Shown here: positions 1-64,000 of the stretch, in pieces
Position numbering within the stretch: position 1 is the first letter of the stretch
Layout: every line of letters starts with the position of its first letter
NCBI GenBank assembly: GCA_964628985.1
Contig: CAZVNJ010000009.1
Location: 66 to 64,065, forward strand
Source of the DNA: an uncultured Dehalococcoides sp.
Lineage (GTDB): Bacteria > Chloroflexota > Dehalococcoidia > UBA2979
DNA: 64,000 nucleotides
Direction: 5' to 3'
Made by a program: the position numbers and the translations under genes
The notes under the pieces: model-generated
The model's database searches: none
Seen by the model: the letters and a program-made list of their open reading frames with translations, nothing else
What the model was told of the DNA's origin: nothing

Positions 1-75
1 TTCGCCTACTACTGCACCGAGTTCTGCTCCGCGCTCCACCTGGAGATGCAGGGCTGGTTGATGGTCACCACCTAG
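1..75 (+). CDS. nosZ: Nitrous oxide reductase, clade II type, C-terminal CuA fragment (5' truncated by window edge)
   Basis: Frame 1 reads FAYYCTEFCSALHLEMQGWLMVTT*. CTEFCSALHLEM is the CuA motif in the clade II form, and nos accessory genes follow directly. Confidence 0.92.
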   Translation, partial: FAYYCTEFCSALHLEMQGWLMVTT

Positions 76-79
76 GAGA

Positions 80-114
80 CGGGCGGGCGAGGCGCCCCCC
101 GCCTCGCCCGCCCG
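80..114 (+). terminator. GC-rich stem-loop between nosZ and nosL (attenuator or mRNA stabiliser)
   Basis: cgggcgggcgaggcg-ccccc-cgcctcgcccgcccg is a perfect 15-bp stem with no U-tract. Confidence 0.6.
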
Positions 115-130
115 GACCAGGAGCACGGCG

Positions 131-607
131 ATGATCACGCGCAGGCGATTCCTCTCACTGGCCGGTTCGAGCGCGATCACGGGCGGCGTGATGCTGCTGG
201 CGGGGTGCTCGTCCAAGCCGGTGGACGCAGACGCGACGCCCAGCGTGCGGATGGGCGAGGAGCGCTGCGCCTACTGCACGATGCTGATTGACGACGTGCG
301 ATTCACGGCGGCATGGCGGACCGCGGACGGCATCGAGCGACATTTCGACGACATCGGGTGCATGGTGAACGGATCGCGGCGGGACGCCCCGCCGACTGGC
401 ACGCGCTACTGGGTGCACGACTACCGGACGGCCGCATGGCTTCGGGCGGGCGAGGCGTCCTTTGTGATCTCGCCAGCGATCAAGACGCCGATGACGTATG
501 GCGTGGCTGCGTTCGCTTCTGCGGTGGACGCATCAGGCGTGGTCCCGTCGGCTTCACCCTCACTCACCTGGGCGGACGTGCTTCAGACGGTTGAGAGGAA
601 GGGCTGA
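131..607 (+). CDS. nosL: NosL copper chaperone lipoprotein
   Basis: CAYCTM and FDDIGCM motifs, TPMTYG motif, TRRRFL twin-arginine-like leader and LAGC lipobox; nos context. Confidence 0.88.
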   Translation: MITRRRFLSLAGSSAITGGVMLLAGCSSKPVDADATPSVRMGEERCAYCTMLIDDVRFTAAWRTADGIERHFDDIGCMVNGSRRDAPPTGTRYWVHDYRTAAWLRAGEASFVISPAIKTPMTYGVAAFASAVDASGVVPSASPSLTWADVLQTVERKG

Positions 608-1284
608 TGTCACCGAAACGCCCCCGGATCGTGCGCGGGGAGGTCGACTGGGTCTGGTCGATCTGCACGCTGATGGCGGCGGCCCTCATCACGTTGGCGG
701 CGTGGCTTCCGCTCTGGGAGATGGAGATGCACGCGCCGCAGTATCCCCAGGGTCTCAGGCTGACTGCCTACGGGACGCGCATCGAGGGCGACCTGGACGA
801 GGTGAACGCGCTCAACCACTACGTAGGGATCGGGGCGATCCATCCTGAGGATGTGATCGAGTTGCGCTTGTTCCCGTACGCCGTGGCTGCCCTCGTGCTC
901 GCCCTGGTCGCGGGGGCATTCCTTGCCCGTCACCGACTCCTCCGACTTGGTCTCGCGCTCGGGGTCTGGTCCATGGCCATTGGGTTTCTCGGCGACCTGC
1001 AGTTCTGGCTGTACCGGACGGGCCACAACGTGCTGCCGGACGCGCCGATCCGTCCCGGGGAGTTCACGCCGAAAGTGGTCGGCACGACTCGCGTCCTGAA
1101 CTTCGAGAACGAGGCGATGGTGGTCGACGGATTCTGGCTGATCCTGACCGCGGCGTTGCTGATCTCATTCGGCCCATGGCTGTTCCGGTTCCTGGTCGCC
1201 TCTTGGAGGAACACGGGGCCGGTGAGTCCCGTCACCGAGGTGTCACAAACCGCAGGCTCTGCGCATCGTGGGAACGCCGCATGA
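607..1284 (+). CDS. nosB: NosB-like membrane protein of clade II nos clusters
   Basis: W-x5-APQYPQGL and LNHYVG motifs, about 4 TM segments, lies between nosL and nosD with overlapping stop/start codons. Confidence 0.75.
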   Translation: MSPKRPRIVRGEVDWVWSICTLMAAALITLAAWLPLWEMEMHAPQYPQGLRLTAYGTRIEGDLDEVNALNHYVGIGAIHPEDVIELRLFPYAVAALVLALVAGAFLARHRLLRLGLALGVWSMAIGFLGDLQFWLYRTGHNVLPDAPIRPGEFTPKVVGTTRVLNFENEAMVVDGFWLILTAALLISFGPWLFRFLVASWRNTGPVSPVTEVSQTAGSAHRGNAA

Positions 1285-2690
1285 CCGCCCCCACCGGCGC
1301 ATGGACGCGAGGAGCTCGAGGGAGGGCCGCCTCCACGGTGCTCCTCTCGGCGCTCCTCGCGTCCTTGCTGCTGGTCAGAGTGTCCGAGGCTGCCACGCCG
1401 TCGGGTTCGATCGCGGAGTTGGTCGCGCGTGCCAACCCTGGTGACACTGTCGTCGTTCCCCCGGGGGTCTACCGCGAGCAGCTGGTGGTGGACCGCCGGG
1501 TCACGCTGGTAGGAAACGGCGAGGCCGTGATCGACGGTGGTGGAAGGGGCGATGTGGTCCGGGTCGTGGCGGCCGATGTGACCCTCCGAGGATTCACCAT
1601 CCGGGGCTCCGGCCGGGATGTGGTCGCCGAGCCGGCCGCCATCCGCATCCTCGCCGACCGCGCGACGGTCGAAGACAACCGGATCCAGGACACGCTCTAC
1701 GGGATCGTGATGGAAGACAGCGAGGGGCACCGGATCCTGCGCAACCAGATCTCCAGCATGGTGGAGTTCGGTGCGGAACGTCGCGGGCACGCGCTGTACC
1801 TGTGGCACGCCGACCGGACCGTGGTGGAGGGGAACACAGTACGAGGTGCGAAGGACGGGGTATTCCTCGGGTTCGCGAGCCACAACCGCGTAGAGCACAA
1901 TCACGTCTCGGACGTGCGCTACGGGATTCACTACATGTACGCGGACCACAACGAGTTCGTGGGCAACGTGTTCCGGGACGGCGTGGCCGGCGGCGCGATC
2001 ATGTTCTCCCGCGACGTGACGTTCCGGGGCAACGAGTTCTCGTACAACCGCTCGGCGGCCTCGGGGTACGGGTTGCTCTTCAAGGACGTGGACGATGTCC
2101 TGATGGAGGACAACCGAGTCCACCACAATCGCCTCGGCATCACGCTCGAGGGCGCGCCGCTGGCCCCGGGGGCGACCGTCACGCTGCGCCGCAACCTCGT
2201 GTCGTTCAACGACGTGGCGATCGAGGTGTCCACGACGACCGCAGCGACCCTCACCGAAAACACCTTTACGGGGAACCTGCAGCAGGTGGTGACGACGGGT
2301 CGCGGCGCCGGGCGGAACGCCTGGTCGCAGGATGGGCGGGGGAACTACTGGGACGACTACCAGGGGTACGACGCGGACGGCGATGGAGTTGGCGATATCC
2401 CATTCCAGTACGACGGGATCTTCGAGGAGTTGACCCGGCGTGACGAATGGATCCGCGCGTACGCCTTCACTCCGGCGCGGATGGCGCTCGACCTCGCGGC
2501 GCGCTGGTTCCCGGCATTCCGCCCGGAGCCGTCGGTGGTGGACCGGCATCCGCTGGTCCGCCCGCCGATGCGACTCGAAACGACGTCTTCTCCGGCGGGG
2601 CGCGTGACCGCGACGCTCACGATGGCCCTTCTCCTGGCGGTGCCGCTGGTCGGATGGCGCTGGTCTGCGAGGGGGGGTGCGCGATGGTAG
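1281..2690 (+). CDS. nosD: NosD (CASH/beta-helix maturation protein) with C-terminal membrane anchor
   Basis: RYGIHYMY, GNYWDDYQGYDADGDGVGDIP motifs. ATG 1281 overlaps the nosB stop (ATGA). Confidence 0.92.
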   Translation: MTAPTGAWTRGARGRAASTVLLSALLASLLLVRVSEAATPSGSIAELVARANPGDTVVVPPGVYREQLVVDRRVTLVGNGEAVIDGGGRGDVVRVVAADVTLRGFTIRGSGRDVVAEPAAIRILADRATVEDNRIQDTLYGIVMEDSEGHRILRNQISSMVEFGAERRGHALYLWHADRTVVEGNTVRGAKDGVFLGFASHNRVEHNHVSDVRYGIHYMYADHNEFVGNVFRDGVAGGAIMFSRDVTFRGNEFSYNRSAASGYGLLFKDVDDVLMEDNRVHHNRLGITLEGAPLAPGATVTLRRNLVSFNDVAIEVSTTTAATLTENTFTGNLQQVVTTGRGAGRNAWSQDGRGNYWDDYQGYDADGDGVGDIPFQYDGIFEELTRRDEWIRAYAFTPARMALDLAARWFPAFRPEPSVVDRHPLVRPPMRLETTSSPAGRVTATLTMALLLAVPLVGWRWSARGGARW

Positions 2691-3589
2691 CGATGCTGCA
2701 GGCGGCCAACGTTGGGAAGCGCTACGGGCGGGCGCTCGCGCTGGACGGCGTTACGTTCGCGCTGGAGGCAGGTGAGGTACTCGCGCTGATCGGCGCCAAT
2801 GGCGCGGGGAAGAGCACCCTGATCAAGTCGGTGGTGGGGCTGGTGCGGCACACGGGCAGCGTGAGCGTGCGCGGTGTGGACGTGGCGCGGCACCCGAAGC
2901 AGGCGCACTCGCTGATTGGGTACCTCCCCCAACACCCCGCGCTGCACCCGGACCTCACGGTGCGGGAGACGGCGCTGTTCTATGCCGGCATGAAGGGCGT
3001 GAAGGGTGAGCGTGCGCGCGCGGGCGTGCAGGCGGCAGGACTTGAGGATCACGCGGAGAAGCAGGTGGGAGCGCTGTCCGGCGGGATGCGTCAGCGGCTG
3101 GCGTTGGCCGTCTCGCTCCTGGCGGAGCCGCCGCTGCTGGTGCTCGATGAGCCGGGGACGGGCCTTGATATTTCGGCACGCCTCGAACTGCGGCACCTCA
3201 TCCAGGACCAGCGGGCGCGGGGCACGGCCGTGCTGCTCTCCACGCACTGGCTGGAGGACGTGCCCTACATCGCCGACCAGGTGATGGTGCTGGAGGGCGG
3301 GCGCGTTGCCGGTCTCGGACCGGCGGGGTCACTCGGTGGGCTGGGAGCACCGCAGTCGCGACTCTACCTGCGCCTGAACGGCCACAGCCCGGAGGCAATC
3401 CCGCTGATCACGAGTCTCTTCCCGGGGGCTGGCGTGGACCAGACGGGCGACTGGCTGGTGGTGACAACCGCAGCCGCGAAGAAGGCGCGCGTGGTGGAAG
3501 CGGTCGCGAGCGCGGGCATCTGCATCCTTGACCTGCGGGTCGAGGAGGTGGCTGCTGGGGGCACGGGCGGGATCGAGGTGATGGCGTGA
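2684..3589 (+). CDS. nosF: NosF ABC ATPase
   Basis: Walker A GANGAGKS, signature LSGGMRQR, Walker B LVLDEP; lies between nosD and nosY. Confidence 0.88.
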   Translation: MVAMLQAANVGKRYGRALALDGVTFALEAGEVLALIGANGAGKSTLIKSVVGLVRHTGSVSVRGVDVARHPKQAHSLIGYLPQHPALHPDLTVRETALFYAGMKGVKGERARAGVQAAGLEDHAEKQVGALSGGMRQRLALAVSLLAEPPLLVLDEPGTGLDISARLELRHLIQDQRARGTAVLLSTHWLEDVPYIADQVMVLEGGRVAGLGPAGSLGGLGAPQSRLYLRLNGHSPEAIPLITSLFPGAGVDQTGDWLVVTTAAAKKARVVEAVASAGICILDLRVEEVAAGGTGGIEVMA

Positions 3590-4407
3590 GCGCGACGAGG
3601 GCCGTGATCCAGAAGGAGCTGCGAGACGCGGCGCGCAGCCGCTGGCTGGTCGGGTTTGCTGGGACATTCGCGCTGATGGCACTCGCGTTGTCGCTTGCCC
3701 AGGGGCAGGGTGGGAGTGTCTCGGGCCAGGGGTTCACGCGGACGACGGCAGGGCTGGTGAACCTCTGCCTGCTGCTCGTCCCCTTGCTCGCGCTCACACT
3801 CGGTGCAGGTGCGGTGTCGGGCGAGCGCGAGCGCGGGACGCTGGCCTCGCTCCTCTCACAGCCGATCTCGCCGGCGGGCCTGCTGCTGGCGAAGTACGTG
3901 GGCCTGGTGCTGGCGGTGTGGGCGGCGATCGCTCTCGGGTTCGGCAGCGCTGGGCTGGTGCTGGGGCTGGTGAGGCCCCTCGGCGGCATCGGCGAGTATG
4001 TGCAGTTCATGATGCTGGCGGGCGGGCTGGCCGCCACGACACTGAGCATCGGGATGCTGATCTCGGTGTGGAGCGACAGCCGAGTGAAGGCGTTCGCGCT
4101 CGCGATCGTGGCATGGTTCGTGCTCGTGCTGTTCTACGACTTCGCCGCGATTGGGGCGGTCCTCTCGTTCTCAGTGTCGGGTCAGGGATTGCTTGCGGCC
4201 GTGCTGGCCAACCCGGTCGAGGGCGCGCGGATCCTCGCGGTGGTGGGGCTCGATCCGGACCTGCGGGTGCTCGGCCCACTCGGCGCCTACCTCGTCAACG
4301 AGCTCGGCGTGGGCGTCACGACAGCACTGCTCGTGGGAGCGCTCGTGGCGTGGACCGTGGTGCCGCTGGGGATCGCGGCACGCGTGTTCGCCCGTCAGGA
4401 TTGCTGA
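3586..4407 (+). CDS. nosY: NosY ABC permease
   Basis: Multi-TM protein with GERERGTLASLLSQP and LANPVEGAR motifs; GTGA overlap with nosF. Confidence 0.88.
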   Translation: MSATRAVIQKELRDAARSRWLVGFAGTFALMALALSLAQGQGGSVSGQGFTRTTAGLVNLCLLLVPLLALTLGAGAVSGERERGTLASLLSQPISPAGLLLAKYVGLVLAVWAAIALGFGSAGLVLGLVRPLGGIGEYVQFMMLAGGLAATTLSIGMLISVWSDSRVKAFALAIVAWFVLVLFYDFAAIGAVLSFSVSGQGLLAAVLANPVEGARILAVVGLDPDLRVLGPLGAYLVNELGVGVTTALLVGALVAWTVVPLGIAARVFARQDC

Positions 4408-4551
4408 CCGGCGAGCGGAGCGACGCCTCCTCGACGATAGCGCCGAACCAGCACTGCCCGAGCCCGAGCAGGCCGGGCGGGGTGTCCCTTCGACGACGAA
4501 CCGCCTCGATGCGCCGCAGTAGGATGGCTGCGCTGCGTGAGGGGGAGATCG

Positions 4552-5454
4552 ATGCGCGCACTCGTGGTGGACCCTGGGGTAGATGGGCGATTGCGGCTGG
4601 GGGAGGCGCCTGAGCCGGAGCCGCGCGCAGACCAGGTGCTGGTGTCGGTGCAGCACCTGTCGCTGAACTATGGCGACCTGCGCGGGGCGCAAGCGCGGCC
4701 AGCCGGCTTCGTGCCAGGATGGGATGCCTCCGGGATCGTCCTGCGCGCCGCTCCGAGCGGTGCCGGGCCCGCCGAAGGCACCCGCGTGGTGACGACGATG
4801 AGCACGCAGGGCGGCTGGGCCGAGCGGCGCGCGGTGGATCTCGATGAGCTCGCCGTCGTACCTGCCGAGATCGATCTCGGCGTGGCCTCGACGCTCCCGG
4901 TGGCGGGAGTGTCCGCCCTCCGCGCGCTGCGGCGGTCCGGCTCGCTGCTCGGCCGTCGGGTGCTCGTGACCGGGGCGTCGGGCGGAGTCGGGCGGTTCGC
5001 TGTGCAACTGGCCGCCCTCGGCGGTGCACATGTGATCGCGAGCGTCGGGTCGGAGGCGCGCGGGGAGGGGCTGCGAGCGCTCGGGGCTGCCGAGGTCGTC
5101 GTCGGCCTTGAGGGCGTAACGGCGCCGCTCCACGTCGTGATCGACAATGTCGGCGGATCGCAACTGGTGAAGGTGTGGGGGCTGCTCGGCGAGGGCGGCG
5201 TCGTGCAGTGCATCGGCACCACTTCGCAGGAGCCCGCCTCTTTCACGTCGCTGACGGGGATGAAGCGTTCGATCGAGGCGTTCACGAAGGGCCCGCGATC
5301 TGGCGAGGACATCGGATATCTCATCTCGCTGATGCAGGCGGGGCAGCTGCAGGTGGACGTCGGCTGGCGCGGATCGTGGTCACGGATCGCCGAGGCCGGG
5401 GCGGCGCTGTTTGGGCGCCAGGTTGCGGGCAAGGCCGTCCTCGACGTCGACTGA
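4552..5454 (+). CDS. Medium-chain dehydrogenase/reductase (quinone oxidoreductase-like, no Zn ligands)
   Basis: SLNYGD, GWDASG, LVTGASGGVG nucleotide-binding motif, C-terminal GKAVL. Confidence 0.85.
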   Translation: MRALVVDPGVDGRLRLGEAPEPEPRADQVLVSVQHLSLNYGDLRGAQARPAGFVPGWDASGIVLRAAPSGAGPAEGTRVVTTMSTQGGWAERRAVDLDELAVVPAEIDLGVASTLPVAGVSALRALRRSGSLLGRRVLVTGASGGVGRFAVQLAALGGAHVIASVGSEARGEGLRALGAAEVVVGLEGVTAPLHVVIDNVGGSQLVKVWGLLGEGGVVQCIGTTSQEPASFTSLTGMKRSIEAFTKGPRSGEDIGYLISLMQAGQLQVDVGWRGSWSRIAEAGAALFGRQVAGKAVLDVD

Positions 5455-5526
5455 CGGTTCGAGGGCGTCCCGGCGCGGACCCGTTGCGCCGCGCGACCGG
5501 GGGGCGCGGCGCGTACACTTCGAAGT

Positions 5527-6036
5527 ATGCAGACAGCCGTACGCTTCCTCTACGCCACCGCGATTGCGCTGTTCCTGGCGCTGACGATCGGGTTCGGGAC
5601 GCTCACGTTCTATCCGGGCCCAGACCGCCCGGAGTACCCGCTCTCCGCGGAGATCCGGAAGCCGGACGGCACGCCGACTCCGCAGGAGACCGCGGCGATG
5701 CGGCAGTACGAGGAAGATAGCCGCCGCTTCCAGGACCAAGAGCGGGTGCACCACCGGAATGTGCTGCTCGTCGTCACGGGTCTCGCAGCCCTCGCGTTGC
5801 TTGTAGGTGTGATCGCCTCGTCCGCCCTCGACGTCCTGCGTGTTGGCTTCATGCTCGGGGCGCTCTTCAGCGTCTTCTGGGCCCTTACCTACGGGGCGAG
5901 CGCCGCGGGACAAGGCGCCATCTTTGTGGCGGCGCTGCTGGTGCTTGTGCTCCTTGCAGCGCTCAGCGTGGACCGGGTGCGAGCCTGGCTGGCGCGATCG
6001 CTGCGCCTCGGTGCGGGGGACGACCTGCTGCGGTAA
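5527..6036 (+). CDS. Hypothetical 4-TM membrane protein
   Basis: ATG start, one N-terminal TM, a polar loop, then 3 hydrophobic segments; coding-like GC3 pattern. Confidence 0.65.
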   Translation: MQTAVRFLYATAIALFLALTIGFGTLTFYPGPDRPEYPLSAEIRKPDGTPTPQETAAMRQYEEDSRRFQDQERVHHRNVLLVVTGLAALALLVGVIASSALDVLRVGFMLGALFSVFWALTYGASAAGQGAIFVAALLVLVLLAALSVDRVRAWLARSLRLGAGDDLLR

Positions 6037-6214
6037 TGGGCGCGCAGCACCTCGTGGTGCTGTGGAGGGATCTCCGCGGCTTCGTCCGGGCAGCCTCCTG
6101 TCCCTCCGGCAAGCCTTTGCCCCGCTGAGTCTCGACAGGAACGCGCATACTTCCTCCGATCGCCAGCCCGACGGCATCGACGTGCCGCGGCGAGGCGGAC
6201 GTGGGAGGGCCGGA

Positions 6215-7030
6215 GTGGACTATCAGGACCTGATCCTTCAGCACGCGGACGGCGTTGCCCTGGTGACGCTGAACCGGCCAGAGCGGCTGAATGCCATCAG
6301 CCCGCGGCTGGTCCACGAGTTACTCGATGTCGTAGAAACGACGCAGCACGACGACATGACGAAGGTGCTGTTGATCACGGGCGCAGGGCGCGGGTTCTGC
6401 GCCGGGGCGGACCTCGCGGCGACGCCGGAGGATCGAGCGGCGGACGTGGAGATGGACGAGGCGGCTGGGTACCGCCGCATGCTGAAGGGTCCGATCGGGC
6501 ACTGGGGTGTGCTGTACTCGGCGCTCGGGCACTATCCGAAGCCGGTGATCGCGGCGGTGAACGGCGTGTCGGCGGGGGCCGGGCTGTCGCTCTCGCTGGC
6601 GGCGGACATCCGAGTGGCCTCGACGGCGGCGCGGTTCATCTCGGTGTTCATGCGCCGAGGCCTCGTGCCTGACACGGGGACGAGTTACCACCTGACGCAG
6701 TTGATCGGGCGAGGGCGCGCAATCGAGATGATGCTCACCGGCGAAGAGGTGGACGCCGAGACGGCGTATCGCTGGGGGCTGGTGAACCGTCTAGTCGAGC
6801 CAGAGCGGCTGATGGAAGAAGCGATGGGACTCGCCCGCAAACTGGCGAGCGGCCCTTCAGTGACCGTAGAACTGACGAAACAGCTCGTGAACGATCTGAC
6901 GCGTGAGGGCCTCGATCGCCAATTGCAGAACGAGGCATGGGCCGGGACGCGGGTCGCCCTTTCTGAGGACCAGGGCGAGGGGCGTCGCGCCTTCATCGAG
7001 GGTCGACCTCCGCAGTGGACGGGGCGGTAG
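6215..7030 (+). CDS. Enoyl-CoA hydratase/isomerase family protein
   Basis: TLNRPERLNA, GFCAGADL, KPVIAAVNG, AGAGLSL motifs. Start moved to GTG 6215. Confidence 0.9.
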   Translation: MDYQDLILQHADGVALVTLNRPERLNAISPRLVHELLDVVETTQHDDMTKVLLITGAGRGFCAGADLAATPEDRAADVEMDEAAGYRRMLKGPIGHWGVLYSALGHYPKPVIAAVNGVSAGAGLSLSLAADIRVASTAARFISVFMRRGLVPDTGTSYHLTQLIGRGRAIEMMLTGEEVDAETAYRWGLVNRLVEPERLMEEAMGLARKLASGPSVTVELTKQLVNDLTREGLDRQLQNEAWAGTRVALSEDQGEGRRAFIEGRPPQWTGR

Positions 7031-7054
7031 CCCTCAGAGGCTGGACGCAGAGCG

Positions 7055-7084
7055 GGCGAAGGCGGGGAACTCCCCGCCTTCGCC
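7055..7084. terminator. Probable bidirectional terminator hairpin between convergent genes
   Basis: ggcgaaggcgggg-aact-ccccgccttcgcc, a perfect 13-bp stem. Confidence 0.7.
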
Positions 7085-7127
7085 GTGAGATCCGTTGCCT
7101 GATCCGCGCCGCCGGTCCACCTGAGAC

Positions 7128-8501
7128 CTAGTGCGCGGCGCCTCCGGCGGCCGGCACGTCACCGGCCTGGAAGAGCCCGAGTGCGCCCTTGCCGACGTTG
7201 GCGAACTTGTGGGTCACGATGGGGTAGAGGCCCACCTTGTCCATCGTGAACTCGACGAAGCCACCCTGTGCCGGCTGCAGGTCCAGTGCCTGCGCGCCGC
7301 CCTTCAGGTCACCGGGCCGCAGTGTGTACGCGCCCTCCTTGTACATGGTGTCGAAGATCGTCCCCACGATGTGGAACGAGGAATTCTCCGACGGGCCAGC
7401 GTCCAGCACCCACGCCCGGTAGCGCCGGTTCGGCTCGATACGGATGGGCTGGTGCAGGTACTGGTTCACGTAGCCGTTGAACACGACCGCGTCCCATGCC
7501 TCGCCCACCATCTTGGTCAGGTCGCCCGGCTGCCCGAGGGGACCGGTGTAGATCTCGCCCTGGACGAAGATGAACTCGCGGTCCACGGCCGGTAGTCCGG
7601 GTGGGTCGATGATGATGGCGCCGAACATCCCGTTGCCGATGTGGTGGAGCGCTGGGGCCGTACCGCAGTGGTACATGTAGATCCCGGAGTGCTTCGCCTC
7701 AAACTTGTAGACAAGGCTCTCGCCGGGTTGCAGGGTGCGCATCTCCTCATTCCACGCGACCTTGCTGGCGTGGAAGTCGATCGAGTGACCGAGCTTGCCC
7801 TTGTTGACGAGCGTGATCTCGAACGTGTCACCCACCTTGCCGCGCAAGACCGGACCCGGGGCCTGCCCGTTGAACGTCCACATCTCCTGGGTCACGCCCG
7901 GGGCGACTTCGACGACGGTCTCGTTGGCCTCAAGCGTGAGGCGGTGAGTGGTCGCGGCCGGTGCGGCCGGCGCAATCGGGTCGCGCCGCTTCCAGTTCGC
8001 GGCCGGCTTGGCAGCGAAGTCGATCTTCGCCCCGGCGGCTGCGGGCGCGCCGGCTGCGGAGACGCTGCTCTCGGTGGTGGCCGCGACCTTCACGTCCATG
8101 GTCATGCCGGCTGCGGCGTGCCCTGGGACGTCACACAGCAATTGGACGTTCTTCGTGATGGGGCCGATTTTCACTTTCTCGGTCTCGCCGGGGCCGAGCA
8201 TCTTCGTCCCGGTCTTGCCGAGCACGAGGTTGTGCGGGATCTGGCCGCGGTTCGTGACGGTGAGTTCCAGCGTGGTGTTGCTGGCGACCTCGATCTCCTT
8301 CGGCTTGATGAAGAGGTCGCCGAGTTCGACGTCTAGCGCTTTTGTGCTGGAGGCAGGCGTGGCTGCGATGGCGACCTTGGGTGCAGCGGTGGAGGTGGAC
8401 TCCCCGTTCGTGGTGCTCACGAGGGTGATCGCGGCAATGAATATCGCGCCGACCCCGAGGATGATCCCGAAGTACGCGAGCATCTTGTTGTTTGAGTCCA
8501 T
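7128..8501 (-). CDS. nirK: Copper-containing nitrite reductase with N-terminal TM anchor and extra cupredoxin domain
   Basis: HSIDFHA, YHCGTAPALHHIGNGM, SSFHIVG and VTHKF supply type 1/type 2 Cu ligands plus catalytic Asp and His. N-terminal PHNL...CDVPGHAAAGM is an additional type 1 Cu site. Confidence 0.85.
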   Translation of the reverse strand: MDSNNKMLAYFGIILGVGAIFIAAITLVSTTNGESTSTAAPKVAIAATPASSTKALDVELGDLFIKPKEIEVASNTTLELTVTNRGQIPHNLVLGKTGTKMLGPGETEKVKIGPITKNVQLLCDVPGHAAAGMTMDVKVAATTESSVSAAGAPAAAGAKIDFAAKPAANWKRRDPIAPAAPAATTHRLTLEANETVVEVAPGVTQEMWTFNGQAPGPVLRGKVGDTFEITLVNKGKLGHSIDFHASKVAWNEEMRTLQPGESLVYKFEAKHSGIYMYHCGTAPALHHIGNGMFGAIIIDPPGLPAVDREFIFVQGEIYTGPLGQPGDLTKMVGEAWDAVVFNGYVNQYLHQPIRIEPNRRYRAWVLDAGPSENSSFHIVGTIFDTMYKEGAYTLRPGDLKGGAQALDLQPAQGGFVEFTMDKVGLYPIVTHKFANVGKGALGLFQAGDVPAAGGAAH

Positions 8502-8771
8502 CAGACACCTTCCTCCGCCGGAGGCGCATCCACGTCGAGGACGTTGCTTCTCCGGTGCGTGAAACGTAATTCGCGTGGGGTTCCGGTTCCCCCGACGTTC
8601 GTCAACCGTTGAAGGTGCCCAAAGGTCCCTCGGGGTTCCCTAGGGTCCTTCGGTAACCACGCCGCCAGGCGAGGTTCCCGGGCTCCTTGAATCTGCGGAA
8701 GCCGGGTCAGAGGTACGGATCGAATCTGACGGGCGCGGTGGACGTCCCGGCGTACACTCCGGCCGAAGTGC

Positions 8772-10136
8772 ATGGGATGCACGTCGAGGTGCGCGATGGC
8801 GCTGCCGAGGGACACGGCACCGATGGATGTGGAGGAGCCAAAGCGGCTCCCCCTGCCCACACAGGTCTTTGGACACCGCTTCTACTACGGCTGGTACATC
8901 GTCGGCGTCGCCTTCGTCTCGTCGATGATGTCGATGGGCATCACCGCGTACTCCATGGGCGTCTTCCTCAAGCCCATGACGGATGACCTCGGCTGGTCGC
9001 GCACGGACATCTCTCTCGGCCAGACCCTCACGACCTTCGTCACGGGACTTCTGGGGGCCGCCATCGGACGGCGGATGGACGCACGAGGCGGCCGGGCGCT
9101 GATGGTCGGCGGCGCCGTCATCGGCGGCGCCGGATTCATCGCGCTCGGCCAGGTCCAGGAACTCTGGGAGTACTACCTCGTGCGGTCGGGGCTGGTGGCG
9201 GTCGGCTCGATTGGCATGGGCAACCTCGTCGTGAACGTCGCGCTGTCCAACTGGTTCGTGCGCCGTCGAGGGCGTGCGATCGCCCTCGGTGTGATGGGGA
9301 CCTCTGTCGCGGCACTGGTGCTCCCGACGGTGGCGGACCGGATGATCGACGCTTGGGGGTGGCGGTCGGCGTGGGCGGCGATCGGCGTGGCGGTGTGGGT
9401 CACCGTGATCCCCACAGCCCTGATCGCGATGCGGCGACGGCCCGAGGACTTTGGCCTGCTCCCGGACGGAGACGCGGCCCCCGTCGCCGGCGCGCCCGTC
9501 TCCGCGCGGGTGAGGGCGGACGTGCTCTGGACGCGCCATGCCGCCGCACGGACGCGCACGCTCTGGATGCTGATCGCGACCTTCGGGCTGGCCAGTACGG
9601 GGATGGGGGCACTCCTGCTGCACCTCATCCCCTACATGACCGACGAGGGGTTCACGCGGTCGCAGGCGGCGGGCGCCTTCGGCATGATCGGCATCTCCGG
9701 CCTGCTCTCCAAGCCGCTCTGGGGTGTGGCCATCGACCGCTTTCCGATCCGTCGATGTGCGGCCGCCGAGTTTGTGCTGATGGCGCTGGGGATCACGCTG
9801 ATCCTGGAGTCACACTCCGTGGTGCCGCTGTATGCCTCCGTCTTCACGATGGGACTGGGGATCGGCGGGGTCGTGACGGTACAGGAGGTGGTGTGGGCCG
9901 ACTTCTTCGGCCGCATGAGCCTCGGTACCGTGCGGAGCCTGGCACAGCCATTCACGATCGTGTCGAGCGCGGGCGGGCCGGTGTTCGCCGGCTTCGCGTA
10001 CGACCACTTCGGCTCCTACACGACGGCGTTCCACCTGTTCATCGCGACGTACGTGCTCGCCGCGATCATGATCACCCTGACGCCCGCTCCTCGACGTCCC
10101 GTGCAGGTGGTGCCGGCACCAGCGCCGGCTGGGTGA
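8772..10136 (+). CDS. MFS transporter (OFA/MCT-like); true start probably ATG 8796 or 8823
   Basis: FYYGWYIV, NWFVRRRGRA, RRRPEDFGLLPDG; about 12 TM. Confidence 0.88.
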   Translation: MGCTSRCAMALPRDTAPMDVEEPKRLPLPTQVFGHRFYYGWYIVGVAFVSSMMSMGITAYSMGVFLKPMTDDLGWSRTDISLGQTLTTFVTGLLGAAIGRRMDARGGRALMVGGAVIGGAGFIALGQVQELWEYYLVRSGLVAVGSIGMGNLVVNVALSNWFVRRRGRAIALGVMGTSVAALVLPTVADRMIDAWGWRSAWAAIGVAVWVTVIPTALIAMRRRPEDFGLLPDGDAAPVAGAPVSARVRADVLWTRHAAARTRTLWMLIATFGLASTGMGALLLHLIPYMTDEGFTRSQAAGAFGMIGISGLLSKPLWGVAIDRFPIRRCAAAEFVLMALGITLILESHSVVPLYASVFTMGLGIGGVVTVQEVVWADFFGRMSLGTVRSLAQPFTIVSSAGGPVFAGFAYDHFGSYTTAFHLFIATYVLAAIMITLTPAPRRPVQVVPAPAPAG

Positions 10137-10164
10137 GCCGTCGTCTCCGCCCCCGCGGCGCGCC

Positions 10165-10995
10165 CTACACCCCCGAGGTCCCGCTGAGGCCGTAGCGGTC
10201 GCCCTTCAAGCCTCGGACGGCGAGGTCCACCGCGGCGAGGCGGCGCTGGCCTTGCATCCGGGACTCGCCCTGCATGTACGAGGACCACGCCATGTAGTCG
10301 CCGAGGACGTCCTCGAGATGGCTCGTGTAGCCCTGGATGTCCTGCGCCTTGTTCATGGCGACCTTCGAGATGCGGACGGTCATCGGGTGGTTCTCGGCGA
10401 CGCGGCGGGCGTACGCGTAGGTCTCGCGTTCGAGGTCGGCCGGGTCGAGGACGCGGTTGACCATCCCGTAGTCGTGCGCCTCCTGCGCGGAGAGGAAGCG
10501 GCTCTCGAAGACCAGTTCCTTCGCGCGCTTCACGCCGAGGTCCCACGGCACGGACATGTACTCAATGAAGCCGGGGAGGAAGCGGGCGTCGCGGGCGGCG
10601 AAGACGAGGTCGAGACAACCGGCGAGCATCCACCCGGCGTAGATGCAGTATCCCTCCACCATGGCGATGGTCGGCTTGGGGAAGTTCCGCCAGCGCAGCA
10701 GCAAGTCCAGGTTGTACCGCTTGAACTGGTCGTACCGGTCGATGCCATCGACGGCGCCGAGCGACTCACGGTACGCGGCCCCCTCGGGGGTGCCGAGGTC
10801 GTGCCCCGAGGAGAAGTTGCCTCCGGAACCTCGGACGATGAGGACGCGGATCTCCTTGTCCTGCTCCGCCTGGTCGAACGCCAGCCCGACCTCGTCGAGG
10901 AGACGGTAGGACTGGGCGTTGCGGTACTGGGGGCGGTTGAGCCGGATGGTGGCAATCGGCCCATCCACTTCGTAGGTGATGTCTTCGTACGCCAT
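10165..10995 (-). CDS. Enoyl-CoA hydratase/isomerase family protein
   Basis: IRLNRPQYRNAQ, FSSGHDLG, KPTIAMVEG. Start at MAYEDITY. Confidence 0.88.
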   Translation of the reverse strand: MAYEDITYEVDGPIATIRLNRPQYRNAQSYRLLDEVGLAFDQAEQDKEIRVLIVRGSGGNFSSGHDLGTPEGAAYRESLGAVDGIDRYDQFKRYNLDLLLRWRNFPKPTIAMVEGYCIYAGWMLAGCLDLVFAARDARFLPGFIEYMSVPWDLGVKRAKELVFESRFLSAQEAHDYGMVNRVLDPADLERETYAYARRVAENHPMTVRISKVAMNKAQDIQGYTSHLEDVLGDYMAWSSYMQGESRMQGQRRLAAVDLAVRGLKGDRYGLSGTSGV

Positions 10996-11120
10996 CGTCA
11001 GCCTCCCGCAGTGAATCTGGTTGCTCCGCGCGCAGGGTACGACGGCTGCGGGACCGGCGTGACATGCGGGGCGGAAGGAGTACCGTGGCGGTGCGGTGGG
11101 TACCAATTGAGGGATGAGAC

Positions 11121-11486
11121 ATGACCTTCTCGGAATCAGTCCGCTCTGGATTCCAGAACTACGCAGTGTTCAAGGGCCGGACGGCTCGCAGGACCTTCTG
11201 GTACTGGGTGCTGTTCACGCTGATCCTCGGGCTCATTGCGAGCATCCTGGACAGCATGATGGGAGACACCCGACTTCTGCAGAGCGTCGTGGACCTGGCC
11301 CTGATCGTGCCGAACCTCGCGATCGGCGTCCGACGCCTGCACGACATCGGGAAGTCCTGGAAATGGATCCTGCTGGCGCTCATCCCCGTGCTCGGGTGGA
11401 TCTACCTCATCTACCTCTACATCCAGCCGAGCGAGGGTCCGAACGAGTACGGCGCAGCGCCGGACACCGCTCCAGCCGCGGCGTAG
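11121..11486 (+). CDS. DUF805 family membrane protein
   Basis: FKGRTARRTFW, VRRLHDIGKS, GPNEYG motifs. Confidence 0.9.
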   Translation: MTFSESVRSGFQNYAVFKGRTARRTFWYWVLFTLILGLIASILDSMMGDTRLLQSVVDLALIVPNLAIGVRRLHDIGKSWKWILLALIPVLGWIYLIYLYIQPSEGPNEYGAAPDTAPAAA

Positions 11487-11693
11487 CCGCCTCGCCCGTG
11501 TCGATGGACAGCAGCCGTCACTCGTGAGTGTGGCGGCCGGTTCGTTGTGCGGCGGACATCTCGTTTCATCGTCGCGGCTGCCGCCGCCCTCGTGCGCCCA
11601 CCCCAGCGGGGTCACTCCACCTTGACAGGCCGCGCGAGGCATCGGACGCTCCGCGCCTCGCGGGGGGCTTCCGCTGAGACAGGGGGATCCGAA

Positions 11694-12755
11694 ATGAAGA
11701 CACGTGCCGCCGTCCTCGTTGAGCACGGGCAGCCGCTCGCCGTCGAAGAGGTCGAACTGGGCAACCCGGGCCCGCTCGAGGTCCTGGTGAAGCTGTACGC
11801 CTCGGGTATTTGCCACTCGCAACTCCACCAGATCCACAACCCCGCCCAGCCGCGGCCGGCCCTGCTGGGGCACGAGGCGACGGGAGTCGTCGTCGCGAAG
11901 GGGCGGGACGTCTCGCACGTCAAGGAAGGCGACCGCGTCATGGTGACGTGGGTGCCGCGCGACATCACGCCGGAGACGGCGGCGCTCAAGCGCTCCTCGT
12001 TCGGCTTCCGCGGCGGCCAGCACGAGAACGGTGTCTACACCTGGGCCGAGCACGTCCTCACGCACGAGCAACTCGTGCTGCCGCTGGATGCCAGTGTCCC
12101 GATCGACGTCACGGCGATCATCGGCTGCGCGACCGTCACGGGCGTGGGTGCGGTGATGGGGACCGCTAAGGTGCAGCCGGGCCAGACGGTCGCCGTCTTT
12201 GGTGTCGGCGGTGTCGGGATCAACGTCATCGCGGGCGCCAAGATCGCGCGCGCTGGCAAGGTCATCGCGGTGGACCTGGCGGACGACAAACTCGCCTGGG
12301 CGAAGGAGTTCGGTGCGACCGACGTGGTCAACGGCAAGACCGATGACCCTGTGGCGGCGATCCGGTCGCTGACCGGAGGTGGCGTGGACTTCGCGTTCGA
12401 CGCCATCGGTATGGAGTCCGTGATCAACCAGTGCCTGGAGTCGATCATCCCGGGCGTGCTCGGCGCGCGTCGAGGCGGCACCGCCGTGGTCGTCGGCATC
12501 CCGCAGGGGCCGGTCACGCTGAAGCCTCGGCTGTTCCCGACCGGCGAGCGCCACCTCATCGGCTCGCTGGGCGGCTCCAGTCACCCGATCGAGGACTTCC
12601 CGCAGTACGTCGACTGGTACAAGCAGGGCGCGCTGCCCCTCGAGAAGATGGTGACCAAGGTCTACGAGGGTCTCGACCACATCAACGAGGGCGTGCGCGC
12701 GCTGGAGAAGGGCGAGATCACCGGGCGGTCGATCATGGTGTACGACCGGCCGTAG
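11694..12755 (+). CDS. Zn-dependent alcohol dehydrogenase family protein lacking the structural-Zn loop
   Basis: GICHS, LLGHEATG, IGCATVTG, VFGVGGVG. Confidence 0.88.
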   Translation: MKTRAAVLVEHGQPLAVEEVELGNPGPLEVLVKLYASGICHSQLHQIHNPAQPRPALLGHEATGVVVAKGRDVSHVKEGDRVMVTWVPRDITPETAALKRSSFGFRGGQHENGVYTWAEHVLTHEQLVLPLDASVPIDVTAIIGCATVTGVGAVMGTAKVQPGQTVAVFGVGGVGINVIAGAKIARAGKVIAVDLADDKLAWAKEFGATDVVNGKTDDPVAAIRSLTGGGVDFAFDAIGMESVINQCLESIIPGVLGARRGGTAVVVGIPQGPVTLKPRLFPTGERHLIGSLGGSSHPIEDFPQYVDWYKQGALPLEKMVTKVYEGLDHINEGVRALEKGEITGRSIMVYDRP

Positions 12756-12863
12756 AGGGAGCGCGGATGTCCGCGCGAACCCACCAACATGCGTCCGCAC
12801 CGTCCGAACCCGTCCTGCAGCGGCGGAGATGGATCAATGTGGCGGTCGCCTGGAGGGGTCAAG

Positions 12864-14654
12864 ATGGTTGACGCTGGTCAGCGCGCGAGACTTCTCGTCG
12901 TCCTCACAAGTCCCGAGCACTGGGAGCGCCTTCGCGAACTCGTGCTGCGACTCTGCCTGGGCGGCCAGGGCGACGCTCACCTCGTATTGCCGCGTCGCGT
13001 GAGCGCGGCGAATGGCGACGAAGACGACGAACCGGCCTGGTTCATCGAGGCCGTTGAGTGGCTCGCGGCGCGAGAGGTCTCCGCTGATTGCACGGTGGCC
13101 GTCGGACAGAGTTTCGAGGGGATCGTGCGGACCGCCGTCGCTGGTCCCCAACTTGATTCGCTGCTGCTCAGATGGCCGCCCAGGTCGGGCGGTGCGAGCG
13201 AGCGCGAGGGGATCCGTCAACTGATGGGGCATCCCCCGTGCCGGACCATGCTGCTCCTTGGAGCGGAGTGCGAACTCGATTGGCAGCGCACCGCGAGCAT
13301 CCAGTTGGGAGTGCCGGAGGACGCAGTCGTCCCAGGTCTGGCTGCGCGGATCGCCGCGGGCGATACCGGCGATCCACCGGCTGGCGGTCCAGCTCTGACG
13401 TCCACGGAGAGTGAGGCGTTGCGTGGCGAGCGCATGTCCTGGCGGACGCTGGATGCGATGCAGTCTGAGGACGACCAGCGGCTCGTGGTGGCAGGGATTC
13501 CGCGGATAGGTGTGATCCGGCGTCTGGCCCATCCCGATGTCAGGCCGGAGCGGATGGACGGGCGCCTGAAGCCCCTGCTCGTGGTGAGTGACCCACAGGG
13601 GGTGACGTCCTCCGTGGTCCATCGCCTGGTTTCGTCGCTCTCCGCGATCCTGCCAACTCTGTCCGAGGAACGGAAGGTGCTGACTTACCGGGAACTGCGA
13701 CGTTCCGCGCGGCCGGACAAAGATTTCTACGTGATGATGTCTCTGGCGGCAGGGATCGCAACGCTGGGGCTCATCCTGAACAGTCCCGCGGTGGTCATTG
13801 GGGCAATGCTGGTAGCGCCGCTGATGGCGCCGATCGTGGCATCCGGCCTCGGCGTGATTCAGGGGGACATGCCTCTGCTGAAGCTCTCCGTCCGCACGAT
13901 CTGGGGAGGGACGGCTGCCACCGCTGTGGTGAGCGTGACCCTGGGGTTGCTCACCCCGGGCGCCAAGCTGACGCCGGAAGTGATGGCCCGCGCGCATCCG
14001 AGCCTTCTCGACCTCTTCGTTGCGGTGTTCGCTGGCGCGGCCGCCTCGTACGCGATGTCGCGCGAACGGGTATCAGCCGCGCTGCCCGGGGTGGCTATCG
14101 CGGCTGCCCTCGTCCCTCCCCTATCGAGCGCGGGCGTCGCGCTCTCCCAGGGCGACCTCGAGACAGCGGAGCGCGCGGCGCTCTTGTATTGCGCAAACCT
14201 GTTGGCAATCGCTGGGGCCGCGACTGTGACATTCCTCGGACTGGGCTTCCGACCAGAACCGGAGCGCACGGGGCGTCTTCGGGTTGCTGGTCGCGGCGCG
14301 ATGGGCCTCGGGCTGCTCACCGTCATGGTCGCCGTCCCGCTGATCTGGCTGTCCAATGACGCGATTCGCTCGGCGCGGCTCGAGCAGCGGATCTCTACGC
14401 AAGTGTCCGAGGCCGTTGCCGCGAGCGTCAGCGGCTCATCCGGCGTCGACTTCGACCTGAAGCGCAGGTCTGGTGGTGGTCGAGAACTCACACTCCGTCT
14501 GCGAGTAGACCATCCGCTTACTCAGGAAGAGAGATCTGCACTGCGAGACGCCCTGATGGAGCGCATTGGAGCCTCGACCACAGTGCTGCTTGAGGTTACT
14601 CCGGTGCTCCGACTGACAGCGACCCCGGGCGACTCGGTGAAACCAGCACCCTGA
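12864..14654 (+). CDS. DUF389 (TIGR00341-like) membrane protein with N-terminal soluble domain
   Basis: NSPAVVIGAMLVAPLMAPI, SAALPGVAIAAALVPPL motifs. Confidence 0.82.
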   Translation: MVDAGQRARLLVVLTSPEHWERLRELVLRLCLGGQGDAHLVLPRRVSAANGDEDDEPAWFIEAVEWLAAREVSADCTVAVGQSFEGIVRTAVAGPQLDSLLLRWPPRSGGASEREGIRQLMGHPPCRTMLLLGAECELDWQRTASIQLGVPEDAVVPGLAARIAAGDTGDPPAGGPALTSTESEALRGERMSWRTLDAMQSEDDQRLVVAGIPRIGVIRRLAHPDVRPERMDGRLKPLLVVSDPQGVTSSVVHRLVSSLSAILPTLSEERKVLTYRELRRSARPDKDFYVMMSLAAGIATLGLILNSPAVVIGAMLVAPLMAPIVASGLGVIQGDMPLLKLSVRTIWGGTAATAVVSVTLGLLTPGAKLTPEVMARAHPSLLDLFVAVFAGAAASYAMSRERVSAALPGVAIAAALVPPLSSAGVALSQGDLETAERAALLYCANLLAIAGAATVTFLGLGFRPEPERTGRLRVAGRGAMGLGLLTVMVAVPLIWLSNDAIRSARLEQRISTQVSEAVAASVSGSSGVDFDLKRRSGGGRELTLRLRVDHPLTQEERSALRDALMERIGASTTVLLEVTPVLRLTATPGDSVKPAP

Positions 14655-14716
14655 CCGACACGATGGGTGAGAGTCATCCGAGGCCAGTCGGCCTAATCCT
14701 CAGTTGCCCACCAGCC

Positions 14717-15766
14717 TTACTCCTCGATCGGACCTGAACGGCATCCGGTCACGCCGCCAGCCCACCCAGCCTCGTTGTAGAGGGTGGAGTCGCCGAAGTA
14801 GGCCTCCCAGTCCGCCATGAGCCGGCCGAGGATCGCGAGTTGCGTCGTGCGTACAGCCGGGTCGAAGTAGGCGTACGGGCACACGTGCAAGGGACGGCCG
14901 TTGTTGCCTGAGCCGGTGAGGATTCCGAATTCGACGAGGCCAAGTCCGGCGCTGCCCTGGCTGTTCAGCGGCCCGACCTCTGCAATCACCTGACCGACCG
15001 CCACGCGGTCGCCAGCGCGCACCGTCGGCTTGACGACGTGCTCGAATTCGACCACCACGTAGCAGCGCCCTGCGAGGCCGTCCGGCTTCACCATCACCGA
15101 GACGTCGCCGAGTGTCGGCGTGCTCCAGAGATCCGCAATGCGGTCGACGACGCCGTCGACCGCTGAGCGCACCTTGGTCCCCATCGGCGCGAGGTAGGTG
15201 GGCTGTGGGTTGGGCTTGTCGTTACCGGAAGAGGTGGAGGCGGCAGGGATGACGAAGCCAAACTCTGTATAGACACGATTGAGGAAGAGGGGGCGCGCGA
15301 ACCGAGCGTCGCCGGCGCGACCGGTGGATGCGTCATACGGCGCGAGGTCTATCGGGTGGCGTTTGAGGACGGGCGCGACGCAATCGATGCCGACAGTTTG
15401 CCCGCTGGGGCCGCCCGCCTGGCCGGGCGGCGGAGCCGGAGGGGTGCTGCCTGCACCGGAAGGCGTGTTCGGCGTGGAGCTGAGTGGTGGGCTCGGTGCT
15501 GGGCTCGGTCTCGGGCTCGCTGCGTTCGGTGAGGTGCCCTCGGCGCCCGTCGGGCGTGGGGAGGAGGCGCCGGGTGTGCCGGGAGTGGCAGTGGTGCGGG
15601 CAGCCTCGATGTTGGAGGAGCCGAGGGCTGCGGGGGTGGCGTCTGAGGTGGTGTCCACGGTGGTCGAGACGCCCTCGCTACTGCAGGCGGCGAGCAGCAG
15701 CGCGAGGGCGCCGACGAAGAGGGCGCTCCGGGCGACCGTGGGGCGCGCAGGCGCGCGCGCGGGCAT
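14717..15766 (-). CDS. Lipoprotein with S/T/P/A-rich linker and degenerate M23/LytM-like domain
   Basis: LLAAC lipobox; APMGTKVRSAVDGVV and VRAGDRVAVGQVIAEVG are M23-like, but the Zn-ligand motifs are missing. Confidence 0.65.
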   Translation of the reverse strand: MPARAPARPTVARSALFVGALALLLAACSSEGVSTTVDTTSDATPAALGSSNIEAARTTATPGTPGASSPRPTGAEGTSPNAASPRPSPAPSPPLSSTPNTPSGAGSTPPAPPPGQAGGPSGQTVGIDCVAPVLKRHPIDLAPYDASTGRAGDARFARPLFLNRVYTEFGFVIPAASTSSGNDKPNPQPTYLAPMGTKVRSAVDGVVDRIADLWSTPTLGDVSVMVKPDGLAGRCYVVVEFEHVVKPTVRAGDRVAVGQVIAEVGPLNSQGSAGLGLVEFGILTGSGNNGRPLHVCPYAYFDPAVRTTQLAILGRLMADWEAYFGDSTLYNEAGWAGGVTGCRSGPIEE

Positions 15767-15769
15767 GGG

Positions 15770-16948
15770 CTACGCGCTCGCGTCCTGCGTGCTGCCTCGG
15801 AGGGCCGGAAGCGCCGTGGCGATCGCGAGGAGGATCGCGAGGCCCATGATCGGCGTGCCAACCTGCTTGAGCGGCGCCGACTCCGCGAGCAGGCCGACGA
15901 TGAAGATGGGCAGGCCCACGTTGATCCCGGCGAAGACGAGGTGATCCACGACCGGCGCCACCGGGCGTCGGAAGCGCATGACGAGCGCGAGGATCCCGTT
16001 CGTCATGACGCCGATGAAGATCGAGTGGTCGAGCGCGAGCAGCAGGTGCGTCGGCGGATCGAGCTCTTTCGAGAAGTACTTGCCGATGAGGTAGACAAGG
16101 ATGCCGAGGTTCACGATGAGGAAGACGAGCGCCATGGCGCCGTGGCGGGCTGTGCCGGCAGTCATGAACGACGGCGACATGAGCGGGCCTCGCAGCCGGA
16201 CGATGAGGATCACGAGGCCGATGATCTCGAACGGCAGGCTGAAGGTGACGAGCGGGACGATGTCGGCGAGCAGTCCGATGATGACCAGGATGCCGCCCAG
16301 GAGCGGTAGGCCGATCTGGAACCAGCCTGCGCGCGTGGCTCGTCGGAGCACCGATCCTGGATCGAGGGCCCACTCGATCAGCGCCATGCCGACGGGTACG
16401 AGGAAGCCGACGACCATGGCGGCGGGGTGGGCCTCCGCGGTCGTCTCCGGGATGCCGTCCGAGCCGGCCAGGCGTAGGCCAAGCAGGATGCCGAGGATGG
16501 CGCCGAGGACGGACATCAGGACCGCGGCGAGCATGCCGATGTGCGGGACGCTGAGGGTCCGTCCTCCAGCCTGGCGGACGCACCATCCGAACATCGCGAG
16601 GATGACGAGCCCGACGAGGGTGCCGAGGATGGGGCGCATGACGCCGTAGGTGGTGAGGAAGGCGAGCGCGTAGCCCGCGATGGTGAGCGGGGCGGCGTAG
16701 CCGATGAATCGTGCGAAGCCGGCGTCTGTGCCCGGGGCATCGCCGAGGGCGAACAGCCAGAGGGCGGAGGCGAACACGCCGAGGGTGATCCACCCGAGCG
16801 TGCCGACGTGGACATGGGTGAGGAGGACCTTGCGGTCGAACTCCACTGCATCAATACCGTTGAGGATGCCGATGACGACAGTGACGGTAAAGAGGGCGAG
16901 GGCGGCGGAGAGGAGCAGGCGTACCTGCGCGGCGTGCGGGCTGGCCAT
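15770..16948 (-). CDS. Uncharacterised ~12-TM protein with membrane histidines
   Basis: Highly hydrophobic; HVHVGTLGW, EAHPAAMVVGF and LDHSIFIGVM motifs. Confidence 0.7.
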   Translation of the reverse strand: MASPHAAQVRLLLSAALALFTVTVVIGILNGIDAVEFDRKVLLTHVHVGTLGWITLGVFASALWLFALGDAPGTDAGFARFIGYAAPLTIAGYALAFLTTYGVMRPILGTLVGLVILAMFGWCVRQAGGRTLSVPHIGMLAAVLMSVLGAILGILLGLRLAGSDGIPETTAEAHPAAMVVGFLVPVGMALIEWALDPGSVLRRATRAGWFQIGLPLLGGILVIIGLLADIVPLVTFSLPFEIIGLVILIVRLRGPLMSPSFMTAGTARHGAMALVFLIVNLGILVYLIGKYFSKELDPPTHLLLALDHSIFIGVMTNGILALVMRFRRPVAPVVDHLVFAGINVGLPIFIVGLLAESAPLKQVGTPIMGLAILLAIATALPALRGSTQDASA

Positions 16949-17127
16949 GGGACACCTCGATCGGGCGGGGAGCGTCGGTCAGGCGGCGCGACTATAACGG
17001 ATTGAAATACCGCCGCAACCGGCGGGAGCCGAAACGCCCGTCCGCCGCAGGCCGGCCGCAGATTCGGCAGTCCAGCCGCCGGATTTGCGGCGGGGGTAGT
17101 ATGCGCGCGGCGTGCGAGGAGGTGGCT

Positions 17128-18444
17128 GTGGCGACCGAGACGCCAGTGAGCGGGGCGCCTATCGAGAAGGCGACCCCCGGGCGGCGACCCTACTACGGCT
17201 ATTACATCGTTGGCGGGGCGCTGATCGCGCAGCTGATTTCCACCGGGGCGCAAAACTCCGTGGCCGGTGCGTTCATGTCGCCGATGACGCGAGAACTCGA
17301 CTGGACCCGCGCGGAGTTCACCTACGGGCTCACGGTGAGCCGGTTCGTTGCGGCGGGTGCCGGGATCTTCATTGGCGTGTGGGTGGACAAGTACGGCGGC
17401 CGGCGGCTGATGTTCATCGGTGCGCTGCTGCTCTCACTCACCACGTTCCTGACAGGCTATGTGCACGACATCTGGGAATGGGTATTGCTGCGCGGCCTCG
17501 TCCTGACGCTGGGCGCGTCGATGGTGGGGAACCTCGTCGTCAATGTGACGGTGTCCAAGTGGTGGGTGGAGAAACGTGGACGGATGATCGGGTTCTCCGC
17601 GATGGGAGTGTCCCTCGCGGGTGTGGTGTTCCCGCCTCTGTCCGCGTTCCTGATCGAGGAGTTCGGCTGGCGGATGGCCTGGCATCTGCTTGCGATCCTG
17701 TCGATCGCCCTCGTCGTACCCGTGTCGATGATCATGCGACGAGCGCCGGAGGACTACGGCCTCTTCCCGGACGGACGGAACGCAGAGGAGATGAAGGGCC
17801 GCGCCGGTGCGGTGCAGGCGGCCGACTTCGCCAACTCGTTCACGCGCCGCGAGGCGCTGCGCACGCCAGCGCTCTACCTCATCGTGCTGTCGTTCGGACT
17901 CGGCGGTGTGGGGCTGGGGACCATGCTGCTGCAGACGCTGCCGTTCCTCACGGATCAGGATTACTCCGTGGCCCAGGCAGCGTTTTACACGAGCCTGATG
18001 TCGTTTTTCGCGCTGATCTCGAAGGTGGGCTGGGGCTGGATGGCAGATCGGGTGCCGCCAAACCGGCTCGCCGCGTTCTCCTTCGTGCTCTCCGGCTGTG
18101 CCATCACGGGAGTGGTGTACATGGCTGAGGCGCGCGCGCTCATCCCCCTCGGGATCGCGTTCGCCGCAGTCGGCTGGGGATTCGGAGGCCAGATTCCGCT
18201 GCAGGAGACAATCTGGGGTTCCTACTTCGGGCGTCGCTACCTCGGTTCGGTGCGGAGTGTGGCGATGCCGATCTCGCTGCTGATTGGCGCGGGTGCGCCG
18301 CTGTTCGTGTCCTGGTATTACGACACCGTGGGCAACTACCACGGGGTCTTCCTGGGCATCGGCGGGCTCTGGTTCCTCGCGGCGGGTATCGTGCTGCTCG
18401 TGCGACGTCCGACGAAGCCATCTGCCGCGGTGGCGATGGTGTAG
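17128..18444 (+). CDS. MFS transporter (OFA/MCT-like)
   Basis: YYGYYIV, KWWVEKRGR, RRAPEDYGLFPDG. GTG 17128 follows a GAGGAGG SD. Confidence 0.88.
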   Translation: MATETPVSGAPIEKATPGRRPYYGYYIVGGALIAQLISTGAQNSVAGAFMSPMTRELDWTRAEFTYGLTVSRFVAAGAGIFIGVWVDKYGGRRLMFIGALLLSLTTFLTGYVHDIWEWVLLRGLVLTLGASMVGNLVVNVTVSKWWVEKRGRMIGFSAMGVSLAGVVFPPLSAFLIEEFGWRMAWHLLAILSIALVVPVSMIMRRAPEDYGLFPDGRNAEEMKGRAGAVQAADFANSFTRREALRTPALYLIVLSFGLGGVGLGTMLLQTLPFLTDQDYSVAQAAFYTSLMSFFALISKVGWGWMADRVPPNRLAAFSFVLSGCAITGVVYMAEARALIPLGIAFAAVGWGFGGQIPLQETIWGSYFGRRYLGSVRSVAMPISLLIGAGAPLFVSWYYDTVGNYHGVFLGIGGLWFLAAGIVLLVRRPTKPSAAVAMV

Positions 18445-18467
18445 TTGCTAGCAGATCGAGGTGCGAC

Positions 18468-18968
18468 GTGAATGGTGAGTTGATCCTGATCCGTGCGCTG
18501 CACGTGCTGCCTGGTGTGATCTGGGTAGGCGGCGCCTCGCTGATGGCCTGGGTGATCGAGCCGGCACTGCGCCGGGCGGGCCCCACGGTGCAGGGGCCGG
18601 CGATGCGAGCGTTCGGCAAGCGGCTGACGAGCACGCTGCTCACCGCCGCCGGGGTGACGATCATTATGGGTATCGTCTTGGTCGTGAGGACCCCGGGGTA
18701 CGAGTTCGCGGACCTGTTCACGACGGCCTGGGGATGGGCGATCGGCCTCGGCTTCGTCGCATCGATCATCGCAAGCGGCTTCGGCAGCATGTCGGCGCGC
18801 GCGCTCCGCCAGATGGATGCCGTCGGGGCGGCGATCAACGGAGCGCCGACCGCAGACCAGGCGGCGGCGATGGGCGCGTTGCAGGCGCAGTTGCGCCGGA
18901 ACGCCCGCGTGGCATCCGTGCTCGGCCTGACGACCGTGATCCTGATGGTCAGCGCTCGGTATGTGTAG
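18468..18968 (+). CDS. Hypothetical 4-TM membrane protein (CopD/DUF2269-like N-terminus)
   Basis: RALHVLPGVIWVGG first helix and 4 hydrophobic segments. Confidence 0.6.
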   Translation: MNGELILIRALHVLPGVIWVGGASLMAWVIEPALRRAGPTVQGPAMRAFGKRLTSTLLTAAGVTIIMGIVLVVRTPGYEFADLFTTAWGWAIGLGFVASIIASGFGSMSARALRQMDAVGAAINGAPTADQAAAMGALQAQLRRNARVASVLGLTTVILMVSARYV

Positions 18969-18971
18969 CGC

Positions 18972-19937
18972 GTGCTGACCATCCGCGCACGACGGTCGGA
19001 CGGCACGCTGGCCCTCGGACTGTCGTTCGAGGAGGGTGTCGCGCTACTCGGGGACCAGCAGGCGCTCGTCTGGTTCGACCTCGACGAGGAATCCCGGGAC
19101 GAGGTCCACGCCGTGGGCGCGGCGCTCTCGCTGAACCACCTGACCGTCGAGGACTTCACGCACCGCCGCCAGCGCGGCAAGTTCGAGCAGTTCGAGGGCT
19201 ACTCGGTCCTGGTGATGCACGCGTTTGCCTACGAGAGTGGCGTCCCTCGCCTAGACGAGCATGAGCTCGACGTGGCCGTCGGCCGGAACTGGGTGCTGAC
19301 GGGCCGGGATCCCCGGTTGGCCGCACTCGTGCCAGGAGCCTCGCTTGACGCGCACCTGCCCTCGATGCTCGGGGCGACCGCTGACTTCCTGCTATACGCC
19401 ATCGCGGACCGCGTGGTGGACTCGATGTTCCCGGTACTCGACGAGATGCTCGATGACGTGGACACGCTTGAGGGACTGATCGTGGGCGGCGATGGGCCCA
19501 CGCTCCTGGAGCGGATCTTCACCATGAAGCGGAACGGGGTTGTGCTCCGCAAACTGGTTGCTCCCCACCTTGAGATCTTTTCCAGGCTGGCGTCCCCCGC
19601 CTTTGGCGTGGCGAGGCCTGAGCACGTGATCTACTTCCGCGACGTGCAGGACCACCTGATCCGTGTCCACGACATCGTGGACTCCTATCGCGAATTGATG
19701 GCTGCGGCACTCGAGGTGCACCTGTCGACGGTGAACAATCGGCTGAACGACGTGATGAAGCGGCTCACCGTGCTGACGGCGATGTTCCTGCCTCTGACCT
19801 TCATCACGGGCGCCTTTGGGATGAACATGGTCGAGTCGCCTGTATGGTCGGACCCGGCGTTCTGGATCATCGGCGCTGGGATGGGGGGCGTTGCCCTGGG
19901 GCAGTGGCTCTTCTTCAAGGCGCGCGGCTGGGCGTAG
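18972..19937 (+). CDS. corA: CorA family Mg2+/Co2+ transporter
   Basis: FLPLTFITGAFGMN signature with two C-terminal TMs. Confidence 0.9.
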   Translation: MLTIRARRSDGTLALGLSFEEGVALLGDQQALVWFDLDEESRDEVHAVGAALSLNHLTVEDFTHRRQRGKFEQFEGYSVLVMHAFAYESGVPRLDEHELDVAVGRNWVLTGRDPRLAALVPGASLDAHLPSMLGATADFLLYAIADRVVDSMFPVLDEMLDDVDTLEGLIVGGDGPTLLERIFTMKRNGVVLRKLVAPHLEIFSRLASPAFGVARPEHVIYFRDVQDHLIRVHDIVDSYRELMAAALEVHLSTVNNRLNDVMKRLTVLTAMFLPLTFITGAFGMNMVESPVWSDPAFWIIGAGMGGVALGQWLFFKARGWA

Positions 19938-19971
19938 GCCGCGCCGCCTCGACGGATGGGGGCGAGGGCGG

Positions 19972-20673
19972 CTACTTGATGCGCTCCGCGCGGACGATCA
20001 GCCGGCTGGCGTACTTGTGGGTTTCTGGGTCGAACTTCCCGCTGCAGGTGAAGAGAGTGATCGAGTCCACCTTCACGTTGCTGCTCCAGTACTGACTCCA
20101 GTCAGTGCCCTCAGCCGGTACCTGCTCAGCCCAGACGACTGAGTACTTCAGCGTCTGCCCGTTGATCTCGATGTCGATGCGGTCCCCGGCGCCCAGTTGG
20201 TCGAGGTCCCAGAAGACAGCTGGGCCGGTGTAGCGTTGGCCGACAGACTCGATCACTCGGTTGAGGTCTGCATGGGCGCCAAAGACGGCGTTTTTCCCGC
20301 TCCCGGGGTAGCCGCCGTGGCCGGGGAAGGCGGAGAGGTCGTACCAGGCGACGTCGACGGCGCTATATGGCTCGGGCATCGCATCTCCCGCGACCGCCCA
20401 GGCGCCCACCGGCGCATTGACGCCGATCGCGGGGATCTTGAGCCGCGCGAAGTCAGTGCCCTTCGGTTCTCCATACTTCTTCGTCCACGTGGTGACGGAG
20501 TCCTGCACCCGAGCCGGGTCGTTCCCGGCCGACGGTACGCCCGCGGCGGAACCCTTCGATGTAACGGAGATGCCGTCCCCACCCAGTTGGCCGGTGGCGA
20601 CGAGGACGGCGCTCAGCAGCGCGACGCCGCCGATGACAGCGAGGATGAGCATCTGGGCCTGGCGGGTCATCAC
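19972..20673 (-). CDS. Sortase (class F-like)
   Basis: N-terminal anchor, VAWYD, NAVFGAH, ITLFTC and RLIVRA give the His/Cys/Arg triad. Confidence 0.82.
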   Translation of the reverse strand: MMTRQAQMLILAVIGGVALLSAVLVATGQLGGDGISVTSKGSAAGVPSAGNDPARVQDSVTTWTKKYGEPKGTDFARLKIPAIGVNAPVGAWAVAGDAMPEPYSAVDVAWYDLSAFPGHGGYPGSGKNAVFGAHADLNRVIESVGQRYTGPAVFWDLDQLGAGDRIDIEINGQTLKYSVVWAEQVPAEGTDWSQYWSSNVKVDSITLFTCSGKFDPETHKYASRLIVRAERIK

Positions 20674-20838
20674 GTCTCCAACAACAGGTGATGGGCATCA
20701 GCGGATGAGCGTTTCCACTCCCATATTAGGCACGCGCACTCGCGATGGCGACAGTGCCCGCCTGGGCTGGAGTGTTCTGTGTGACGCCTCCCGACACCGT
20801 CAGGTTCCCGGCCCACCCTGGACCCGGCGTGCGAGGCC

Positions 20839-20865
20839 TACCGAGTCGCGAGGGCAGGCCGATGA
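20839..20865 (+). promoter_or_regulatory. Putative sigma28-type promoter
   Basis: TACC-N15-GCCGATGA. The -10 is identical to that of fliC1, and both promoters share GAGGCCTA across the -35. Confidence 0.6.
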
Positions 20866-20872
20866 TCACGGC

Positions 20873-21031
20873 ATGACGGATGTGCTCGTGGCCCTCGGCG
20901 CGTCGCTGATCCTCGCCTTCGTGTTGTCGGGGCCGAGAGGACGTGCGCACAGAGCCGAGGCCGCGGCCGCGCAGACGAAGGCGCCCAAAGCGGCCAGGGC
21001 CAAGGCCGCCAAGACCAGTCGCTCGGAGTAG
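20873..21031 (+). CDS. 52-aa single-TM protein with Lys/Ala-rich basic tail
   Basis: MTDVLVALGASLILAFVLSGPRGRAHRAEAAAAQTKAPKAARAKAAKTSRSE; ATG lies 7 nt after the -10 element (leaderless-type spacing). Confidence 0.6.
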   Translation: MTDVLVALGASLILAFVLSGPRGRAHRAEAAAAQTKAPKAARAKAAKTSRSE

Positions 21032-21033
21032 GG

Positions 21034-21912
21034 CTAACCCCGCGGCATCCGCATTCCGATCCAGGTGAGGGTGTCCATCAGCCGATCCGGGAGCAGGCGC
21101 ACCGCGAGCGCGCGCATGCGCGCGTCCCGGCCCACGAAGTAGCGCGTCTTCGGCCGCCGGGCACGCACGGCATGGGCGACCGCCTCGGCCACACGTTCAG
21201 GCGCGATGCCGCCTCGTCCCGCGCGCTCACCGGAGCGCCGAGCCGCCTCGACGTACGGGGCGTAGCGCGCCCGGGCGTCCGGGGGCATCTCCGCAGCGAC
21301 CTCGCCAGCGAGTGCGAGGCCCTTCTCCCAGATCGGCGTGTCGATCGCGCCGGGCTCGACCAGGCTCACGCTGATGTCCCACGGCTTCATCTCCAGCCGG
21401 AGCGAGTCCCCGAGCGCCTCGAGGGCGTGTTTCGAGGCGGCGTAGGGGCCGTAGAACGGCGGGGCATGCTTACCGGCGATCGAGGACATGATCACGATTC
21501 GCCCATGGCCGCGACGCACGAGCGGCATGAATGCCTGAGTGACTGCCACTGTGCCGAAGAGGTTCACCTCGAACTGCTGGAGCAGACGCTCGCGGCCGAG
21601 GTACTCCCATGCGCCGCCGACGGCGATCCCCGCGTTGTTCACCACGGCACCCAGGCCACCCGCCCCGGTGGCGGTGCCCACCTGCTGCACGGCAGCCACA
21701 ATCGAGGCGGCGTCGGTGACATCGAGCAGCACCGGGACGATCAGGGCGCCCCCGCGGCGCCGCAGCGTCTCGCCGTCCTCGACGCGTCGCACCCCGGCGA
21801 AAACCCGATGTCCAAGCGCGGCGAGGTGCAGCGCGGTGGCGGCACCGATGCCGGTAGAGGCGCCCGTGATCAGGACTGCGCCGGTATTTGCCGGACGGGT
21901 CGCGCGGGCCAA
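21034..21912 (-). CDS. Short-chain dehydrogenase/reductase
   Basis: ITGASTGIG, VNNAG, SS...YAASK motifs. TTG start inferred. Confidence 0.9.
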   Translation of the reverse strand: MARATRPANTGAVLITGASTGIGAATALHLAALGHRVFAGVRRVEDGETLRRRGGALIVPVLLDVTDAASIVAAVQQVGTATGAGGLGAVVNNAGIAVGGAWEYLGRERLLQQFEVNLFGTVAVTQAFMPLVRRGHGRIVIMSSIAGKHAPPFYGPYAASKHALEALGDSLRLEMKPWDISVSLVEPGAIDTPIWEKGLALAGEVAAEMPPDARARYAPYVEAARRSGERAGRGGIAPERVAEAVAHAVRARRPKTRYFVGRDARMRALAVRLLPDRLMDTLTWIGMRMPRG

Positions 21913-21914
21913 GG

Positions 21915-22304
21915 CTAGTCCCGGACGACGGTGCGCGAGGTAAAGCGCCAGGCGCCCTCGACGCGTCGGAGCGTGTCCTGGTACCGCGCGGTGGTGACCA
22001 GCGTCGCCGGCTCGCCGCCCCCCGTCTTCAACAACTGCAGGTAACACGATATCGACGCCTCGTCGCCCTCGCCGTCAATGAGGACGTTGTTCACCCAGTG
22101 GCGGGACCCGGGCATGCGCGCGGCAAAGTCGGCTGCGAACGCCTCCAGTTCTGCCGTTCCGGTGCGTGTACGTCCGCCAGAAGTGAAAGAGCCATCAGGC
22201 GTATAGGTGGCTGCCCACGCCGCAGCGTCCGCGGAGTCGATCGCGTGGTTGTAGCGGGCGAGCAGGTCCTGGATCTCGATGCGGTCGGCGATGGAGAGCG
22301 GCAC
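21915..22304 (-). CDS. SnoaL/NTF2-like family protein
   Basis: DRIEIQDLLARYNHAID...W...YTPDG, YQDTLRRVEGAWRF. Confidence 0.85.
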   Translation of the reverse strand: MPLSIADRIEIQDLLARYNHAIDSADAAAWAATYTPDGSFTSGGRTRTGTAELEAFAADFAARMPGSRHWVNNVLIDGEGDEASISCYLQLLKTGGGEPATLVTTARYQDTLRRVEGAWRFTSRTVVRD

Positions 22305-22366
22305 GTGTGACCTCCTCGTGGTGGGGAGGCCAATCGTAGCGCCCGCGCGGGCGGGCCCCGGCCAGA

Positions 22367-23353
22367 CTAGACGCCGACGAGGTGCAAGTGGCCGCGTCGC
22401 GGCGCTGTGCGTTGCCCTCCCCCGACCACGGCGTTGAGGACGGGTGGGGCGGTGACGCCCTCAAGGGCTGCCTCGAACGACCGCAGGAGGTCCGCTTCCG
22501 CGAAGAGATCCGCCGGCTCGATGCCGCCTCCGGCGATGGTGTCCAGCGCCTCGGAGACCGCGAGCGCCGTCGAGTCCGCCGGGACGAGCGGCACCGTCAC
22601 GATGCTGCCGCCTGTGCGCGTCGCCAGGGTGCCCCCGTAGGCGTCCCCGGTACCGGTAATCGTCGTGGTGAAGGAGGAAAGGACCACCTCGATGGCCAGG
22701 TGTTGAGACTGGCGCGCCGTGAGCAAGGCGGTTGTGCCGTCGTTGAATTCGACCTCCGTGACGATGGCCTGTGCTCGGCCGCGCGGCGGGCCATAGGCGT
22801 GCGCGACAACGCTCCGTGCGTGGGTGCCAGCGAGATGCGCCGCCAGCGTGGTCAGATCCCCGGCTGTGAGGCGCAGGTCCTCGGGTGTGTCGACCGTGAT
22901 CGAGGCGGTCCGCAGACGGGCAAGACTCCGGGCGGCCTGCATGGCCGCGGTGATCGGTGCCTGGTGCCAGAGCGGTCGAAGGACGGCGGCGGAGCCTCCG
23001 GTGCGCGCAAGCATCGCCAGCGTGTCAGGTTCCAGGGCGTCGCCTGTCAGCAAGACAGCGCTGCCGCGGCTGGCGGCGGCTGCGGCCTCCGTGGCGGCGT
23101 CGAAGAGGTCGAGCAGGACGGTCGAGCCCGGCCCTCGGCGGAGCATCTCGCGCGGGTGCTGGTAGCGCGCCGTGCAGGTGAGGCGGCCTCTGAGGGCGAT
23201 TGACGCGGCGGCGAGGGAAGCAGCCGACGGGTCACCGATGGCGACCGGGACGAACCGCTGCGCCTCGAGCGCGCGCAGGAGGGCAGGAGTGCGCTCGGTC
23301 CATCCGCAGATGGCGAGCGTGTCCAGCGTGGATGCGCCGAATGGAGCCTGCAT
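22367..23353 (-). CDS. Hypothetical protein with degenerate Gfo/Idh/MocA-like architecture, divergent from fliC1
   Basis: Rossmann-like N-terminus (LAICG...VAIGD) and beta-rich C-terminus, but no EKP motif. Start ATG 23353. Confidence 0.5.
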   Translation of the reverse strand: MQAPFGASTLDTLAICGWTERTPALLRALEAQRFVPVAIGDPSAASLAAASIALRGRLTCTARYQHPREMLRRGPGSTVLLDLFDAATEAAAAASRGSAVLLTGDALEPDTLAMLARTGGSAAVLRPLWHQAPITAAMQAARSLARLRTASITVDTPEDLRLTAGDLTTLAAHLAGTHARSVVAHAYGPPRGRAQAIVTEVEFNDGTTALLTARQSQHLAIEVVLSSFTTTITGTGDAYGGTLATRTGGSIVTVPLVPADSTALAVSEALDTIAGGGIEPADLFAEADLLRSFEAALEGVTAPPVLNAVVGGGQRTAPRRGHLHLVGV

Positions 23354-23514
23354 GGGGGGACGGTAGGAGCGAGCAACCGTGGCGCTGCATGGGGGAGACC
23401 CTGAGAGGTGAGGGTTGCGGAACCTGATCTCCCGCGCCGGTGCTCCTGTCGCCGGATCGCAGCGTGCGCACCGGTTCGAGGGTCGAGGTCCGGCAACACG
23501 TTTTCCCGGAGGCC

Positions 23515-23541
23515 TAAAGGCGGGTGGGTGGCTGCCGATGA
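23515..23541 (+). promoter_or_regulatory. Sigma28 (FliA/SigD) promoter of fliC1
   Basis: TAAA-N15-GCCGATGA matches the TAAA-N15-GCCGATAA consensus with one mismatch. Confidence 0.85.
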
Positions 23542-23590
23542 TGGCGGGTGAGGAGTGGTGGTGTCCGGAACCGCCGCGAGTCGAACCCAT

Positions 23591-23629
23591 CCGGCAGGGA
23601 CGCCGGGGACAACTCTGAGGCTTAGGAGG
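23591..23629 (+). promoter_or_regulatory. Putative CsrA-binding hairpin plus SD in fliC1 leader
   Basis: ccggc-AGGGAC-gccgg stem-loop, then ttAGGAGG SD. Confidence 0.55.
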
Positions 23630-23636
23630 CCGAACG

Positions 23637-24833
23637 ATGGCAATGATCATCAACACGAACATCGCTGCCCTGAACGCGCAGCGGAACCTGGGCACCACCA
23701 GCGCCCAGATGGGGAAGACCCTCGAGAAGCTGTCCAGCGGTCTGCGCATCAACCGCGCCGCGGACGACGCTGCCGGGCTGGTCATCTCCGAGAAGATGCG
23801 TGCCCAGATTCGAGGCATGCAGCAGGGTCTGCGGAACGCCCAGAACGGCGTCTCGATGCTGCAGACCGGTGAAGGCGCGCTGAACGAGGTGCACAGCATC
23901 CTCGGCCGCGTGCGCGAACTCGCTGTCCAGGCCAGCAACACCACCCTCTCCGCTTCGGACCGCGAGGCCATCGGTGAGGAAATGCTGGCCCTGCGCTCTG
24001 AGATCGACAACATCGCCACCCGTACCCGCTTCAACGGCCAGAGCCTCCTGAACGGATCGCTCGCGGTGACGCTGGACGCGGCGAACTCGACCGCGGACAC
24101 GGTGACGTACGCCAACGGTGGCGCGACGACCTCGGTCTCCTCGATCAACGTGGCGGACGCCACGGCTGGCGAGACCTACACGTTCTCGGCAGCCGGTGCG
24201 GTCCTGACCCTCACGCACGACGACGGCAACGGCTTCGTGCGGACGGAGACGGCCACGGTCCAGGCGATGGGCGCCAGCGGTTCGCAGGCGGTCATCTTCG
24301 AGGAACTCGGCGTCACCCTGAACCTGTCGCACGACGCGAACGCCGCCAACCACACGGGTGCGAACATCGCCAACGCCTTCGCCGCCACCACCGTGGTGAC
24401 CACGGGCAGCGGCAACGCCTCCTTCCGCGTGGGTGCGGATGTCGGTGACGACATCTCGCTGGCGTTCTCGGACATGCGCTCCAGCGCGCTGGGCAACGGT
24501 TCCAAGCTGAACACCCTGATCGCCGCGAACGACGCCGTGTCGACGGTGGCGAAGGCGGACACCCTGCTCGCGTCGGTGGACGCGGCGATCGACCAGGTGT
24601 CGACCTTCCGAGCGAAGATTGGTGCCCGGCAGAACCAGCTCGATGTGGCGACGAACTCCCTCGGCGTCTCGATCGAGAACCTGTCGGCGTCGGAGTCGCG
24701 CATCCGCGACGCGGACATCGCTGAACTGTCCAGCCAGATGATCACCAAGCAGATCATCCAGCAGGCCGGTGTGGCGGTCCTCGCGCAGGCCAACGCGGCC
24801 CCGCAGGCGGTGCTCTCGCTCCTCCGCGGGTAG
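23637..24833 (+). CDS. fliC: Flagellin (copy 1)
   Basis: INTNIAALNAQRNL, LSSGLRINRAADDAAGL, ENLSASESRIRDAD, VLAQAN. Confidence 0.97.
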   Translation: MAMIINTNIAALNAQRNLGTTSAQMGKTLEKLSSGLRINRAADDAAGLVISEKMRAQIRGMQQGLRNAQNGVSMLQTGEGALNEVHSILGRVRELAVQASNTTLSASDREAIGEEMLALRSEIDNIATRTRFNGQSLLNGSLAVTLDAANSTADTVTYANGGATTSVSSINVADATAGETYTFSAAGAVLTLTHDDGNGFVRTETATVQAMGASGSQAVIFEELGVTLNLSHDANAANHTGANIANAFAATTVVTTGSGNASFRVGADVGDDISLAFSDMRSSALGNGSKLNTLIAANDAVSTVAKADTLLASVDAAIDQVSTFRAKIGARQNQLDVATNSLGVSIENLSASESRIRDADIAELSSQMITKQIIQQAGVAVLAQANAAPQAVLSLLRG

Positions 24834-24856
24834 CCCGTCCTCGGACGCAGCATCGG

Positions 24857-24890
24857 GAGGCCCCTGCCGTGAGGTGGGGGCCTCTTCGTT
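24857..24890 (+). terminator. Intrinsic terminator after fliC1
   Basis: gaggcccctgcc-GTGA-ggtgggggcctc followed by ttcgtt. Confidence 0.7.
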
Positions 24891-24913
24891 GCACTCTGTT
24901 CGCGAGGAGGGGG

Positions 24914-24952
24914 CGGGATTCTCCCGATGGGCGGCCCGCGCTGGCGCCGACA
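24914..24952 (+). promoter_or_regulatory. Conserved upstream motif plus sigma28-like -10 (methyltransferase promoter)
   Basis: GGGATTCTCCCGA-N18-GCCGACAG. Confidence 0.6.
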
Positions 24953-24994
24953 GACTGGCCGGGCAGGGCCCACACGGCCGGGTAGGAGCCATCG

Positions 24995-26296
24995 ATGGTC
25001 GCCGTCGAGCCGACGCGCACGCAGGCCGTGCGCGAGTCCGTCCACCAGCAGTACGAGTCGCTGCCATATCCGGCCCGCGACCCGGAAATGGAACTCGATC
25101 GGCTGCTCCAGCCAACGATGTGCGAACTACCGCGGGTGAACGCGATGCTCTGGGGCGGCCGGCGTGTCTACGACTCGACCTTCCGCATCCTGGACGCCGG
25201 CTGCGGCACGGGCGATGCCACGGTCTTCATGGCAGAGCAACTCCGAGATACCGGTGCCCGGCTGGTGGCGCTCGACCTGTCCTCGGCCTCGCTGAGCATC
25301 ACGCGGCGACGCCTGGAGAAGCGCGGGCTCGAGGGCGTCGTGGACCTCGTGCAGGCGCCGATCGAAGAGGCGCCGGGGCTGGGTCTCGGGCAGTTTGACT
25401 TCATCTCGACGTCCGGCGTGCTGCACCATCTGCCTTCGCCGGAGATCGGGCTGCGGGCGTTGCGTGAGCTGCTGAAGCCGGACGGTGCGATCGCGGTCAT
25501 GGTGTACGCGAAGTACGGTCGTGAGCCGGTGTACCTCATGCAGTCGCTGCTGCGGATGGTGGCGCCCGCCGAGTTTGGCGAGGAGCGCCGCCTCCGCATC
25601 CTGAAGCGGTCGCTCCAGGCATTGCCGTCTGAGCACCGGGGCGTCCGTGGGTTGTTGGACACCCCACTCTTCAACGCCGAGATCGCCCGGTCGGACGCCG
25701 GGGCCTACGACCTGCTGCTGCACTCGCAGGATCGGCCATACACGGTGCCCGAGATCTATGACTGGTTGAGCGGCGCAGGCATGCGGTTGCTCGATTGGGG
25801 CGTGCCGAAGGCGTACCGCCCGTTGACGTACTGGCCGGGCGCGGATCTCTCGCATCTCCCGGCAGAGGATCACGCGGTTGCGGCGGAACTGATGCACGGC
25901 CGGATGACGAAGCACCACTTCTTCGCCGTGCCAGCCGAGGCCTCGCCCCCCACCCAGCCAGCTGCCGACGATCCTTCCACGGTACCGACGTGGACGGCCT
26001 GGCAGTTCGACGTCCCCCTGGGACAGGCGCTCGCGCGGCCGGGGACACAGTTGAAGTTCGGAATGGGCGAGGACCGTCAGATCGTCGTGAATGGGGATCC
26101 GCTCAATCGCCGTCTCCTGGGCGCGATCGACGGGCACCGCGACGTGGGCACGATCCTGGAGGAGGCCTGGCGGGCCTTCCCCGCCCAGACGCCAGAGCAG
26201 ATCCGGCGTCGCTGGGTGGAGTTGTGCGAGGGGATGCGGGAGATCGCGGCCCTCGTGCTGTTCCGTCCCGCCGCCTCGTCCGGCCGGCCAGGCTAG
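24995..26296 (+). CDS. Class I SAM-dependent methyltransferase with C-terminal extension
   Basis: ILDAGCGTG motif I, SGVLHHLPSP, QYESLPYPARDP N-terminus, DLLLHSQD. Confidence 0.85.
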   Translation: MVAVEPTRTQAVRESVHQQYESLPYPARDPEMELDRLLQPTMCELPRVNAMLWGGRRVYDSTFRILDAGCGTGDATVFMAEQLRDTGARLVALDLSSASLSITRRRLEKRGLEGVVDLVQAPIEEAPGLGLGQFDFISTSGVLHHLPSPEIGLRALRELLKPDGAIAVMVYAKYGREPVYLMQSLLRMVAPAEFGEERRLRILKRSLQALPSEHRGVRGLLDTPLFNAEIARSDAGAYDLLLHSQDRPYTVPEIYDWLSGAGMRLLDWGVPKAYRPLTYWPGADLSHLPAEDHAVAAELMHGRMTKHHFFAVPAEASPPTQPAADDPSTVPTWTAWQFDVPLGQALARPGTQLKFGMGEDRQIVVNGDPLNRRLLGAIDGHRDVGTILEEAWRAFPAQTPEQIRRRWVELCEGMREIAALVLFRPAASSGRPG

Positions 26297-26339
26297 AGGC
26301 CGACCTTCAGGAACCGTCGCCGCCGTCGAGTATGGCGGT

Positions 26340-26576
26340 ATGACGCTCTCGATGCCCTGCGACGCCTGTAGCACGCCGCTGCGCCGTGACGTGGTGACGG
26401 TCAAGTTCACCACGAGCAGCGTGTCGTTCGGGACGGGCGGGCACACGCGACTCACACCCAACAGCCGTCAGGAGTATGTGGTCTGCCAGCGCTGCGCCTC
26501 CTATCTACAAGCGTGCATCGCGATGCTCGAGGGGCGCGTGAGCGCAGAGCCGCACAGTGTGAGGGAGATGGTCTGA
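26340..26576 (+). CDS. 78-aa putative zinc-ribbon protein A
   Basis: CDAC-x38-CQRC followed by an amphipathic helix. Confidence 0.65.
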   Translation: MTLSMPCDACSTPLRRDVVTVKFTTSSVSFGTGGHTRLTPNSRQEYVVCQRCASYLQACIAMLEGRVSAEPHSVREMV

Positions 26577-26821
26577 TGAGCCCATCCTTCTCCGCGTGCG
26601 ACCTCTGCCTGAGCAGCCTGGAGGGCCAGGTGACGGAGGTCCAGATCGCCCCGGCCCGGATGGTGCAACTGACCGAGGAGGGCAGCATTGCCCATCACTC
26701 GACGGGCCTGCGCAGTCTGAGGCTCTGCCTCCCGTGCGGCGACTACCTGGTGGCGGGGTTCGAGCGGCTGCTGAACGCGTACGGCCGTGGGCTCCCGGAG
26801 CCGGAGCGCCTCGCGGGTTAG
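26576..26821 (+). CDS. 81-aa putative zinc-ribbon protein B (probable paralog of A)
   Basis: CDLC-x39-CLPC followed by a helix; TGATG stop/start overlap with protein A. Confidence 0.65.
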   Translation: MSPSFSACDLCLSSLEGQVTEVQIAPARMVQLTEEGSIAHHSTGLRSLRLCLPCGDYLVAGFERLLNAYGRGLPEPERLAG

Positions 26822-26858
26822 GCGGGTTAGGGAGCCGCGGGCGCTCGCCGTCTGGTGA

Positions 26859-27536
26859 CTACTTGAAGCGCTCAAGCCAGCGGTTGGCGCGCTCGATCGA
26901 CTTCGGTTCGTCCTTGTAGATCGAGTGCCCGATCCCGGGGTAGATCTCCAGTTCCGCGTTCGGGATGCAGCGGTACATGATGACGGAGCCGCCCGCGGGA
27001 GTCTGCGTGTCCGCGTCGCCGACGAGGATGAGCGCAGGCACGGTGACCTTCTTCAGCCCCTCGTCCATGCGGTAGCGGGCCACCGCGCGGTTCGTCTCGG
27101 CCATCGGCAGGTTGCCGGCTGCCTCAAACTCTTCGGCGCGCTTGAGCCACCCAGCCGCCAGCGGACCGCCGACGCGGCTGGACGTGGCGAAGAGGATGAT
27201 GCCCTCGACGCGGTGGGGGAAGTCGATCGCGAAGCGCTGGGTGATTGCCCCGCCCATCGAGTGGCCGGCGACGATCGCCTTCTCGATGCCCAGTGCCTCC
27301 ATCAGCGCGTCCAGGTCCCGGGCCCAGGTTTCGAGGCTGACCGGCCCCGGTTCGCTGCCGCTCTCCCCCATGCCTCGCACGTCGTATGTGAGGTGGCGGA
27401 ACCCGGGGAACTGGGGCGTGGTCGTCTCCCAGGTCTCGAGGCGGGAGCCGATTCCGTGGACGAAGACGATCGTGCGGCTGCCCTCGCCGCTCAGCCGGTA
27501 GTGCTGCTTGATCCCATTGGCGGTGACGAACGGCAT
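26859..27536 (-). CDS. Alpha/beta hydrolase
   Basis: FVHG, YDVRGMG, GHSMGG nucleophile elbow, GHSI. Confidence 0.9.
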   Translation of the reverse strand: MPFVTANGIKQHYRLSGEGSRTIVFVHGIGSRLETWETTTPQFPGFRHLTYDVRGMGESGSEPGPVSLETWARDLDALMEALGIEKAIVAGHSMGGAITQRFAIDFPHRVEGIILFATSSRVGGPLAAGWLKRAEEFEAAGNLPMAETNRAVARYRMDEGLKKVTVPALILVGDADTQTPAGGSVIMYRCIPNAELEIYPGIGHSIYKDEPKSIERANRWLERFK

Positions 27537-27655
27537 CGGCTGTCTCCTCAGCGGCGACGCGCGGCGGCGGCCGCGGCTGGCGGAGTATACGCATGGCCCG
27601 GGGAGGCTGGCTGAATCTGCCGTGCTACATTTCCCGTCGGTCAGGGAGGCGCCCC

Positions 27656-28150
27656 GTGGCGGAGATCGACTCTCGCGAGTTCCGGAACTGGGGTGGTCGC
27701 TTTGCCACCGGCGTCACGGTCCTGACGGTGCAGGTGGGCGACCAGTTGCGGGGCATGACCGCCAACGCCTTCTGCTCCCTCTCCCTCCACCCCCCGTTGA
27801 TCCTCGTCTGCATCCAGCACGGCGTGTCGATGCACCCGTTTTTTGAAGTGGCGGAGTCGTTCGGCGTGAACATCCTGGCCTCCGACCAGCGCGCGGTCTC
27901 CGAGCTCTTCGCGCAGCACGGCGAGCACGCCGCGCCGATGGGCGGCCAGGCCTATCGCATCGGCACCCTTGGTGCACCACTACTGGAGGGTGTGCTGGGC
28001 TGGGCGGAGTGCCGCGTCGAGGACCGTTACGCTGGGGGCGACCACATGATCGTCATCGGCCGCGTGGACTCGATGGCGGTGGAGCGGCCCGAGGCTGGCC
28101 CATTGCTCTTCTACTCAGGCAAGTACCGGGCGCTGGGCGACCTCGTCTAA
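27656..28150 (+). CDS. Flavin reductase family protein
   Basis: FATGVTVLT, GMTANAF.SLSL.PP, GGDH.IVIG, PLLFY.G.Y. Confidence 0.9.
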   Translation: MAEIDSREFRNWGGRFATGVTVLTVQVGDQLRGMTANAFCSLSLHPPLILVCIQHGVSMHPFFEVAESFGVNILASDQRAVSELFAQHGEHAAPMGGQAYRIGTLGAPLLEGVLGWAECRVEDRYAGGDHMIVIGRVDSMAVERPEAGPLLFYSGKYRALGDLV

Positions 28151-28193
28151 GACGCGTCCCGCTCCATCTGAGGGAGCAGGCGTCCGCAGCCGC

Positions 28194-28233
28194 GGGTACT
28201 CCCCGATACGGAGGGCGCCACACGCGCCGATAG
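28194..28233 (+). promoter_or_regulatory. Conserved upstream motif plus sigma28-like promoter (SLT gene)
   Basis: GGGTACTCCCCGA-TACG-N15-GCCGATAG. Confidence 0.7.
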
Positions 28234-28271
28234 CCTGACTCCGCGACGTGTGCACGTCGCGAGGAGAGCGC

Positions 28272-29348
28272 GTGGACGCACTGTCCCCCACCGGCCCCGG
28301 CGGAGCGGCGTCCCACGAGGTCGCCCGTACGGCCTCGCCACCGGCGCAGGCCGCCTCGTTCGCGGCAGTCCTCGAACGGCGGATCGCTTCGGCGCGGTCG
28401 GAGATCAACGGCGTGCGCGCGGAGATCGCTTCCCTGCGAGAGGGAGGGGCGCGGGCGCTCGCCGCGGGGGCCGCTGGCCGCGCCGCCACGGACCGCACAC
28501 GCCCGATGTCGATCGCGGACGTGGCCGCCCGCCTGAAGTCCATGTCGACGGGTGACACGGCTGATCCATATGGCTGGCGGCAGATGGCGCGCAGCACCGG
28601 CGAGTCCGTGATTGGCGCGGGATATGGAGCCATCTTCGAGCGGCAGATCCAGCAGGAGTCCGGCTTTGCCCCAGACGTCGTCTTCGGACTGCGCAAGTCC
28701 TCGGCGGGCGCGGAGGGGATCGCGCAGTTGATGCCCCAGTACTACCCGAACGTGGCCCGGTCTGATCCGCAGGCCGCCTTGCTGGCCGGGGCGCGCAGCA
28801 TGGAGCACTACCTCAGTGCATGGGACGGCGACGTCCGGAAGGCGCTAGCTTCCTACAACGCAGGGCTGGGCAAGGTTCGGCAACTCGTCGGCGCGCACGG
28901 CGACCGCTGGGAGAGCGCGCTGCCGATGGAGACACGGCAGTACCTGGCGGCCATCCTCGGCGACATGCGCCCGATGTACACGAAGCCCTCCAGCACCGTC
29001 GCCGTGTTTGGCGGGCGCGGCCCGGGCGGCGTCCTGACGATGCCGGTCGACCGCACCGGCAGCCGTCCGTCTGGGGATTCGCTGGACCTCTTCGCGCGTG
29101 CCGGCAGCCCTGTCCGAGCACCGGCGGATGGCACGGTGCGCGGTTCGTCTGGGAACGGCACCGTCACGATCGACCACGGCAACGGATGGCAGAGCACACT
29201 CGGCGGTATCGAGGGCAGGCTGCCGTCTGACGGCGCCTCGGTCAGGCGCGGCGATGTCCTTGGTGCTGTCGGAGAGGACGCAAGAGTCGTGCTTGGCCTC
29301 ACGCTCAACAGCCGGCCGGTGGAACCGCAGCGCTATCTGATCGGTTAG
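28272..29348 (+). CDS. Lytic transglycosylase (SLT) fused to degenerate M23 domain
   Basis: IQQESGF (catalytic Glu), GIAQLMP, ASYNAG, ETRQY; then GSPVRAPADGTV, IDHGNGW, VRRGDVLG. Confidence 0.82.
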   Translation: MDALSPTGPGGAASHEVARTASPPAQAASFAAVLERRIASARSEINGVRAEIASLREGGARALAAGAAGRAATDRTRPMSIADVAARLKSMSTGDTADPYGWRQMARSTGESVIGAGYGAIFERQIQQESGFAPDVVFGLRKSSAGAEGIAQLMPQYYPNVARSDPQAALLAGARSMEHYLSAWDGDVRKALASYNAGLGKVRQLVGAHGDRWESALPMETRQYLAAILGDMRPMYTKPSSTVAVFGGRGPGGVLTMPVDRTGSRPSGDSLDLFARAGSPVRAPADGTVRGSSGNGTVTIDHGNGWQSTLGGIEGRLPSDGASVRRGDVLGAVGEDARVVLGLTLNSRPVEPQRYLIG

Positions 29349-29420
29349 GCGGCCGACCGCTCGCGCGGTCCGGGCGGATTCCGGTAGCGCGGGGTGGATG
29401 CTACGATCGGCTGCCTCCGT

Positions 29421-29497
29421 GGTGGGTGTGGCCTAGCGGTTAGGGCGTCAGGTTGTGGCCCTGAAGATCGGGGGTTCAAATCCCCTCACCCACCCCA
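29421..29497 (+). tRNA. tRNA-His (GTG)
   Basis: Cloverleaf with GTGGGTG/CACCCAC acceptor stem, encoded G-1 and C73, TCAGG-TTGTGGC-CCTGA anticodon arm, GGTTCAAATCC T-arm and encoded CCA. Confidence 0.96.
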
Positions 29498-29604
29498 TGT
29501 GACCTGCCACCGCCGCGCCCGACACCGTGATCGAATCCGGCGGCGGGCGCGGCGGTGCTACACTTCGACTAGAAAGCACCCCACCTCCACCGAAGGACAC
29601 AGAC

Positions 29605-30732
29605 GTGCGGCGCGGACTCCTCGCCCTCCTCGCCGTGCTTGCGGTCATGCCGCTCGCGGTAGCCTGTCAGCAGGACGCCCCCGGTGGTACACCCCTGACC
29701 GAACGCTGGCTGCGCGTCGGCGAGGCCCCGAATGCCGAGGTCACCGTCTACGAAGAGAAGCTCCCGCCGAACCTCGTAGAACTCCTCAACCCAGGTGTGA
29801 CGAATGACGCCGACAAGGTCCAGTTGCCGGTGCACCCCAGCGGCAAACTGGTCGGTTCCTATGTCGTCCGCAAGCCGGACGGCAGCCACCTGGTCTGGCT
29901 GATCTATGACGTCGCCGAGGGTCCCGCCGCGGTGGTGAAGCGTGTGCAGGAACAATTGGACGGCCGTCCCTGGCAGGTGGTGGGCGCGCAGGCAGACGCT
30001 TCCGGCACGCTGCTGCGCTTCCAGTCCTCCACGGGCAGCGATGTCCAGGGGACGGCGATCGTGAACCAGCGGCCGGGCGCCAGCACCTACGAACTCGTCG
30101 TCGAGCGCGGTGGGAAGCGTTCGACGTTGAAGGTGGACCGCGGCAGCACCGTGCCTGACATCGCTGCCTCGCTCGGGGACGACCTCGTGGTGAAGCGAGT
30201 CGACCCCGGAGCCGCCAAGGCTGCGGGCCTGAAGGAAGGCGACAAGATCGTGCGTGTCGGCGGCACCGACGTGACGGACCGAAAGTCGCTCGCCGCGGCC
30301 CAGCAGGCGATCGCGAACGAAAAGAGCCCGAGCACCAGCGTGACATACGTGATGCAGGTGGCCCCGTCTGTCCCGGTGGACGCCCCGGTGTTCGCCGAGC
30401 CGGTGACACTGACTCTGCCTGACACCTTCCCGGTGAGGGGCTTCTTCGACCCGCTGATCGTGACCGAGTTCCAGTGGATCCAGCAGCCAGGAGCCTCGGG
30501 GTACTCGGTCTCGGCCGTCTCGAAGGACGGCAGCACGGCGCTGGCTGGTCGGCTGCGCGACGCGCTGCAGAAGGACGGATGGCAGATCCTGCAGGACGTG
30601 CCGTCGGGCGGCTCCACTCAGATGCAATTCCAGCATTCGGACGGGCGGTCCGGCGTAGCCGAAGTGACCCCGTTCGAGGCGGACTCTGCCTACACACAGG
30701 TGAACCTGCAGGTGCAGACCGGCCAGGGGTAG
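29605..30732 (+). CDS. Lipoprotein with central PDZ domain
   Basis: LAVAC lipobox; VKRVDPGAAKAAGLKEGDKIVRVGG is PDZ-like. Confidence 0.72.
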   Translation: MRRGLLALLAVLAVMPLAVACQQDAPGGTPLTERWLRVGEAPNAEVTVYEEKLPPNLVELLNPGVTNDADKVQLPVHPSGKLVGSYVVRKPDGSHLVWLIYDVAEGPAAVVKRVQEQLDGRPWQVVGAQADASGTLLRFQSSTGSDVQGTAIVNQRPGASTYELVVERGGKRSTLKVDRGSTVPDIAASLGDDLVVKRVDPGAAKAAGLKEGDKIVRVGGTDVTDRKSLAAAQQAIANEKSPSTSVTYVMQVAPSVPVDAPVFAEPVTLTLPDTFPVRGFFDPLIVTEFQWIQQPGASGYSVSAVSKDGSTALAGRLRDALQKDGWQILQDVPSGGSTQMQFQHSDGRSGVAEVTPFEADSAYTQVNLQVQTGQG

Positions 30733-30754
30733 TGCCGATCGCGCGGAGGGACGC

Positions 30755-30793
30755 GGGGTCTCCCTGATCCCGGCGGTCCGCCTGTTCCGAAAT
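30755..30793 (+). promoter_or_regulatory. Conserved upstream motif plus degenerate sigma28 -10 (fliC2 promoter)
   Basis: GGGGTCTCCCTGA-N18-TCCGAAAT. Confidence 0.5.
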
Positions 30794-30807
30794 CATCTCC
30801 CGGTAGT

Positions 30808-30839
30808 GCCGCGGCATGGACGCTGCGGCCCACCGGAGG
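30808..30839 (+). promoter_or_regulatory. Putative CsrA-binding hairpin plus SD in fliC2 leader
   Basis: gccgcggc-ATGGAC-gctgcggc stem-loop with ANGGA loop, then cGGAGG SD. Confidence 0.6.
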
Positions 30840-30843
30840 TCGC

Positions 30844-32043
30844 ATGTCGCTGCAGATCAACACCAACGTCACGGCGCTGAATGCCCAGCGCAACCTGGCC
30901 AGCACCAACCGCCGCCTCGGTGGGCTTTTTGAGAAGCTTTCCAGCGGCATGCGCATCAACCGCGCGGCCGACGACGCGGCCGGCCTCGCGATCTCCGAGA
31001 AGATGCGCGCCCAGATCCGCGGCATGCAGCAGGGCCAGCGCAATGCGCAGGACGGCATCTCCATGCTGCAGACCACCGAGGGCTCGCTCAACGAGGTCCA
31101 CAACGTCCTCCAGCGCATCCGCGAACTCTGCGTCCAGGCCAGCAACACGACGCTCTCTGCCTCCGACCGGCAGGCCACGGGCGAGGAACTCCTCGCGCTG
31201 CGTTCCGAGATTGACAACATCGGCAACCGCACCCGCTTTAACGGCCAGCAACTTCTGACTGGCGCCCTCGCCGTCAGCCTGGACGCGGCGAACTCCACCG
31301 CGGACACCGTGAGCTACGCCAACGGCGGTGCCACCACCTCCGTCTCCTCGATCGACGTGTCGAAGGCGGACCCCGGAGAGACGTACACGCTTTCGGCGGC
31401 CGGCGCGGTGCTGACCCTCACCCACGACGATGGCTCCGGGTTTATCCGGAACGAGACATTCACCGTGCAGGCGATGGGCGCGAGTGGTTCCCAGGCCGTG
31501 ACCTTCGAGCAACTGGGCGTCACCCTCAACCTCGTCCACGACGCGAATGCCGCCAACCACACCGGCGCCAACATCGCCAACGCGTTCGACACGACGACGG
31601 TTGTGACCGGCGGCGGCGGCAATGCGCGCTTCCGTGTCGGCGCCGACGTCGGCGACGACATCTCGCTCGCATTCCAGGACATGCGGTCGAGCGCCCTTGG
31701 CGACGCGAACAAGCTCGACACGCTGATCGCGGACAACGACGCCGTCTCCACGGTCGCGAAGGCGGACACGCTCCTCCAGTCCGTGGATGCCGCGATGGCC
31801 CAGGTCTCGCTGTTCCGCGCGAAACTCGGCGCGGCGCAGAATCAAATGGATACGGCGGTGAACAGCCTCGCCGTCGCGGTGGAGAATCTCTCCGCCTCGG
31901 AGTCCCGCATCCGCGACGCAGATATTGCCGAGGTCTCGAGCAAGATGATCGCCCAGCAAATCATGCAGCAGGCCGGCGTCGCCGTGCTTGCGCAGGCGAA
32001 CACGGCTCCTCAGGCGGTGCTCACGCTGCTCCAGGGCCGCTAA
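30844..32043 (+). CDS. fliC: Flagellin (copy 2)
   Basis: Same D0/D1 motifs as copy 1; collinear paralog. Confidence 0.97.
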   Translation: MSLQINTNVTALNAQRNLASTNRRLGGLFEKLSSGMRINRAADDAAGLAISEKMRAQIRGMQQGQRNAQDGISMLQTTEGSLNEVHNVLQRIRELCVQASNTTLSASDRQATGEELLALRSEIDNIGNRTRFNGQQLLTGALAVSLDAANSTADTVSYANGGATTSVSSIDVSKADPGETYTLSAAGAVLTLTHDDGSGFIRNETFTVQAMGASGSQAVTFEQLGVTLNLVHDANAANHTGANIANAFDTTTVVTGGGGNARFRVGADVGDDISLAFQDMRSSALGDANKLDTLIADNDAVSTVAKADTLLQSVDAAMAQVSLFRAKLGAAQNQMDTAVNSLAVAVENLSASESRIRDADIAEVSSKMIAQQIMQQAGVAVLAQANTAPQAVLTLLQGR

Positions 32044-32102
32044 GGTCGCCAGGCAGGTCGCAGGCCGCGCGGCGCGATCGCGGGCAACCCTTCGCGATCC
32101 TC

Positions 32103-32143
32103 GGGTTTCCCCCGAGACGGACGCCGGCCCGCAACGCCGATGA
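32103..32143 (+). promoter_or_regulatory. Conserved upstream motif plus sigma28-like -10 (flaG-fliD promoter)
   Basis: GGGTTTCCCCCGA-N20-GCCGATGA. Confidence 0.62.
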
Positions 32144-32202
32144 TCCGGACAGGGATGCCCGTGCCCGCGGCGTGACGGCACGCCTCGACGGGGCCCGCAA
32201 GG

Positions 32203-32547
32203 ATGGCCGCGATGGCCGACATCAAGATCGAACGAGGGCCCGCATCCATCGGCCCGGCCGCGGTCACGCCGGACCAGCGGCGCGGGAGCGGTGGGGGCGG
32301 ACGGCGGGACTCGGGCGATTCCGGTGCCCAGCCGCCGGGAGTCGAGGAACTCGCGCTGGCGCTGCGCGAGGAGGGGCGGAAGCACCTCGTCGCGCGGCTG
32401 GTGACGGATGAGTCGGGAGAGACGCGCGTGCGGATCGTGGACACGGACCGGGACGAGACCGTGGCGGTGCTCACACCGGACGAACTGCGGATCCTGGCTG
32501 CCCAGACGGGGCTCCCGTCTGGCCTGCTGCTGCAGGCTCGGTCGTAG
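32203..32547 (+). CDS. flaG: FlaG-like protein
   Basis: C-terminal VRIVDTDRDETVAVLTPDELRILA...G.L; lies between flagellin and fliD. Confidence 0.7.
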   Translation: MAAMADIKIERGPASIGPAAVTPDQRRGSGGGGRRDSGDSGAQPPGVEELALALREEGRKHLVARLVTDESGETRVRIVDTDRDETVAVLTPDELRILAAQTGLPSGLLLQARS

Positions 32548-32556
32548 GGGGACGGG

Positions 32557-34944
32557 ATGGTCTCCGGAAGCGCCAACACCTCGGGCAACCGGATCACCTT
32601 CGGAGGGCTTGCCTCCGGCATGGACACGAACTCGATCATCAACCAGTTGATGATCGTCGCCGAGCGGCCGATCACACTCGCCGCGCGCCAGCGGTCCACG
32701 ATCGAGAGCAAGGCCGCCGCGATCGGCAAGGTCGCCTCGGCCCTCTCCGCGCTGCAGACCCGCGTGCAGGCCCTGAACACCTCCAACACCTTCCGGACGC
32801 GCGTGGCGAACGTCCTGGCCGCCACCGCGGACGCCAACAAGGTGAGTGTCACCGCGCAGCCGGGCGCCTCGGTAGGTGCGTTCACGCTCAGCGTGAGCGC
32901 ACTCGCCACGTCGACGCGGGTGACGAGCGCGCAGCCCGCCGGCGCAGCCGTCTCCACGGCGGCCCCGCTGGACGAGGCCGGCATGGTCCCGGCTCCCACC
33001 GCGGGCACGTTCTCCATCAACGGCACGGTCTTCTCCATCGATGCCGCTACCGCGCGGACGGTGACAAGTCAGTCCGCCGTCGGCGCTGCCACGACCTCGG
33101 GGACCGCGCTCTCCGCCTCCGGTCTGGACATCCCGCCCACGGCGGCTGGGACGTTCGAAGTCAACGGCGTCGAGATCACCTGGGCGGACACGGACAAGAT
33201 CAGCGACGTGATCGGCTACATCAACGCCTCCGCCGCCGAGGTCTCTGCATCGTTCGACGCCAATACGCGCCAGTTCACACTCACGCGGAAGACGCCAGGC
33301 TCTGGCGGCACGATCACCGTCGCCGATACGAGCGGCAATTTCCTCGAAGCGATGAAGATCGTCGACGGTGGAAACGTCGTAGTAGGTACTGAGACGGCTG
33401 GGACGGACATGCCTTCGCTGGCGGACATCGTCGCGGACATCAACGGCGCCGCCATCGGTGTGACGGCGAGCATCGAGGACGACGCGTGGGGGCGGCCGAA
33501 CCTCCTGCAGATTACAGGCGGCGCCCCGGTGCAACTCGGGTCCGCCGCGGACACCAGCAACTTCCTGCAGGCCGCCAGCCTGCTGGCATCCCCCGCAGGC
33601 AACACACGAGTGAGCCAGCGAGGCCTCGGCGGGCTCGACATCACCGCCGACCTGGCGGACGCACGCCTCGTGACGTCGCTCTCCCAGCCGGCCGGGTCGT
33701 TCAAGGTGAACGGCGTCGAGTTCACCTATGACGCCGCCGTGGACTCGATCAGCAACTTGATCTCGCGTATCAACTCCTCATCAGCCGGTGTGACCGCCTC
33801 CTACAACCCATTCGGCGACGGCCTCACGCTGACCAACAACGCCACCGGGGCGATCGCCGTGGGAGTCGAGGATGTGACGGGAAACTTCCTCGCCGCCGCC
33901 GGGATCATCGGCACGACGCAGACCATCGGGACCAACGCCGCCTACTCGATCGACGGCGGCGCCACCCGCTATTCCACGTCCAACGTCATCGAGGACGCCC
34001 TCACCGGAGTGGCGATCACCGTGCGAGACGTCACCACGCAATCCGTCAAAGTCGACATCACCGTCCAGACGCAGTCCGTCGTGGACGCGGTGACCCAGTT
34101 CGTCTCGGCCTACAACGACGCACAGAAGGTGATGACGGACCTGGCCAAGTACAACCCGGACGGTGCCAGCGGCATCCTCTTCGGCGACGGGACTGTCCGC
34201 CAGATCCAGGGCGGGCTGCGTCGACCGCTGACCAGCGCGCTCGCCGGAGTCGCTTCGGGGATCCGCACGCTGTCGGATATCGGCGTCTCGTTCGGCGCTG
34301 TGGGGTCGGCGGTGGGCTCCACGGACACGCTGCAACTGGACGCACAGAAGTTGATCGCGGCGCTCAAGACACAGCCCGAGGCGGTCGTGTCACTCTTCAC
34401 CGCCTTCAGCCCCAACGCCTCGCTCACCCCGGGCGGCACCGGGTCCATCGCCTCGATCAGCGGGACGCCGACCCAGGCGACGCGCACCGGCACGTACAGC
34501 ATCGCCTCGACGGCTGGCGGCGCATTGACGGCGACGTTCACGCCGAATGACGGATCGGCACCGGTCACGACGACCGGGACGATCACGGCCGGAGGGACGA
34601 ACACCACGCTGATCCCCGGGGTAACCCTGACGGCGGCGGGCGCACTGGTTGCCGGCACGGACACTGTCGCGATCGGGGCGACGCAACAGGGCCTCGCGCG
34701 GACACTGAGCGAGTACATCGGTGTCCTCACTAAGACCGCCGGCGTGCTGCGAGCACGCACGGACGAGATGCAGAACACTGTCAAGGACATCTCCGACCAG
34801 ATCGAGAAGATGCAGGCCCGGCTGGCCGTACGCGAGCAGCAACTGGTCAAGAAATTCGCTCAGATGGAAGCCACCATCGCACGGATGCAGAACCAGCAAA
34901 GCGCCCTCACCCGCCTCCAGCAGCAGACATCGAGCAACCAGTAG
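32557..34944 (+). CDS. fliD: Flagellar filament cap protein, expanded (795 aa)
   Basis: GLASGMDTNSIINQLM N-terminus; FVSAYND, GILFGD, LVKKFAQMEATIARMQNQ C-terminus; internal Flagellin_IN-like repeats. Confidence 0.93.
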   Translation: MVSGSANTSGNRITFGGLASGMDTNSIINQLMIVAERPITLAARQRSTIESKAAAIGKVASALSALQTRVQALNTSNTFRTRVANVLAATADANKVSVTAQPGASVGAFTLSVSALATSTRVTSAQPAGAAVSTAAPLDEAGMVPAPTAGTFSINGTVFSIDAATARTVTSQSAVGAATTSGTALSASGLDIPPTAAGTFEVNGVEITWADTDKISDVIGYINASAAEVSASFDANTRQFTLTRKTPGSGGTITVADTSGNFLEAMKIVDGGNVVVGTETAGTDMPSLADIVADINGAAIGVTASIEDDAWGRPNLLQITGGAPVQLGSAADTSNFLQAASLLASPAGNTRVSQRGLGGLDITADLADARLVTSLSQPAGSFKVNGVEFTYDAAVDSISNLISRINSSSAGVTASYNPFGDGLTLTNNATGAIAVGVEDVTGNFLAAAGIIGTTQTIGTNAAYSIDGGATRYSTSNVIEDALTGVAITVRDVTTQSVKVDITVQTQSVVDAVTQFVSAYNDAQKVMTDLAKYNPDGASGILFGDGTVRQIQGGLRRPLTSALAGVASGIRTLSDIGVSFGAVGSAVGSTDTLQLDAQKLIAALKTQPEAVVSLFTAFSPNASLTPGGTGSIASISGTPTQATRTGTYSIASTAGGALTATFTPNDGSAPVTTTGTITAGGTNTTLIPGVTLTAAGALVAGTDTVAIGATQQGLARTLSEYIGVLTKTAGVLRARTDEMQNTVKDISDQIEKMQARLAVREQQLVKKFAQMEATIARMQNQQSALTRLQQQTSSNQ

Positions 34945-34968
34945 CGCGGAGCGGCCGGGCCGCGTGTC

Positions 34969-35008
34969 AGGGTTTCCCCGAGGCGCAAGTGCCGCCTCCC
35001 GCCGATGG
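34969..35008 (+). promoter_or_regulatory. Conserved upstream motif plus sigma28-like -10 (fliS promoter)
   Basis: AGGGTTTCCCCGA-N19-GCCGATGG. Confidence 0.62.
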
Positions 35009-35071
35009 TTCAACTGACCGGCGCACTGACAAGGTGGACGCCGGCCGGGCTTCGGACGTACGGAGGCAGGA

Positions 35072-35494
35072 TTGAACCAGGCGGCGCAGAACACGTACCT
35101 CCGCATCCAGACGGAGACGGCCTCCCCGGGCCAGTTGGTCATCATGCTGTATGACGCGCTGCTGCGTGACCTCGCTCGGTCCGAGCAGGCGCTCATGCGG
35201 GCCGACATCGAGGGCGCCCACGCCTCGCTGCTGCGCTGTCAGGATGTGATCCTCGAACTGATCGCCAGCCTGGACATCGCCGGAGAGGGCGAGGCCGGCG
35301 TGCTGGCTCGTCAGATGGCCCCCCTCTACGAGTACATCTACCGCCGCACTCTGGACGCCAGCCTGCGCAAAGACGTCGGCCCGGTGCAGGAGGTCGTCCG
35401 CCTGGTGACACCGCTACGCCAGGCCTGGCAGGTCGCCCTGGAGTCACTCGCCCTCGAGGCGGGAGGAGCATCGATGGAGGCCATCCGTGGGTAG
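35072..35494 (+). CDS. fliS: Flagellin export chaperone FliS
   Basis: Y...QTETASPGQLVIMLYD, LYEYIYRR, LRQAW. Confidence 0.92.
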   Translation: MNQAAQNTYLRIQTETASPGQLVIMLYDALLRDLARSEQALMRADIEGAHASLLRCQDVILELIASLDIAGEGEAGVLARQMAPLYEYIYRRTLDASLRKDVGPVQEVVRLVTPLRQAWQVALESLALEAGGASMEAIRG

Positions 35495-35891
35495 CGCCGC
35501 TCTCCAGTTCGAACTGCTCCGCGAGATCTTCGACCTGGCGCGCGCGCAGCGCGCCAGCCTGGAGACTGACGACATTGACCGCGTGCTCGACCTGATGGCC
35601 GAGCGTGAGGTGCTCCTCGAGCGGCTGACCCGCGTCGCCGAGGCGCACGCCGAGGTGCCGGAGAACGTGGTGGTCTTTCCGCGCGCCGTGGACTCCATCC
35701 AGCAGGACGCCATCGCCCTTGACACGGTGATCCGGGGCATCCTGGAGCACGACCGGCAGAACGAGGCGTTGCTGTTGGAGAAGATGGCGCAGGTCCGCGA
35801 GGAACTGCCCCGCGTGCGCCAGGCATTTCGCGCGGCGGGCGCGTACCGCCCGGTGGATGAGGCGCCGGGCTACGTGAACCGTCGTTCGTAG
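35487..35891 (+). CDS. FliT/FlgN-like export chaperone
   Basis: Helical protein with DDIDRVLDLMAEREVLL; directly after fliS. Confidence 0.6.
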   Translation: MGSAALQFELLREIFDLARAQRASLETDDIDRVLDLMAEREVLLERLTRVAEAHAEVPENVVVFPRAVDSIQQDAIALDTVIRGILEHDRQNEALLLEKMAQVREELPRVRQAFRAAGAYRPVDEAPGYVNRRS

Positions 35892-35909
35892 CGCATCGAG
35901 GGCGCGGCC

Positions 35910-36605
35910 ATGGCTCAGTCCACCCCCGTTACCCGTCGGCACCGTCGAGGCACGCGCTGGGCCGCCGGAAGCGCGGTCCTGGTGCTCGCCTCCGTCACTG
36001 GCTTCGTGATGGCCGGCACGGGCATGGAGGCCGGGCCCATCTCCTCGGCCCAGCGCCAGGCTGCTGAGGGGGCGGCCGCCCGGATCGTCGCCGGCGGTGG
36101 CACCCGACCACAGGCCCAGGGCTGGCGGCCGGCATCTGTCGCCGAGTCCAACCCGATCGAGTTCGCAAAGGGCGGGAAGGTCCTGACCACCGCCTTCGCC
36201 AACCGTGTCGTCATCCGATCGGTCGGCATCGACGTGCAGGTGCAGCCCGTCGGCCTCGTCTTCACGCAGGGCAAACTGCAGTACGACGTCCCCTATGTGG
36301 AGGCCGGCCAGTACGTGGGCACCGCCCAGCCGGGCCGGCCGGGGAACGCCGTCATCGGCGGGCACGTGTCGAGGCGCGGCGCACCGGGTGTATTCGCGGC
36401 CCTGCCGAAAGTCGTCGCCGGGGATGTGGTGGAGGTCTTCAGGGGCGAACAAGTCTTCCGATACTCCGTAACAGAGATTCGCGTCGTCGCATCGGATGCG
36501 ACGAGCGTGATGAGTCAAACGCAGGATGCGACCTTGACGCTCATCACCTGCTTCCCAGACGACGGCCTGCGTGAGCGGCTCGTCGTGGTCGGGAAGTTGA
36601 TGTAG
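35910..36605 (+). CDS. Sortase within the flagellar operon
   Basis: N-terminal TM, PGRPGNAVIGGH, TLTLITC, RLVVVG. Confidence 0.85.
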   Translation: MAQSTPVTRRHRRGTRWAAGSAVLVLASVTGFVMAGTGMEAGPISSAQRQAAEGAAARIVAGGGTRPQAQGWRPASVAESNPIEFAKGGKVLTTAFANRVVIRSVGIDVQVQPVGLVFTQGKLQYDVPYVEAGQYVGTAQPGRPGNAVIGGHVSRRGAPGVFAALPKVVAGDVVEVFRGEQVFRYSVTEIRVVASDATSVMSQTQDATLTLITCFPDDGLRERLVVVGKLM

Positions 36606-36675
36606 CGCGGCCCTCGTGCCGCCCGGCCATCTGGTTGGGAGTACGATGGGCCAACGGTCGAAGGAGCATCCTGCG

Positions 36676-36939
36676 TTGGAAATTTCCGAGTCATCCGCGG
36701 CGCGTGTGCGCCGTACCGCTGACCCCCCTGCCGCCTCGCGGCGTCAGCCCTCGACGACCGCCGATGCCGCGGCGACGGACAGCATCGAGGTTTCACCCGA
36801 GGCTCGCGCCCTGGCCGGCGTGGACGATCTCACCCGCGCCCGCCGGGTCCAGCAGTTGCGCGCGCAGGTGGATGCCGGCACCTACACGGTGGACCCCACC
36901 GAGGTGGCACGTCGCATGGCGGAGCGCGGTGAGGCGTAG
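36676..36939 (+). CDS. flgM: Anti-sigma28 factor FlgM
   Basis: DSIEVSPEAR and RVQQLRAQVDAGTYTVDPTEVARRM. TTG start follows an AAGGAG SD. Confidence 0.85.
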   Translation: MEISESSAARVRRTADPPAASRRQPSTTADAAATDSIEVSPEARALAGVDDLTRARRVQQLRAQVDAGTYTVDPTEVARRMAERGEA

Positions 36940-37007
36940 CCGTCCTGCAGAGTCGCCAGACCGCCGCCCGGGTCGCGTCCCCTAAGGCCCCCGCGGAGAC
37001 GAGACGC

Positions 37008-37047
37008 GGGGATTTCCCCATACGGAGCCCGCGAGTCCGTCCGTACG
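37008..37047 (+). promoter_or_regulatory. Conserved upstream motif plus degenerate promoter (fliF operon)
   Basis: GGGGATTTCCCCA-TACG-N15-TCCGTACG; nearly the same upstream string as the SLT promoter. Confidence 0.5.
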
Positions 37048-37075
37048 CTCGACCGCGAGGTCAAGGAGTGTGCGC

Positions 37076-38683
37076 GTGGGCTCGACGACGGCTCGTCTGC
37101 TGGACATCTGGAGCGGCCTCTCGCCAGCGCGAAAGGGCATGCTGACCGCCACCGCATTGAGCCTCGGTGCCATCCTGTTCTTCGTCTACTCGTGGTCCGG
37201 CCGCACCGAGATGGTCACCCTCTACTCCGGCCTCGACCCCGCCGACAGCGGACGGATCGTCGAGCAACTGCGCGCGCAGGGCGTCGCCTATGAGGTCGAC
37301 GCGAGCGGTGCGACCGTGCGCGTCGATGCGGCCAGCGTGGACGACATGCGTGTCAACTTCGCCGCGCAGGGGCTTCCGCAGGGCGGGAGTGTCGGCTTCG
37401 AGATCTTCCAGAACAACCAGTTCACCGCCACCGACTTCGTGCAGCGCCTGAACTTCCAGCGTGGCCTGCAGGGCGAACTCGCGCGGACCATCGAGTCCTT
37501 CCCGGCCGTCGAGCACGCGCGGGTGCACCTCGTACTACCGGAGAAGTCGCTCTTCGCGAAGGACCAGCAGCCGGCCACCGCCTCCGTAGTCCTTGCCCTC
37601 CGACCTGGGCGTCGCCTGCAGCCCAACGAGGTGAGCGGCATCGCCCACCTCGTCTCCGGCGCTGTGCAGGGGCTTGCGAAGGACCGCATCACGATCCTCG
37701 ACCAGAGCGGCGCGATGATCTTCGACGGTGCGATGCAGAAGGAGGACGGCTTTGGCATGACCGCCTCCCAACTTGGGCTTCAGCAGCAGTACGAGCAGTC
37801 GCTGGTGGAGAGCGCGCAGGGGATGCTGGACCGGGCGCTTGGCCCGGCGAAGGCGACCGTCTCAGTCCGCGCCGCGATGAACTTCGACCGCGGTGAGGTG
37901 GAGAAGGAGACGTTCAGCGCGCCGCAGAGCGGGACCGCGCGCTCCAGCAGCACCGTGACGGAGACCTACACCACAGCCGCTGGGCTGGACACAGCCGGAC
38001 AGATCCCAGGTGCACTCGCCAACGTCCCTGCAGCGAACGGCAACCTCCCCGCGCTCGCCACGCCCGCGGCCGGCTCCGGCAATGGGACGAACTATCAGCG
38101 GCAGGAGCAGACCTCAAACTTCGAACTCGACCGCACGAAGACGAAGTCGGTCACCGCGCCAGGGAAGCTCGAGCGGCTCACTGTCTCGCTGATCCTCGAC
38201 GAGTCAGTTGAGCAGGCCCAGGTGGACGCACTGAAGGCTAACGTCGCCGCGGCCGTCGGGCTGGACGAGAAGCGAGGCGACACGATCGCCGTGTCCCGGG
38301 TGAAGTTCGACCGCTCGGCCATCCAGGAGGCCCAGGCGGCCTTTGAGTCGGACGCCACCCAGCAGCGCCTGATGGGCTATGCCCGCCTGCTGTTGCCCGT
38401 CCTGGTGCTCGGCCTCGGGTTCGTCTTCTTCCGGATGCTCATGAAGTCGATCGGCCGCCGCAGTGGCGCCCGCTTCAGCGCCTACGACGCCTCGGTCCCG
38501 ATGCTGCCAGGCGGCGGAGGTTCCATGCAGCTCGCGCAGGCGCAGGCCGCCATCCGCGCGCTCCCGCAGGCGCCGGACCCCGAGATCCGTAAGAGCGACC
38601 TCGAGCTCTCGGTCGAGCGGCTCGCCTCGTCGAACCCGGACAGCGTGATCGAAGTCGTCCAGTCATGGCTGCGCGAGGACTAA
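37076..38683 (+). CDS. fliF: Flagellar MS-ring protein
   Basis: GFEIF, RGLQGELARTI, ARVHLVLP, SASVVL; two TMs. Confidence 0.95.
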   Translation: MGSTTARLLDIWSGLSPARKGMLTATALSLGAILFFVYSWSGRTEMVTLYSGLDPADSGRIVEQLRAQGVAYEVDASGATVRVDAASVDDMRVNFAAQGLPQGGSVGFEIFQNNQFTATDFVQRLNFQRGLQGELARTIESFPAVEHARVHLVLPEKSLFAKDQQPATASVVLALRPGRRLQPNEVSGIAHLVSGAVQGLAKDRITILDQSGAMIFDGAMQKEDGFGMTASQLGLQQQYEQSLVESAQGMLDRALGPAKATVSVRAAMNFDRGEVEKETFSAPQSGTARSSSTVTETYTTAAGLDTAGQIPGALANVPAANGNLPALATPAAGSGNGTNYQRQEQTSNFELDRTKTKSVTAPGKLERLTVSLILDESVEQAQVDALKANVAAAVGLDEKRGDTIAVSRVKFDRSAIQEAQAAFESDATQQRLMGYARLLLPVLVLGLGFVFFRMLMKSIGRRSGARFSAYDASVPMLPGGGGSMQLAQAQAAIRALPQAPDPEIRKSDLELSVERLASSNPDSVIEVVQSWLRED

Positions 38684-38714
38684 CGCGACCAGGGCCCTCG
38701 CGGCCACGGAGACA

Positions 38715-39764
38715 TTGATGGTGACATCGCCGCCCGTCGAGACTCGCAAGAACGCGTTCGCGGACGCGCGCGGCCGCCGTCGGGCCGCGGCGCTCCTCAT
38801 CGCCCTCGGGCCGGAGACGGCTGCCCAGGTGATGCGCGAACTCCCTGACGAAGACATCGGGCGGCTCACCTGGGAGATTGTCGGCATTGGCCAGCTGTCT
38901 TCGCAGGAGCGCGAAGACATCCTCGCCAACTTCTACGAGACCGCGATCGGTCGTGACTTCGTCTCAGTGGGTGGTCTGGAGTACGCGCAGGAAATGCTCA
39001 CCCGCGCGATCGGCAAGGACCGCGCGGACGAGATCACCTCGCGGCTCGGTAAGCATGCAGGACCTCAGCCCTTTGCCTTCCTGCAGCAAGTGGACATCAA
39101 AGACCTTGTCAACTTCCTGCGCGGCGAGCACCCGCAGATGGTCGCCCTCATCCTCGCCTACCTCCACGTGGACAAGGCCTCCGAAGTGCTTTCCAACCTG
39201 CCCGAAGACCTCCAGACCGAAGTCTCCGTGCGCATCGCGATGATGGAGCGCACCAGTCCAGACGTGATCGAAGAGGTGGAGGCGGTGATCCGCACTCGCC
39301 TCGGCTCCGTCTTCTCGCCGCGCGCTGAGATGCAGATGGCGGGCGGGATCGACGCTGTCGTCGAACTCCTGCGCAAGGTGGACCTTGCGACGGAGCGCGT
39401 GATCCTCGAGGGTCTGGAGCGCACCGACCCCGAGACAGCCAACGAGGTGCGCAAGCGGATGTTCATCTTCGAGAACATCACCCTCCTCGACAACCGCTCG
39501 ATCCAGCGCGTACTCCGCGAGGTCGACTCCAAGGACCTCGGCCTCGCCCTCAAGGGGGCGACCGCCGAGGTGCGCCAGCGAGTCATCTCCAACATGTCCG
39601 AGCGTGCCTCCAAGATGCTCGAGGACGACATCGCCGCCCTTGGCCCCGTCCGCCTCGCTCAGGTGGAGGAGGCCCAGGGCCGCATCGTCGCGGTGATCCG
39701 CCGCCTCGAAGAGGCCGAGGAGATCTTCGTGATGCGCGGTGGAGAGGACGACATGCTTGTCTGA
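38715..39764 (+). CDS. fliG: Flagellar motor switch protein
   Basis: AAALLIALG, EHPQMVALIL, MFIFE, LGLALKG, LGPVRL..VEEAQ. Confidence 0.96.
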   Translation: MMVTSPPVETRKNAFADARGRRRAAALLIALGPETAAQVMRELPDEDIGRLTWEIVGIGQLSSQEREDILANFYETAIGRDFVSVGGLEYAQEMLTRAIGKDRADEITSRLGKHAGPQPFAFLQQVDIKDLVNFLRGEHPQMVALILAYLHVDKASEVLSNLPEDLQTEVSVRIAMMERTSPDVIEEVEAVIRTRLGSVFSPRAEMQMAGGIDAVVELLRKVDLATERVILEGLERTDPETANEVRKRMFIFENITLLDNRSIQRVLREVDSKDLGLALKGATAEVRQRVISNMSERASKMLEDDIAALGPVRLAQVEEAQGRIVAVIRRLEEAEEIFVMRGGEDDMLV

Positions 39765-40488
39765 CCTCGCCGCCACCAGCCGGTTCTTCCTCCGCCGTCC
39801 CCGCCGAGCACCCGAGGTCACCCTGGGGTCGGACGGCCGCCTCGCGCCCGGCGACATCCTGGCCAGGCAGGCCGGAGACCCCGAGCAGATGGGCGAGGCC
39901 GGCGACATCGTGGAGGAAGCCCGGCGTCATGCCGACGAGATCCTCCGTCGGGCGGCCGTCCAGGCGGCCGCCATCGAACGCGACGCGCGTGAATCCGGCT
40001 ACCGCCGCGGCCTCGAAGCCGGCGCTGCCGAGGCGCGGTCCGAACTGGCGCTCGCCCTCGCGCTGGTCCAGCGTGCAGCCGCCGCCTCAAAGGCAACCCA
40101 CGACGCGCTGCTTCGCGGTGCCGAGCGGGAGGCAGTGGAACTCGTGATCGACGCCGCGCGCCAGGTGATCGGCGACGCTGTCGAGCGCGACCCTGCCCTC
40201 GTCGTCTCCGTTGTCCGCCGCGCGCTTGAGCGGGCGGGGGCATTGAACGTGGTGCGCATCCGCCTGCATCCGCAGGACGTCGAGGTCGTGCAGGCGGCGC
40301 TCCGCGAGAGTCGCGGCCCCGCCGTTGCCTTCGAGGTCATCGCGGACGGCATCGTGACCGTCGGCGGCTGCATCGTGGACACCGAGGCTGGGCGCATCGA
40401 CGCCCGCCTGGACGTCCAACTCGAGCAGATTGCACAGGCCCTCTTGCAGGCAACGCCTGTCGAGACCCCCTCGGCGGTGGCCGCGTGA
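39757..40488 (+). CDS. fliH: Flagellar assembly protein FliH
   Basis: GYRRGLEAG, RIRLHPQD, GGCIVDTEAGRIDA. TTG start inferred. Confidence 0.88.
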   Translation: MSDLAATSRFFLRRPRRAPEVTLGSDGRLAPGDILARQAGDPEQMGEAGDIVEEARRHADEILRRAAVQAAAIERDARESGYRRGLEAGAAEARSELALALALVQRAAAASKATHDALLRGAEREAVELVIDAARQVIGDAVERDPALVVSVVRRALERAGALNVVRIRLHPQDVEVVQAALRESRGPAVAFEVIADGIVTVGGCIVDTEAGRIDARLDVQLEQIAQALLQATPVETPSAVAA

Positions 40489-41828
40489 GCGTCCCCACAC
40501 CGCTCCCCACGCGCATCGATCTGCGGCGCTATGCCGCGCTTGTCGAGGCCGCGACGCCGATGCGGGTCGAGGGGCGAGTGAGCGAGGTCACCGGGCTGCT
40601 CGCTGAAGTCGAAGGCATTCCCGGCCGGCTCGGCGAGATGTGCGTGATCGAGTGCGCCGGAGAGGCGGTGCAGGCAGAGATCGTGGGGTTCCGAGGCGAG
40701 CGCACGCTAGTCATGCCGCTGGGTGACCTTCGAGGTGTGCAGGCGGGGACACCGGTGGTCAGCATGGGCGGTCGCACCACGGTGCCCGTGGGCGCGGAAG
40801 TCCTCGGGCGCGTGCTAGATGGCCTCGGCCGTCCGATCGACGGCCTTGGCCCGCTGCTCGCGACGCAGCGTCCCGCGCGTGCGGGCGGCAGTCCAGACGT
40901 GCTGGCGCGGCAGACCATCGAGGCGCCCCTCACCACCGGGATCCGCGCGATCGATGGCCTGCTCACCTGCGGCCTCGGTCAGCGCATCGGCATTTTCGCC
41001 GGCTCCGGCGTCGGCAAGAGCACCGTCCTCGCGATGATCGCGCGGCACGCCTCGACGGACGTCAACGTCATCGGCCTGATCGGCGAGCGAGGCCGTGAGG
41101 TGCGCGAGTTCATCGAGCGCGACCTCGGCCCCGCGGGCCTCGCCCGCTCGGTCGTCGTGGTCTCCACCTCCGACGAACCCGCGCCCATGCGACTGAACGC
41201 GGCGTGGGTGGCCACGACAATCGCCGAGGCGTTCCGCGACACCGGGGCGCACGTGACGCTGCTCATGGACTCCGTCACCCGCTTCGCGATGGCCGGCCGC
41301 GAGATCGGCCTCGCCCTCGGCGAGCCGCCTGCGATGAAGGGCTACACCCCTTCCGTCTTCGCGCAGATGTCCCGTCTCCTGGAGCGCGCCGGCACTGGCA
41401 CGCAGGGATCGATCACCGCCTTCTATACGGTGCTGGTCGAGGGCGACGATCTCTCAGAGCCGGTAACGGACACGGTGCGCGGCACGCTGGACGGCCACAT
41501 CGTGCTCTCCCGCGCGCTGGCCGCGCAGAACCACTATCCGGCCATCGATGTCCTCGCGAGCGTCTCCCGCGTCATGCCGGCCGTCACCTCGCGTGAGCAC
41601 CGCCAGGACGCCGGCCGCCTGCGTGAACTGCTGGCGCGCTACGAGCGCTCGCGCGACCTCGTCCAGATCGGCGCCTACCAGCGCGGCACAGACGCCGCCC
41701 TCGACGAGGCGCTCGAGCAACTGCCGGCGATCGAGGCCTTCCTGCGCCAAGCGCCGGAAGAGCACGACGCGCTCACCCAGACCATCGAGCGGTTGACGGG
41801 CGCGGTCTACCCCGCGCGCTCGGCGTAG
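40485..41828 (+). CDS. fliI: Flagellar export ATPase
   Basis: GIFAGSGVGKS, IGERGREV, MDSVTRFA, GHIVLSR..A...YPAID. Confidence 0.96.
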   Translation: MSVPTPLPTRIDLRRYAALVEAATPMRVEGRVSEVTGLLAEVEGIPGRLGEMCVIECAGEAVQAEIVGFRGERTLVMPLGDLRGVQAGTPVVSMGGRTTVPVGAEVLGRVLDGLGRPIDGLGPLLATQRPARAGGSPDVLARQTIEAPLTTGIRAIDGLLTCGLGQRIGIFAGSGVGKSTVLAMIARHASTDVNVIGLIGERGREVREFIERDLGPAGLARSVVVVSTSDEPAPMRLNAAWVATTIAEAFRDTGAHVTLLMDSVTRFAMAGREIGLALGEPPAMKGYTPSVFAQMSRLLERAGTGTQGSITAFYTVLVEGDDLSEPVTDTVRGTLDGHIVLSRALAAQNHYPAIDVLASVSRVMPAVTSREHRQDAGRLRELLARYERSRDLVQIGAYQRGTDAALDEALEQLPAIEAFLRQAPEEHDALTQTIERLTGAVYPARSA

Positions 41829-41837
41829 GAGAGGGCC

Positions 41838-42278
41838 ATGGCACGCTTCCGCCTCCAGTCCCTCCTCGACTACCGCCGCCAGCTGGAGGATGAGCAGGCA
41901 CGCGCCTTTGCGGAGGTCACCGCCGAGGAGCAACGAGTGCGCGCCGCAATCGATGCACTGAACCGCCATCGAGACGAGCAGACCAGCGCCCTCGCGGCGC
42001 TGATGGCCTCCGGGACCTTCCACACCGACGGCTACACCCAGCGCGCCGGATACCTGGACGCACTCGGGCTGGCCCTCGACCAGCAAGCCACAGCCCTCGC
42101 CGAGGCGATGACGCGCGTGCAGGAGCGGCGCGCCGCCCTGCTCGCAGCCGTCACGGACCGCCGTGTACTCGAACGGCTTCGCGACCGCCAGGCCGACGAG
42201 GCCGCTGTCGCGGACGCGCGCCACGAGGCGCGTGATGTGGACGACCTGGTGATGTCTCGTCACCAGCGAGGACAGTAG
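41838..42278 (+). CDS. fliJ: Flagellar export protein FliJ
   Basis: FRLQSLLDYR, RVLERLR, coiled-coil; follows fliI. Confidence 0.88.
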   Translation: MARFRLQSLLDYRRQLEDEQARAFAEVTAEEQRVRAAIDALNRHRDEQTSALAALMASGTFHTDGYTQRAGYLDALGLALDQQATALAEAMTRVQERRAALLAAVTDRRVLERLRDRQADEAAVADARHEARDVDDLVMSRHQRGQ

Positions 42279-42291
42279 GGAGGAGGCGCAG

Positions 42292-42711
42292 ATGCTTCCC
42301 AACATTCTCGGCGGACAGGCGCTCGGCGTGGCGCGCGCGGCCCTCACCGGCCTCGCACGTCGGCAGGAGGCGATCGCATCCAACCTCGCCAACATCGATA
42401 CCCCGGGCTACACGCGCCAGGCAGTCGACTTCGAGTCCGCCCTCCGCACCCGGCTCACTCCGGGCGCCATCGAGGCGGGATCGCTCGTGCGCACGGACAG
42501 CCGCCACCTCGGACGGCCGGGCGCCCCCGGGCGTGCGGGCGGCAGCGAGGCGATGGGTCGTGACGTGATCTCGTCACGCAACGACTCGAACTCGGTGAGC
42601 GTGGACGAGGAGATGGCGCTGATGGCGGAGACGCAACTCCGCTACCAGGCCCTCACGTCCACGATCGGCACCCGCATGAGCACGCTGCGCAGCGTGATCC
42701 GCGGCCAGTAG
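42292..42711 (+). CDS. flgB: Basal-body rod protein FlgB
   Basis: IASNLANIDTPGY, NSVSVDEEM, Q.RYQAL. Confidence 0.94.
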   Translation: MLPNILGGQALGVARAALTGLARRQEAIASNLANIDTPGYTRQAVDFESALRTRLTPGAIEAGSLVRTDSRHLGRPGAPGRAGGSEAMGRDVISSRNDSNSVSVDEEMALMAETQLRYQALTSTIGTRMSTLRSVIRGQ

Positions 42712-42730
42712 CCGAGGCAGGAGGACCGTC

Positions 42731-43180
42731 ATGGGACTGATCAGCAGCATGCGCGTCTCCGCCAGCGCCCTCATGGCGCAGCGGCTCCGCATGGACATCG
42801 TCGCCAACAACGTCGCCAACATGAACTCGACGCGCGCCGCCGACGGCACGGACGGCCCCTACCGCCGACAGTCCGTCGTCTTCCGCGAGCAGCGTGCCGG
42901 TGCCTCCTTCGGAGACATCCTCGGCCGCGCCTCCGGCGCATCCGTGCCCACCGGCGTCGAGGTCTCCTCGATCCATCTGGACACCGCCGCGCCAAGGAAG
43001 GTGCACGACCCCAGCCATCCGGACGCGGACGCCGAGGGCTACGTCCTCATGCCCAACATCGACATCGTCACGGAGATGACGGACCTCGTCGGCGCCAACC
43101 GCGCCTATGAGGCGAGCGTGACCGTGCTCAACGCGACGAAGTCGCTGGCACAGGCAGCGCTGCAGATCGGCCGGCGGTAG
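42731..43180 (+). CDS. flgC: Basal-body rod protein FlgC
   Basis: NNVAN.NSTR, PYRRQ, HPDADAEGYVLMPN, RAYEAS. Confidence 0.96.
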   Translation: MGLISSMRVSASALMAQRLRMDIVANNVANMNSTRAADGTDGPYRRQSVVFREQRAGASFGDILGRASGASVPTGVEVSSIHLDTAAPRKVHDPSHPDADAEGYVLMPNIDIVTEMTDLVGANRAYEASVTVLNATKSLAQAALQIGRR

Positions 43181-43211
43181 CGCCGGCATTCGCTGACGAA
43201 GGAGGCCTCGC

Positions 43212-43520
43212 ATGGCACTCGGTGGCATCGGACCCAGTCTCCCGGGGCTCGGCCTCGGAAACACGCACGCGACGGGCGCGGGCACGGTGCGGGGCGCAGA
43301 GGCCGCGGGCGGCTCCGGCTTCTCGCAGATCCTCGCCAGCCTCAGCGGCTCCTCCGCGAACGCGGACAACGCGATCAGCCAGCTCGCCACCGGCCAGGAC
43401 AACGACCTCCACGACGTCATGCTCTCCGTCGAGAGTGAGGGTTTGGCCTTCGACCTGGCAGTACAAATCCGTAATCGTTTGGTCGATGCCTATTCAGAGA
43501 TCTTCCGGATGCAGGTCTAA
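43212..43520 (+). CDS. fliE: Hook-basal body protein FliE
   Basis: DLHDVML, VQIRNRLVDAYSEIFRMQV. Confidence 0.94.
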   Translation: MALGGIGPSLPGLGLGNTHATGAGTVRGAEAAGGSGFSQILASLSGSSANADNAISQLATGQDNDLHDVMLSVESEGLAFDLAVQIRNRLVDAYSEIFRMQV

Positions 43521-43640
43521 GCCCTCCACCGCCACGCTGTCGAGACGGCGCTTCACGCTCATGCGAGGAGGCCGAAGTCGAGGAGCGACGCACTGACCAC
43601 AGCGATCGCAGCGGGCCTGACCGGCCTGCCCGCGCCCGCG

Positions 43641-45041
43641 GTGGATGCGCCCCCCGGTCTGACGGGCCCCCCCGACGACCGAGGGTTCGCCCGGGCACTG
43701 GACCGGGCGGCGCCGCCATCAGAGGCACCACCCACCCAGGGATCACCCCCGCCGGAATCGGCGGTCGCACAGCATCCGAGCGGTGCGAGTCACGAGGCAG
43801 GGACGGCCGCCTCGACCCAGCAGCAGACGGCATCCGCCTCCATTGATGCGGCAGCCGGCGAGGACAACTCTTCACGACCGGACCGCCCCGCGGGGGTTGT
43901 CGAAGAGACACAAGACGCAGCCGTGCCGGAGCCCGGCACGCTGGAGGCGATGATGGCGGCGCTCTTCACCCGCCCCGCAGCACCCGCTCCGGACGCCGTC
44001 GAGTTCACCTCGGCCGTGTCGGGCGGCGCTGCGCTCGCTTCCACGCTGCAAGAGACTGCCCTCGCCACGGCCGGGATCGCGATGGTCGAGGACCCCTCGG
44101 GCATCGCGGCAGAGGCGCCCAGCACAGAGGCGGCTGCGGACGCGGCCACTCAGGCTGCGCAAGCATCGCCCGCGTACGCGGCGAAGGCCGCGCAGGAGGC
44201 GAGGCGCCTAGCGTCGAGCGGTGGAGCGGAGGTCGGCGTCTCGGACGCCGGTGCCACTCCGGCGTTCGAGGCAGAGACGCCCACGATCATGATGGATGCG
44301 GAGCAGGGCGGGGTGTCTCGCCGCGCCCCTGCATCCACCTCCACGGAGACGGCTTCGACGCCGCTCGGCCTGCTCGAGGGCACGAACGACGTCGAGGCCG
44401 TCGACCTCATCCCGGCTCGCGGGGCCGCCCAGCCATCGACGCGTTCCGACGCCAATGCGGCGGACGACGGGCTGGCGGCGATGCGCGCCGCGGTGAATGG
44501 GGCATCGATGGCCGCGACCCGCGAAGGCGCGGACGTGGCTGCTGCCGACGCGACGAAGGCGAACGCGCTCCCCACCGTACCCGTCACCACCCAGGTGGCG
44601 GAGACAGTGCGCGCTGCTCTGATGCGGGGCGACCACGAGATCAGGCTGGTGCTGAACCCTGGCGACCTGGGACAGATCACCGTCCGCATCGTGGAGCAGG
44701 GCGGGGCCCTGCACCTGCGCCTGGACGCCACGAAGGCCGCCACGCACGACCTGCTCGCGCGTGAACTGCCGGGCTTGCGTCAGGCCCTTGAGACGCGCGA
44801 CCTCCGTGTCGAGCGGATCCAGGTCTCGCACTCTGGTTCTCCGTCGGCGGATGGCTCGGGGACGGCATGGCAGCAGGGGTCTAGCCGGCAGGGGCAGCAG
44901 CAAGACCGCGACGGCTCGCCCGCATGGTCCCCAGTGGCCGCCCTCGATAGCGCACGCAACCACCTGGAGGGGCGCCGCGCCCCTCGCCTGATCCGTCACG
45001 AGGTCCCTCGTCACATCGGCGTGTTGGACCGCGTGGCGTAG
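43641..45041 (+). CDS. fliK: Hook-length control protein
   Basis: Low-complexity A/P/S/T N-terminal region; C-terminal IRLVLNPGDLGQITV...LPGLRQALE. Start uncertain. Confidence 0.85.
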   Translation: MDAPPGLTGPPDDRGFARALDRAAPPSEAPPTQGSPPPESAVAQHPSGASHEAGTAASTQQQTASASIDAAAGEDNSSRPDRPAGVVEETQDAAVPEPGTLEAMMAALFTRPAAPAPDAVEFTSAVSGGAALASTLQETALATAGIAMVEDPSGIAAEAPSTEAAADAATQAAQASPAYAAKAAQEARRLASSGGAEVGVSDAGATPAFEAETPTIMMDAEQGGVSRRAPASTSTETASTPLGLLEGTNDVEAVDLIPARGAAQPSTRSDANAADDGLAAMRAAVNGASMAATREGADVAAADATKANALPTVPVTTQVAETVRAALMRGDHEIRLVLNPGDLGQITVRIVEQGGALHLRLDATKAATHDLLARELPGLRQALETRDLRVERIQVSHSGSPSADGSGTAWQQGSSRQGQQQDRDGSPAWSPVAALDSARNHLEGRRAPRLIRHEVPRHIGVLDRVA

Positions 45042-45050
45042 GAGAGACGA

Positions 45051-45509
45051 ATGGGCGTTGCAGGCATCAGCAACTACGGCAACACGTTGAACGACGTGCT
45101 CGGCCAGCCCGCGCAGCGGACGAAGGGGGGAGACCTGGGGCAGCAGGACTTCCTCAAGATCATGATTGAGCAGATGAAGGGCGCCAACCCGCTCGACGAG
45201 AGCAGCGGAGACAACAACCAGTTCTTCGCGCAGTTGGTCCAGTTCCAGACGCTCGACGCCATGACCGCCATGCAAAAGGCGATCAAGGCGCTGGCCGAGG
45301 TCAGCGAGTTGAGCCAGGCCGCTTCGCTCGTGGGCAAGACGGTGAGCGCCATCGCCAAGCCGACCACGGACCCGGTCACCGGCGCGCCCTCTGCGCCGGA
45401 GGTCGTCACGGGCCGCGTCACGCAGGTCATCTTCGAGGATGGCAGCGCAGTCGCGCTGCTGGACACCGGCGTGTACGTGCCGATCGACTCCGTGAAGGCG
45501 GTCAGTTAG
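45051..45509 (+). CDS. flgD: Hook capping protein
   Basis: LGQQDFLKIMIEQM..ANPL, FFAQLVQF, ASLVGKTV. Confidence 0.9.
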   Translation: MGVAGISNYGNTLNDVLGQPAQRTKGGDLGQQDFLKIMIEQMKGANPLDESSGDNNQFFAQLVQFQTLDAMTAMQKAIKALAEVSELSQAASLVGKTVSAIAKPTTDPVTGAPSAPEVVTGRVTQVIFEDGSAVALLDTGVYVPIDSVKAVS

Positions 45510-45854
45510 ATGGCCGGCATCGAAGGCGTGCGCGCGCTCCCGGGGGTCGCCTCGGGCGTCGCGGACGCAGTCAGGCAGGGAGCGGGCACCGCCGACTTCG
45601 GAATCCACTTCTCGAAGCACGCCCAGAAGCGGCTCGAGCAGCGCGGGATCGACATGGCCGGGGACCGTATGGCACGGCTGGAGCAAGCCGTCGGACAGGC
45701 GGCGGCGAAGGGCTCACGAGAGAGCCTGATCCTCCTGGACGAGATGGCGCTCGTAGTCAGCGTGCAGAACCGCACCGTCGTCACGGCGATGGACCAGCAG
45801 GCAAGGAAGGAGCAGATCTTCACGAACATCGACTCGGTCGTCATCGCGCCCTAG
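45510..45854 (+). CDS. Flagellar operon protein (TIGR02530-like)
   Basis: FSKHAQKRLEQRGI, KG.RESLIL, VVSVQNRTVVTAM, IFTNIDSVVI; lies between flgD and flgE. Confidence 0.85.
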   Translation: MAGIEGVRALPGVASGVADAVRQGAGTADFGIHFSKHAQKRLEQRGIDMAGDRMARLEQAVGQAAAKGSRESLILLDEMALVVSVQNRTVVTAMDQQARKEQIFTNIDSVVIAP

Positions 45855-45983
45855 GGCGCACTACCAGGCACTGCACCGGCTGGACCTTCCCAGGGGGCCG
45901 GGCGCAGCAGACAACGCAGGGCATCCGCGGGCCTCGAGTCGCTCGAGGCGAGCAGGCCCCCAGGGGAGAGGACACTACCCGCC

Positions 45984-47267
45984 ATGATGAAGGCGCTGTT
46001 CGCAGCGATCGCCGGCCTCCAGAACCACATCACCTACATGGACGTGGTCGGCAACAACATCGCGAACGTCAACACGCAGGGCTTCAAGGCCAGCCGCGTG
46101 ACCTTCCAGGACATGCTCACCCAGACCATCGCAGGCGCCTCGGCGCCCACCGAGACTCGCGGCGGTACCAACCCGCAGCAGGTCGGCCTCGGCATCAAGA
46201 TCGGCGGCATCGATGTCCTGCACACGCAGGGCTCGCTCCAGGCCACTGGCCGGAACACGGACTTCGCCATCCAGGGCAGCGGGTTCTTCATCATGCAGGA
46301 CGGCAACCGCACGTTCTACACGCGGGACGGCGCCTTCGACATCGCTGTGTCCGGCGAGCTCGTGAATCCCACCAATGCGTTCAAAGTCCAGGGCTGGCGC
46401 GCGGACACCAACGGTGTCGTCAACATCGACGCTCCGATGACATCGATCATCATCCCGATGGGGCAGAGCATCGCTGCTCAGGCCACCACGCAGGTCACGA
46501 TCCAGGGAAACTTGGACGCGAGCGCCAGCGGCGTCGCCCCGGCAGGGTCCTTCTCCACGACCATCGACCTGTACGACTCCCTCGGCGCGGCGCACGCCGT
46601 GACGATCAAGTACACCAAGACCGCCAACCCGAACATCTGGGACGTGACCGCCACGACGTCTGACCCGATGGTCAACGCGCTCACCCTTGACACCGGTGCC
46701 GGCGGTACGACCGTCGAGTTCGACGCGAACGGGCGTCGGATCGACCCCGCTGCGGGAGTCCCGATGACGATCGACGTCGACCTGCTCACCGCGTCGGGTG
46801 CAGGCACAACGGGGACCACCGCGTTCACCGTGGAGGTGGACCAGGAGGCGATCACCCAGTTCGTCGGCCCCGGCAGCGTGGCGCCCACCTTCAACAACGG
46901 CTTCTCGGCCGGTTCGCTGATCACGTTCTCGGTAGGGCCGTCCGGTGACATCACCGGCATCTTCTCCAACGGCACCACGCGCGCGCTGGGGCAGATCGCG
47001 ATGGCCCTCTTCACGAACCCGGCCGGCCTCCAGCGTGTCGGGTCCAACAACTTCGAGGCCACCTCGAACTCTGGCGTGCCGGCCATCGGCCGGCCGAGCA
47101 CCGGCGGTCGTGGCTCGATCGGCGCGGGCGTCCTCGAGGGCTCCAACACGGACCTCGCCCGGGAGTTCACCAACGTGGTCATTGCTCAGCGTGGGTTCCA
47201 GGCCTCCAGCCGGATCATTTCCACCGCTGACCAGATGCTGGAGGGCCTGGTGAACCTGATCCGCTAA
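45984..47267 (+). CDS. flgE: Flagellar hook protein
   Basis: NNIANVNT.GFK, YTRDGAF, LEGSNTDLAREF..VVIAQRGFQA. Confidence 0.95.
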   Translation: MMKALFAAIAGLQNHITYMDVVGNNIANVNTQGFKASRVTFQDMLTQTIAGASAPTETRGGTNPQQVGLGIKIGGIDVLHTQGSLQATGRNTDFAIQGSGFFIMQDGNRTFYTRDGAFDIAVSGELVNPTNAFKVQGWRADTNGVVNIDAPMTSIIIPMGQSIAAQATTQVTIQGNLDASASGVAPAGSFSTTIDLYDSLGAAHAVTIKYTKTANPNIWDVTATTSDPMVNALTLDTGAGGTTVEFDANGRRIDPAAGVPMTIDVDLLTASGAGTTGTTAFTVEVDQEAITQFVGPGSVAPTFNNGFSAGSLITFSVGPSGDITGIFSNGTTRALGQIAMALFTNPAGLQRVGSNNFEATSNSGVPAIGRPSTGGRGSIGAGVLEGSNTDLAREFTNVVIAQRGFQASSRIISTADQMLEGLVNLIR

Positions 47268-47282
47268 GCCACCGAACGACAT

Positions 47283-47316
47283 ACGGGGGTACGGCTTGCC
47301 GTCCCCCGTCCGATGA
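47283..47316 (+). promoter_or_regulatory. Hairpin after flgE overlapping a sigma28-like promoter for the next gene
   Basis: Stem acggggg-t-acggc-tt-gccgt-cccccgt at 47283-47309; TACG-N15-TCCGATGA at 47290-47316. Confidence 0.55.
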
Positions 47317-47400
47317 TCGAGGGAGCACCAGTCGCGGGAGGCACGTCGCCACCGGGCGCGCGCTGGCCCGCCTGGCCTCCACCCGGTCGAGGGGGATGAC

Positions 47401-48537
47401 ATGGGTGCTGAAGCAGAAGGCCTGGCCCGGCTCTCGCGCTTCGCGGAGCGGATCCCCGCTGGCCGCCTGGTCTATGACCAGGGCGAGATCCCTCAGCGCA
47501 TCGTAGTTGTCCTCCAGGGGCGCCTCCAGTTCGAGGTGGTGGGAGACGACGGCAGCGTCTCCATCGTCGGTTCGGTCGAGCCCGGTCAGATGGCCGGCCA
47601 CATCGCCGCCGTGAACGCGCGCCCCACCTCCGCGGCCGCGCGGGCGCAGGACGAGACCATCCTGCTCGCGATCCCACTGCGCTCACTCGCCGAAGCGTTC
47701 CAGGATGCCCCCGGGCTCGCGCTCCAACTTTCAGACGCGCTAAACAACGCCGGCCGCGGGGGACACACCAACTCATCCGGCGATCCACAGCGTCGAGCAG
47801 CCCACGACGCCATCGTGATCCCCGTCCCGCGCCCCGTGGACGAACAGTTCTTCTTCATTGATACGGCGGACTGCCCGGTCTGTGACGCGGCCTTCGAGTA
47901 CCTGCGCATCCGCACGCGAGGTGTGCGGCCGGCCCAGCGCGATTCTGACCTGCGGGTCGCCTACACGACCATCGATCCCACCTGGTATGCCGTCGTGACC
48001 TGTCCGAAATGTTCCTTCGCCTCCTACCGGGACGACTTCTACGCCGTCTCCGACGACGAACGTGCCCGGTTGGAGGCTGGCACCGAGGAACGGCGGGAAC
48101 TCTGTTCGTCGCCGCTCACTGGGCCGCGCTCCAGCGAGCATGCACAGCTCACGCTCGAGCTTGCGATGCTCTCGTATGCCCGCCGCCGTCCAAACGAGCG
48201 CCGGCAGGCCGTCCTCCTCCACCGGCGCGCGTGGATCGCCCGCGCCAACGGGGACACCGCCGAGGAGATGGTGTGGCTCGAGCGTGCGCGGGACGCGTAC
48301 CAGCGCGCCTACGAGGGCGACCCGGACGTCTCTGACGAAGGCGCCCTCCGTGCCGCCTACCTGATTGGTGACCTCACGCTCCGCCTCGGGGACCCGCTCA
48401 CTGCCGGTCGGTGGTTGGAGGTCTGCCTGAAGACCGGCGCCGGCGAGCAGAGCGGCCTCGTCCGCATGGCCCGCGACCGCCTCCACGATGCGCGCGAGGC
48501 GGCCAAGGGCCTCACCGAGTCGGCGGCAGCCTCCTGA
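47401..48537 (+). CDS. cNMP-binding domain fused to DUF2225-like Zn-binding/helical domain
   Basis: YDQGE...VVLQGRL cNMP-fold N-terminus; CPVC...DSDLR...Y.VVTCPKC.FA and GDL.LRLG C-terminus. Confidence 0.72.
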   Translation: MGAEAEGLARLSRFAERIPAGRLVYDQGEIPQRIVVVLQGRLQFEVVGDDGSVSIVGSVEPGQMAGHIAAVNARPTSAAARAQDETILLAIPLRSLAEAFQDAPGLALQLSDALNNAGRGGHTNSSGDPQRRAAHDAIVIPVPRPVDEQFFFIDTADCPVCDAAFEYLRIRTRGVRPAQRDSDLRVAYTTIDPTWYAVVTCPKCSFASYRDDFYAVSDDERARLEAGTEERRELCSSPLTGPRSSEHAQLTLELAMLSYARRRPNERRQAVLLHRRAWIARANGDTAEEMVWLERARDAYQRAYEGDPDVSDEGALRAAYLIGDLTLRLGDPLTAGRWLEVCLKTGAGEQSGLVRMARDRLHDAREAAKGLTESAAAS

Positions 48538-49535
48538 TGCGCGTCCCCAGGACCTTGCGCCATGGCTGGCAGATCCTCAGCGACCACCTGCTCGTAGTCG
48601 CGATCGTCCTCGCGGTCGCCCTGGTCACGCTCGCGGCGCTCGCCTCGGCCGCGCCCTCCGCGGCCCGCGAACAGGTGTTGGTCGCCGATCTCCGAGGTCA
48701 CGCCCTCGTGATCCTCGACCCCACCCGGCCCGACGAGGCGCGGCGCATCGCGCTGCCCGGTGGGCCGCACGAGTTGCTGCAGCTGCCGGATGGGCGCGTC
48801 GCACTGTCGCTGGAACAGTCCGGTGTCATCGCCGTCGTGGACATCGCCAGTGGGGACGTCCAGACGTTCACCACCGGTGGCCTCCCGCACGGGCTCGCCT
48901 TGCAGCGCGACCCCGAAGGCGACCGGCTGCTCGTGACCGATCGTGAACGAGGCACCGTCCGGCGCTTCGTGATCGCCGGCACCACCGCGCAGTGGCCGGA
49001 ACTCGCCGCGCTCCCCGCCGCGGGGTGGCCGCATGCTGTCGTGGCCCGGCCAGAGGGCGGCGTTGCGATCGCGCGTGCAGCAGATGCCGTCCTCTCTCTC
49101 GACGGTCGGGACCTGCGCGTCTCGGAGTTGCCTGAAACCGTCGCCATCTCGCCCGACGGTACCCGGGTCGCCAGCGCCGGGGCGGTGGGCGGCATGGTCC
49201 ACATCGTGGGCTGGGACGGACGCGACCGTGTGGACGCGCAGGTAGGCGGGCGCCCGGTGCGTACGATCTTCTCGCCGGATGGCAGCCTCGTTGCCGCCGC
49301 GCTCTCCGCCTCGTCCAGCGTCGCCTTGGTGGACCGCGCCGGGCTTGTGCGCCGCGTCGCGGTCGTCGGTACGCCGGACGGGCTGGCGTTCTCTGCGGAC
49401 GGGGAGCGCCTCTATGCCGCGGACATGGCCGGCGGCCGCGTCACCGTCATCGAGGTAGCGAGTGGCCGAGTCATGGCCGTCCTCCCCGCAGGACGCTCTG
49501 CCGGCAGCCTGCTCGTGCTCCCGGCCGGCGGGTGA
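48537..49535 (+). CDS. Membrane-anchored YncE/YVTN-type beta-propeller
   Basis: Repeated PHxL/PxGLA...SPDG...L.V.D blades; N-terminal TM; TGATG overlap with the previous gene. Confidence 0.8.
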   Translation: MRVPRTLRHGWQILSDHLLVVAIVLAVALVTLAALASAAPSAAREQVLVADLRGHALVILDPTRPDEARRIALPGGPHELLQLPDGRVALSLEQSGVIAVVDIASGDVQTFTTGGLPHGLALQRDPEGDRLLVTDRERGTVRRFVIAGTTAQWPELAALPAAGWPHAVVARPEGGVAIARAADAVLSLDGRDLRVSELPETVAISPDGTRVASAGAVGGMVHIVGWDGRDRVDAQVGGRPVRTIFSPDGSLVAAALSASSSVALVDRAGLVRRVAVVGTPDGLAFSADGERLYAADMAGGRVTVIEVASGRVMAVLPAGRSAGSLLVLPAGG

Positions 49536-49602
49536 CTGCCTAGTTTGGGGCGTGTGCGACAATCGGCTTCTACCGGACACCTCGTGGGATGGAGCCGCGG
49601 CG

Positions 49603-50013
49603 ATGCCAGTCGAGGGCACCTGCTCGTCAGGTCGCGGCTTCCTGCGCCGCGGCTGCGGCCGCGAGGCCGTGGGCGTCTGCGTCTACTGCGCCGAGCCCTT
49701 CTGCACGAACCATGGCGTCATCCACGCCGACTACTACGAGGTCTGCGACCGTCGCCTCTGCCTCGCCAAGTACGCCGACATCGAGGCGCACCACGCCTGG
49801 GTCGAGTCTCACGCTGACTTCAACCGCGTGTCCATGTGTGCGGAGGACGAGTGTCAGGAGCGGATGCAGCACTCCTGTCAGCGATGCCGTCTCCGCTTCT
49901 GCGACGAACACCTCCTGGACCGACCGGTGACGGAGCGCCGCCTGGAGGGGGTAGTGCGCGTCGTCCAGTTGATGTGCCCGCACTGCGCCGCGCGCCGTAC
50001 CCTCTGGGACTAG
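49603..50013 (+). CDS. 136-aa Cys/His-rich protein with two AN1/B-box-like repeats
   Basis: C-x10-C-x7-CxxC-x4-C-xx-H and C-x4-C-x7-CxxC-x4-C-xx-H, each followed by a further Cys pair. Confidence 0.7.
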   Translation: MPVEGTCSSGRGFLRRGCGREAVGVCVYCAEPFCTNHGVIHADYYEVCDRRLCLAKYADIEAHHAWVESHADFNRVSMCAEDECQERMQHSCQRCRLRFCDEHLLDRPVTERRLEGVVRVVQLMCPHCAARRTLWD

Positions 50014-50029
50014 CGCGCTCAGCACACCG

Positions 50030-51484
50030 CTACAGCAGCCGTGCGGTTGCCACCATCGCCTCGCCCAGTGGGGTCGCCGCGAGGACGCGTCCCGCGGCGT
50101 CCACCACGAAGCCTCCCCCCGCGCGCGAGGTGGAACCGGCCGCGATTACGGATACACCGTCCTCGATCGCGATCGCACGCGCGGACCCCGCCACTGGCGC
50201 CGCCGCGTCCCCGGCGCACCACATGACTGCCCCCGCACCGGCCGGCGCCCCGAGCGCGAGCCCTTCTGCCCCGCACATCAACCCCACGACGCCGAGGGCG
50301 GTGCGCACGATTGAGGGCGCACGCTGGCCCGCGCGGAAGCCCGCGGCCCGTTCGTCCCGATCCAGCACGGACTGGCGGTGCGCTGCCACCACCTGGCCAC
50401 CCTCGATCGCGTATGCCGTCTTATAAGTGGAGCCGTCGTCGCGCTCCGCGAGCCCCGCGAAGAGCGTCGCGCCGGTCTCCTCTGTCAACGCCTGCAGGAA
50501 GGGCAGCGTCTCCGTCGCCGTCACTGCGCGCGGCTCCGTGCCCGCAAGGTCCGGCAGCACGATGGACCGCGCACCCATCGCGACCGCAGCGCGCACCAGT
50601 CCGCGCATGCGTTCTATGGACTCCACAGCCGAGGGCAGGGGGTCGAAGGCGATGGCCGCCACATGCCCCTGGATCGGGATCTGCCCGGCGGCGGCGCTCG
50701 CCTCGGTACTCGGCAACGTCGCGAAGTCGATGGCAACGCCCGGGGCGGCGTCGATATCGATCTCGGTCGACGCCACGCCGGGCTGATCGGTCGAGGCACG
50801 CGCGCACCAGTGGCCGGACGGGTCCATCACGCCCGCGCCGCCAGAGAAGCGGACGAGCCCGGCCTCGCTGCCCGTCTTGCCGCCTGCGATCCCCCACGCC
50901 CCGAGCAGCGCGGCACGCGCGGAGAGCAGGTCGGACTCCAGGCTGAGGTCGAACCCCGGCACGCGCGACGAGTCGCGCGGTGCCGCTGCCGCGATCAGGA
51001 GATGCACGCCAGCCAACCCTCGGATCAGATCCCGGCGAGCGAGGTCGCGCCCCACGATGAGGCCGATGCGCACGCCCTCGATCTCTGCCACCGCCGGGCC
51101 CCCACCGCGTGTGAACCATCCGGAGACCGTCCGCTCCCCGGCGTGGGCGAGTTCGCGCCCGTCTGGGCCGAAGAGGATCAACTCGTTGCGCAGCGCCCCG
51201 TTGGCGTCACGCCGGACGATCCCTGCCGCGATCGCGCAACCCGTCCGCCGTGATCGCTCCGCCAGCGTGGAAAACCACTCCTCCTCGCCCGGCAGGTTCA
51301 GCGCGGCCACGGCGTCGCGCGAAAGCAGCGCCCAACCGGGGACGGTAGCCTCGGGCAGCACCAGCAGTGCGTGCCCGGCGATCGCCTGGTCGATGCGCGT
51401 GAGCAGCGCCTCCCATGCGCGCAGGTGCTCGCGCGCCTCGAATGTCCGAGGCTGCAGGGCGGCGACGCGGATCGGGCGTGGCAC
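50030..51484 (-). CDS. Tandem carbon-nitrogen hydrolase-fold protein, predicted catalytically inactive
   Basis: Two CN-hydrolase repeats (IRVAALQ, LVLPE, RNELILFGPDG; IVLPD, FRAG). The nucleophile position is Gly in both. Confidence 0.65.
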   Translation of the reverse strand: MPRPIRVAALQPRTFEAREHLRAWEALLTRIDQAIAGHALLVLPEATVPGWALLSRDAVAALNLPGEEEWFSTLAERSRRTGCAIAAGIVRRDANGALRNELILFGPDGRELAHAGERTVSGWFTRGGGPAVAEIEGVRIGLIVGRDLARRDLIRGLAGVHLLIAAAAPRDSSRVPGFDLSLESDLLSARAALLGAWGIAGGKTGSEAGLVRFSGGAGVMDPSGHWCARASTDQPGVASTEIDIDAAPGVAIDFATLPSTEASAAAGQIPIQGHVAAIAFDPLPSAVESIERMRGLVRAAVAMGARSIVLPDLAGTEPRAVTATETLPFLQALTEETGATLFAGLAERDDGSTYKTAYAIEGGQVVAAHRQSVLDRDERAAGFRAGQRAPSIVRTALGVVGLMCGAEGLALGAPAGAGAVMWCAGDAAAPVAGSARAIAIEDGVSVIAAGSTSRAGGGFVVDAAGRVLAATPLGEAMVATARLL

Positions 51485-51486
51485 GG

Positions 51487-52239
51487 CTACCCGCGGCGGA
51501 CCGGGTTGCTCAGCACGCCGACGCCGCCCACTTCCACCTCGCACACGTCGCCGTCAACGAGGGGGGCAGTCTGGCCCGGCGTGCCGGTGAAGATCAGATC
51601 GCCCGGTTCCAGCGTGACGTAACGCGAAAGGTGTGCGATGCACCTCCGGATCGGGTAGATCAACAGGCTCGTGTCCGATTCCTGCTGCGTCCGTCCGCTG
51701 ATCCGCCCGAGCACCGTGATCGACTCCGGGTCGAGACCCGTCTCGATCCAGGGGCCGGCGGCGGTGAAGGTGTCGCTAGATTTCGCGCGAAGCCACTGCA
51801 GGTCGCTCCGCTGCCAGTCTCGTTCGGAGACGTCATTTCCGGCGGTGTAGCCGAAGACATGTGCGTCCACTTCTGCCTCGCTGATATTGCGGGCGCGGGC
51901 GCCGATGACCGCCACCACTTCCGCCTCCATGTGCACGTTCGCGGAGTCCGGCGGCAGCACGATCGCCTCACCGTGCGCGACGAGGGAGGACGGTGCCTTC
52001 AAGAAGCCCTGCGGTTCCCCTGGCTCTGTCCGCTCGCCCACGTGGCTCTTGTAGTTCAGCCCGATCGCCACGATCTTCGTGGGCACGCTCGGCACCAGCA
52101 GCTTCGCCCCCGCCAGCGGCACGCTGCGGCCCATCTCCACTGGCCGGTCGAAGATGTCGCCCTCCAGGAGGTGCGCCGTGTCGCCCTCGATCCGCGCCGT
52201 GTAGGCGTAGCCGTCGATCAGCAACCGTGCGATGCGCAT
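51487..52239 (-). CDS. Fumarylacetoacetate hydrolase family protein
   Basis: KIVAIGLNY..H, EAEVVAVIG, GNDVSERD, AKSSDTF, GDLIFTGTP. Confidence 0.92.
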   Translation of the reverse strand: MRIARLLIDGYAYTARIEGDTAHLLEGDIFDRPVEMGRSVPLAGAKLLVPSVPTKIVAIGLNYKSHVGERTEPGEPQGFLKAPSSLVAHGEAIVLPPDSANVHMEAEVVAVIGARARNISEAEVDAHVFGYTAGNDVSERDWQRSDLQWLRAKSSDTFTAAGPWIETGLDPESITVLGRISGRTQQESDTSLLIYPIRRCIAHLSRYVTLEPGDLIFTGTPGQTAPLVDGDVCEVEVGGVGVLSNPVRRG

Positions 52240-52285
52240 GCGGGTCCCTTTCTCTCCTCGGACTCATCGATGCTACCCCGTGGGC

Positions 52286-52804
52286 CTACCGCCGGGGCGC
52301 CAGCACCGCTTGGATCGCCTCCGCCAGCATCCCGTCTGACATGGCGCGCACGAGGACCAGCGCTGCCAGCGAGTCCTCCCCCGCACCTGGCCATGGCGGA
52401 CGCAGCCGTTCCTCCCACCGCTCCGAGGCCAACGAAGCGAGCGCCTCCACCATCATGCCGCGTGCCTCGATCACCTCCTCGCGCACCGCCGCCCACGCCG
52501 TCCCATCGACAGTCGTGGCGTGCGTGCTGGCCTCGGCTGACGCGACACGTGCGTCGAGCGAGGTGAAGAACGCCGCGTGTTCGCGCTCGCGCGCAGCATG
52601 CGCCAGCAGGAGGGAGGTGACTGTCCCCGTAGATTCGCCAAGGGCCGCGAACTCCGGGATCGACAGCGCCAGCGCGCCCGCAGAGGCATCGCACGCGTCG
52701 AGCGCGGCGAGCAACTGCCGCCGTCCATCCTGCAGGACGGCCCAGGGGTCGAGGTCGTCAAACGTGTGGCGGTCGTATGCGTTGCCGGCGGCGTCGTATG
52801 TCAT
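52286..52804 (-). CDS. DinB/YfiT-like four-helix bundle protein (degenerate metal site)
   Basis: GRRQLLAALD, SLLLAHAAREREH, RGMMVEALASL..E.W pattern. Confidence 0.5.
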   Translation of the reverse strand: MTYDAAGNAYDRHTFDDLDPWAVLQDGRRQLLAALDACDASAGALALSIPEFAALGESTGTVTSLLLAHAAREREHAAFFTSLDARVASAEASTHATTVDGTAWAAVREEVIEARGMMVEALASLASERWEERLRPPWPGAGEDSLAALVLVRAMSDGMLAEAIQAVLAPRR

Positions 52805-53053
52805 GGGGCGAGTCTATGCAGGCTCGACGTGCGGTGCGATGAGTGACGCGGCGGCAGCGATCCACCGCGATACACCTCGATGCGAGACCGATCGACCTCG
52901 TCGCACGATGCAGTCTCGATGCGCGGGACGGTCTGACGTGCGGCTAATCAGAGGATCGCGCGAGTACTTGAAGTGATCGGGATCGGGATCAGCGCACTGG
53001 CGATCGGTGAGTAGCGGTCCGGATCGGGGTTCGGAGGGGCATAACCCGCTCGA

Positions 53054-53072
53054 AAAAAGTTGTCAACTTTTT
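53054..53072. promoter_or_regulatory. Perfect 19-bp palindrome containing TTGACA on the minus strand
   Basis: AAAAAGTTG-T-CAACTTTTT in an AT-rich island. Confidence 0.65.
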
Positions 53073-53085
53073 CCACGGAATCCCC

Positions 53086-53123
53086 AGAAAAAATATTGTC
53101 AGTACGCACATTCGTGTTAGCAT
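53086..53123 (+). promoter_or_regulatory. Sigma70-type promoter with A-rich UP element for the histone-like gene
   Basis: agaaaaaata-TTGTCA-N16-TAGCAT with a TGn extended -10. Confidence 0.6.
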
Positions 53124-53162
53124 TTCGTTCGTCCGGGGCCTCGTGACGGTGAGGTGTAACTG

Positions 53163-53498
53163 ATGGTCACAGCAAAGAAGCCCGCTGCGAAGAAGCCGGC
53201 CGCCAAGAAGCCGGCTGCAAAAAAGCCGGCGGCGAAGAAGCCGGCCGCGAAGAAGCCCGCGGCCAAGAAGACCGCGGTCAAGAAGACAGCGGCCCGAAAG
53301 CCGGCGGCCAAGAAGCCCGCCGTCAAGAAGGCCGCGGCGAAGAAGCCCGCTGCAAAGAAGGCGGCGGCGAAGAAGTCCGCTGCCAAGAAGGCAGCGGCGA
53401 AGAAGCCAGCGGCTCGCAAGACCGCTGCGAAGAAGCCAGCGGCGCGCAAGCCCGCTGCGAAGAAGCCGGCGGCGCGCAAGCCCGCCGCCAAGAAGTAA
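53163..53498 (+). CDS. Histone H1-like Lys/Ala/Pro repeat protein
   Basis: MVTA + 21 x (K/R)K(P/T/A/S)A(A/V) + KK; flanked by a strong promoter and a terminator. Confidence 0.85.
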
Positions 53499-53528
53499 CA
53501 AGAGCCACTCGAGCCCCCTGGACAACGA

Positions 53529-53558
53529 AGACACCCCCGGCGTTCGCCGGGGGTGTCT
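53529..53558 (+). terminator. Terminator hairpin after the histone-like gene
   Basis: agacacccccggc-gttc-gccgggggtgtct, a perfect 13-bp stem followed by a pyrimidine tract. Confidence 0.75.
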
Positions 53559-53667
53559 CCGTCTCTCCCCATCGAATCCCCCAGCCCGCGCCAGTGTTAC
53601 GATCCCGCTCGCCCTCGCATCGAGGTGCTTCCTCGGCCCCTGCGGCCGGCCACCTGACGAGGTACGC

Positions 53668-54891
53668 GTGCTCCAGCCGCAGCCCTACGACAACCTCCAC
53701 CTTTACAACTCACTCACCCGCAAGGTGGAGCGCTTTGTCCCGCGCGAGGACCGCGCCGTCTCCATCTACGTCTGCGGCATCACCCCCTACGACGTCGGAC
53801 ACCTCGGCCACGCCCTCGTCTACGTCGCCTTCGACACCCTTCGCCGGTGGCTGGAGTTCAACGCCTACGAGGTCCGCCACGTCCAGAACATCACCGACAT
53901 CGACGACGACATGGTCCGCGTCTCACGTCGCCTCGGCCTCACCATCAAGGAACTGACCGACCGCAACCAGCAGACCTACCTGGACGAGATGCGCTCGCTC
54001 AACGTCCTCCAGCCCGATGTCTACCCGAGGGTGTCCGAGACGATCCCGGAGATCATCGAGACGGTGCAACGCCTGATCGACCGCGGTTTTGCCTACGAGC
54101 GCGACGGCTACGTCTTCTTCGACGTGACCCGCACCCCGCAGTTCGGCGTCCTCGCCGGCCTCAGCGGACAGGCCCTGATCGACTTCAAGAGCGACTCGAT
54201 GCCCGAGGAGCCGCAGCACCTCAAGCGGAACCCGCTCGACTTCCTCGTCTGGCAGCCCTGTACCGACGAGGGCGCCACGTTCCCCTCGCCCTGGGGGCCG
54301 GGACGCCCCGGCTGGCACATCGAGTGCTCCGCCATGGCCTGTCGCCACCTCGGCGACCAGATCGACATCCACGGCGGCGGCAAAGACCTGCGCTACCCCC
54401 ATCACGATTCCGAGATCGTCCAGTCCGAGGCGGCAAGCGGCCTCCAGCCCTACGCCGCCTTCTGGCTCCACAACGGCACGATGGGCCTCGACGGCCAGAA
54501 GATGTCGAAGTCCCTCGGCAACCTCGTCAAGGTCAGCGACCTGCTCGCCGAAGGCCACACCGGCAACGGCATCCGCCTCTCACTTCTAGCCGTCCGCTGG
54601 CGCGACGACCGCGACTTTGACCGCGCCGTCCTCGCCGAGTCCGAAAACACCGCGCGTCTCCTCGAACGCGCCGCCCTCGCTCCTGGCGGCCCACCGGACC
54701 GCCTCCGCGTCCAGACCTACCGCAACGCCTTCCAGGCCGCCATGGACGACGACCTGGACACCCCGAAGGCGATCGAGGTCCTCCGTGACCTCGCCCAGGC
54801 CCTGCTCGAAGGCCGCATCGCCGGCGAGACCGGCATCCCGACGCTCTTCGAACTCGCGGACGTCCTTGGCCTTCGCCTCCGTACGGAGTAG
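53668..54891 (+). CDS. Class I Cys ligase, short MshC-like form of the CysRS family
   Basis: YVCGITPYDVGHLGH, QNITDIDD, GRPGWHIECS, PHH, KMSKS; 407 aa, without a long anticodon-binding C-terminus. Confidence 0.8.
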   Translation: MLQPQPYDNLHLYNSLTRKVERFVPREDRAVSIYVCGITPYDVGHLGHALVYVAFDTLRRWLEFNAYEVRHVQNITDIDDDMVRVSRRLGLTIKELTDRNQQTYLDEMRSLNVLQPDVYPRVSETIPEIIETVQRLIDRGFAYERDGYVFFDVTRTPQFGVLAGLSGQALIDFKSDSMPEEPQHLKRNPLDFLVWQPCTDEGATFPSPWGPGRPGWHIECSAMACRHLGDQIDIHGGGKDLRYPHHDSEIVQSEAASGLQPYAAFWLHNGTMGLDGQKMSKSLGNLVKVSDLLAEGHTGNGIRLSLLAVRWRDDRDFDRAVLAESENTARLLERAALAPGGPPDRLRVQTYRNAFQAAMDDDLDTPKAIEVLRDLAQALLEGRIAGETGIPTLFELADVLGLRLRTE

Positions 54892-54944
54892 GACACTTCC
54901 GGCCGGTGCGAGAGGCTGCGCCGAGACGGCAGTAGCCTGTAGGC

Positions 54945-55430
54945 ATGAGCCGAGACGCCCGCCTCGCCCGACTGTCGCGTGACCACCACCACGCCCTCAC
55001 GCTCGCGCTGCGCATCCAGCGCGAGTTGCCGGATTCCGAACCGCGCGACGCCGCCGCCCTCCTGCGCGACGCACTCCGTTACTGGGACGAAGCGCTGACG
55101 CCTCACCTCGCCGTCGAGGCGCGCGCACTGCATCCGCTGCTCGCCGCGCGGCAGGACGGTGGCCTCCAACTCGCCGGCCGCGCGCAGCGCGAACAGCGAG
55201 AACTCCAGGACCTCGCCTTCGAGGTGAAGGGCGCGAACGTCGCCACCCGCACCGGCATCCTCGCGCGCTTCGGTGCCGCGCTCGCCGCCCACATCCGCTG
55301 GGAGGAACGCGAACTGCTCGAGTGGGCGCAGGCCCACCTCGACGCCGCCGACCTCGACGGAGTGGCCGCGGCCGTCGCAGAGACACTGCCGCCTCAGGCG
55401 GTCCCGTGTCCCACGCCGCACATCGCGTAG
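54945..55430 (+). CDS. Hemerythrin/HHE cation-binding domain protein
   Basis: LSRDHHHAL, PHLAVE, HIRWEE. Confidence 0.8.
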   Translation: MSRDARLARLSRDHHHALTLALRIQRELPDSEPRDAAALLRDALRYWDEALTPHLAVEARALHPLLAARQDGGLQLAGRAQREQRELQDLAFEVKGANVATRTGILARFGAALAAHIRWEERELLEWAQAHLDAADLDGVAAAVAETLPPQAVPCPTPHIA

Positions 55431-55441
55431 GGCGGATTCTG

Positions 55442-56647
55442 TTAGGCCTCGGCTGTCGCCTTCGCACCCCGCGTGCTCACGCGTGTGAGAAACAGCGCGA
55501 TCCCGGCGAAGGGGAATAGCGCGGTCAGCGCAAACACGAGGCCATAGGACGTCGCGTCCACCAGGAAGCCGAGCAGGATCGCACCCAGCACCTGGCCCAC
55601 GTCCCACGCCATCGTGTACGTCGCCATGCCAGATCCGAGGATGGCCGGCGGCGTCCGTTCGATCACGATCACCGCGATCGAGGTCTGCGTCGCCGCCAAT
55701 CCGAAGCCGTACGCCAGCGCGCAGACGATCAGCCAGAACGGCGACTGCACCTGGCTCAGCGCCAGCAACGAGATCCCGGCCGCCAGCAACGCCGGGATCA
55801 CGACGGCGTCGCGGCCGAAGCGGTCGCCCAGCCACCCCGCGGTCATCCGCGCGGTCAACTGCGCCAGCCCCGCCGCGGTGTAGAACAGGCCGACGTTCCC
55901 GAGGTCGCGTTCGAGGGCGAACAGCGGCAGGAACGCCGTCACCGTCCCCCATGGTGTCGTCACGCAGGCGAAGACCAGCGCGGGCAGCATCGCCGTCGGC
56001 GAGATCAGCCCGTTGAACCCGCGTGGACGCGATCCAGCGGCGCGCGGTGGGGGCGCCATCGGGTCACCCGTCCCCGCGGCGAGCACCAACGAGACCAGTG
56101 CCGCCGCGCCCGAGACGAGGAACGAGGCGGTGAACCCGAACTGGTCGATCACGAAGATCGCGAGCGCTGCGCCGTATAGCGCCGCGGCGGCGTTTGCCGC
56201 CTGGTAGAAGCCGAGGCCGGAGCCTCGACGGTCCGGCGGCAGCAGGTTCCCCACAATCGCCAGCATTGCCGTCGTGAACACGCCCATCGCCACGCCCTGC
56301 ACGCATCGGAAGATCGTCATCACCCATGGCCCGAGATCCAGTGTGTAGCCCACGAACGACACGGCCACGCCCACCGCCCCGGCGCGCACCCATCGCTGTC
56401 GATTGCCGCCTCGGTCTACCCACACCCCGGTGAGCGGCCGCGTCACCATGCCCGCGATCCCGAATACCCCGACCACGAAGCCCACTACCCACTCGGGCTC
56501 GCCTTCGAGCGCTCGCGGAATCTGCACGAGAGACATCGAATACGCCACGAAGAACGAGTGCACCGCGAACAGCGCGAAGAAGTACGGCCGCCGCACCTGC
56601 TTCCAGGTGGGCGCCGCTGAGGCTGCCGGGGGTGGGGGCGAGGTCAT
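55442..56647 (-). CDS. MFS transporter
   Basis: About 12 TM; RPLTGVWVDRGG, GWLGDRFGR. Confidence 0.88.
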   Translation of the reverse strand: MTSPPPPAASAAPTWKQVRRPYFFALFAVHSFFVAYSMSLVQIPRALEGEPEWVVGFVVGVFGIAGMVTRPLTGVWVDRGGNRQRWVRAGAVGVAVSFVGYTLDLGPWVMTIFRCVQGVAMGVFTTAMLAIVGNLLPPDRRGSGLGFYQAANAAAALYGAALAIFVIDQFGFTASFLVSGAAALVSLVLAAGTGDPMAPPPRAAGSRPRGFNGLISPTAMLPALVFACVTTPWGTVTAFLPLFALERDLGNVGLFYTAAGLAQLTARMTAGWLGDRFGRDAVVIPALLAAGISLLALSQVQSPFWLIVCALAYGFGLAATQTSIAVIVIERTPPAILGSGMATYTMAWDVGQVLGAILLGFLVDATSYGLVFALTALFPFAGIALFLTRVSTRGAKATAEA

Positions 56648-56686
56648 GCGGGCGCCGCCGTTACCAGCGCGCGCCTCGCGCGCGGA

Positions 56687-57007
56687 CTAGGCCTCGTCGT
56701 CGTCAGTCGCACTCGGGTCGTGCACGTACGCCATCAGCCGGTCGTCACGCTCGACGAACAAGGTGAGGTGGCCAGCGGCCTCCTCCTCCTGCACCCACTT
56801 CGGAAGCGATGCGCCGTGCCCTTTCACGAGGTAGGTCATGCCTACGTATCCGAAGCGCCGGCCGTCGACCACGATGTAGTACGGCGGCAGCGCCGTCTGG
56901 TCGTTCCAGTCCAGCACGAAGCAGTCCACCCCGCCGCTTTCGAGGACGTACAACTCGTCGAACGTCACCGTCATCTGCGTCGGGTCGGCGGTGTTGATCT
57001 CGGCCAT
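56687..57007 (-). CDS. Hypothetical acidic 106-aa protein
   Basis: ATG follows a GGAGCA SD-like sequence; coding-like composition; no family recognised. Confidence 0.65.
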   Translation of the reverse strand: MAEINTADPTQMTVTFDELYVLESGGVDCFVLDWNDQTALPPYYIVVDGRRFGYVGMTYLVKGHGASLPKWVQEEEAAGHLTLFVERDDRLMAYVHDPSATDDDEA

Positions 57008-57113
57008 CGGATGCTCCTCGCGCCGCGCTGGGTGCGTCCGTGATTCTAGAGGGCGACCTCCGCCCGGGCCAGTCGAGGGGGACCGGGCCCGGGCGGCAGG
57101 CCTCAAGGGTGCC

Positions 57114-58412
57114 CTACACGGCGGCCGGGACCTTCGCCGGTGGCTCACGCGAGGAGAGGATCAGCAGCCCGCCCACGACGTAGACCAGTATGAGCGCGCC
57201 GAACGCCACCCCGTACCGGCTCGTCGCGTCGAAGTAGAGCGCGATCGAGATCGGCCCCATCGATCCGAAGAGGATCGTGAACGGGACGGCGAGGCCTCGG
57301 ACGGACCCCAGGTAGCGGCGGCCGAAGTAGCGCGCCCAGATGAATTCCCCGATCGGGATCGTCCCGCCGAATCCGAAGCCCCACACGAAGAACCCGGCCC
57401 ACATCAACTCCAGCATGTCCGCCCGCGCCGCCAACACGATCAGCATCACGCCGGTCGCCGATGAAGCGAACGCGGACGCCGAAAGGCGTCGCACCGGCAG
57501 CCGTTGCAGCGTCCACCCCCACACGAACTTCGACGAGAGGTTCGCCGCCCCCGTGAGTGCGAGGCCGATCGAGGCCTGGCTGCGAGAGAACCCGGCGTCC
57601 GTCACGAACGGGATCGCGTGCACCAGCATCGCGGACATCGCGGCCTGGTTCAGCCCGAAGGCGACCACCAGGAACCAGAGGGCGCGCGTCTTCCGCGCTT
57701 CCTTTCGCGTGTAGGAGTTGTCGAAGTCGCGCCGCTGCGCGTCGATCTGGACCCGCTCCGCCGTCGTGGGCGCCAGATTCTCGACCTTGCCATCCGGTAG
57801 TAGCCCATAGTCCTCCGGGCTCCGGCGCATCAGCAGCGCCACCGGGATCACCAGTACCCAGATCAGGACGCCCATGAAGACGTAGCCGTCGCGCCACCCG
57901 TACGCATCCACGATCCGCGTCATCGTCACCGGCATGACGAGGCCCGCGAGCGAGATGCCCATCGACCCGATCGCGATCGCCCAGCCGCGACGCAGCACGA
58001 ACCACTTCGACAGCGTCACGTTCACCACCAGCGGGCCGATGAGCGAGAAGCCGAAGCCGCCCGCCAGCATCTGCAGCAGGATGAACTGCCACACCTCGGT
58101 CACGCGGGAGACGAGGATGAGCGAAAGCCCGCACATCAGCGCGCCGACCAACATCAGCGGCCGTGCGCCGTGCCGGTCCAGCAGGCTGCCGACGAAGAAG
58201 CCGGTGACGCCGCCCATGATGAACGAGGCGGAGCCGCCCAACGTGAACTGCGCCGCCGTCCATCCCAGCTCGGTGGTGACCGGCCGGAGGAATACCCCGG
58301 CCACCTGACCGCCCGCTCCAATCGCCGCGAACTGCCCCACCACCGCGCCGAGGACGATCCACCACCCGTAGTAGAACCTCGGGCGCCGGACCGCGATGGC
58401 CGTCTCAGTCAT
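57114..58412 (-). CDS. MFS transporter (OFA/MCT-like)
   Basis: FYYGWWIV, KWFVLRRG, RRSPEDYGLLPDG. Confidence 0.88.
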   Translation of the reverse strand: MTETAIAVRRPRFYYGWWIVLGAVVGQFAAIGAGGQVAGVFLRPVTTELGWTAAQFTLGGSASFIMGGVTGFFVGSLLDRHGARPLMLVGALMCGLSLILVSRVTEVWQFILLQMLAGGFGFSLIGPLVVNVTLSKWFVLRRGWAIAIGSMGISLAGLVMPVTMTRIVDAYGWRDGYVFMGVLIWVLVIPVALLMRRSPEDYGLLPDGKVENLAPTTAERVQIDAQRRDFDNSYTRKEARKTRALWFLVVAFGLNQAAMSAMLVHAIPFVTDAGFSRSQASIGLALTGAANLSSKFVWGWTLQRLPVRRLSASAFASSATGVMLIVLAARADMLELMWAGFFVWGFGFGGTIPIGEFIWARYFGRRYLGSVRGLAVPFTILFGSMGPISIALYFDATSRYGVAFGALILVYVVGGLLILSSREPPAKVPAAV

Positions 58413-58444
58413 CTCAGGCCTCCTGGCCAGCCGAGCGAGGCCCG

Positions 58445-58467
58445 GCGACTACGGTATGTGTAGTCGC
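58445..58467. promoter_or_regulatory. Putative operator between divergent MFS and HxlR-family regulator
   Basis: GCGACTAC-N7-GTAGTCGC, a perfect inverted repeat. Confidence 0.6.
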
Positions 58468-58550
58468 TACTACATGCGGAGTCAATATGGGTTTAGGATG
58501 GACTGACCGCTCGCATCCGATGAGGGCGCCGGAGTCCGAGGAGGCACCGC

Positions 58551-58901
58551 ATGCCGCGCACCTACGACACCCAGCAGGCCTGCCCCATCGCCCGCACGCT
58601 CGACATCGTCGGCGACCGCTGGACGCTCCTCCTCATCCGTGACCTCCGCCGCGGCCACACCAAGTTCGCCGACCTGCTCACCAGCCTCCGAGGCATCTCC
58701 CCCACCGTGCTCTCCGAGCGCCTCCAGTCACTTGAGCGCGATGGCATGGTGGAGCGCCGCCTCTATTCAGAGCATCCACCCCGCGCCGAGTACGCCCTCA
58801 CCGAGAAGGGCAACTCCTTCGCCCCCGTCCTCCAGGCCTTCTACGCCTGGGGCACCGAGCACGCCCCGCGACCTCCACGGACGGCGCCCGTCGAGGCCTA
58901 G
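58551..58901 (+). CDS. HxlR family transcriptional regulator
   Basis: CPIARTLDIVGDRWTLLLIR, LSERL..LE..G.V.R...EHPPR.EY.LT.KG. Confidence 0.92.
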   Translation: MPRTYDTQQACPIARTLDIVGDRWTLLLIRDLRRGHTKFADLLTSLRGISPTVLSERLQSLERDGMVERRLYSEHPPRAEYALTEKGNSFAPVLQAFYAWGTEHAPRPPRTAPVEA

Positions 58902-58988
58902 CCGCAGGGGCCTTCGTCAGGTTGGCCTTCATCCCGGCGCATGGGATCATCCGAGGACGAGCCCACCGCTCGTCAGCCGGAGGACCAG

Positions 58989-59624
58989 ATGGGTAAGAAC
59001 CGACGCCAGGAGCGCCTGCGACAGCGGCGCGAACAGCCCGCCGCGCCCACCGGCGCTGCCCGACCCACGCCAGCGAAGTCCGTGCCCTCGTGGCGCCACA
59101 ACCTGGACCAGTGGGGCGGCCCGTGGGTCCTCGGCGTCGGAGTCGCCGTCCTCGCCTTCCTCGCCTGGCTCGCCTGGACCAACCGGCCCGTCGGCGTTTC
59201 CACCGGCGAACTCCGAGGCGAGAACGTCCCGATCGGTCAAGCGTCCCACGTCACGAACGTGAACGAACTCCAAATCCCAGCGGGGTTCCCGCCAGCTGGA
59301 GGCCCCCACTTCGTCAACCCGCTACCCGGCGGCATCTATGACGCGCCCGTTGATGACGGACGGGCCATCCACTCCTTAGAGCACGGGCTGATCTGGATCA
59401 CCTACCAGCCGGACCAGATCACGGCCGAACAGCTGCAGGCGCTCAAGGACATCGCGGGCGACAACCGGCGCGACGTCATCCTTTCGCCTCGTCCGCAGAA
59501 CAAAGACCTTGCTGTGCTCACATCGTGGGGCCGGCGCCAGGTCGTCGATCCGAAGGACTCGAAGGCGATCAAGGAGTTCATCTCCGCCAACCTCAACCGC
59601 TCCCCTGAGCCAGCCGTCCGCTAG
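58989..59624 (+). CDS. DUF3105 family membrane-anchored protein
   Basis: PPAGGPH, HSLEHG.IWITY, LTSWGR. Confidence 0.82.
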   Translation: MGKNRRQERLRQRREQPAAPTGAARPTPAKSVPSWRHNLDQWGGPWVLGVGVAVLAFLAWLAWTNRPVGVSTGELRGENVPIGQASHVTNVNELQIPAGFPPAGGPHFVNPLPGGIYDAPVDDGRAIHSLEHGLIWITYQPDQITAEQLQALKDIAGDNRRDVILSPRPQNKDLAVLTSWGRRQVVDPKDSKAIKEFISANLNRSPEPAVR

Positions 59625-59651
59625 CGCGGCCCGGGGCAACGAGGTGGCCGC

Positions 59652-60398
59652 GTGACATCGAAGAGGGCGGGTCGGCGCGCTCCCGCACCGCGCAAGGCGG
59701 CATGGCGTCGCACCGTCGATCGCTGGGGCGGGCTGCCGGTCCTCGGGTCTGCCGCAGTCGCACTGGTCGTCGTCGGTGCGTTGATCTACCTCAACCGCCC
59801 GGCCGGCGAGGATCCGCTGGTGGTCACCTCCACCGCACAGGCGCCAGTCGCTGGGCGCATCCACGGCAACCCGGACGCCCCCGTGAAGGTCATCGAGTTC
59901 GCAGACTTCCAGTGCCCCTTCTGCAAGCGCTGGGTCGTGGACACCGGGCCCTTGCTCGCCGAGGAGTTCATCAAGAGTGGCCAGGTCCAACTCGAGTACC
60001 GCTACTACGCCTTCCTCGGCGAGGAGTCCAAGAAGGCTGCCGAAGCGGCCGAGTGCGCCTCCGACCAGGGCCGCTTCTGGGAGATGCACGATGTCCTCTA
60101 CTCGCACCAGGGGCGGGAGAACTCCGGGGTCTACACTTCGGCCAACCTGAAGAAGTACGCCACAGAGGTCGCCGCGAAGGTGAGCGGCTTCGACACCGCC
60201 CGCTTCGATGCGTGCCTGGACGGCGGTAGCAAGCGCGCGGTCGTCGATCAGGTCACCGCGCAGGCTGCCGAGATCGGCGTCCGGAGCACGCCCTCCTTCC
60301 TGGTGACCGGTCCCGGAGGGAGCCAGGCGATCACGGGCGCGCAGCCGATCGATGTCTTCCGCGCGGCGATCGCCGCCGCCAAGACGCCCCGGCCCTGA
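59652..60398 (+). CDS. DsbA-family thiol-disulfide oxidoreductase
   Basis: GNPDAPVKVIEFADFQCPFC, GVRSTPSF (cis-Pro), N-terminal TM. Confidence 0.9.
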   Translation: MTSKRAGRRAPAPRKAAWRRTVDRWGGLPVLGSAAVALVVVGALIYLNRPAGEDPLVVTSTAQAPVAGRIHGNPDAPVKVIEFADFQCPFCKRWVVDTGPLLAEEFIKSGQVQLEYRYYAFLGEESKKAAEAAECASDQGRFWEMHDVLYSHQGRENSGVYTSANLKKYATEVAAKVSGFDTARFDACLDGGSKRAVVDQVTAQAAEIGVRSTPSFLVTGPGGSQAITGAQPIDVFRAAIAAAKTPRP

Positions 60399-60403
60399 CC
60401 GCC

Positions 60404-60871
60404 GTGGCTGCGTCGCCGCAGAGGGCATCCGTGCGGCTCGTTGCGCTCCGCCTGCTTCTGGTAGCGGGCGTAGGCGTCGCGGCCTACCTCGTCTACGTCG
60501 CACTCAGCGCGACGGCGGAGCCGTACTGCCAGGGGATCGGTGACTGCCACACCGTCCAGGCGTCCGAGTACGCCTCCGTGGCAGGGATTCCCGTCGCCGT
60601 CCTCGGGCTGGGGATGTACCTCGGACTGGCGGCCCTTCATCTGGCCGCAAGTATTGGGCCGCTTCGAGGACTGCCCATCCTCCGCGTCTGGTTCACGCTG
60701 CTCGCTGGCAGCGGCATGCTCTACTCCGCCTACCTCACCTACCTCGAGCTCAGGGTGATCGACGCGATCTGCATCTACTGCGTGATCTCGGCCTCGCTCG
60801 TCACACTGATCGCCATCCTCTCCTGGCCTGACTTCTCTCTTGCCCGCCGCACCCTCGCGGCTTCCGAGTAG
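60404..60871 (+). CDS. Vitamin K epoxide reductase (VKOR) family protein
   Basis: C-x5-C..V..SEY loop, YLTYLE...I.AICIYC. Confidence 0.9.
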   Translation: MAASPQRASVRLVALRLLLVAGVGVAAYLVYVALSATAEPYCQGIGDCHTVQASEYASVAGIPVAVLGLGMYLGLAALHLAASIGPLRGLPILRVWFTLLAGSGMLYSAYLTYLELRVIDAICIYCVISASLVTLIAILSWPDFSLARRTLAASE

Positions 60872-61109
60872 TAGCGGCGGGATCGCCGCCCTCCATCTCT
60901 GCATCGATCTCTACATCGAAATTGTCCGCGCCGTGCCCGCGGTAGACGCATCGGTTCGTGATGCCCGCGGGCTGGCCGTAACGCCTGCGGTGCGGGCCGC
61001 GAGGGATGCATTTGGAACGCCAGTCGTGAGGCTGACACGCCGGTGACAGCGCACGCACGCTCCAATGGACGCATGACGAGTTGCGCTCGCCCGACCGAAG
61101 GAGGCCATT

Positions 61110-61352
61110 GTGACCAACCTCGACACCAGCGCCATCAACAAGGACACCTCGTGCGAGGACTTGAAGGAGGCGCTTGCCCGCCAGCATGAATTGCTCCGCC
61201 AGCAGGTCGAGGCGCACGGCGCACTCGTGGGCGGTGCCACCGTTGGCGGGGAACTTCTCCCGGGAAGCACCAACGAGGGCCCCAACAACACCGTGATCGA
61301 GGCCGAGATCGAGCGTATCAACCAGTTGCTCGTCGAGAAGGGTTGCGAGTAG
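61110..61352 (+). CDS. Hypothetical 80-aa helical-hairpin protein
   Basis: GTG follows a strong AAGGAGG SD; two helices with Cys near each end. Confidence 0.7.
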   Translation: MTNLDTSAINKDTSCEDLKEALARQHELLRQQVEAHGALVGGATVGGELLPGSTNEGPNNTVIEAEIERINQLLVEKGCE

Positions 61353-61363
61353 CACTGCGCGCG

Positions 61364-62566
61364 CTACTGCGCCCGGTCCGCCCGTAGCCACATCGCATAG
61401 GCACCCCCGCCGAGCACGGCGAGGGTGCCTCCGAGCGCCAGGAACGCCCACGCCAGGTGCTCGTCTCCAAGGACGCCAGCCACCGCCGCCATCACCGAGA
61501 ACACCACGGAGATCCCCAGCGGTGCTACCGACAGCACCGTCGCGCGCACCGCCGACTCCGTCCGCGCGTTCACGTACGCGCCGAGCGCTGGCCCCGCGAG
61601 GCTCTGCGAGGCCATGAGCAGTGGATACGCCAATAATGCCGCCAGGTGGTCCACCGTCGCGAGGATCCCCACGGCGACGAGCGACCCCGCGAACGAGATC
61701 GCGAACGTCCGATGCACCCCGAAGCGGCGCAGGACACGCGCGCTGCTCACTGATCCGAGGATCGCCCCGGCCGCCACCGGAATGATCGCCGCGCCGAACC
61801 ACGCCACCGGCACCTCGTGCCGCTGCAGGAACGGTTGGAACAAGATCGCGTTCGCCGGGCGCGCCGCTGTCAGCGACACCTCGAAGAGGATCGCCCAGCG
61901 CACCGCCGCCCGTTCTCTCAGTGCCGCGAGCGCGCCGCGCAACGTCGCGAGGTAGTTCAGGCGCTGCTCATGCAGCGCGCGCGGTGGCTCTTGCATCGAG
62001 AGCGCCACCACCATCGCGGGCACTGCCGGCACCGCGCCCGCAAGCACACCCCACGCGAGGCTCGTCTGCGAGGCGATCGCTGCGCCCACGAGCGATCCGG
62101 TCATGCTGGAGCTCGCCAGCGTCGCCAGCAGCATCCCCGCCCGGCTCGGGTACTCATCCTCCCGCCCTTCGGCGGCGAGCGAGTCGTAGATGTACGCGTT
62201 CTCGTTCCCCTGCCAGAACGTCAGGCCGAGCGCCCACAGCACATACGCAAGGATCAGCAGCGGGAAGTTCCCCGCCAGTCCGAAGATCAGGATCCCCGCG
62301 CCCTCGATGCCCATCCCGACGATGAACGTCAGCCGTCGACCGAACCGGTCCGCAAAGGCGCCCGTCGGCACCTCCCCCACTACCTTCACGATCTGGAAGA
62401 AGGTCTCCATGATCCCGACCTGCGCGAGCGAGAGGTCGCGGTAGTCGGTCAGGTAGATCACCCACACGGCGAGGTGTGGCTGCAACCGCCCGACCGCCAT
62501 GAACGTCAGGAGCAGCCGCAGGTTGCGCGTCGCGCTGAAGCGCTGCACCGGCACCGTCGCGGTCAC
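61364..62566 (-). CDS. MFS transporter (tandem paralog B)
   Basis: EVPTGAFADRFGRRLT, AYIYDSL, RATVLSV; GTGA overlap with paralog A. Confidence 0.88.
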   Translation of the reverse strand: MTATVPVQRFSATRNLRLLLTFMAVGRLQPHLAVWVIYLTDYRDLSLAQVGIMETFFQIVKVVGEVPTGAFADRFGRRLTFIVGMGIEGAGILIFGLAGNFPLLILAYVLWALGLTFWQGNENAYIYDSLAAEGREDEYPSRAGMLLATLASSSMTGSLVGAAIASQTSLAWGVLAGAVPAVPAMVVALSMQEPPRALHEQRLNYLATLRGALAALRERAAVRWAILFEVSLTAARPANAILFQPFLQRHEVPVAWFGAAIIPVAAGAILGSVSSARVLRRFGVHRTFAISFAGSLVAVGILATVDHLAALLAYPLLMASQSLAGPALGAYVNARTESAVRATVLSVAPLGISVVFSVMAAVAGVLGDEHLAWAFLALGGTLAVLGGGAYAMWLRADRAQ

Positions 62567-63780
62567 GCCGGCACCTCGACGACCTCGCGCTCGTCCGCCC
62601 GCTGCCACAGGCGGAGGGCGCCGCCGGCACCCACTGCCACGACCGCCGCGAGCGCGGCGAAGCCGAGGCCGAGTTGAGCATTCGCTGCGATCCCCGCCAG
62701 CGGGCTCACCACCATGAGCATCATGGAGAAACCAAGCGGCGTAACCGACAGCACCGTCGCCCGCACCGCGGACTCCGTCCGTGCATTCACGTATGCACCG
62801 AGCGCTGGCCCCACCGTCCCGAGCGCGAACTGGGAGACCCAGAACGCCGGCAGCACCCACAGCGCATCAACCAGTGCGATCACGAGCAGCGACCCCACCA
62901 CCGCACCGAAGCCTGCCCCGAGCATCCGCTTGAGGCCCAGCCTGCTCAACAGCCGCGCACTTGCAATCGACCCCGCCGCGAACGCCAGGCCCGCCGGCGC
63001 GAACGCCACGCCGAACCATGCGATCGGCACGCCGTGGTGTCCGAGGAACGGCTGCATCAGCAGAAAGTTCGCGGGCGACGCGGCGGAGAGCATGAACTCG
63101 AACACGATCGCCCAGCGCAACGCCGCCCGCTCCCGCAGCACCCGCCAGGCCCCGCGCAGCGTCTCCGAGTAGGGCAGGTGAGTCGTCGCCCCCCGCCTCG
63201 GTGGCTCCTGCATCAGCAACAGCACACCGACGCCGAGGATTGCGGGCGCCACGCCGGCCAGCGTGGCAAGGGCGAGCGACGTCTGTGCTGCGAATGCCGC
63301 CCCGGCGATCCCGCCCGCCGTGAACGCCACGTGCACGGCGGCGGCGAACCGTCCCTGCCGCTGCGCGAACTCCGACTCACGGTCCTCAGCAGCCAGCGCG
63401 TCGTAGATGTACGCGGAGTCGTTCCCGCTGCGGAACGCGAACCCCAGCGACCACAGCACATAGGACAGCAACAGCAGGGAGAACGTGCCCGCCAGCGCGA
63501 AGATCAGGATCCCCCCGCCCTCCACCACTGTCCCCACGATGAACGTCAGCCGCCGCCCGAACCGATCCGCGAACGCCCCCGTCGGCACCTCCGAGATCAA
63601 CTTCACGCCCCAGAAGAACGCCTCCATGATCCCCACCTGGGCGAGCGTGATCTCCCGGTAGTCCGTCAGGTACACCACCCAGATCGCGAGGTGCGGCTGG
63701 AACTGCGCGACGAGCGTGAACCCCAGCATCAGCCTGAGGTTCCGGTCGGCTCGGAACGGTCGAGAGGCCGCAAGCGTCAT
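62563..63780 (-). CDS. MFS transporter (tandem paralog A)
   Basis: Same motifs as paralog B; start at MTLAASRPF. Confidence 0.88.
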   Translation of the reverse strand: MTLAASRPFRADRNLRLMLGFTLVAQFQPHLAIWVVYLTDYREITLAQVGIMEAFFWGVKLISEVPTGAFADRFGRRLTFIVGTVVEGGGILIFALAGTFSLLLLSYVLWSLGFAFRSGNDSAYIYDALAAEDRESEFAQRQGRFAAAVHVAFTAGGIAGAAFAAQTSLALATLAGVAPAILGVGVLLLMQEPPRRGATTHLPYSETLRGAWRVLRERAALRWAIVFEFMLSAASPANFLLMQPFLGHHGVPIAWFGVAFAPAGLAFAAGSIASARLLSRLGLKRMLGAGFGAVVGSLLVIALVDALWVLPAFWVSQFALGTVGPALGAYVNARTESAVRATVLSVTPLGFSMMLMVVSPLAGIAANAQLGLGFAALAAVVAVGAGGALRLWQRADEREVVEVPA

Positions 63781-63886
63781 GGCGCGCGCCTCCCTCGGGC
63801 GCGAGCCACCGAGAGTAGGGCCTGGATTCACCGCAAGCGTGCCGCGGCCGCTGACCTCCAGTCGCTTGCGTTGCTGCGGATACTAC

Positions 63887-63910
63887 GGTACCTTGCATAT
63901 ACATGGTACC
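63887..63910. promoter_or_regulatory. 24-bp imperfect palindrome (putative PadR operator)
   Basis: GGTACCTTGCATATACATGGTACC; 20 of 24 positions are symmetric, and it overlaps the PadR start codon. Confidence 0.65.
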
Positions 63911-64000
63911 TGAACTGACAGAGCAAGATTCGTTCTTGTCCCTCCGCCGAGGGCTGCTGGAGTTCGCCGTCCTCACGGTGCTTTCCACTGGATCCCTGTA
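63903..64000 (+). CDS. PadR family transcriptional regulator, N-terminus (3' truncated; absent from the ORF track)
   Basis: MVPELTEQDSFLSLRRGLLEFAVLTVLSTGSL(Y) matches the PadR LRxGxLExxVLxxLxxxxxY N-terminal helix. Confidence 0.7.
   Translation, partial: MVPELTEQDSFLSLRRGLLEFAVLTVLSTGSL

Follow-up and report, generated by a model that had tools for sequence, protein, structure and literature searches.

Immediately before almost all flagellar promoters of the window (the whole 64-kb stretch of DNA analysed here, a flagellar cluster of a high-GC member of the Chloroflexota with Dehalococcoidia MAG relatives) we observed one and the same short box, GGGG-N3-CCCC-GAT, i.e. GGGG-W-T-T-CCC-Y-(G/C)-A-T, with the matrix form GGGGWTTCCCYGAT. 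It is a conserved cis-element that is specific to flagellar promoters within the window and the locus flanks (the loci were gathered via flagellin or a regulator, and the specificity refers to ~40 kb of non-flagellar window sequence plus those flanks), it keeps a fixed distance from the -10 element, and it is combined with two classes of -10. A description of this box was not found in the literature searched. In our view it is probably the operator of a dedicated activator, which would act as the "master" regulator of the flagellum in this lineage of the Chloroflexota.

A sequence-only reading of the window had proposed the motif from six intergenic 13-mers, and motif discovery in relatives bears this out. 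EM motif discovery with 40 upstream regions from relatives only as input recovered GGGGATTCCCCGATG, and when the weight matrix GGGGWTTCCCYGAT, trained solely on relatives, was used to scan the window, the six sites were among the nine top scores (19.3, 15.7, 15.3, 13.4, 13.0 and 12.5 bits). All six 13-mers are present, five of them exactly at the coordinates first given, while GGGATTCTCCCGA starts at 24915 rather than 24914. The remaining three top matches comprise the fliS site read on the reverse strand, a site at 23388-23402 on the minus strand, and one coding match in fliD. At a threshold of 13 bits the window contains 6 matches, compared with 1.05 +/- 1.1 in Markov simulations. The flagellar association also holds within the window: boxes of at least 12 bits occur in 7 of the flagellar cluster's 12 intergenic regions and in none of the 13 located elsewhere (Fisher p = 0.0016), even though the latter comprise three times more sequence. 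In 31 distant loci outside the training set, 26 of 37 matches fall in the 22% of sequence that has no gene calls (p = 7e-10, with rough, GC3-based calls).

The position of the box before orthologous genes is kept in 12 syntenic genomes, and among more distant Chloroflexota loci about 100 have it before flagellar genes as well. Phylogenetic footprinting shows that the box and the -10 alone are kept in the otherwise diverged spacers of relatives that share 30-83% identity with the window in their flagellar proteins. The position matrix has an 11-bp palindromic core, the inverted repeat GGGG-N3-CCCC with a 3-nt A/T core, and the box as a whole is asymmetric, since the 5' side has no counterpart of the 3' GAT. 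Information is highest at C8, C9, A12 and T13, and the two runs remain G and C throughout, compensatory substitutions being absent, a pattern typical of a site read by a protein. The palindromic core makes the "dimeric" activator of the sequence-only reading plausible; an 11-bp direct repeat, as in a pho-box-like operator, is not present in the matrix.

Spacing between box and -10 is fixed to +/-1 nt. Among 173 non-redundant box sites, counted from the last C of the box, TAVNNT is found 24-26 nt downstream in 49 and YCGATRV 22-23 nt downstream in 17, each with a chance expectation of about 0.3 per position. The favoured distances are 25-26 nt to TAnnnT and 22-23 nt to YCGAT. In the window the distance from the final A of the six 13-mers to a (G/T)CCG(A/T) word is 18-20 nt, as the sequence-only reading had given it. 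In some relatives there is a second discrete class, seven non-redundant sites that lie 49 nt before YCGAT and upstream of an intact CTAAAG/CTCAAG -35, so that here a complete sigma-28 flagellin promoter is preceded by the box at a distance 27 bp greater, a class-I-like position. Elsewhere, leaderless ATGs that follow the hexamer by 6-7 nt confirm TAnnnT as a housekeeping-type -10, and with transcription starts taken from these start codons they put the palindrome centre at -43/-44; the 3' GAT of the box runs into the -35 position, and its GGGG half extends to about -48. Box promoters have neither a TTGACA-like nor a TAAA-like word at the proper distance. The six promoters first listed do lack a consensus -35, the only base in agreement at the sigma-28 -35 position being a T (T13 of the box), which lies 20 nt before CCGAT in the place of the T of TAAAG in fliC1-type promoters. 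The predicted geometry is that of a class II activator, i.e. a site near -41.5 at fixed spacing with a weak or absent -35, in agreement with the earlier suggestion of a box that abuts a weak -35 and keeps its distance from the -10.

The same reading had assigned sigma-28 to all six promoters, which stands for fliC2, flaG and fliS, where orthologues of fliC2, flaG-like/fliD and fliS keep the CGA -10. Box copy 3 (GGGGTCTCCCTGATC, 30755..30769, plus strand, 13.4 bits) precedes fliC2 (30844-32043), with the sigma-28-type -10 TCCGAAAT at 30786..30793 (+), which reads TCGATGATTC in orthologues; the fliC2 promoter of relatives is GGG-N4-TCCCTGATCGG-N14-TCGATGAT. Copy 4 (GGGTTTCCCCCGAGA, 32103..32117, +, 12.5 bits) lies before the flaG-like/fliD operon (32203-34944), whose sigma-28-type -10 GCCGATGA at 32136..32143 (+) is CCGATGAT, CCGATAAT or CCGACAAT in orthologues; here the box is present in two relatives (L011, L013), weaker in two (L002, L018) and absent from two (L001, L003). 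Copy 5 (AGGGTTTCCCCGAGG, 34969..34983, +, 13.0 bits, and 14.0 bits on the opposite strand because of the palindromic core) precedes the fliS-fliT-sortase-flgM operon (35072-36939), with the sigma-28-type -10 GCCGATGG at 35001..35008 (+). Its CGA is retained in 8 of 10 compared loci, and the fliS box is kept in L002, L006, L009, L011 and L018 and also before fliS in distant loci. The last gene before the fliF promoter is flgM (36616..36939, +; PF04316, E = 3.8e-11), encoding the anti-sigma-28 factor and conserved in relatives.

For fliF, SLT/M23 and the methyltransferase the sigma-28 assignment does not hold, as orthologues of these genes, and of x22367 (see below), keep a housekeeping-type TAnnnT/CAnnnT -10 and not CGA. 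Box copy 6 (GGGGATTTCCCCATA, 37008..37022, +), with 19.3 bits the top score of the window, precedes the fliF...flgE operon (from 37070). In a nine-locus alignment GGG, CC, CAT and G of this box are invariant, as are C, T, A and T in the -10 region; the last three of these are the T-A-N3-T of the hexamer TACGCT (37044..37049, +), and CGA occurs in none of the nine sequences. Copy 2 (GGGTACTCCCCGATA, 28194..28208, +, 15.7-15.8 bits) stands before the SLT + M23 peptidoglycan hydrolase gene (28248-29348) and has a 13.7-17.1-bit counterpart in 10 of 11 syntenic loci. The -10, TAGCCT (28231..28236, +), overlaps the last base of GCCGAT (28226-28231), and all ten orthologues with the box have TAGnnT rather than GCCGA, followed in L007, L008 and L010 by ATG after 6-7 nt. 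Copy 1 (GGGATTCTCCCGATG, 24915..24929, +, 15.3-15.4 bits) precedes the methyltransferase gene (24995-26296) and is kept in L004, L006 and L018; the likely -10 is CAGACT (24951..24956, +), 25 nt downstream of the box's last C, retained in orthologues as CAGACT, CACACT or CACATT, whereas the GCCGAC at 24946-24951 named earlier is not conserved.

A seventh copy, new here (AGGGTCTCCCCCATG, 23388..23402, minus strand, 12.9 bits), lies before x22367 (22367..23353, -), a member of the box regulon that is divergent from fliC1 and adjoins it in L006-L011 and L013. The 328-aa product matches nothing by sequence in Pfam, NCBIfam or PDB, and 13-bit box copies stand in the same place before its orthologues in L007 and L008. 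The -10, TACCGT (23360..23365, -), is followed after 6 nt by the ATG at 23353-23351, which indicates a leaderless mRNA, and five orthologues have TAnnnT, GAGACT or CACACT with the ATG of the conserved N-terminus 6-7 nt on. The fliC1 promoter itself (23514..23541, +) is of the canonical sigma-28 type, CTAAAG-N14-GCCGATGA with the -35 CTAAAG at 23514-23519; as had been noted earlier, it combines this consensus -35 with only a degenerate box copy (near 23498, 5.0 bits). It is the one place in the window with a sigma-28 -35, TAAA (or xT(C/A)Ax), 15-16 nt before GCCGA. In relatives the fliC1-type promoter reads GGGrAnaCCCC-TAAGG-N15-CCGATGAT.

We infer that the box is read by a protein other than RNA polymerase, and that this protein is activating. 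A candidate activator bound ~43 bp upstream of the start, in a class-II position with the 3' GAT in the place of the -35, would bring RNA polymerase to promoters that have no usable -35. Early and accessory genes (fliF...flgE, the SLT/M23 hydrolase, the methyltransferase and x22367) would combine the box with TAnnnT, and late genes (fliC2, flaG-like/fliD, fliS-fliT-sortase-flgM) with the sigma-28 YCGAT. As both -10 types recur in orthologues, the factor would work with two holoenzymes and not with sigma-28 alone, as first proposed. That a single box goes with two promoter types, at two discrete positions, speaks for a dedicated activator in a class-II position. Counting against an activator is the asymmetry of the element, as a GAT on the 3' side only would be uncommon in the site of a simple homodimer.

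The factor stays at the level of candidates, since there is no candidate gene in the window: neither a regulator gene nor a sigma factor gene lies within the 64 kb, and no flhDC homologue was seen. Candidate regulator genes of relatives adjoin flgM/fliA or che genes, and a group-3 sigma gene adjoins flgM in L081, L151 and L154. The best of the candidates is an atypical OmpR/PhoB-type winged-helix protein of 225-232 aa, encoded in relatives and always right after flgM. This family is alignable over its full length to OmpR/PhoB response regulators, with Ala replacing the phospho-Asp. A box precedes its gene in 10 of 10 genome loci and, at 10 bits or more, in 40 of 54 metagenome loci, versus 1.3% of random 160-nt windows; most of the metagenome boxes have a TAnnnT-like hexamer about 22 nt after GAT. 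Neither the window nor 13 loci of its clade have a detectable homologue, and an exhaustive profile search placed the family in other clades only; where those clades encode the OmpR-type protein after flgM, the window's clade has the box and then fliF. OmpR/PhoB-family activators that act at the -35 region are established, although proteins of this family usually read 11-bp direct repeats and not an 11-bp palindrome, which counts against a reader of this type. Other candidates are a second atypical OmpR-type protein of the window's clade, whose gene neighbours a third flagellin gene and the che operon, and DegU-like NarL-type regulators, present in the window's clade too, whose genes adjoin that of one or the other of the first two.

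One may also consider that the box is an intrinsic promoter element, a lineage-specific extended -35 or UP-like sequence that RNA polymerase would read through sigma domain 4, the alpha C-terminal domain or both, with no regulator needed. The +/-1 nt spacing to the -10 fits a site read by RNA polymerase, the highly informative A12 and T13 coincide with the first -35 position, the box is asymmetric, and the cluster of the window's clade, like the window, has no regulator gene. However, with CCCC ending 24-26 nt before the hexamer and GGGG extending to about -48, the box reaches beyond sigma domain 4. The two -10 types probably imply two sigma factors, and domain 4 of a single sigma factor cannot explain one box with both. 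Also counting against an intrinsic element are the seven sites in which the box precedes a complete sigma-28 promoter at the distance greater by 27 bp, and the lack of boxes in all 13 non-flagellar spacers of the window. UP elements are A/T-rich tracts between -40 and -60 that occur at strong promoters whatever the function of the gene, and the box does not fit this description, being a G/C-flanked palindrome whose A/T core has only 3 nt. We regard an intrinsic element as unlikely. An operator of a repressor, or of another occluding protein at the -35, with sigma factors alone activating, appears improbable as well. Repressors also bind in the -35 region that the box overlaps, the fliC1-type box of relatives abuts a good sigma-28 -35 that should need no help, and fliC1 of the window lost the box and yet keeps a consensus promoter. 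Most box promoters, however, have no recognisable -35, so that something must compensate; a repressor site needs neither +/-1 nt spacing nor a second discrete position 27 bp upstream, and the strongly expressed flagellin genes are among those with a box.

Finally, the box might have no DNA-binding role, being a chance product of high G+C or a small hairpin (a terminator remnant or RNA element). Loose words are indeed common in the window, which is 69% GC (GCCGAT 94 times, GGG-N3-5-CCC-N0-2-[GC]A 66 times), the loose pattern by itself is weak evidence, and the palindrome can form a 3-7-bp stem. Chance is nevertheless excluded by the enrichment, the orthologous conservation and the spacing statistics, and folding energies are near those of shuffled sequence (z +0.5 to -2.4). 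An intrinsic terminator or structured RNA was ruled out on weak stems, the missing T-run and the lack of an Rfam family at the boxes (between 20 and 50 kb Rfam finds tRNA-His only); the box moreover lies upstream of the inferred transcription starts, and its bases are conserved as G and C rather than as pairs. Conservation and spacing already contradict a box without binding role, which seems to us hardly conceivable.

CtrA of Caulobacter and Rhodobacter is a master activator of the response-regulator type whose sites, with the consensus TTAA-N7-TTAA, overlap the -35 of early housekeeping flagellar promoters; it is a phosphorylated cell-cycle regulator of Alphaproteobacteria. The likeness is one motif common to many flagellar operons and overlapping the -35 at early housekeeping-type promoters, but the box is unrelated in sequence and is also found on sigma-28-type late promoters. 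FlhD4C2, the master activator of enterobacteria, binds upstream of or overlapping the -35 of sigma-70 class 2 promoters, at long (about 40-50 bp), A/T-rich, imperfect sites; the box is short, and the phylum is different. GGGGWTTCCCYGAT matches neither the CtrA nor the FlhDC pattern, as the sequence-only reading had stated for FlhDC. Pho boxes are two 11-bp direct repeats, at which PhoB activates via sigma domain 4. HP1043/HsrA of Helicobacter, an atypical OmpR/PhoB member, binds as a symmetric dimer to promoter-overlapping sites, acts without phosphorylation and reads TTTAAG-N5-TTTAAG (PMC8345958). As in PhoB and HP1043 systems, the site replaces the -35 at a fixed -10 distance, and the best candidate, a winged-helix protein of the OmpR/PhoB family, shares with HP1043 a degenerate receiver domain; in contrast, the box combines an 11-bp inverted-repeat core with GAT, and the window's clade lacks the candidate. 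The FliA/SigD/WhiG consensus is TAAA-N15-GCCGATAA, or xT(C/A)Ax-N16-GCCGA in Actinomycetota (PMC13595943). The CGA -10 of fliC1, fliC2, flaG and fliS, the full consensus at fliC1 and the presence of flgM agree with it, whereas the box lies outside this consensus, upstream of its -35, and fliF, SLT, the methyltransferase and x22367 have no CGA. Few cases are known of separate activators aiding the sigma-28 holoenzyme (PMC2859248), among them the E. coli aer and trg promoters, activated by CRP at -49.5 (Hollands et al. 2009, PMC2859248). Here too a separate activator would aid the sigma-28 holoenzyme, but while CRP does so at two promoters only, the box lies about 6 bp closer, at most flagellar promoters and with both sigma types.

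The box, a GGGG-N3-CCCC-GAT-type word upstream of flagellar promoters, is a real, strongly conserved and flagellum-specific promoter element. The six 13-mers listed by the sequence-only reading are all found in the window, five of them exactly where it had placed them and the first beginning at 24915, not 24914. Since a loose version of the pattern is frequent at this base composition (66 matches in the window, and 94 copies of GCCGAT), the box was tested independently, by EM motif discovery on upstream regions of relatives only. A first run that had flagellin promoters in its input yielded only the -10 word YCGATGATTC, and it was therefore repeated without them on 40 upstream regions of orthologous methyltransferase, SLT (peptidoglycan hydrolase), flaG, fliS and fliF genes, which gave GGGGATTCCCCGATG. 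When the window was scored with a position weight matrix learned from these relatives, all six claimed sites (19.3 to 12.5 bits) fell among its nine top matches, the remainder being the fliS site read on the reverse strand, a new site at 23388-23402(-) and one within fliD. Six matches reach at least 13 bits, versus 1.05 +/- 1.1 in simulated sequence, and a match of at least 12 bits occurs in 7 of 12 spacers within the flagellar cluster versus 0 of 13 elsewhere in the window (p = 0.0016). The match in the fliD coding region (34618-34632(+), 12.5 bits) is probably due to chance, as no suitably spaced -10 element accompanies it.

The gene order of the window, which has a G+C content of 67-72% along its whole length, was taken from Pfam scans. 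fliC1 (23637-24833) and a class I methyltransferase gene (24995-26296) are followed by an alpha/beta hydrolase gene on the opposite strand and a flavin reductase gene, then by the SLT + M23 hydrolase gene (28248-29348), a tRNA-His gene inside the cluster (29422-29497, + strand), a PDZ protein gene and fliC2 (30844-32043). Next come a small gene at the FlaG position, fliD, fliS, a FliT/FlgN-like gene, a sortase gene, flgM (36616-36939; PF04316, E = 3.8e-11) and the series fliF-fliG-fliH-fliI-fliJ-flgB-flgC-fliE-fliK-flgD-(TIGR02530)-flgE; the gene of a cNMP-binding + DUF2225 protein (47317-48537, + strand) starts 50 nt after flgE, and the remainder consists of transporter and metabolic genes. 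Among one-genome-per-species GTDB contigs, the closest flagellins are those of Chloroflexota/Dehalococcoidia MAGs (best identity 73-74%), and 12 of these loci share the gene order of the window (L001, L002, L004, L006-L011, L013, L018 and the fragment L003). L003 apparently has, at 1580-2338, a fusion between the N-terminal portion of fliD and the C-terminal portion of the cNMP/DUF2225 gene, which reflects either loss of the whole fliD...flgE block or a MAG mis-assembly.

The box and the -10 element are retained in the syntenic genomes within spacers that have otherwise diverged. An alignment of nine fliF upstream sequences is invariant, from box to -10, at GGG, CC, CAT and G, then at C, T, A and T, and 10 of 11 SLT loci have copies of 13.7-17.1 bits. 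The seventh, new site stands before x22367 (22367-23353, minus strand), a gene that adjoins fliC1 in eight genomes, with the box present in the clearer cases. Across 31 distant high-GC loci outside the training set, 26 of 37 matches of at least 13 bits are located in the 22% that rough GC3-based gene calling left uncovered (p = 7e-10), and they precede fliC, fliS and a regulator gene.

The consensus of 43 non-identical instances is G-G-G-G-(A)-T-T-C-C-C-Y-(G/C)-A-T, with a palindromic core of 11 bp and a 3' GAT that has no 5' mirror. An extended palindrome, ATC-GGGG...CCCC-GAT with half-sites ~10 bp apart, was ruled out, the 5' flank being G/C rather than AT; a hairpin, a terminator and a known RNA were ruled out by folding analysis and an RNA family search. 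Information is highest at A12, T13, C8 and C9. T13 lies 20 nt upstream of CCGAT, the same place as the T of TAAAG/TAAGG in fliC1-type promoters, and the box therefore extends into the -35 position. We measured spacing from the last C of the box in 173 non-redundant matches of at least 12 bits from all high-GC loci: TAVNNT follows at 25 nt in 29 sites, at 26 nt in 17 and at 24 nt in 3, and YCGATRV at 22 nt in 11 and at 23 nt in 6, with a chance expectation of ~0.3 per position. In a further discrete class of seven sites, at 49 nt, a perfect copy (18-19 bits) precedes a full sigma-28 promoter of a flagellin gene (CTAAAG or CTCAAG, N15, CCGATAcT), and the sequence between box and promoter is unrelated across lineages.

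Two kinds of -10 element follow the box. CGA, the sigma-28 signature, is retained in the promoters of the flagellin genes, flaG and fliS (YCGATGAT, GCCGATGG), and those of fliF, SLT, the methyltransferase and x22367 keep T-A-N3-T or C-A-N3-T (e.g. TACGCT, TAGGCT, TAGCGT, TAGCAT, CAGACT); the window's GCCGA is not preserved in their orthologues. Sigma-28 promoters had been proposed for all six sites; given this conservation, the proposal holds for fliC2, flaG and fliS, is withdrawn for fliF, SLT and the methyltransferase, and cannot be extended to box promoters in general. In five x22367 and three SLT orthologues, the ATG of the conserved N-terminus lies 6-7 nt past the hexamer; read as a leaderless start, it confirms the hexamer as the -10 and places the palindrome centre of the box at -43/-44. 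As judged from these start positions, the mRNAs of the orthologues in question would be leaderless. x22367 itself, divergent from fliC1, has a box promoter and a predicted leaderless ATG and encodes a 328-aa protein whose N-terminus (xxLAVYGW...AVAIGD) bears a loose resemblance to a Rossmann-type start; it was rejected as a regulator, having neither a DNA-binding signature nor a PDB, Pfam or NCBIfam match.

As the box reaches into the -35 position, one may consider that RNA polymerase itself reads it. We regard this as less probable: the box accompanies two -10 types, its end lies too far from the -10 for sigma domain 4, and it has an alternative place 27 bp further upstream. For these reasons the most plausible reader of the box is a separate protein in contact with RNA polymerase, which would act as an activator from a class-II and at times a class-I-like position. 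Weak -35 regions and tight spacing favour activation rather than repression, and an undescribed activator most likely uses the box as its operator.

OmpR/PhoB proteins are known to act at the -35 region. In more distant lineages flgM is directly followed by the gene of a 225-232-aa protein that has an OmpR/PhoB-type winged helix (PF00486 only). From end to end this protein can be aligned with response regulators, DrrD among them, Ala replacing the phospho-acceptor Asp; there is no curated NCBIfam model for it. The family is sharply bounded (13 clusters below 1e-30, generic OmpR proteins from ~1e-18). flgM is found upstream in all but one context long enough to show the preceding gene, in some within the order NarL-type regulator - sigma factor - flgM - OmpR-type gene; in the exception, cluster P0127, known only from raw-read assemblies, the gene follows a Usp gene. 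All 10 genome loci have the box in the promoter of this OmpR-type gene, and a box of at least 10 bits is present in 40 of 54 metagenome loci versus 1.3% of random 160-nt windows, mostly with a TAnnnT-like hexamer ~22 nt past GAT. This fits a candidate autoregulated master regulator whose own promoter bears the box. Box-like words (GGGGTTCTCCC, GGGTTTTCCCTAAGG) also stand before a NarL-type regulator and a sigma-28-like gene (L081 1185-1290, L151 ~8640-8680, L154 ~8670-8700), in the regulator - fliA - flgM - OmpR-type module of other lineages, and the box regulon may include its own regulators. In L081 and L086 a DsbA-like gene is convergent to the flgM-linked regulator.

A serious caveat on the binding protein is that tblastn and profile HMM searches found no homologue in the window or in 13 loci of its own clade, where the box and then fliF occupy the place after flgM; an exhaustive representative search and the context of 10 clusters located the family in other clades only. 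The window's clade does encode a second atypical OmpR-type protein (L005, L155), whose gene adjoins the che operon, a DegS/DegU-like pair of kinase and regulator, and a third flagellin gene that has a box of 17 bits; no box precedes it at these two loci. Pfam scans of all ORFs in the window revealed neither a sigma factor nor an obvious flagellar regulator, the only regulator-like ORFs being an HxlR-type protein (58524-58901), remote from the flagellar cluster, and the cNMP-binding + DUF2225 protein. A hidden regulator in the spacer past the DsbA-like gene (60399-61076) was dismissed, a membrane protein being encoded there; at 59652-60871(+) a small membrane protein resembling a VKOR-type partner is encoded behind the DsbA-like thioredoxin gene. 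Tentatively, the whole flagellar programme of flagellated Chloroflexota (Dehalococcoidia as defined by GTDB, with their neighbours) might be under one undescribed, phosphorylation-independent OmpR/PhoB-type winged-helix master activator, encoded beside flgM (and fliA) and autoregulated via the box, which would dock at ~-43 with housekeeping and sigma-28 holoenzymes and, in the case of some flagellin promoters, at ~-69; the gene would have been relocated or replaced in the window's clade, with the box left in place.

Several neighbouring genes deserve mention. In the cNMP-binding + DUF2225 protein, a zinc-ribbon protein domain is fused to a cyclic-nucleotide-binding domain; its gene has no box of its own, a DUF2225 protein of Leptospira is required for motility (PMC12236494), and the protein may be a cNMP-responsive motility factor. 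Sortase genes lie within (35910-36605 (+)) and beside (19972-20697 (-)) the flagellar cluster, and nearly all of the flagellar loci compared in Chloroflexota have a conserved sortase gene immediately 5' of flgM, which suggests that these monoderm-type cells anchor a flagellar or accessory component to the cell wall. The Bacillus hag leader carries a CsrA-type (GGA) binding site, and by analogy the word GCAGGGAC(G), conserved in late-gene 5' leaders (fliC1 ~23590-23610, flaG ~32148-32158, fliC2 of L002 and L018), could be a putative site of this type; neither csrA nor fliW was seen in the window.

Literature searches on how Chloroflexota regulate their flagella, on DUF2225 and on a precedent for atypical OmpR proteins gave no description of the box, nor any account of flagellar gene control in Chloroflexota; the single paper located on Dehalococcoidia flagella, which deals with Tepidiforma, a genus with cultured, motile strains, lists gene clusters only (PMC10284905). 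With one short box shared by early and late promoters, whichever the sigma type, the regulon would be readable directly from sequence; so far it takes in the leaderless x22367 protein, the methyltransferase and the peptidoglycan hydrolase. The box can serve as bait for identifying the regulator, and is of practical use for marking promoters and leaderless starts when such high-GC MAGs are annotated.

In its arrangement the box resembles the sites of the master regulators CtrA and FlhDC at early flagellar promoters, and the replacement of the -35 by an activator site as in PhoB; its sequence is not known to match the CtrA, FlhDC or PhoB-type consensus sequences. Its presence on sigma-28-type promoters is unusual: the sigma-28 holoenzyme is assisted by an activator in few known cases, which an activator at these promoters, if true, would join (PMC2859248). 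For the flgM-linked atypical OmpR-type candidate, a precedent is HP1043, itself atypical, a symmetric phosphorylation-independent dimer on promoter-overlapping sites (PMC8345958).

Follow-up and report, generated by a model that had tools for sequence, protein, structure and literature searches.

To our knowledge, a substrate is known for only a handful of bacterial protein-lysine methyltransferases (OmpB, AtaA, histone H3 and, for FliB, flagellin). Rv2067c of M. tuberculosis (PDB 8HKR) is a class I protein-lysine methyltransferase that is reported to trimethylate free histone H3 at K79; it has three domains and a trough that accepts extended substrates, and its SAM-facing N-terminal tyrosine is Y20 (PMC10739865). 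PKMT1 and PKMT2 of Rickettsia (PDB 5DNK and 5DOO) and KmtA of Acinetobacter methylate many lysines on the surface proteins OmpB and AtaA (PMC11784438; PMC10739865). FliB, which N-methylates flagellin lysines in Salmonella, contains a [4Fe-4S] cluster, lacks a class I fold and acts on many surface lysines (PMC8598068; PMC7181671). The locus described here has a relative of the first two groups, whose gene adjoins fliC as that of FliB does, and the enzyme would be a functional analogue of FliB if flagellin is its substrate.

Layout of the locus

The window, by which we mean the whole stretch of 64,000 nt that was analysed, comes from a groundwater and sand-filter Chloroflexota MAG. A first-pass annotation had described a methyltransferase gene and two genes for small zinc-ribbon proteins, here termed zr1 and zr2, as one three-gene cassette behind the flagellin gene fliC1, and all of the anatomy that it gave is present: the fliC1 hairpin, the 433-aa methyltransferase, the 43-nt gap, the two Cys4 genes and the convergent hydrolase gene. 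Our best explanation as a whole, to which we give an even chance, is that the stretch is not a single cassette but two independent units, the methyltransferase gene and zr1 plus zr2, both of which are plausibly tied to the flagellum. The features are as follows, in window coordinates.

23514..23543, + strand: canonical fliC1 promoter of the sigma-28/SigD type, CTAAAGG-N13-GCCGATGATG, the reference for the motif said to be shared
23637..24833, + strand: fliC1, flagellin of 398 aa with 7 Lys (Pfam Flagellin_N 4e-45, Flagellin_C 3e-23)
24850..24892, + strand: terminator-like hairpin 3' of fliC1, then UCUUCGUU (folding, shuffles)
24914..24956, + strand: bipartite conserved element 5' of the methyltransferase gene, GGGATTCTCCCGATG-N22-AGACT, a putative promoter or 5' regulatory element
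24995..26296, + strand: methyltransferase of the Rv2067c/PKMT type, 433 aa (Pfam, PDB profile match, AF2, Foldseek)
26305..26333, + strand: possible decayed sigma-28-like promoter of zr1, CTTCAGG-N13-GTCGAGTAT, ending 6 nt 5' of the ATG
26340..26576, + strand: zr1, Cys4 (CDxC...CxxC) microprotein, 78 aa (GC3, dN/dS, hhalign)
26576..26821, + strand: zr2, Cys4 microprotein, 81 aa (GC3, dN/dS, AF2)
26859-27536, convergent with zr2 and 37 nt from it: alpha/beta-hydrolase gene (Pfam)

The hairpin behind fliC1 folds at -39 kcal/mol (z -4.3), an equally good fold was found in 0 of 200 shuffles, and the structure is kept with changed stems in 7 loci; its U-run is weak, and for that reason it escaped a simple scan for promoters and terminators, which made no calls at all in 23300-27800. 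A search of the region and of the whole window against Rfam yielded just a tRNA at 29422-29494 and nothing close to the cassette. The methyltransferase gene has AGGAG 6 nt 5' of its ATG, and folding revealed no terminator either in the 43-nt gap between it and zr1 or in the region 3' of zr2.

The methyltransferase and its genomic neighborhoods

Judging from its sequence and its modeled structure, the 433-aa enzyme is very probably a protein methyltransferase of the PKMT type. Residues 63-170 match the Pfam families Methyltransf_12, 25, 11 and 31 (class I seven-beta-strand SAM-binding domain), and DAGCGTGD aligns with AGCGTNQ of 8HKR, the GxGxG motif being present. A profile of the methyltransferase (A1) run against the PDB with hmmsearch matched 8hkr_A with an E-value of 1.4e-52 over profile positions 10-387 of 425, and PKMT2 and PKMT1 came next. 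With the AF2 monomer model (pLDDT 89), Foldseek likewise placed 8HKR first (TM 0.71/0.79 over 413 aligned columns), then PKMT1/2 (TM 0.60, E 1e-14 to 1e-17), with generic methyltransferases after those. In A1 the two tyrosines of the QY..(L/P)YP motif, Y20 and Y25, do not vary; they align with Y18 and Y23 of 8hkr_A (chain numbering) and may include the counterpart of the SAM-facing tyrosine.

In the AF2 model the catalytic seven-beta-strand domain comprises residues ~1-175 together with strands 263-268 and 306-313, helical dimerisation inserts lie at ~177-241 and 271-300, and residues ~330-425 form a C-terminal alpha+beta domain of the winged-helix/RRE-like kind, with a weak match to PKMT_2nd (E 0.22). 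The plain Rossmann class I fold assigned to the enzyme in the first-pass annotation thus gives way to three domains and a homologue of Rv2067c and the PKMTs over its full length, while the accompanying statement that the enzyme is unrelated to FliB is borne out, in that Pfam and NCBIfam returned matches only to class I methyltransferase families and no FliB family domain. With Rv2067c the enzyme has ~25% identity, and the catalytic, dimerisation and C-terminal alpha+beta domains are common to both, as are the GxGxG motif and, probably, the N-terminal tyrosines; it differs in coming from another phylum and lifestyle and in having a genomic context that is flagellar rather than host-directed. 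PKMT1 and PKMT2 belong to the same fold family but have only ~12-15% identity and are ~100 aa longer. By analogy with the solved relatives, the enzyme would act as a dimer with a trough built from all three domains (catalytic, dimerisation and C-terminal), and this trough would take in an extended, unfolded stretch of protein in which a lysine is methylated with SAM.

The location of the enzyme in a flagellar locus, to which the first-pass annotation drew attention, recurs well beyond the window. The methyltransferase gene lies 3' of fliC1 in every flagellated relative examined, and in all Chloroflexota loci with at least 47% identity fliC is directly upstream of it. Linkage to flagellin is seen independently in Planctomycetes, where three of ~8 loci have a homologue no more than ~3 kb from a flagellin gene; by a rough estimate, such proximity would arise by chance in ~1% of cases per locus. 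In the first of these (L081) the methyltransferase gene is convergent with the gene of a 1671-aa flagellin, behind which lie csrA, fliW and the gene of another giant flagellin; in the second (L040) it follows flgB-flgC-fliE-fliF-fliG-fliI-fliK and is itself followed by a TPR gene on the minus strand, a flagellin gene and fliS; and in the third (L076) the order is methyltransferase, TPR-sulfotransferase, flagellin.

The same gene also occurs at loci without flagellar genes. Most of the 80 methyltransferase loci have no flagellar gene, and other homologues, including those of Proteobacteria, are found in unrelated contexts such as a nuo operon and purL-bolA. Three loci (L035, L036 and L085) have the methyltransferase, flavin reductase, PDZ, orf183, FAA hydrolase and CysRS genes in the order of the window, but neither fliC1 nor the SLT/M23 gene nor the 18-kb flagellar cluster is present at this syntenic locus. 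It looks as if flagellar genes were lost there and the methyltransferase retained, because a flagellin-linked locus (L029) is sister to these three in the methyltransferase tree. In an indirect and weak check, none of the best 120 relatives of the L029 flagellin could be assigned to the three. Hence, on the question whether homologues are linked to flagellar loci, by which the first-pass annotation proposed to stand or fall, the outcome is divided: most do not adjoin flagellar genes and an orthologue persists in L035, L036 and L085, but the linkage recurs in Planctomycetes and in flagellated relatives. As far as the gene neighborhoods go, the methyltransferase gene is not a dedicated flagellar gene but part of a chromosomal backbone that persists without flagellar genes, and the slot between it and the flavin reductase gene is variable, holding the zr pair, a hydrolase, MgtE, APH or a TFIIB-type zinc-ribbon gene.

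The element upstream of the methyltransferase gene had been taken for a promoter with a motif shared with the flagellin genes. A box, CCCGATG, is indeed present at 24923-24929, although this 7-mer occurs in the window at chance level (18 found, 20 expected), and what speaks for the element is its conservation: nearly every Chloroflexota locus carries GGGnnTTCCCCGATG-N22-ACACT upstream of its orthologue, and the bipartite element occurs once per flagellin-linked locus, always 5' of the methyltransferase gene. What did not hold is the flagellar assignment. Against a scoring matrix built from the flagellin promoters of the clade, the -10 block of the box scored 1.9 bits, with only the CCGATG core and no -35, whereas the fliC1 promoter, as a positive control, scored 29.2 bits against a shuffle maximum of 21.3, and in 10 loci the same promoter element precedes fliC1-type genes at a distance of ~100 nt. 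No sigma-28/SigD arrangement, that is, a TAAA -35 and a GCCGATAA-like -10 ~15 nt apart, was found before the methyltransferase gene. We rejected the box as a flagellar promoter, as the composite motif never precedes other flagellar genes and does precede orthologues that have no flagellin within 8 kb (L017, L019, L021, L023 and L024); it is absent in L035, L036 and L085.

The putative zinc-ribbon pair

The microproteins were described in the first-pass annotation as a coupled pair, and this description stands. The ATG of zr2 overlaps the TGA of zr1 by one base (cTGATGa), with the Shine-Dalgarno sequence GAGGGAG at 26561-26567, and by this arrangement the two genes are translationally coupled. 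Both are coding by GC3 (0.86 for zr1 and 0.91 for zr2), and their dN/dS values (0.22-0.30 and 0.11-0.33, respectively) indicate that they are under purifying selection. The cysteines are Cys 7, 10, 49 and 52, with an additional Cys 59, in zr1 and Cys 9, 12, 52 and 55 in zr2, and the CDxC and CxxC motifs are invariant or nearly so in 61 zr sequences. The two proteins are paralogues (hhalign probability 96.6%, E 6.7e-10) and they are fused in frame in two independent cases (L001 and P0122); we consider that they probably function as a heterodimer, which is predicted to be stabilised by zinc.

Neither protein matched a family in Pfam or NCBIfam, and the AF2 model of zr2 (pLDDT 80), which has four strands and a C-terminal helix, had no significant Foldseek match in the PDB. 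Several candidate relatives were set aside: eS21 and Lsr2, which are Foldseek noise; DVU_1557, the sole annotation match, which has an E-value of 0.077 and is confined to the first CxxC knuckle; and the neighboring TFIIB-type zinc-ribbon protein, at an hhalign probability of 5.5%. By these searches zr1 and zr2 are a small, previously undescribed family without a Pfam or PDB relative. The undescribed module of the first-pass annotation thus survives as an undescribed microprotein pair, though not as a conserved unit of three genes. Of ~20 flagellin-linked loci, just 5 have the zr pair, the arrangement of the window being shared by L001-L004, and it is absent from most such loci (L005-L016, L059 and L084); among more than 1700 methyltransferase homologues it accompanies only one small clade. 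Apart from the methyltransferase, the two genes adjoin each other in L087, L092 and L093 as well, overlapping by 4 nt or lying 2 nt apart; in the first two of these loci opposite-strand genes are directly upstream, and in the third the pair is directly 3' of fliM and a CheY-like receiver gene. From these contexts, the zr pair is a self-contained two-gene unit. One distant zr homologue stands alone, with no flagellar genes in its vicinity, and two single-protein scans of metagenome contigs for further zr contexts found nothing.

There is no Shine-Dalgarno sequence upstream of zr1. In the divergent loci L003, L004, L087 and L093 an exact GCCGATGAT, identical to the flagellin -10 block, lies 6-7 nt 5' of its ATG and scores 16.5 bits, a block scoring so high being expected at ~8e-5 per position; L092 has GTCGATGAT at this position. 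Because a flagellin-type -10 box stands 6-7 nt before the start codon, the zr pair of these relatives is suggested by its sequence to be on a leaderless transcript of the sigma-28 class. The resemblance to sigma-28 (FliA/SigD) late promoters, for which fliC1 with TAAA-N15-GCCGAT is the local example, extends to the -10 block, but the -35 of the zr promoters is not conserved among the relatives, and we infer the leaderless start only. The copy in the window is degenerate, its -10 block scoring 2.3 bits, and the matrix lends no support to a promoter there; the loci with a degenerate box are exactly the three that have a short gap, namely those of the window, L001 and L002. The zr1 box of the window would have decayed, and the zr pair may be transcribed by read-through from the methyltransferase gene.

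Flagellar and non-flagellar readings

Our proposal that the methyltransferase acts on flagellin or another flagellar protein, with flagellin as the candidate substrate, is tentative, and we would put it at somewhat worse than even. Flagellin leads because in flagellated relatives the gene is invariably found behind fliC1 and because Planctomycete homologues lie within ~3 kb of flagellin genes. The neighboring flagellins are poor in lysine, with 6-10 per ~400 residues and 0-1 in the variable domain of those in the window: FliC1 and FliC2 have 7 each, of which none in FliC1 and one in FliC2 fall between residues 54 and 289. They are thus not flagellins with many surface-exposed lysines, and for this reason the sequences make it unlikely that surface lysines are methylated on the scale seen with FliB. 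The PKMT and KmtA substrates, in contrast, are rich in lysine and multiply methylated, although the candidate here would, like them, be a filament or adhesin secreted to the surface. The leading candidate would be unassembled flagellin, or else some other axial protein that is exported, with methylation confined to a few conserved lysines and not spread over the surface. Retention of the gene in L035, L036 and L085 and the lysine-poor flagellins, taken with the linkage, make flagellin a candidate rather than an established substrate.

Whether the zr pair is related to the flagellum we regard as evenly balanced. Its likeliest role would be that of a late-class flagellar accessory or regulator pair rather than of enzyme substrates. 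FlgM is a disordered protein without cysteine. The zr proteins, at ~80 aa, resemble FlgM-type small late-class regulators in size, but are paired, have four conserved cysteines, are predicted to be folded and have no similarity to any Pfam, NCBIfam or PDB entry. We know of no late-class flagellar regulator in Chloroflexota, and the pair bears on the control of flagellar genes in this phylum as an undescribed microprotein family with several signs of function: its genes are under purifying selection, coupled and in places fused, and a flagellin-type -10 box is conserved before what would be a leaderless start. An Rv2067c-type enzyme beside flagellin genes in two phyla likewise offers candidate native substrates for a family that has been tied mainly to a pathogen effector and, if the proposal is true, a second and unrelated route to flagellin methylation. 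In its fullest form the proposal would be that zr1 and zr2 are a new class of sigma-28-controlled zinc-ribbon heterodimers on a leaderless mRNA, regulating late flagellar expression or flagellin handling in Chloroflexota, and that the adjacent enzyme is the first class I (PKMT/Rv2067c-type) flagellin methyltransferase, acting on the unfolded subunit at a small number of conserved lysines, both in Chloroflexota and in Planctomycetes, giant flagellins included; it is quite unlikely that all of this holds together. If neither flagellar link is true, the locus is an ordinary one.

That last case, in which neither unit is flagellar, we place on the unlikely side. The enzyme would then be a housekeeping protein-lysine (or other) methyltransferase in the backbone that runs from its own gene through the flavin reductase and PDZ genes to CysRS, with flagellar genes interleaved in one lineage, and the zr pair would be an unrelated, lineage-specific insertion at a variable spot. 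The backbone order that L035, L036 and L085 keep in the absence of flagellar genes, the changing content of the methyltransferase-flavin reductase slot, the lack of a flagellar gene in most of the 80 loci, the scarcity of lysine in the flagellins and the solo zr homologue all fit this account, but it leaves unexplained the independent cases of adjacency to flagellin in Planctomycetes, three loci of which one is part of a core flagellar operon, as well as the flagellin-type -10 box before zr1 in relatives and the fliM-cheY context of L093. The reading of the first-pass annotation, in which one co-transcribed module carries zr1 and zr2 as obligatory specificity or regulatory subunits for filament modification, is improbable: the pair is missing in L005-L016, L059 and L084, has opposite-strand genes just upstream in L087 and L092, follows fliM-cheY in L093 and belongs to a single small clade of the >1700 homologues. 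These distributions stand against the common strand, the 43-nt gap lacking a terminator, the repetition of the arrangement in L001-L004 and a zr1 box that is degenerate only in the short-gap loci, which fits read-through.

In a RiPP-like system, which we consider highly improbable, the RRE-like C-terminal domain of the methyltransferase would recognise the adjacent small proteins and a residue other than lysine would be methylated. 8HKR is among the reference RRE structures (PMC12710340), the C-terminal domain is modeled by AF2 as strands followed by three helices, and the methyltransferase domain has weak similarity to RiPP methyltransferases (daptide 2.8e-4, cypemycin 5e-6). The Pfam search of the C-terminal domain, however, gave no PqqD match and PKMT_2nd only, no protease, transporter or other tailoring gene is nearby, where the hydrolase, flavin reductase and SLT/M23 genes are found instead, and the methyltransferase family for the most part has no such neighbors. 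As substrates of lysine methylation the zr proteins were rejected, being unlikely because they are essentially free of lysine (none in zr2 and a single, unconserved one in zr1). They are also predicted to be folded Cys4 proteins with a core conserved throughout, rather than leader-core peptides.

Gene order at the flagellar locus

The flagellar locus spans about 23.5 to 48.5 kb of the window (68% G+C), and the arrangement described in the first-pass annotation, in which a methyltransferase gene behind the flagellin gene fliC1 is followed by two Cys4 zinc-ribbon microprotein genes (zr1 and zr2), was confirmed as an observation, with all of its coordinates. The + strand carries fliC1, the methyltransferase gene, zr1 and zr2, which are followed by an alpha/beta hydrolase (-), a flavin reductase, an SLT+M23 peptidoglycan hydrolase, a tRNA and a PDZ lipoprotein (the last four +), and then, also on +, by fliC2, a 114-aa ORF, fliD, fliS, fliT, a sortase, fliF, fliG, fliH, fliI, fliJ, flgB, flgC, fliE, a long ORF, flgD, flgE and a DUF2225/cNMP-binding protein. 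The hydrolase and zr2 genes converge, 37 nt apart, and a strong hairpin with a structure conserved in seven loci lies directly 3' of fliC1. The genes 5' of fliC1 are non-flagellar (SDR, SnoaL-like protein, sortase, CorA and MFS transporters). Both zr1 and zr2 are genuine genes, with GC3 values of 0.86 and 0.91, respectively, versus 0.53-0.77 in other frames, and dN/dS values of 0.11-0.33, similar to that of the methyltransferase (0.18). The window's sequence is found again in sand-filter, groundwater and bioreactor metagenomes, and its nearest relatives are Dehalococcoidia-class MAGs.

Features of the window
19972-20673 (-), sortase
22367-23353 (-), probable unannotated gene, about 328 aa, GC3 0.84
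24914-24956, bipartite element 5' of the methyltransferase gene
24995-26296 (+), methyltransferase, 433 aa
26340-26576 (+), zr1, 78 aa, 43 nt beyond the methyltransferase end
26576-26821 (+), zr2, 81 aa, one-base TGATG overlap with zr1, good Shine-Dalgarno sequence
28248-29348 (+), SLT lytic transglycosylase fused to M23 peptidase, between the flagellins
29422-29494 (+), tRNA flanked by the SLT/M23 and PDZ genes, Rfam score 67 bits
32136-32145 (+), exact flagellin-type -10 block, GCCGATGATC
32203-32547 (+), 114-aa ORF, unannotated
35910-36605 (+), second sortase, directly after fliT
47401-48537 (+), cyclic-nucleotide-binding domain + DUF2225 fusion

Several of these genes deserve comment in their own right. 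The SLT/M23 gene is absent together with the flagellar genes from three syntenic relatives (L035, L036, and L085), where its neighbors are kept, and so its distribution is that of a flagellum-specific (FlgJ/SltF-like) wall hydrolase. The sortase inside the flagellar operon, an unusual flagellar partner, has the same placement in L059. The 114-aa ORF has no Pfam match, is kept beside fliD in many loci and has the -10 block about 60 nt 5' of it; it is possibly a late, FlaG-like gene. The last gene of the cluster, the DUF2225 fusion, may encode a cNMP-responsive motility regulator. The probable gene at 22367-23353, flanked by the SnoaL gene and the promoter of fliC1, is masked by a longer, spurious reading frame overlapping fliC1.

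Family assignment of the methyltransferase

While Pfam recognizes only a generic class I domain (residues 63-170), all 433 residues of the methyltransferase are conserved across more than 1700 homologues. A profile of 16 homologues matches one solved structure along almost its entire length (positions 10-387, E 1.4e-52), namely 8HKR, M. tuberculosis Rv2067c, whose PDB entry names it a protein lysine methyltransferase; generic methyltransferase domains follow and, via the catalytic domain, Rickettsia PKMT2 and PKMT1. The AlphaFold model (pLDDT 89) also has 8HKR as its top PDB match (TM 0.71/0.79), followed by all PKMT1/2 chains (TM about 0.6, E 1e-14 to 1e-17), with ordinary small-molecule methyltransferases ranking below these at TM values under 0.4. 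Rv2067c has a catalytic domain, a two-piece inserted helical dimerization domain and, at the C-terminus, an alpha+beta domain of roughly 100 residues, which together make a trough open to extended substrates and likened by the authors of the structure to the PKMT1/2 cleft (PMC10739865); 8HKR also serves as a reference RRE structure (PMC12710340). These structural elements are present in the model of the window enzyme as well, and its C-terminal domain gives a sub-threshold match to the winged-helix family PKMT_2nd (E 0.22). The profile and fold matches thus support the earlier view that the enzyme is unrelated to FliB but not that it is a plain Rossmann enzyme, and they place it as a predicted new member of the Rv2067c/PKMT family, a small set of bacterial protein-lysine methyltransferases. 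Known substrates of this set are secreted or surface proteins, namely OmpB and AtaA (PMC11784438), and histone H3 (PMC10739865).

Linkage to flagellin and the question of substrate

A flagellin gene lies immediately 5' of the methyltransferase gene in every Chloroflexota locus with an orthologue at least 47% identical, where the contig extends there (L001-L010, L012, L014-L016, L059, L084, and the short contigs L028 and L034). Most of them keep the gene order fliC, methyltransferase, flavin reductase, SLT/M23, PDZ gene, fliC, with L059 lacking the PDZ gene and fliC2. By itself this adjacency is shared ancestry, and the independent cases are three Planctomycete loci. In L030/L081 the homologue is convergent with a 1671-aa flagellin, beyond which lie csrA, fliW and another giant flagellin; in L040 it lies between fliK and a flagellin-fliS pair, with flgB, flgC, fliE, fliF, fliG, and fliI upstream; and in L076 it is followed by a TPR-sulfotransferase and then flagellin. 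L081 is a Pirellulaceae MAG, with its giant flagellins at 11478-16493 (-) and 18334-21293 (-, >1126 aa). Large TPR proteins, one of them the sulfotransferase fusion, recur beside the Planctomycete homologues and flagellins (L076 7145-10096 (+); L091 50-2429; L040 9385-11325 (-)) and recall TPR-guided flagellin-modifying enzymes. Further homologues are found amid protein-modification genes encoding TPR proteins, sulfotransferases and 2OG-Fe(II) oxygenases.

The association with flagellin is recurrent but non-exclusive. In L035, L036, and L085 (orthologues 42-44% identical to the window enzyme), gene order agrees with the window to either side (methyltransferase, flavin reductase, PDZ gene, orf183, FAA hydrolase, CysRS), and the only genes missing at the locus are fliC1, SLT/M23 and those of the 18-kb flagellar cluster. 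A neighbor-joining tree places the three orthologues as sisters of the flagellin-linked L029. The simplest reading is that the flagellar genes were lost and the methyltransferase was kept. Of the 120 flagellins most closely related to that of L029, none lies on a contig of those three sizes, which is weak evidence only. Proteobacterial and other homologues have unrelated gene contexts. One in Rhodocyclaceae (L083 1-9888) lies directly 3' of a nuo (complex I) operon and DUF2818, with a NUDIX gene next, in a conserved-looking context quite unlike the flagellar one.

The proposal that the enzyme modifies flagellin therefore gains from recurrent adjacency in two phyla but is weakened by the homologues kept without flagellar genes and by the flagellins themselves. 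Those adjoining the methyltransferase have only 6-10 lysines, with almost none in the variable domain of the window's flagellins, which makes FliB-like surface methylation unlikely; candidate sites would be the few conserved lysines in the D0/D1 regions. We consider a flagellar substrate possible but somewhat doubtful. Both the substrate and the role of the zr pair are inferences here.

Promoter elements and the zr pair

The fliC1 promoter is canonical sigma-28-type, CTAAAGG-N13-GCCGATGATG, and is found about 100 nt 5' of fliC1-type genes in ten loci. The methyltransferase gene, to which the first-pass annotation had assigned a promoter of the shared motif/-10 type, does have a conserved box, the bipartite element GGGnnTTCCCCGATG-N22-ACACT, but this shares only a CCGATG core with the flagellin -10 block, scores 1.9 bits and has no -35. 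It is confined to the methyltransferase gene within flagellin-linked loci, also precedes orthologues that lack a flagellin gene within 8 kb (L017, L019, L021, L023, and L024), is absent from L035, L036, and L085, and matches no Rfam family. It was accordingly rejected as a sign of flagellar-regulon membership, and its conservation points to a real, gene-specific regulatory element of unassigned type. Separately, the 8-mer GCCGATGA occurs 22 times in the window versus 5 expected from shuffles, mostly within coding regions, probably as a codon or dipeptide effect, and so cannot be used alone for promoter calls.

The zr proteins form a separate, previously undescribed paired microprotein family. 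Four cysteines and an aspartate are invariant between them (CDxC ... CxxC-x-YL), and profile comparison shows their subfamilies to be homologous (96.6%, E 6.7e-10). The family is small, with 65 members in 5.8 billion sequences, all from Chloroflexota-type MAGs, and 62 clusters when 1.8 billion representatives were searched exhaustively with HMMER; its members contain no Pfam domain. A model from 61 sequences (pLDDT 80) has four strands and a C-terminal helix, with no significant neighbor in the PDB. The genes are paired in four of five inspected contexts, overlapping by 1 nt in the window and by 4 nt in L087 (93 and 75 aa) and L093 (71 and 79 aa), with a 2-nt gap in L092 (81 and 73 aa). They are fused in frame in two independent sequences, L001 and P0122, which is Rosetta-stone evidence for a heterodimer. 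The earlier description of a coupled Cys4 pair thus holds. The pair itself is unlikely to be methylated on lysine, as zr2 has no lysine and the single one in zr1 is not conserved.

The three-gene cassette, by comparison, proved to be a local juxtaposition in one sub-clade, and the pair is no fixed partner of the methyltransferase. It lies 3' of that gene only in the window and L001-L004, and the slot in other flagellin-linked loci holds MgtE, the hydrolase or nothing. Elsewhere it directly follows fliM and a CheY-like receiver (L093) or has opposite-strand genes directly 5', a TFIIB-type zinc-ribbon gene in L087 and L092, plus MgtE in L092; one distant homologue is solo, without a flagellar neighbor. 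Overall, the earlier interpretation stands for the FliB-unrelated enzyme, the recurrent flagellin link and the undescribed pair, but not for the plain fold or the single cassette.

Just 5' of the zr1 ATG lies GCCGATGAT in L003, L004, L087, and L093, and GTCGATGAT in L092. This is the -10 block seen in flagellin promoters of the clade (16.5 bits, a score reached at about 8e-5 per position); it ends 6-7 nt from the ATG, with no Shine-Dalgarno sequence and a spacing right for transcription starting at the ATG, and no conserved -35 was found before it across these loci. From this position we infer a leaderless, sigma-28-class transcript in these relatives, which is suggestive of late-flagellar regulation. 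The box is degenerate in the window (GTCGAGTAT, 2.3 bits) and L001, and partly so in L002 (12.1 bits), the same three loci in which the gap after the methyltransferase gene is short. No terminator was found in that gap, and transcription in the window may run through from the methyltransferase gene into the pair. In sister lineages, the same variable slot is filled by a highly conserved TFIIB-type zinc-ribbon protein with two repeats (about 150 aa, 70-82% identical), unrelated to zr1 and zr2, the gene for which lies on the minus strand at L084 9344-9802, L085 10375-10836, L092 1263-1709, and L029 10662-11120.

Follow-up and report, generated by a model that had tools for sequence, protein, structure and literature searches.

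In the enterobacterial flagellar regulon, FlhC acts at the top of the hierarchy as part of a heteromeric complex, FlhD4C2. It is a DNA-binding protein of about 190 aa with a Cys4 zinc site, and its partner FlhD is unrelated to it; the targets of the complex are class II flagellar promoters. FlgM, the anti-sigma-28 factor, is a disordered, Cys-free, secreted protein. In the archaeon Haloferax volcanii, deletion of HVO_2753 and HVO_0758, which encode very small Cys4 proteins, resulted in less swarming and in lower levels of motility and chemotaxis transcripts (PMC6562870, PMC10716476). In Chloroflexota, flagella were confirmed only recently (Tepidiforma, PMC10284905), and FliA, FlgM, CsrA and FliW are unmentioned in the portion of that paper's text covered by the search.

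Here we analyzed a 64,000-nt stretch of DNA, referred to as the window, which carries a flagellar cluster of about 26 kb with two adjacent microprotein genes, A and B, at its edge. In function, the closest analogy is with HVO_2753 and HVO_0758, which are likewise very small and have four Cys in CxxC(G) knuckles. However, these are archaeal proteins of an archaellum system encoded by single genes, whereas A and B appear as an obligate paralog pair. The CxxCG-like motifs of A/B and of the H. volcanii C(P)XCG proteins are common as a pattern only, and the PDB profile searches (A1 and A3 queries, E up to 10) detected no homology to HVO_2753 or HVO_0758. In comparison with FlhC, A and B are short (about 80 aa), have a paralog as partner and show an apparent expression like that of late genes. 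Neither A nor B matched the FlhC family (PF05280) at an E of 1 or below, FlhC was not among the matches listed for 27 family members (E up to 10), and FlhD was not found in the annotated parts of the window. FlgM-type proteins are likewise small and occur in flagellar loci with an apparent sigma-28-type promoter, but A and B, unlike FlgM, look like folded metal-binding domains; FlgM (PF04316) was matched by neither protein and was not among the matches listed for the 27 members.

The cluster starts with a 332-aa hypothetical gene on the minus strand, followed by the flagellin gene fliC1 (23637-24833, + strand; Pfam Flagellin_N and Flagellin_C), the gene for an Rv2067c/PKMT-like class I protein lysine methyltransferase (24995-26296, + strand; Pfam; PDB 8hkr_A, E 1e-29), A and B. 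B is followed by genes for an alpha/beta hydrolase (minus strand), a flavin reductase, an SLT/M23 protein and a PDZ protein, and then by those for FliC2, a 114-aa ORF, FliD, FliS, FliT/FlgN and a sortase. The genes for FliF, FliG, FliH, FliI, FliJ, FlgB, FlgC, FliE, FliK and FlgD come next, and the cluster ends with a putative flagellar protein, FlgE and a cNMP-binding+DUF2225 protein.

Gene A (26340-26576, + strand) encodes a 78-aa A-type Cys4 microprotein, which was translated as MTLSMPCDACSTPLRRDVVTVKFTTSSVSFGTGGHTRLTPNSRQEYVVCQRCASYLQACIAMLEGRVSAEPHSVREMV and is supported by orthologs, dN/dS and GC3. Gene B (26576-26821, + strand) encodes its 81-aa B-type paralog, also a Cys4 microprotein, which was translated as MSPSFSACDLCLSSLEGQVTEVQIAPARMVQLTEEGSIAHHSTGLRSLRLCLPCGDYLVAGFERLLNAYGRGLPEPERLAG and is supported by homologs, hhalign, dN/dS and GC3. 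The mechanical ORF list started them at 26091 and 26513, respectively, which is too far upstream. The N-termini of the orthologs read MTL... for A and (M/V)SPSF... for B in all cases, and therefore the starts were set at 26340 and 26576. This agreed with the sequence-only reading, which had held both listed starts to be wrong and had described a common CDxC...CxxC-xxYL layout. The translations showed that layout in both proteins: C7-D-A-C10, 38 residues, C49-Q-R-C52 and then ASYL in A, with an additional semi-conserved Cys at C59, and C8-D-L-C11, 39 residues, C51-L-P-C54 and then GDYL in B.

A search of 5.8 billion proteins gave 5 homolog clusters for A and 20 for B, all at an identity of at least 64%, and the four Cys showed no variation in any of these homologs. 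The smaller number of matches to A reflects its being left uncalled in most public contigs; tblastn showed that in most of them an unannotated A lies directly 5' of B. Pairwise dN/dS was 0.10-0.37 for A and 0.06-0.23 for B, with a dS of about 1 in the ortholog comparisons, that is, with saturated synonymous change. GC3 was 0.85 in A and 0.91 in B, which is typical of the genome (window GC 68.6%). A and B are real genes under purifying selection. High-GC DNA is rich in spurious ORFs and A is often overlooked by gene callers, so that A and B might be taken for chance ORFs. However, protein-level conservation at a dS of about 1, the low dN/dS and Cys that are invariant among relatives at about 30% identity leave this explanation practically no probability, and on these comparative data we reject it.

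The two CxxC knuckles formed by the four Cys were invariant in 26 aligned A/B-type sequences with identities down to about 25-30%. No match to A or B was found in Pfam or NCBIfam, and profile searches of all PDB chains with the A1 and A3 queries returned nothing at E up to 10. A family scan, member by member, of 12 A-type and 15 B-type proteins (27 in total, E up to 10) gave, among the matches listed (top 25 families), scattered sub-threshold zinc-ribbon and zinc-finger families, none of them recurrent. The AF2 models were of low confidence (pLDDT 56 for A and 50 for B); they had short strands and a C-terminal helix starting from the second CxxC, at residues 50-68 in A, an arrangement that resembles a treble clef. 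Foldseek comparison of the A model with the PDB gave only noise at E above 1 (Lsr2 dimerisation domain, eS21). Generic zinc-ribbon and treble-clef families such as Zn_ribbon_3, DZR and Zn_ribbon_8 also have two CxxC knuckles separated by beta-hairpins, with the second knuckle running into a helix, but none of them was matched consistently or above threshold by A/B. A and B are thus probably small Cys4 proteins of a zinc-ribbon or treble-clef-like type. They probably bind zinc, although Fe(Cys)4 is also compatible with the sequence.

Pairwise BLASTP showed no significant similarity between A and B, and the narrow A and B family profiles were aligned by hhalign with a probability of only 9.9%. 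When the B profile was searched exhaustively with HMMER against 1.84 billion representatives, about a dozen more small proteins of 62-87 aa were found, which had an identity of about 30% and shared the CDxC...CxxC-x-YL layout. When these distant members were included, the B-type profile aligned with the A family at 97.2% (E 3e-11, 68 columns), and a diverse A-type profile aligned with the B-type profile at 98.3% (E 2e-14). The two proteins are therefore homologous on the evidence of profiles widened by distant relatives. The earlier description of A and B as paralogous found no backing in BLASTP or the narrow profiles, but it was sustained by the wider ones. In a neighbour-joining tree of 32 sequences, A-type and B-type proteins were reciprocally monophyletic in 191 of 200 bootstraps and the internal topologies of the two clades mirrored each other, which points to an old duplication followed by co-inheritance. 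Four large proteins matched by the B profile in several short repeated stretches (P0026, P0027, P0034 and P0037) were discarded as spurious, because P0026 and P0037 proved on reading to be tandem-repeat proteins.

The family is very rare, with about 43 clusters among 5.8 billion proteins, and all named members are annotated as hypothetical proteins from Chloroflexota or 'Dehalococcoidia' MAGs. The sequence of the window was found in sand-filter, groundwater and bioreactor metagenomes. A metagenome scan with the QQRW subgroup returned only L021, a locus already known, and searches of plasmids (with B) and phages (with A) gave no homologs. As judged from these searches, the family is undescribed, is confined to a few Chloroflexota lineages and is defined by the obligate A/B pair. 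The 38-39-residue spacer, the CDxC and CxxCxxYL motifs and the obligate pairing are specific to it.

The genes are joined by a TGATG stop/start overlap (26574-26578, + strand), as the sequence-only reading had also stated. At this junction, ggtcTGATGagc, the TGA stop of A (26574-26576) and the ATG of B (26576-26578) overlap by 1 nt. The junctions of the orthologs were ATGA or GTGA, with 4-nt overlaps, and a 2-nt gap was present in L028; overall, an overlap of 1 or 4 nt was seen in 12 pairs from about five lineage groups. This arrangement suggests that translation of B is coupled to that of A. A putative Shine-Dalgarno sequence for B, GAGGGAGA (26562-26569, + strand), was read within the conserved 'REM' codons of the tail of A. 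The pair was present in the window and in L001, L008-L011, L014, L015, L018, L021, L023, L025, L027 and L028, with A-type proteins of 71-93 aa, and wherever the flanks on both sides could be read, the A-type gene was immediately 5' of the B-type gene. On a 586-nt contig (P0035), an upstream A-type partner was apparently absent. In L011 (SURF_43 MAG), an in-frame fusion joined A and B in a single ORF of 160 aa, which NCBI lists as a 143-aa hypothetical protein (RJQ11846.1); this lone fusion could be an assembly indel. Coupled translation, a fusion and two subfamilies that diverge together would all be expected of a 1:1 heterodimer, and such a heterodimer, already proposed from the sequence, is likely. 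The conserved pairing, the overlap and the fusion fit that proposal and are not proof of it.

The order fliC1-methyltransferase-A-B was kept in L001, L008, L009 and L011. In L010 the order was fliC1-A-B-flavin reductase, and both the methyltransferase and the hydrolase were absent. In three more distant loci (L021, L023 and L025), the pair was directly 3' of a gene for a 940-aa MCP and convergent with a CheR-CheB-CheY-CheD-CheC-CheA-CheW operon, and in L027 the order was FliM-A-B, convergent with the same che operon. L015-17 had a DEAD-box helicase gene, the pair, ChsH2/thiolase and Dus, with no motility gene in view. L014, L018 and L028 had MgtE or a double Zn_ribbon_TFIIB gene (minus strand), the pair, a hydrolase or flavin reductase gene and SLT/M23, which is the order of the window without the upstream flagellin, and no motility gene was in view there either.

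The closest solved relative of the neighbouring enzyme is M. tuberculosis Rv2067c (8hkr). The enzyme is best explained, from its sequence, as a protein lysine methyltransferase, and its target is possibly flagellin. The start of A lies 43 nt past the methyltransferase stop, and the sequence-only reading had suggested that the pair might be an adaptor of this enzyme; a role as its substrate was also considered. Enzymes of this family accept extended peptides and have a C-terminal winged-helix-like domain (PMC10739865; weak PF21782 match), and in L010, which lacks the methyltransferase, A is more diverged than B (49% vs 71% identity). However, the A-B pair of L010 is intact and under selection without the enzyme, in the distant lineages no such methyltransferase gene is an immediate neighbour of the pair, and lysines are few in A (one in the window copy) and absent from B. 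Because L010 and the distant lineages keep the pair with no such enzyme beside it, a role as methyltransferase adaptor or substrate fails as a general explanation, and we consider it improbable. A reading of the microproteins as RiPP precursors was considered because 8HKR, the closest PDB homolog of the methyltransferase, is among the reference structures of a paper on RREs (PMC12710340). This reading was dropped: the neighbours include no other RiPP enzymes, the proteins look like conserved folded domains, and the pair persists without the methyltransferase.

Two relatives had lost the flagellar genes. L005 lacked the 332-aa hypothetical gene, fliC1, the methyltransferase gene, A, SLT/M23 and the whole stretch from FliC2 to the DUF2225 protein. 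L012 lacked the 332-aa hypothetical gene, fliC1, the methyltransferase gene, A and the whole stretch from FliD to the DUF2225 protein, and its FliC2 was frameshifted. Only a 5'-truncated B was left in these loci (residues 29-81 or 20-81), with the first CxxC gone, and the neighbouring genes for the hydrolase, the flavin reductase and the PDZ protein were intact. The boundaries of the flagellar deletions differed between L005 and L012. A single ancestral loss of motility may lie behind both, and the deletions may also have spread by accident into a dispensable neighbour. Flagella are taken as ancestral in Dehalococcoidia, where they have repeatedly been lost in part (PMC10284905), and the pattern in L005 and L012 is consistent with that account.

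The flavin reductase gene that survived in L005 and L012 bears on another explanation, in which A and B would be a rubredoxin-like Fe(Cys)4 redox pair working with this reductase. Fusions of flavin reductase domains with rubredoxin are known, and knuckles of the CxxCG type fit Zn and Fe alike. The reductase gene immediately follows the pair in L010 and L018/19, and in the window it lies one gene further on; a sub-threshold match to 'DVU_1557 family redox protein' was also obtained (E 0.077). However, L005 and L012 retain the reductase and have lost the pair, the reductase gene is not adjacent in L015 and L021-L027, and reductase and pair are separated in the window by the hydrolase gene, which is encoded on the other strand. 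Rubredoxin (PF00301) was not among the matches listed at E up to 10. A redox pair of this kind is therefore, in our judgement, very unlikely.

Signals for transcription were then compared between fliC1 and A. The flagellin gene is preceded by a sigma-28-type promoter, CTAAAG-N14-GCCGATGA (23514-23541, + strand), identified by sequence and by conservation in six loci as CT[AC]AA[GTC]-N14-GCCGATGA-TGGC. A strong hairpin, likely a terminator, follows fliC1 (24855-24890, + strand; fold -41.6 kcal/mol, z -3.4), which speaks against A-B transcripts arising mainly by simple read-through. Scans of the 22-29.5 kb region for consensus sigma-70 promoters and terminators found nothing, and no terminator-like fold was found after B. 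A hairpin upstream of A (CCGCC/GGCGG) was dropped as a candidate; by eye, it is not kept in L011.

Upstream of A, a promoter-like element of putative function, CTTCAG-N14-GTCGAGTA (26305-26332, + strand), was recognized from its conservation, a position weight matrix (PWM) and a pattern search. It consists of two conserved blocks in the same layout as the fliC1 promoter, ends 7 nt before the ATG of A (the intervening sequence is TGGCGGT) and is in register with the ATG in 12 of 14 loci. Its 8-mer was GCCGAAGA in the orthologs, GCCGATGA in L014 and L027, GTCGATGA in L028 and [AG][CT]CGAGGA in L021, L023 and L025, and its end was always 7 nt 5' of the ATG. With a PWM built from the six fliC1 promoters only, the site upstream of A in the window ranked among the top 10 or so of 128,000 window positions; the orthologs outscored it, always at the identical offset. 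In the window, the composite pattern CT..A.-N14-G[CT]CGA..A had no matches other than the fliC1 and A sites, compared with an expectation of 0.10, a comparison that is partly circular because the pattern was partly built from the sites that it then matched. In 572 kb of loci outside its building, the pattern had four matches, of which two were 5' of the che operon (L021 and L023). In comparison with the sigma-28 type, TAAA-N15-GCCGATAA, the -35 part of the element is imperfect. The purine-rich GA[AGT]GA before A could alternatively be a weak Shine-Dalgarno sequence. From these data we infer a sigma-28-like promoter dedicated to A-B, with an mRNA that is leaderless or nearly so.

These elements also bear on the suggestion, made in the sequence-only reading, that the proteins are the factor binding the recurrent GGG..CCCGA motif, that is, a DNA-binding activator like FlhC. 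A and B are indeed Cys4 proteins, as FlhC is, and lie within a flagellar locus. However, the CCGAT-type motifs of the locus fit -10 elements of sigma-28, and the only element found before A fits a sigma-factor promoter and not an activator site. Among the matches listed for the 27 members scanned there was none to FlhC or to a DNA-binding family, and A/B members mostly have a pI of 4.3-8.5, neither subunit being consistently basic. The small, mostly neutral to acidic nature of these proteins, the lack of a DNA-binding signature and a paralog in place of an FlhD-like partner argue against an FlhC-like activator, and we regard this role as highly improbable.

The association of the pair with motility genes is recurrent and not universal. 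Its motility neighbours occur in three arrangements, in which the pair lies beside flagellin, beside an MCP gene together with che, or beside FliM together with che; the latter two have the che-operon side in common and are not fully independent. Synteny, loss alongside flagellar genes and the sigma-28-like promoter element together make a link of A/B to flagella and chemotaxis plausible. Co-occurrence with motility genes, for which the earlier reading had proposed a check with respect to flagellar genes, was seen at the flagellin, MCP/che and FliM/che loci and was not seen in L015-17 or in L014, L018 and L028. The main rival explanation is that A and B, as a zinc-ribbon pair, serve a purpose other than motility and that the synteny is inherited or coincidental. 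It draws on the contexts with no motility gene, which are mostly short contigs in a small sample, on the locus of pair, (hydrolase), flavin reductase and SLT/M23 that is kept with or without an upstream flagellin, and on a family too small for strong statistics. However, this explanation does not readily accommodate three differing motility neighbours, a pair truncated in both flagellum-less relatives where the flanking non-flagellar genes survive, or an upstream element like the flagellin and che promoters. We consider it unlikely on balance, although it retains appreciable weight.

Under the preferred reading, the pair of small Cys4 proteins, which arose by an ancient duplication, has a link to motility. 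A and B would be made from one short bicistronic transcript, starting from the sigma-28-like promoter at or beside the ATG of A, with initiation on B coupled to termination on A, and would assemble as a 1:1 heterodimer. The pair would count among the late flagellar/chemotaxis genes of these Chloroflexota and would act on the motility system by binding proteins, as a small regulator or adaptor, rather than as a DNA-binding activator. We place about even confidence in this proposal of a metal-stabilised A-B heterodimer, kept at 1:1 by coupling, that belongs to the late flagellar/chemotaxis set and acts via protein contacts. A more specific version is doubtful: expressed from a leaderless sigma-28-dependent mRNA, A-B might be either a Chloroflexota-specific regulator of the late flagellar/chemotaxis regulon, for instance as a zinc-dependent partner of sigma-28/FliA in the role of FlgM, or a new small adaptor where filament and chemoreceptor meet. 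In these monoderm flagellates, a sigma-28/FliA partner of this kind would possibly be redox- or metal-sensing.

The data on A and B show that gene callers overlook such small genes, and the pair is a clean example of a duplicated microprotein retained as a heterodimer-like pair. If the link to motility is false, what is left is a small, undescribed family of Cys4 proteins with a narrow taxonomic distribution. If it is true, this lineage-specific module of obligately paired zinc microproteins, which keeps company with genes for flagellin, chemoreceptor, switch and Che proteins, would offer a concrete candidate for a regulator or assembly factor that has been missing.

The FliC1 flagellin gene, upstream of the overlapping genes for the paired Cys4 microproteins A and B, is preceded by a textbook sigma-28-type promoter (CTAAAG-N14-GCCGATGA; 23514-23541, + strand), which lies about 97 nt upstream of the ATG and was kept in six loci. 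The FliC1 stop codon is followed by a very stable hairpin (24855-24890, + strand; -41.6 kcal/mol, z -3.4). GGG..CTCCCGAT / GGGGTCTCCCTGAT-like motifs were located on the + strand upstream of a methyltransferase gene (about 24903-24928) and upstream of FliC2, the second flagellin gene (about 30752-30775). These are probably the "recurrent motif" of the sequence-only reading, which had put forward A and B as speculative candidates for the factor that binds it. The CCGAT core of the motifs was similar to the sigma-28 -10 element, and the region upstream of A did not contain such a motif.

The methyltransferase gene (24995-26296, + strand) lies between FliC1 and A and encodes an Rv2067c/PKMT-like protein lysine methyltransferase. 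Its top PDB match was 8hkr_A (E 1e-29), and its C-terminus weakly matched the PKMT winged-helix domain PF21782. The position of the gene suggests that the product is an analogue of the flagellin lysine methylase FliB. The ortholog locus L010 from a relative does not carry this gene.

In L011, a locus from the SURF_43 MAG, A and B were joined in frame in one ORF of 160 aa (9752-10234), which corresponds to NCBI RJQ11846.1, there called as 143 aa. This ORF is either a Rosetta-stone fusion or the result of an assembly indel. In one subgroup of relatives, the A-B pair was divergent from the gene for a conserved protein of 148 aa that contains two Zn_ribbon_TFIIB domains; this gene was on the - strand in all three loci (L014, 3-284; L018, 729-1175; L028, 1263-1709), with an MgtE-like transporter gene next, and its product is a second small zinc-ribbon protein near the pair. 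Elsewhere in the window, a low-complexity protein of 111 aa (53163-53498, + strand) matched the histone H1-like HC2 family (E 9e-18).

The flagellar island was gone from two relatives, at L005 (about 9800-14700) and L012 (about 9300-16600), via several separate deletions. Remnants were a truncated B, a FliC2 fragment (frameshifted or 41 aa long) and part of the NHL gene, and the interspersed non-flagellar hydrolase, flavin reductase and PDZ genes were intact in both. The gene for a protein of 332 aa that had no match in Pfam (22367-23365, - strand), divergent from FliC1, was deleted along with FliC1 in these loci; the protein was kept in flagellated relatives with about 54% identity, and is a candidate for a further flagellum-linked protein. 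Also lost with the cluster was its last gene, directly after FlgE, which encodes a cNMP-binding domain fused to DUF2225 (47401-48537, + strand), so this protein may be a cyclic-nucleotide-responsive motility factor. Two sortase genes were present in the window, one at 19972-20673 (- strand) and one within the flagellar cluster (35910-36605, + strand), between FliT/FlgN and FliF, which are unusual neighbours for a sortase. L005 and L012 represent a natural gene-loss experiment, which could help to delimit the flagellar gene set.
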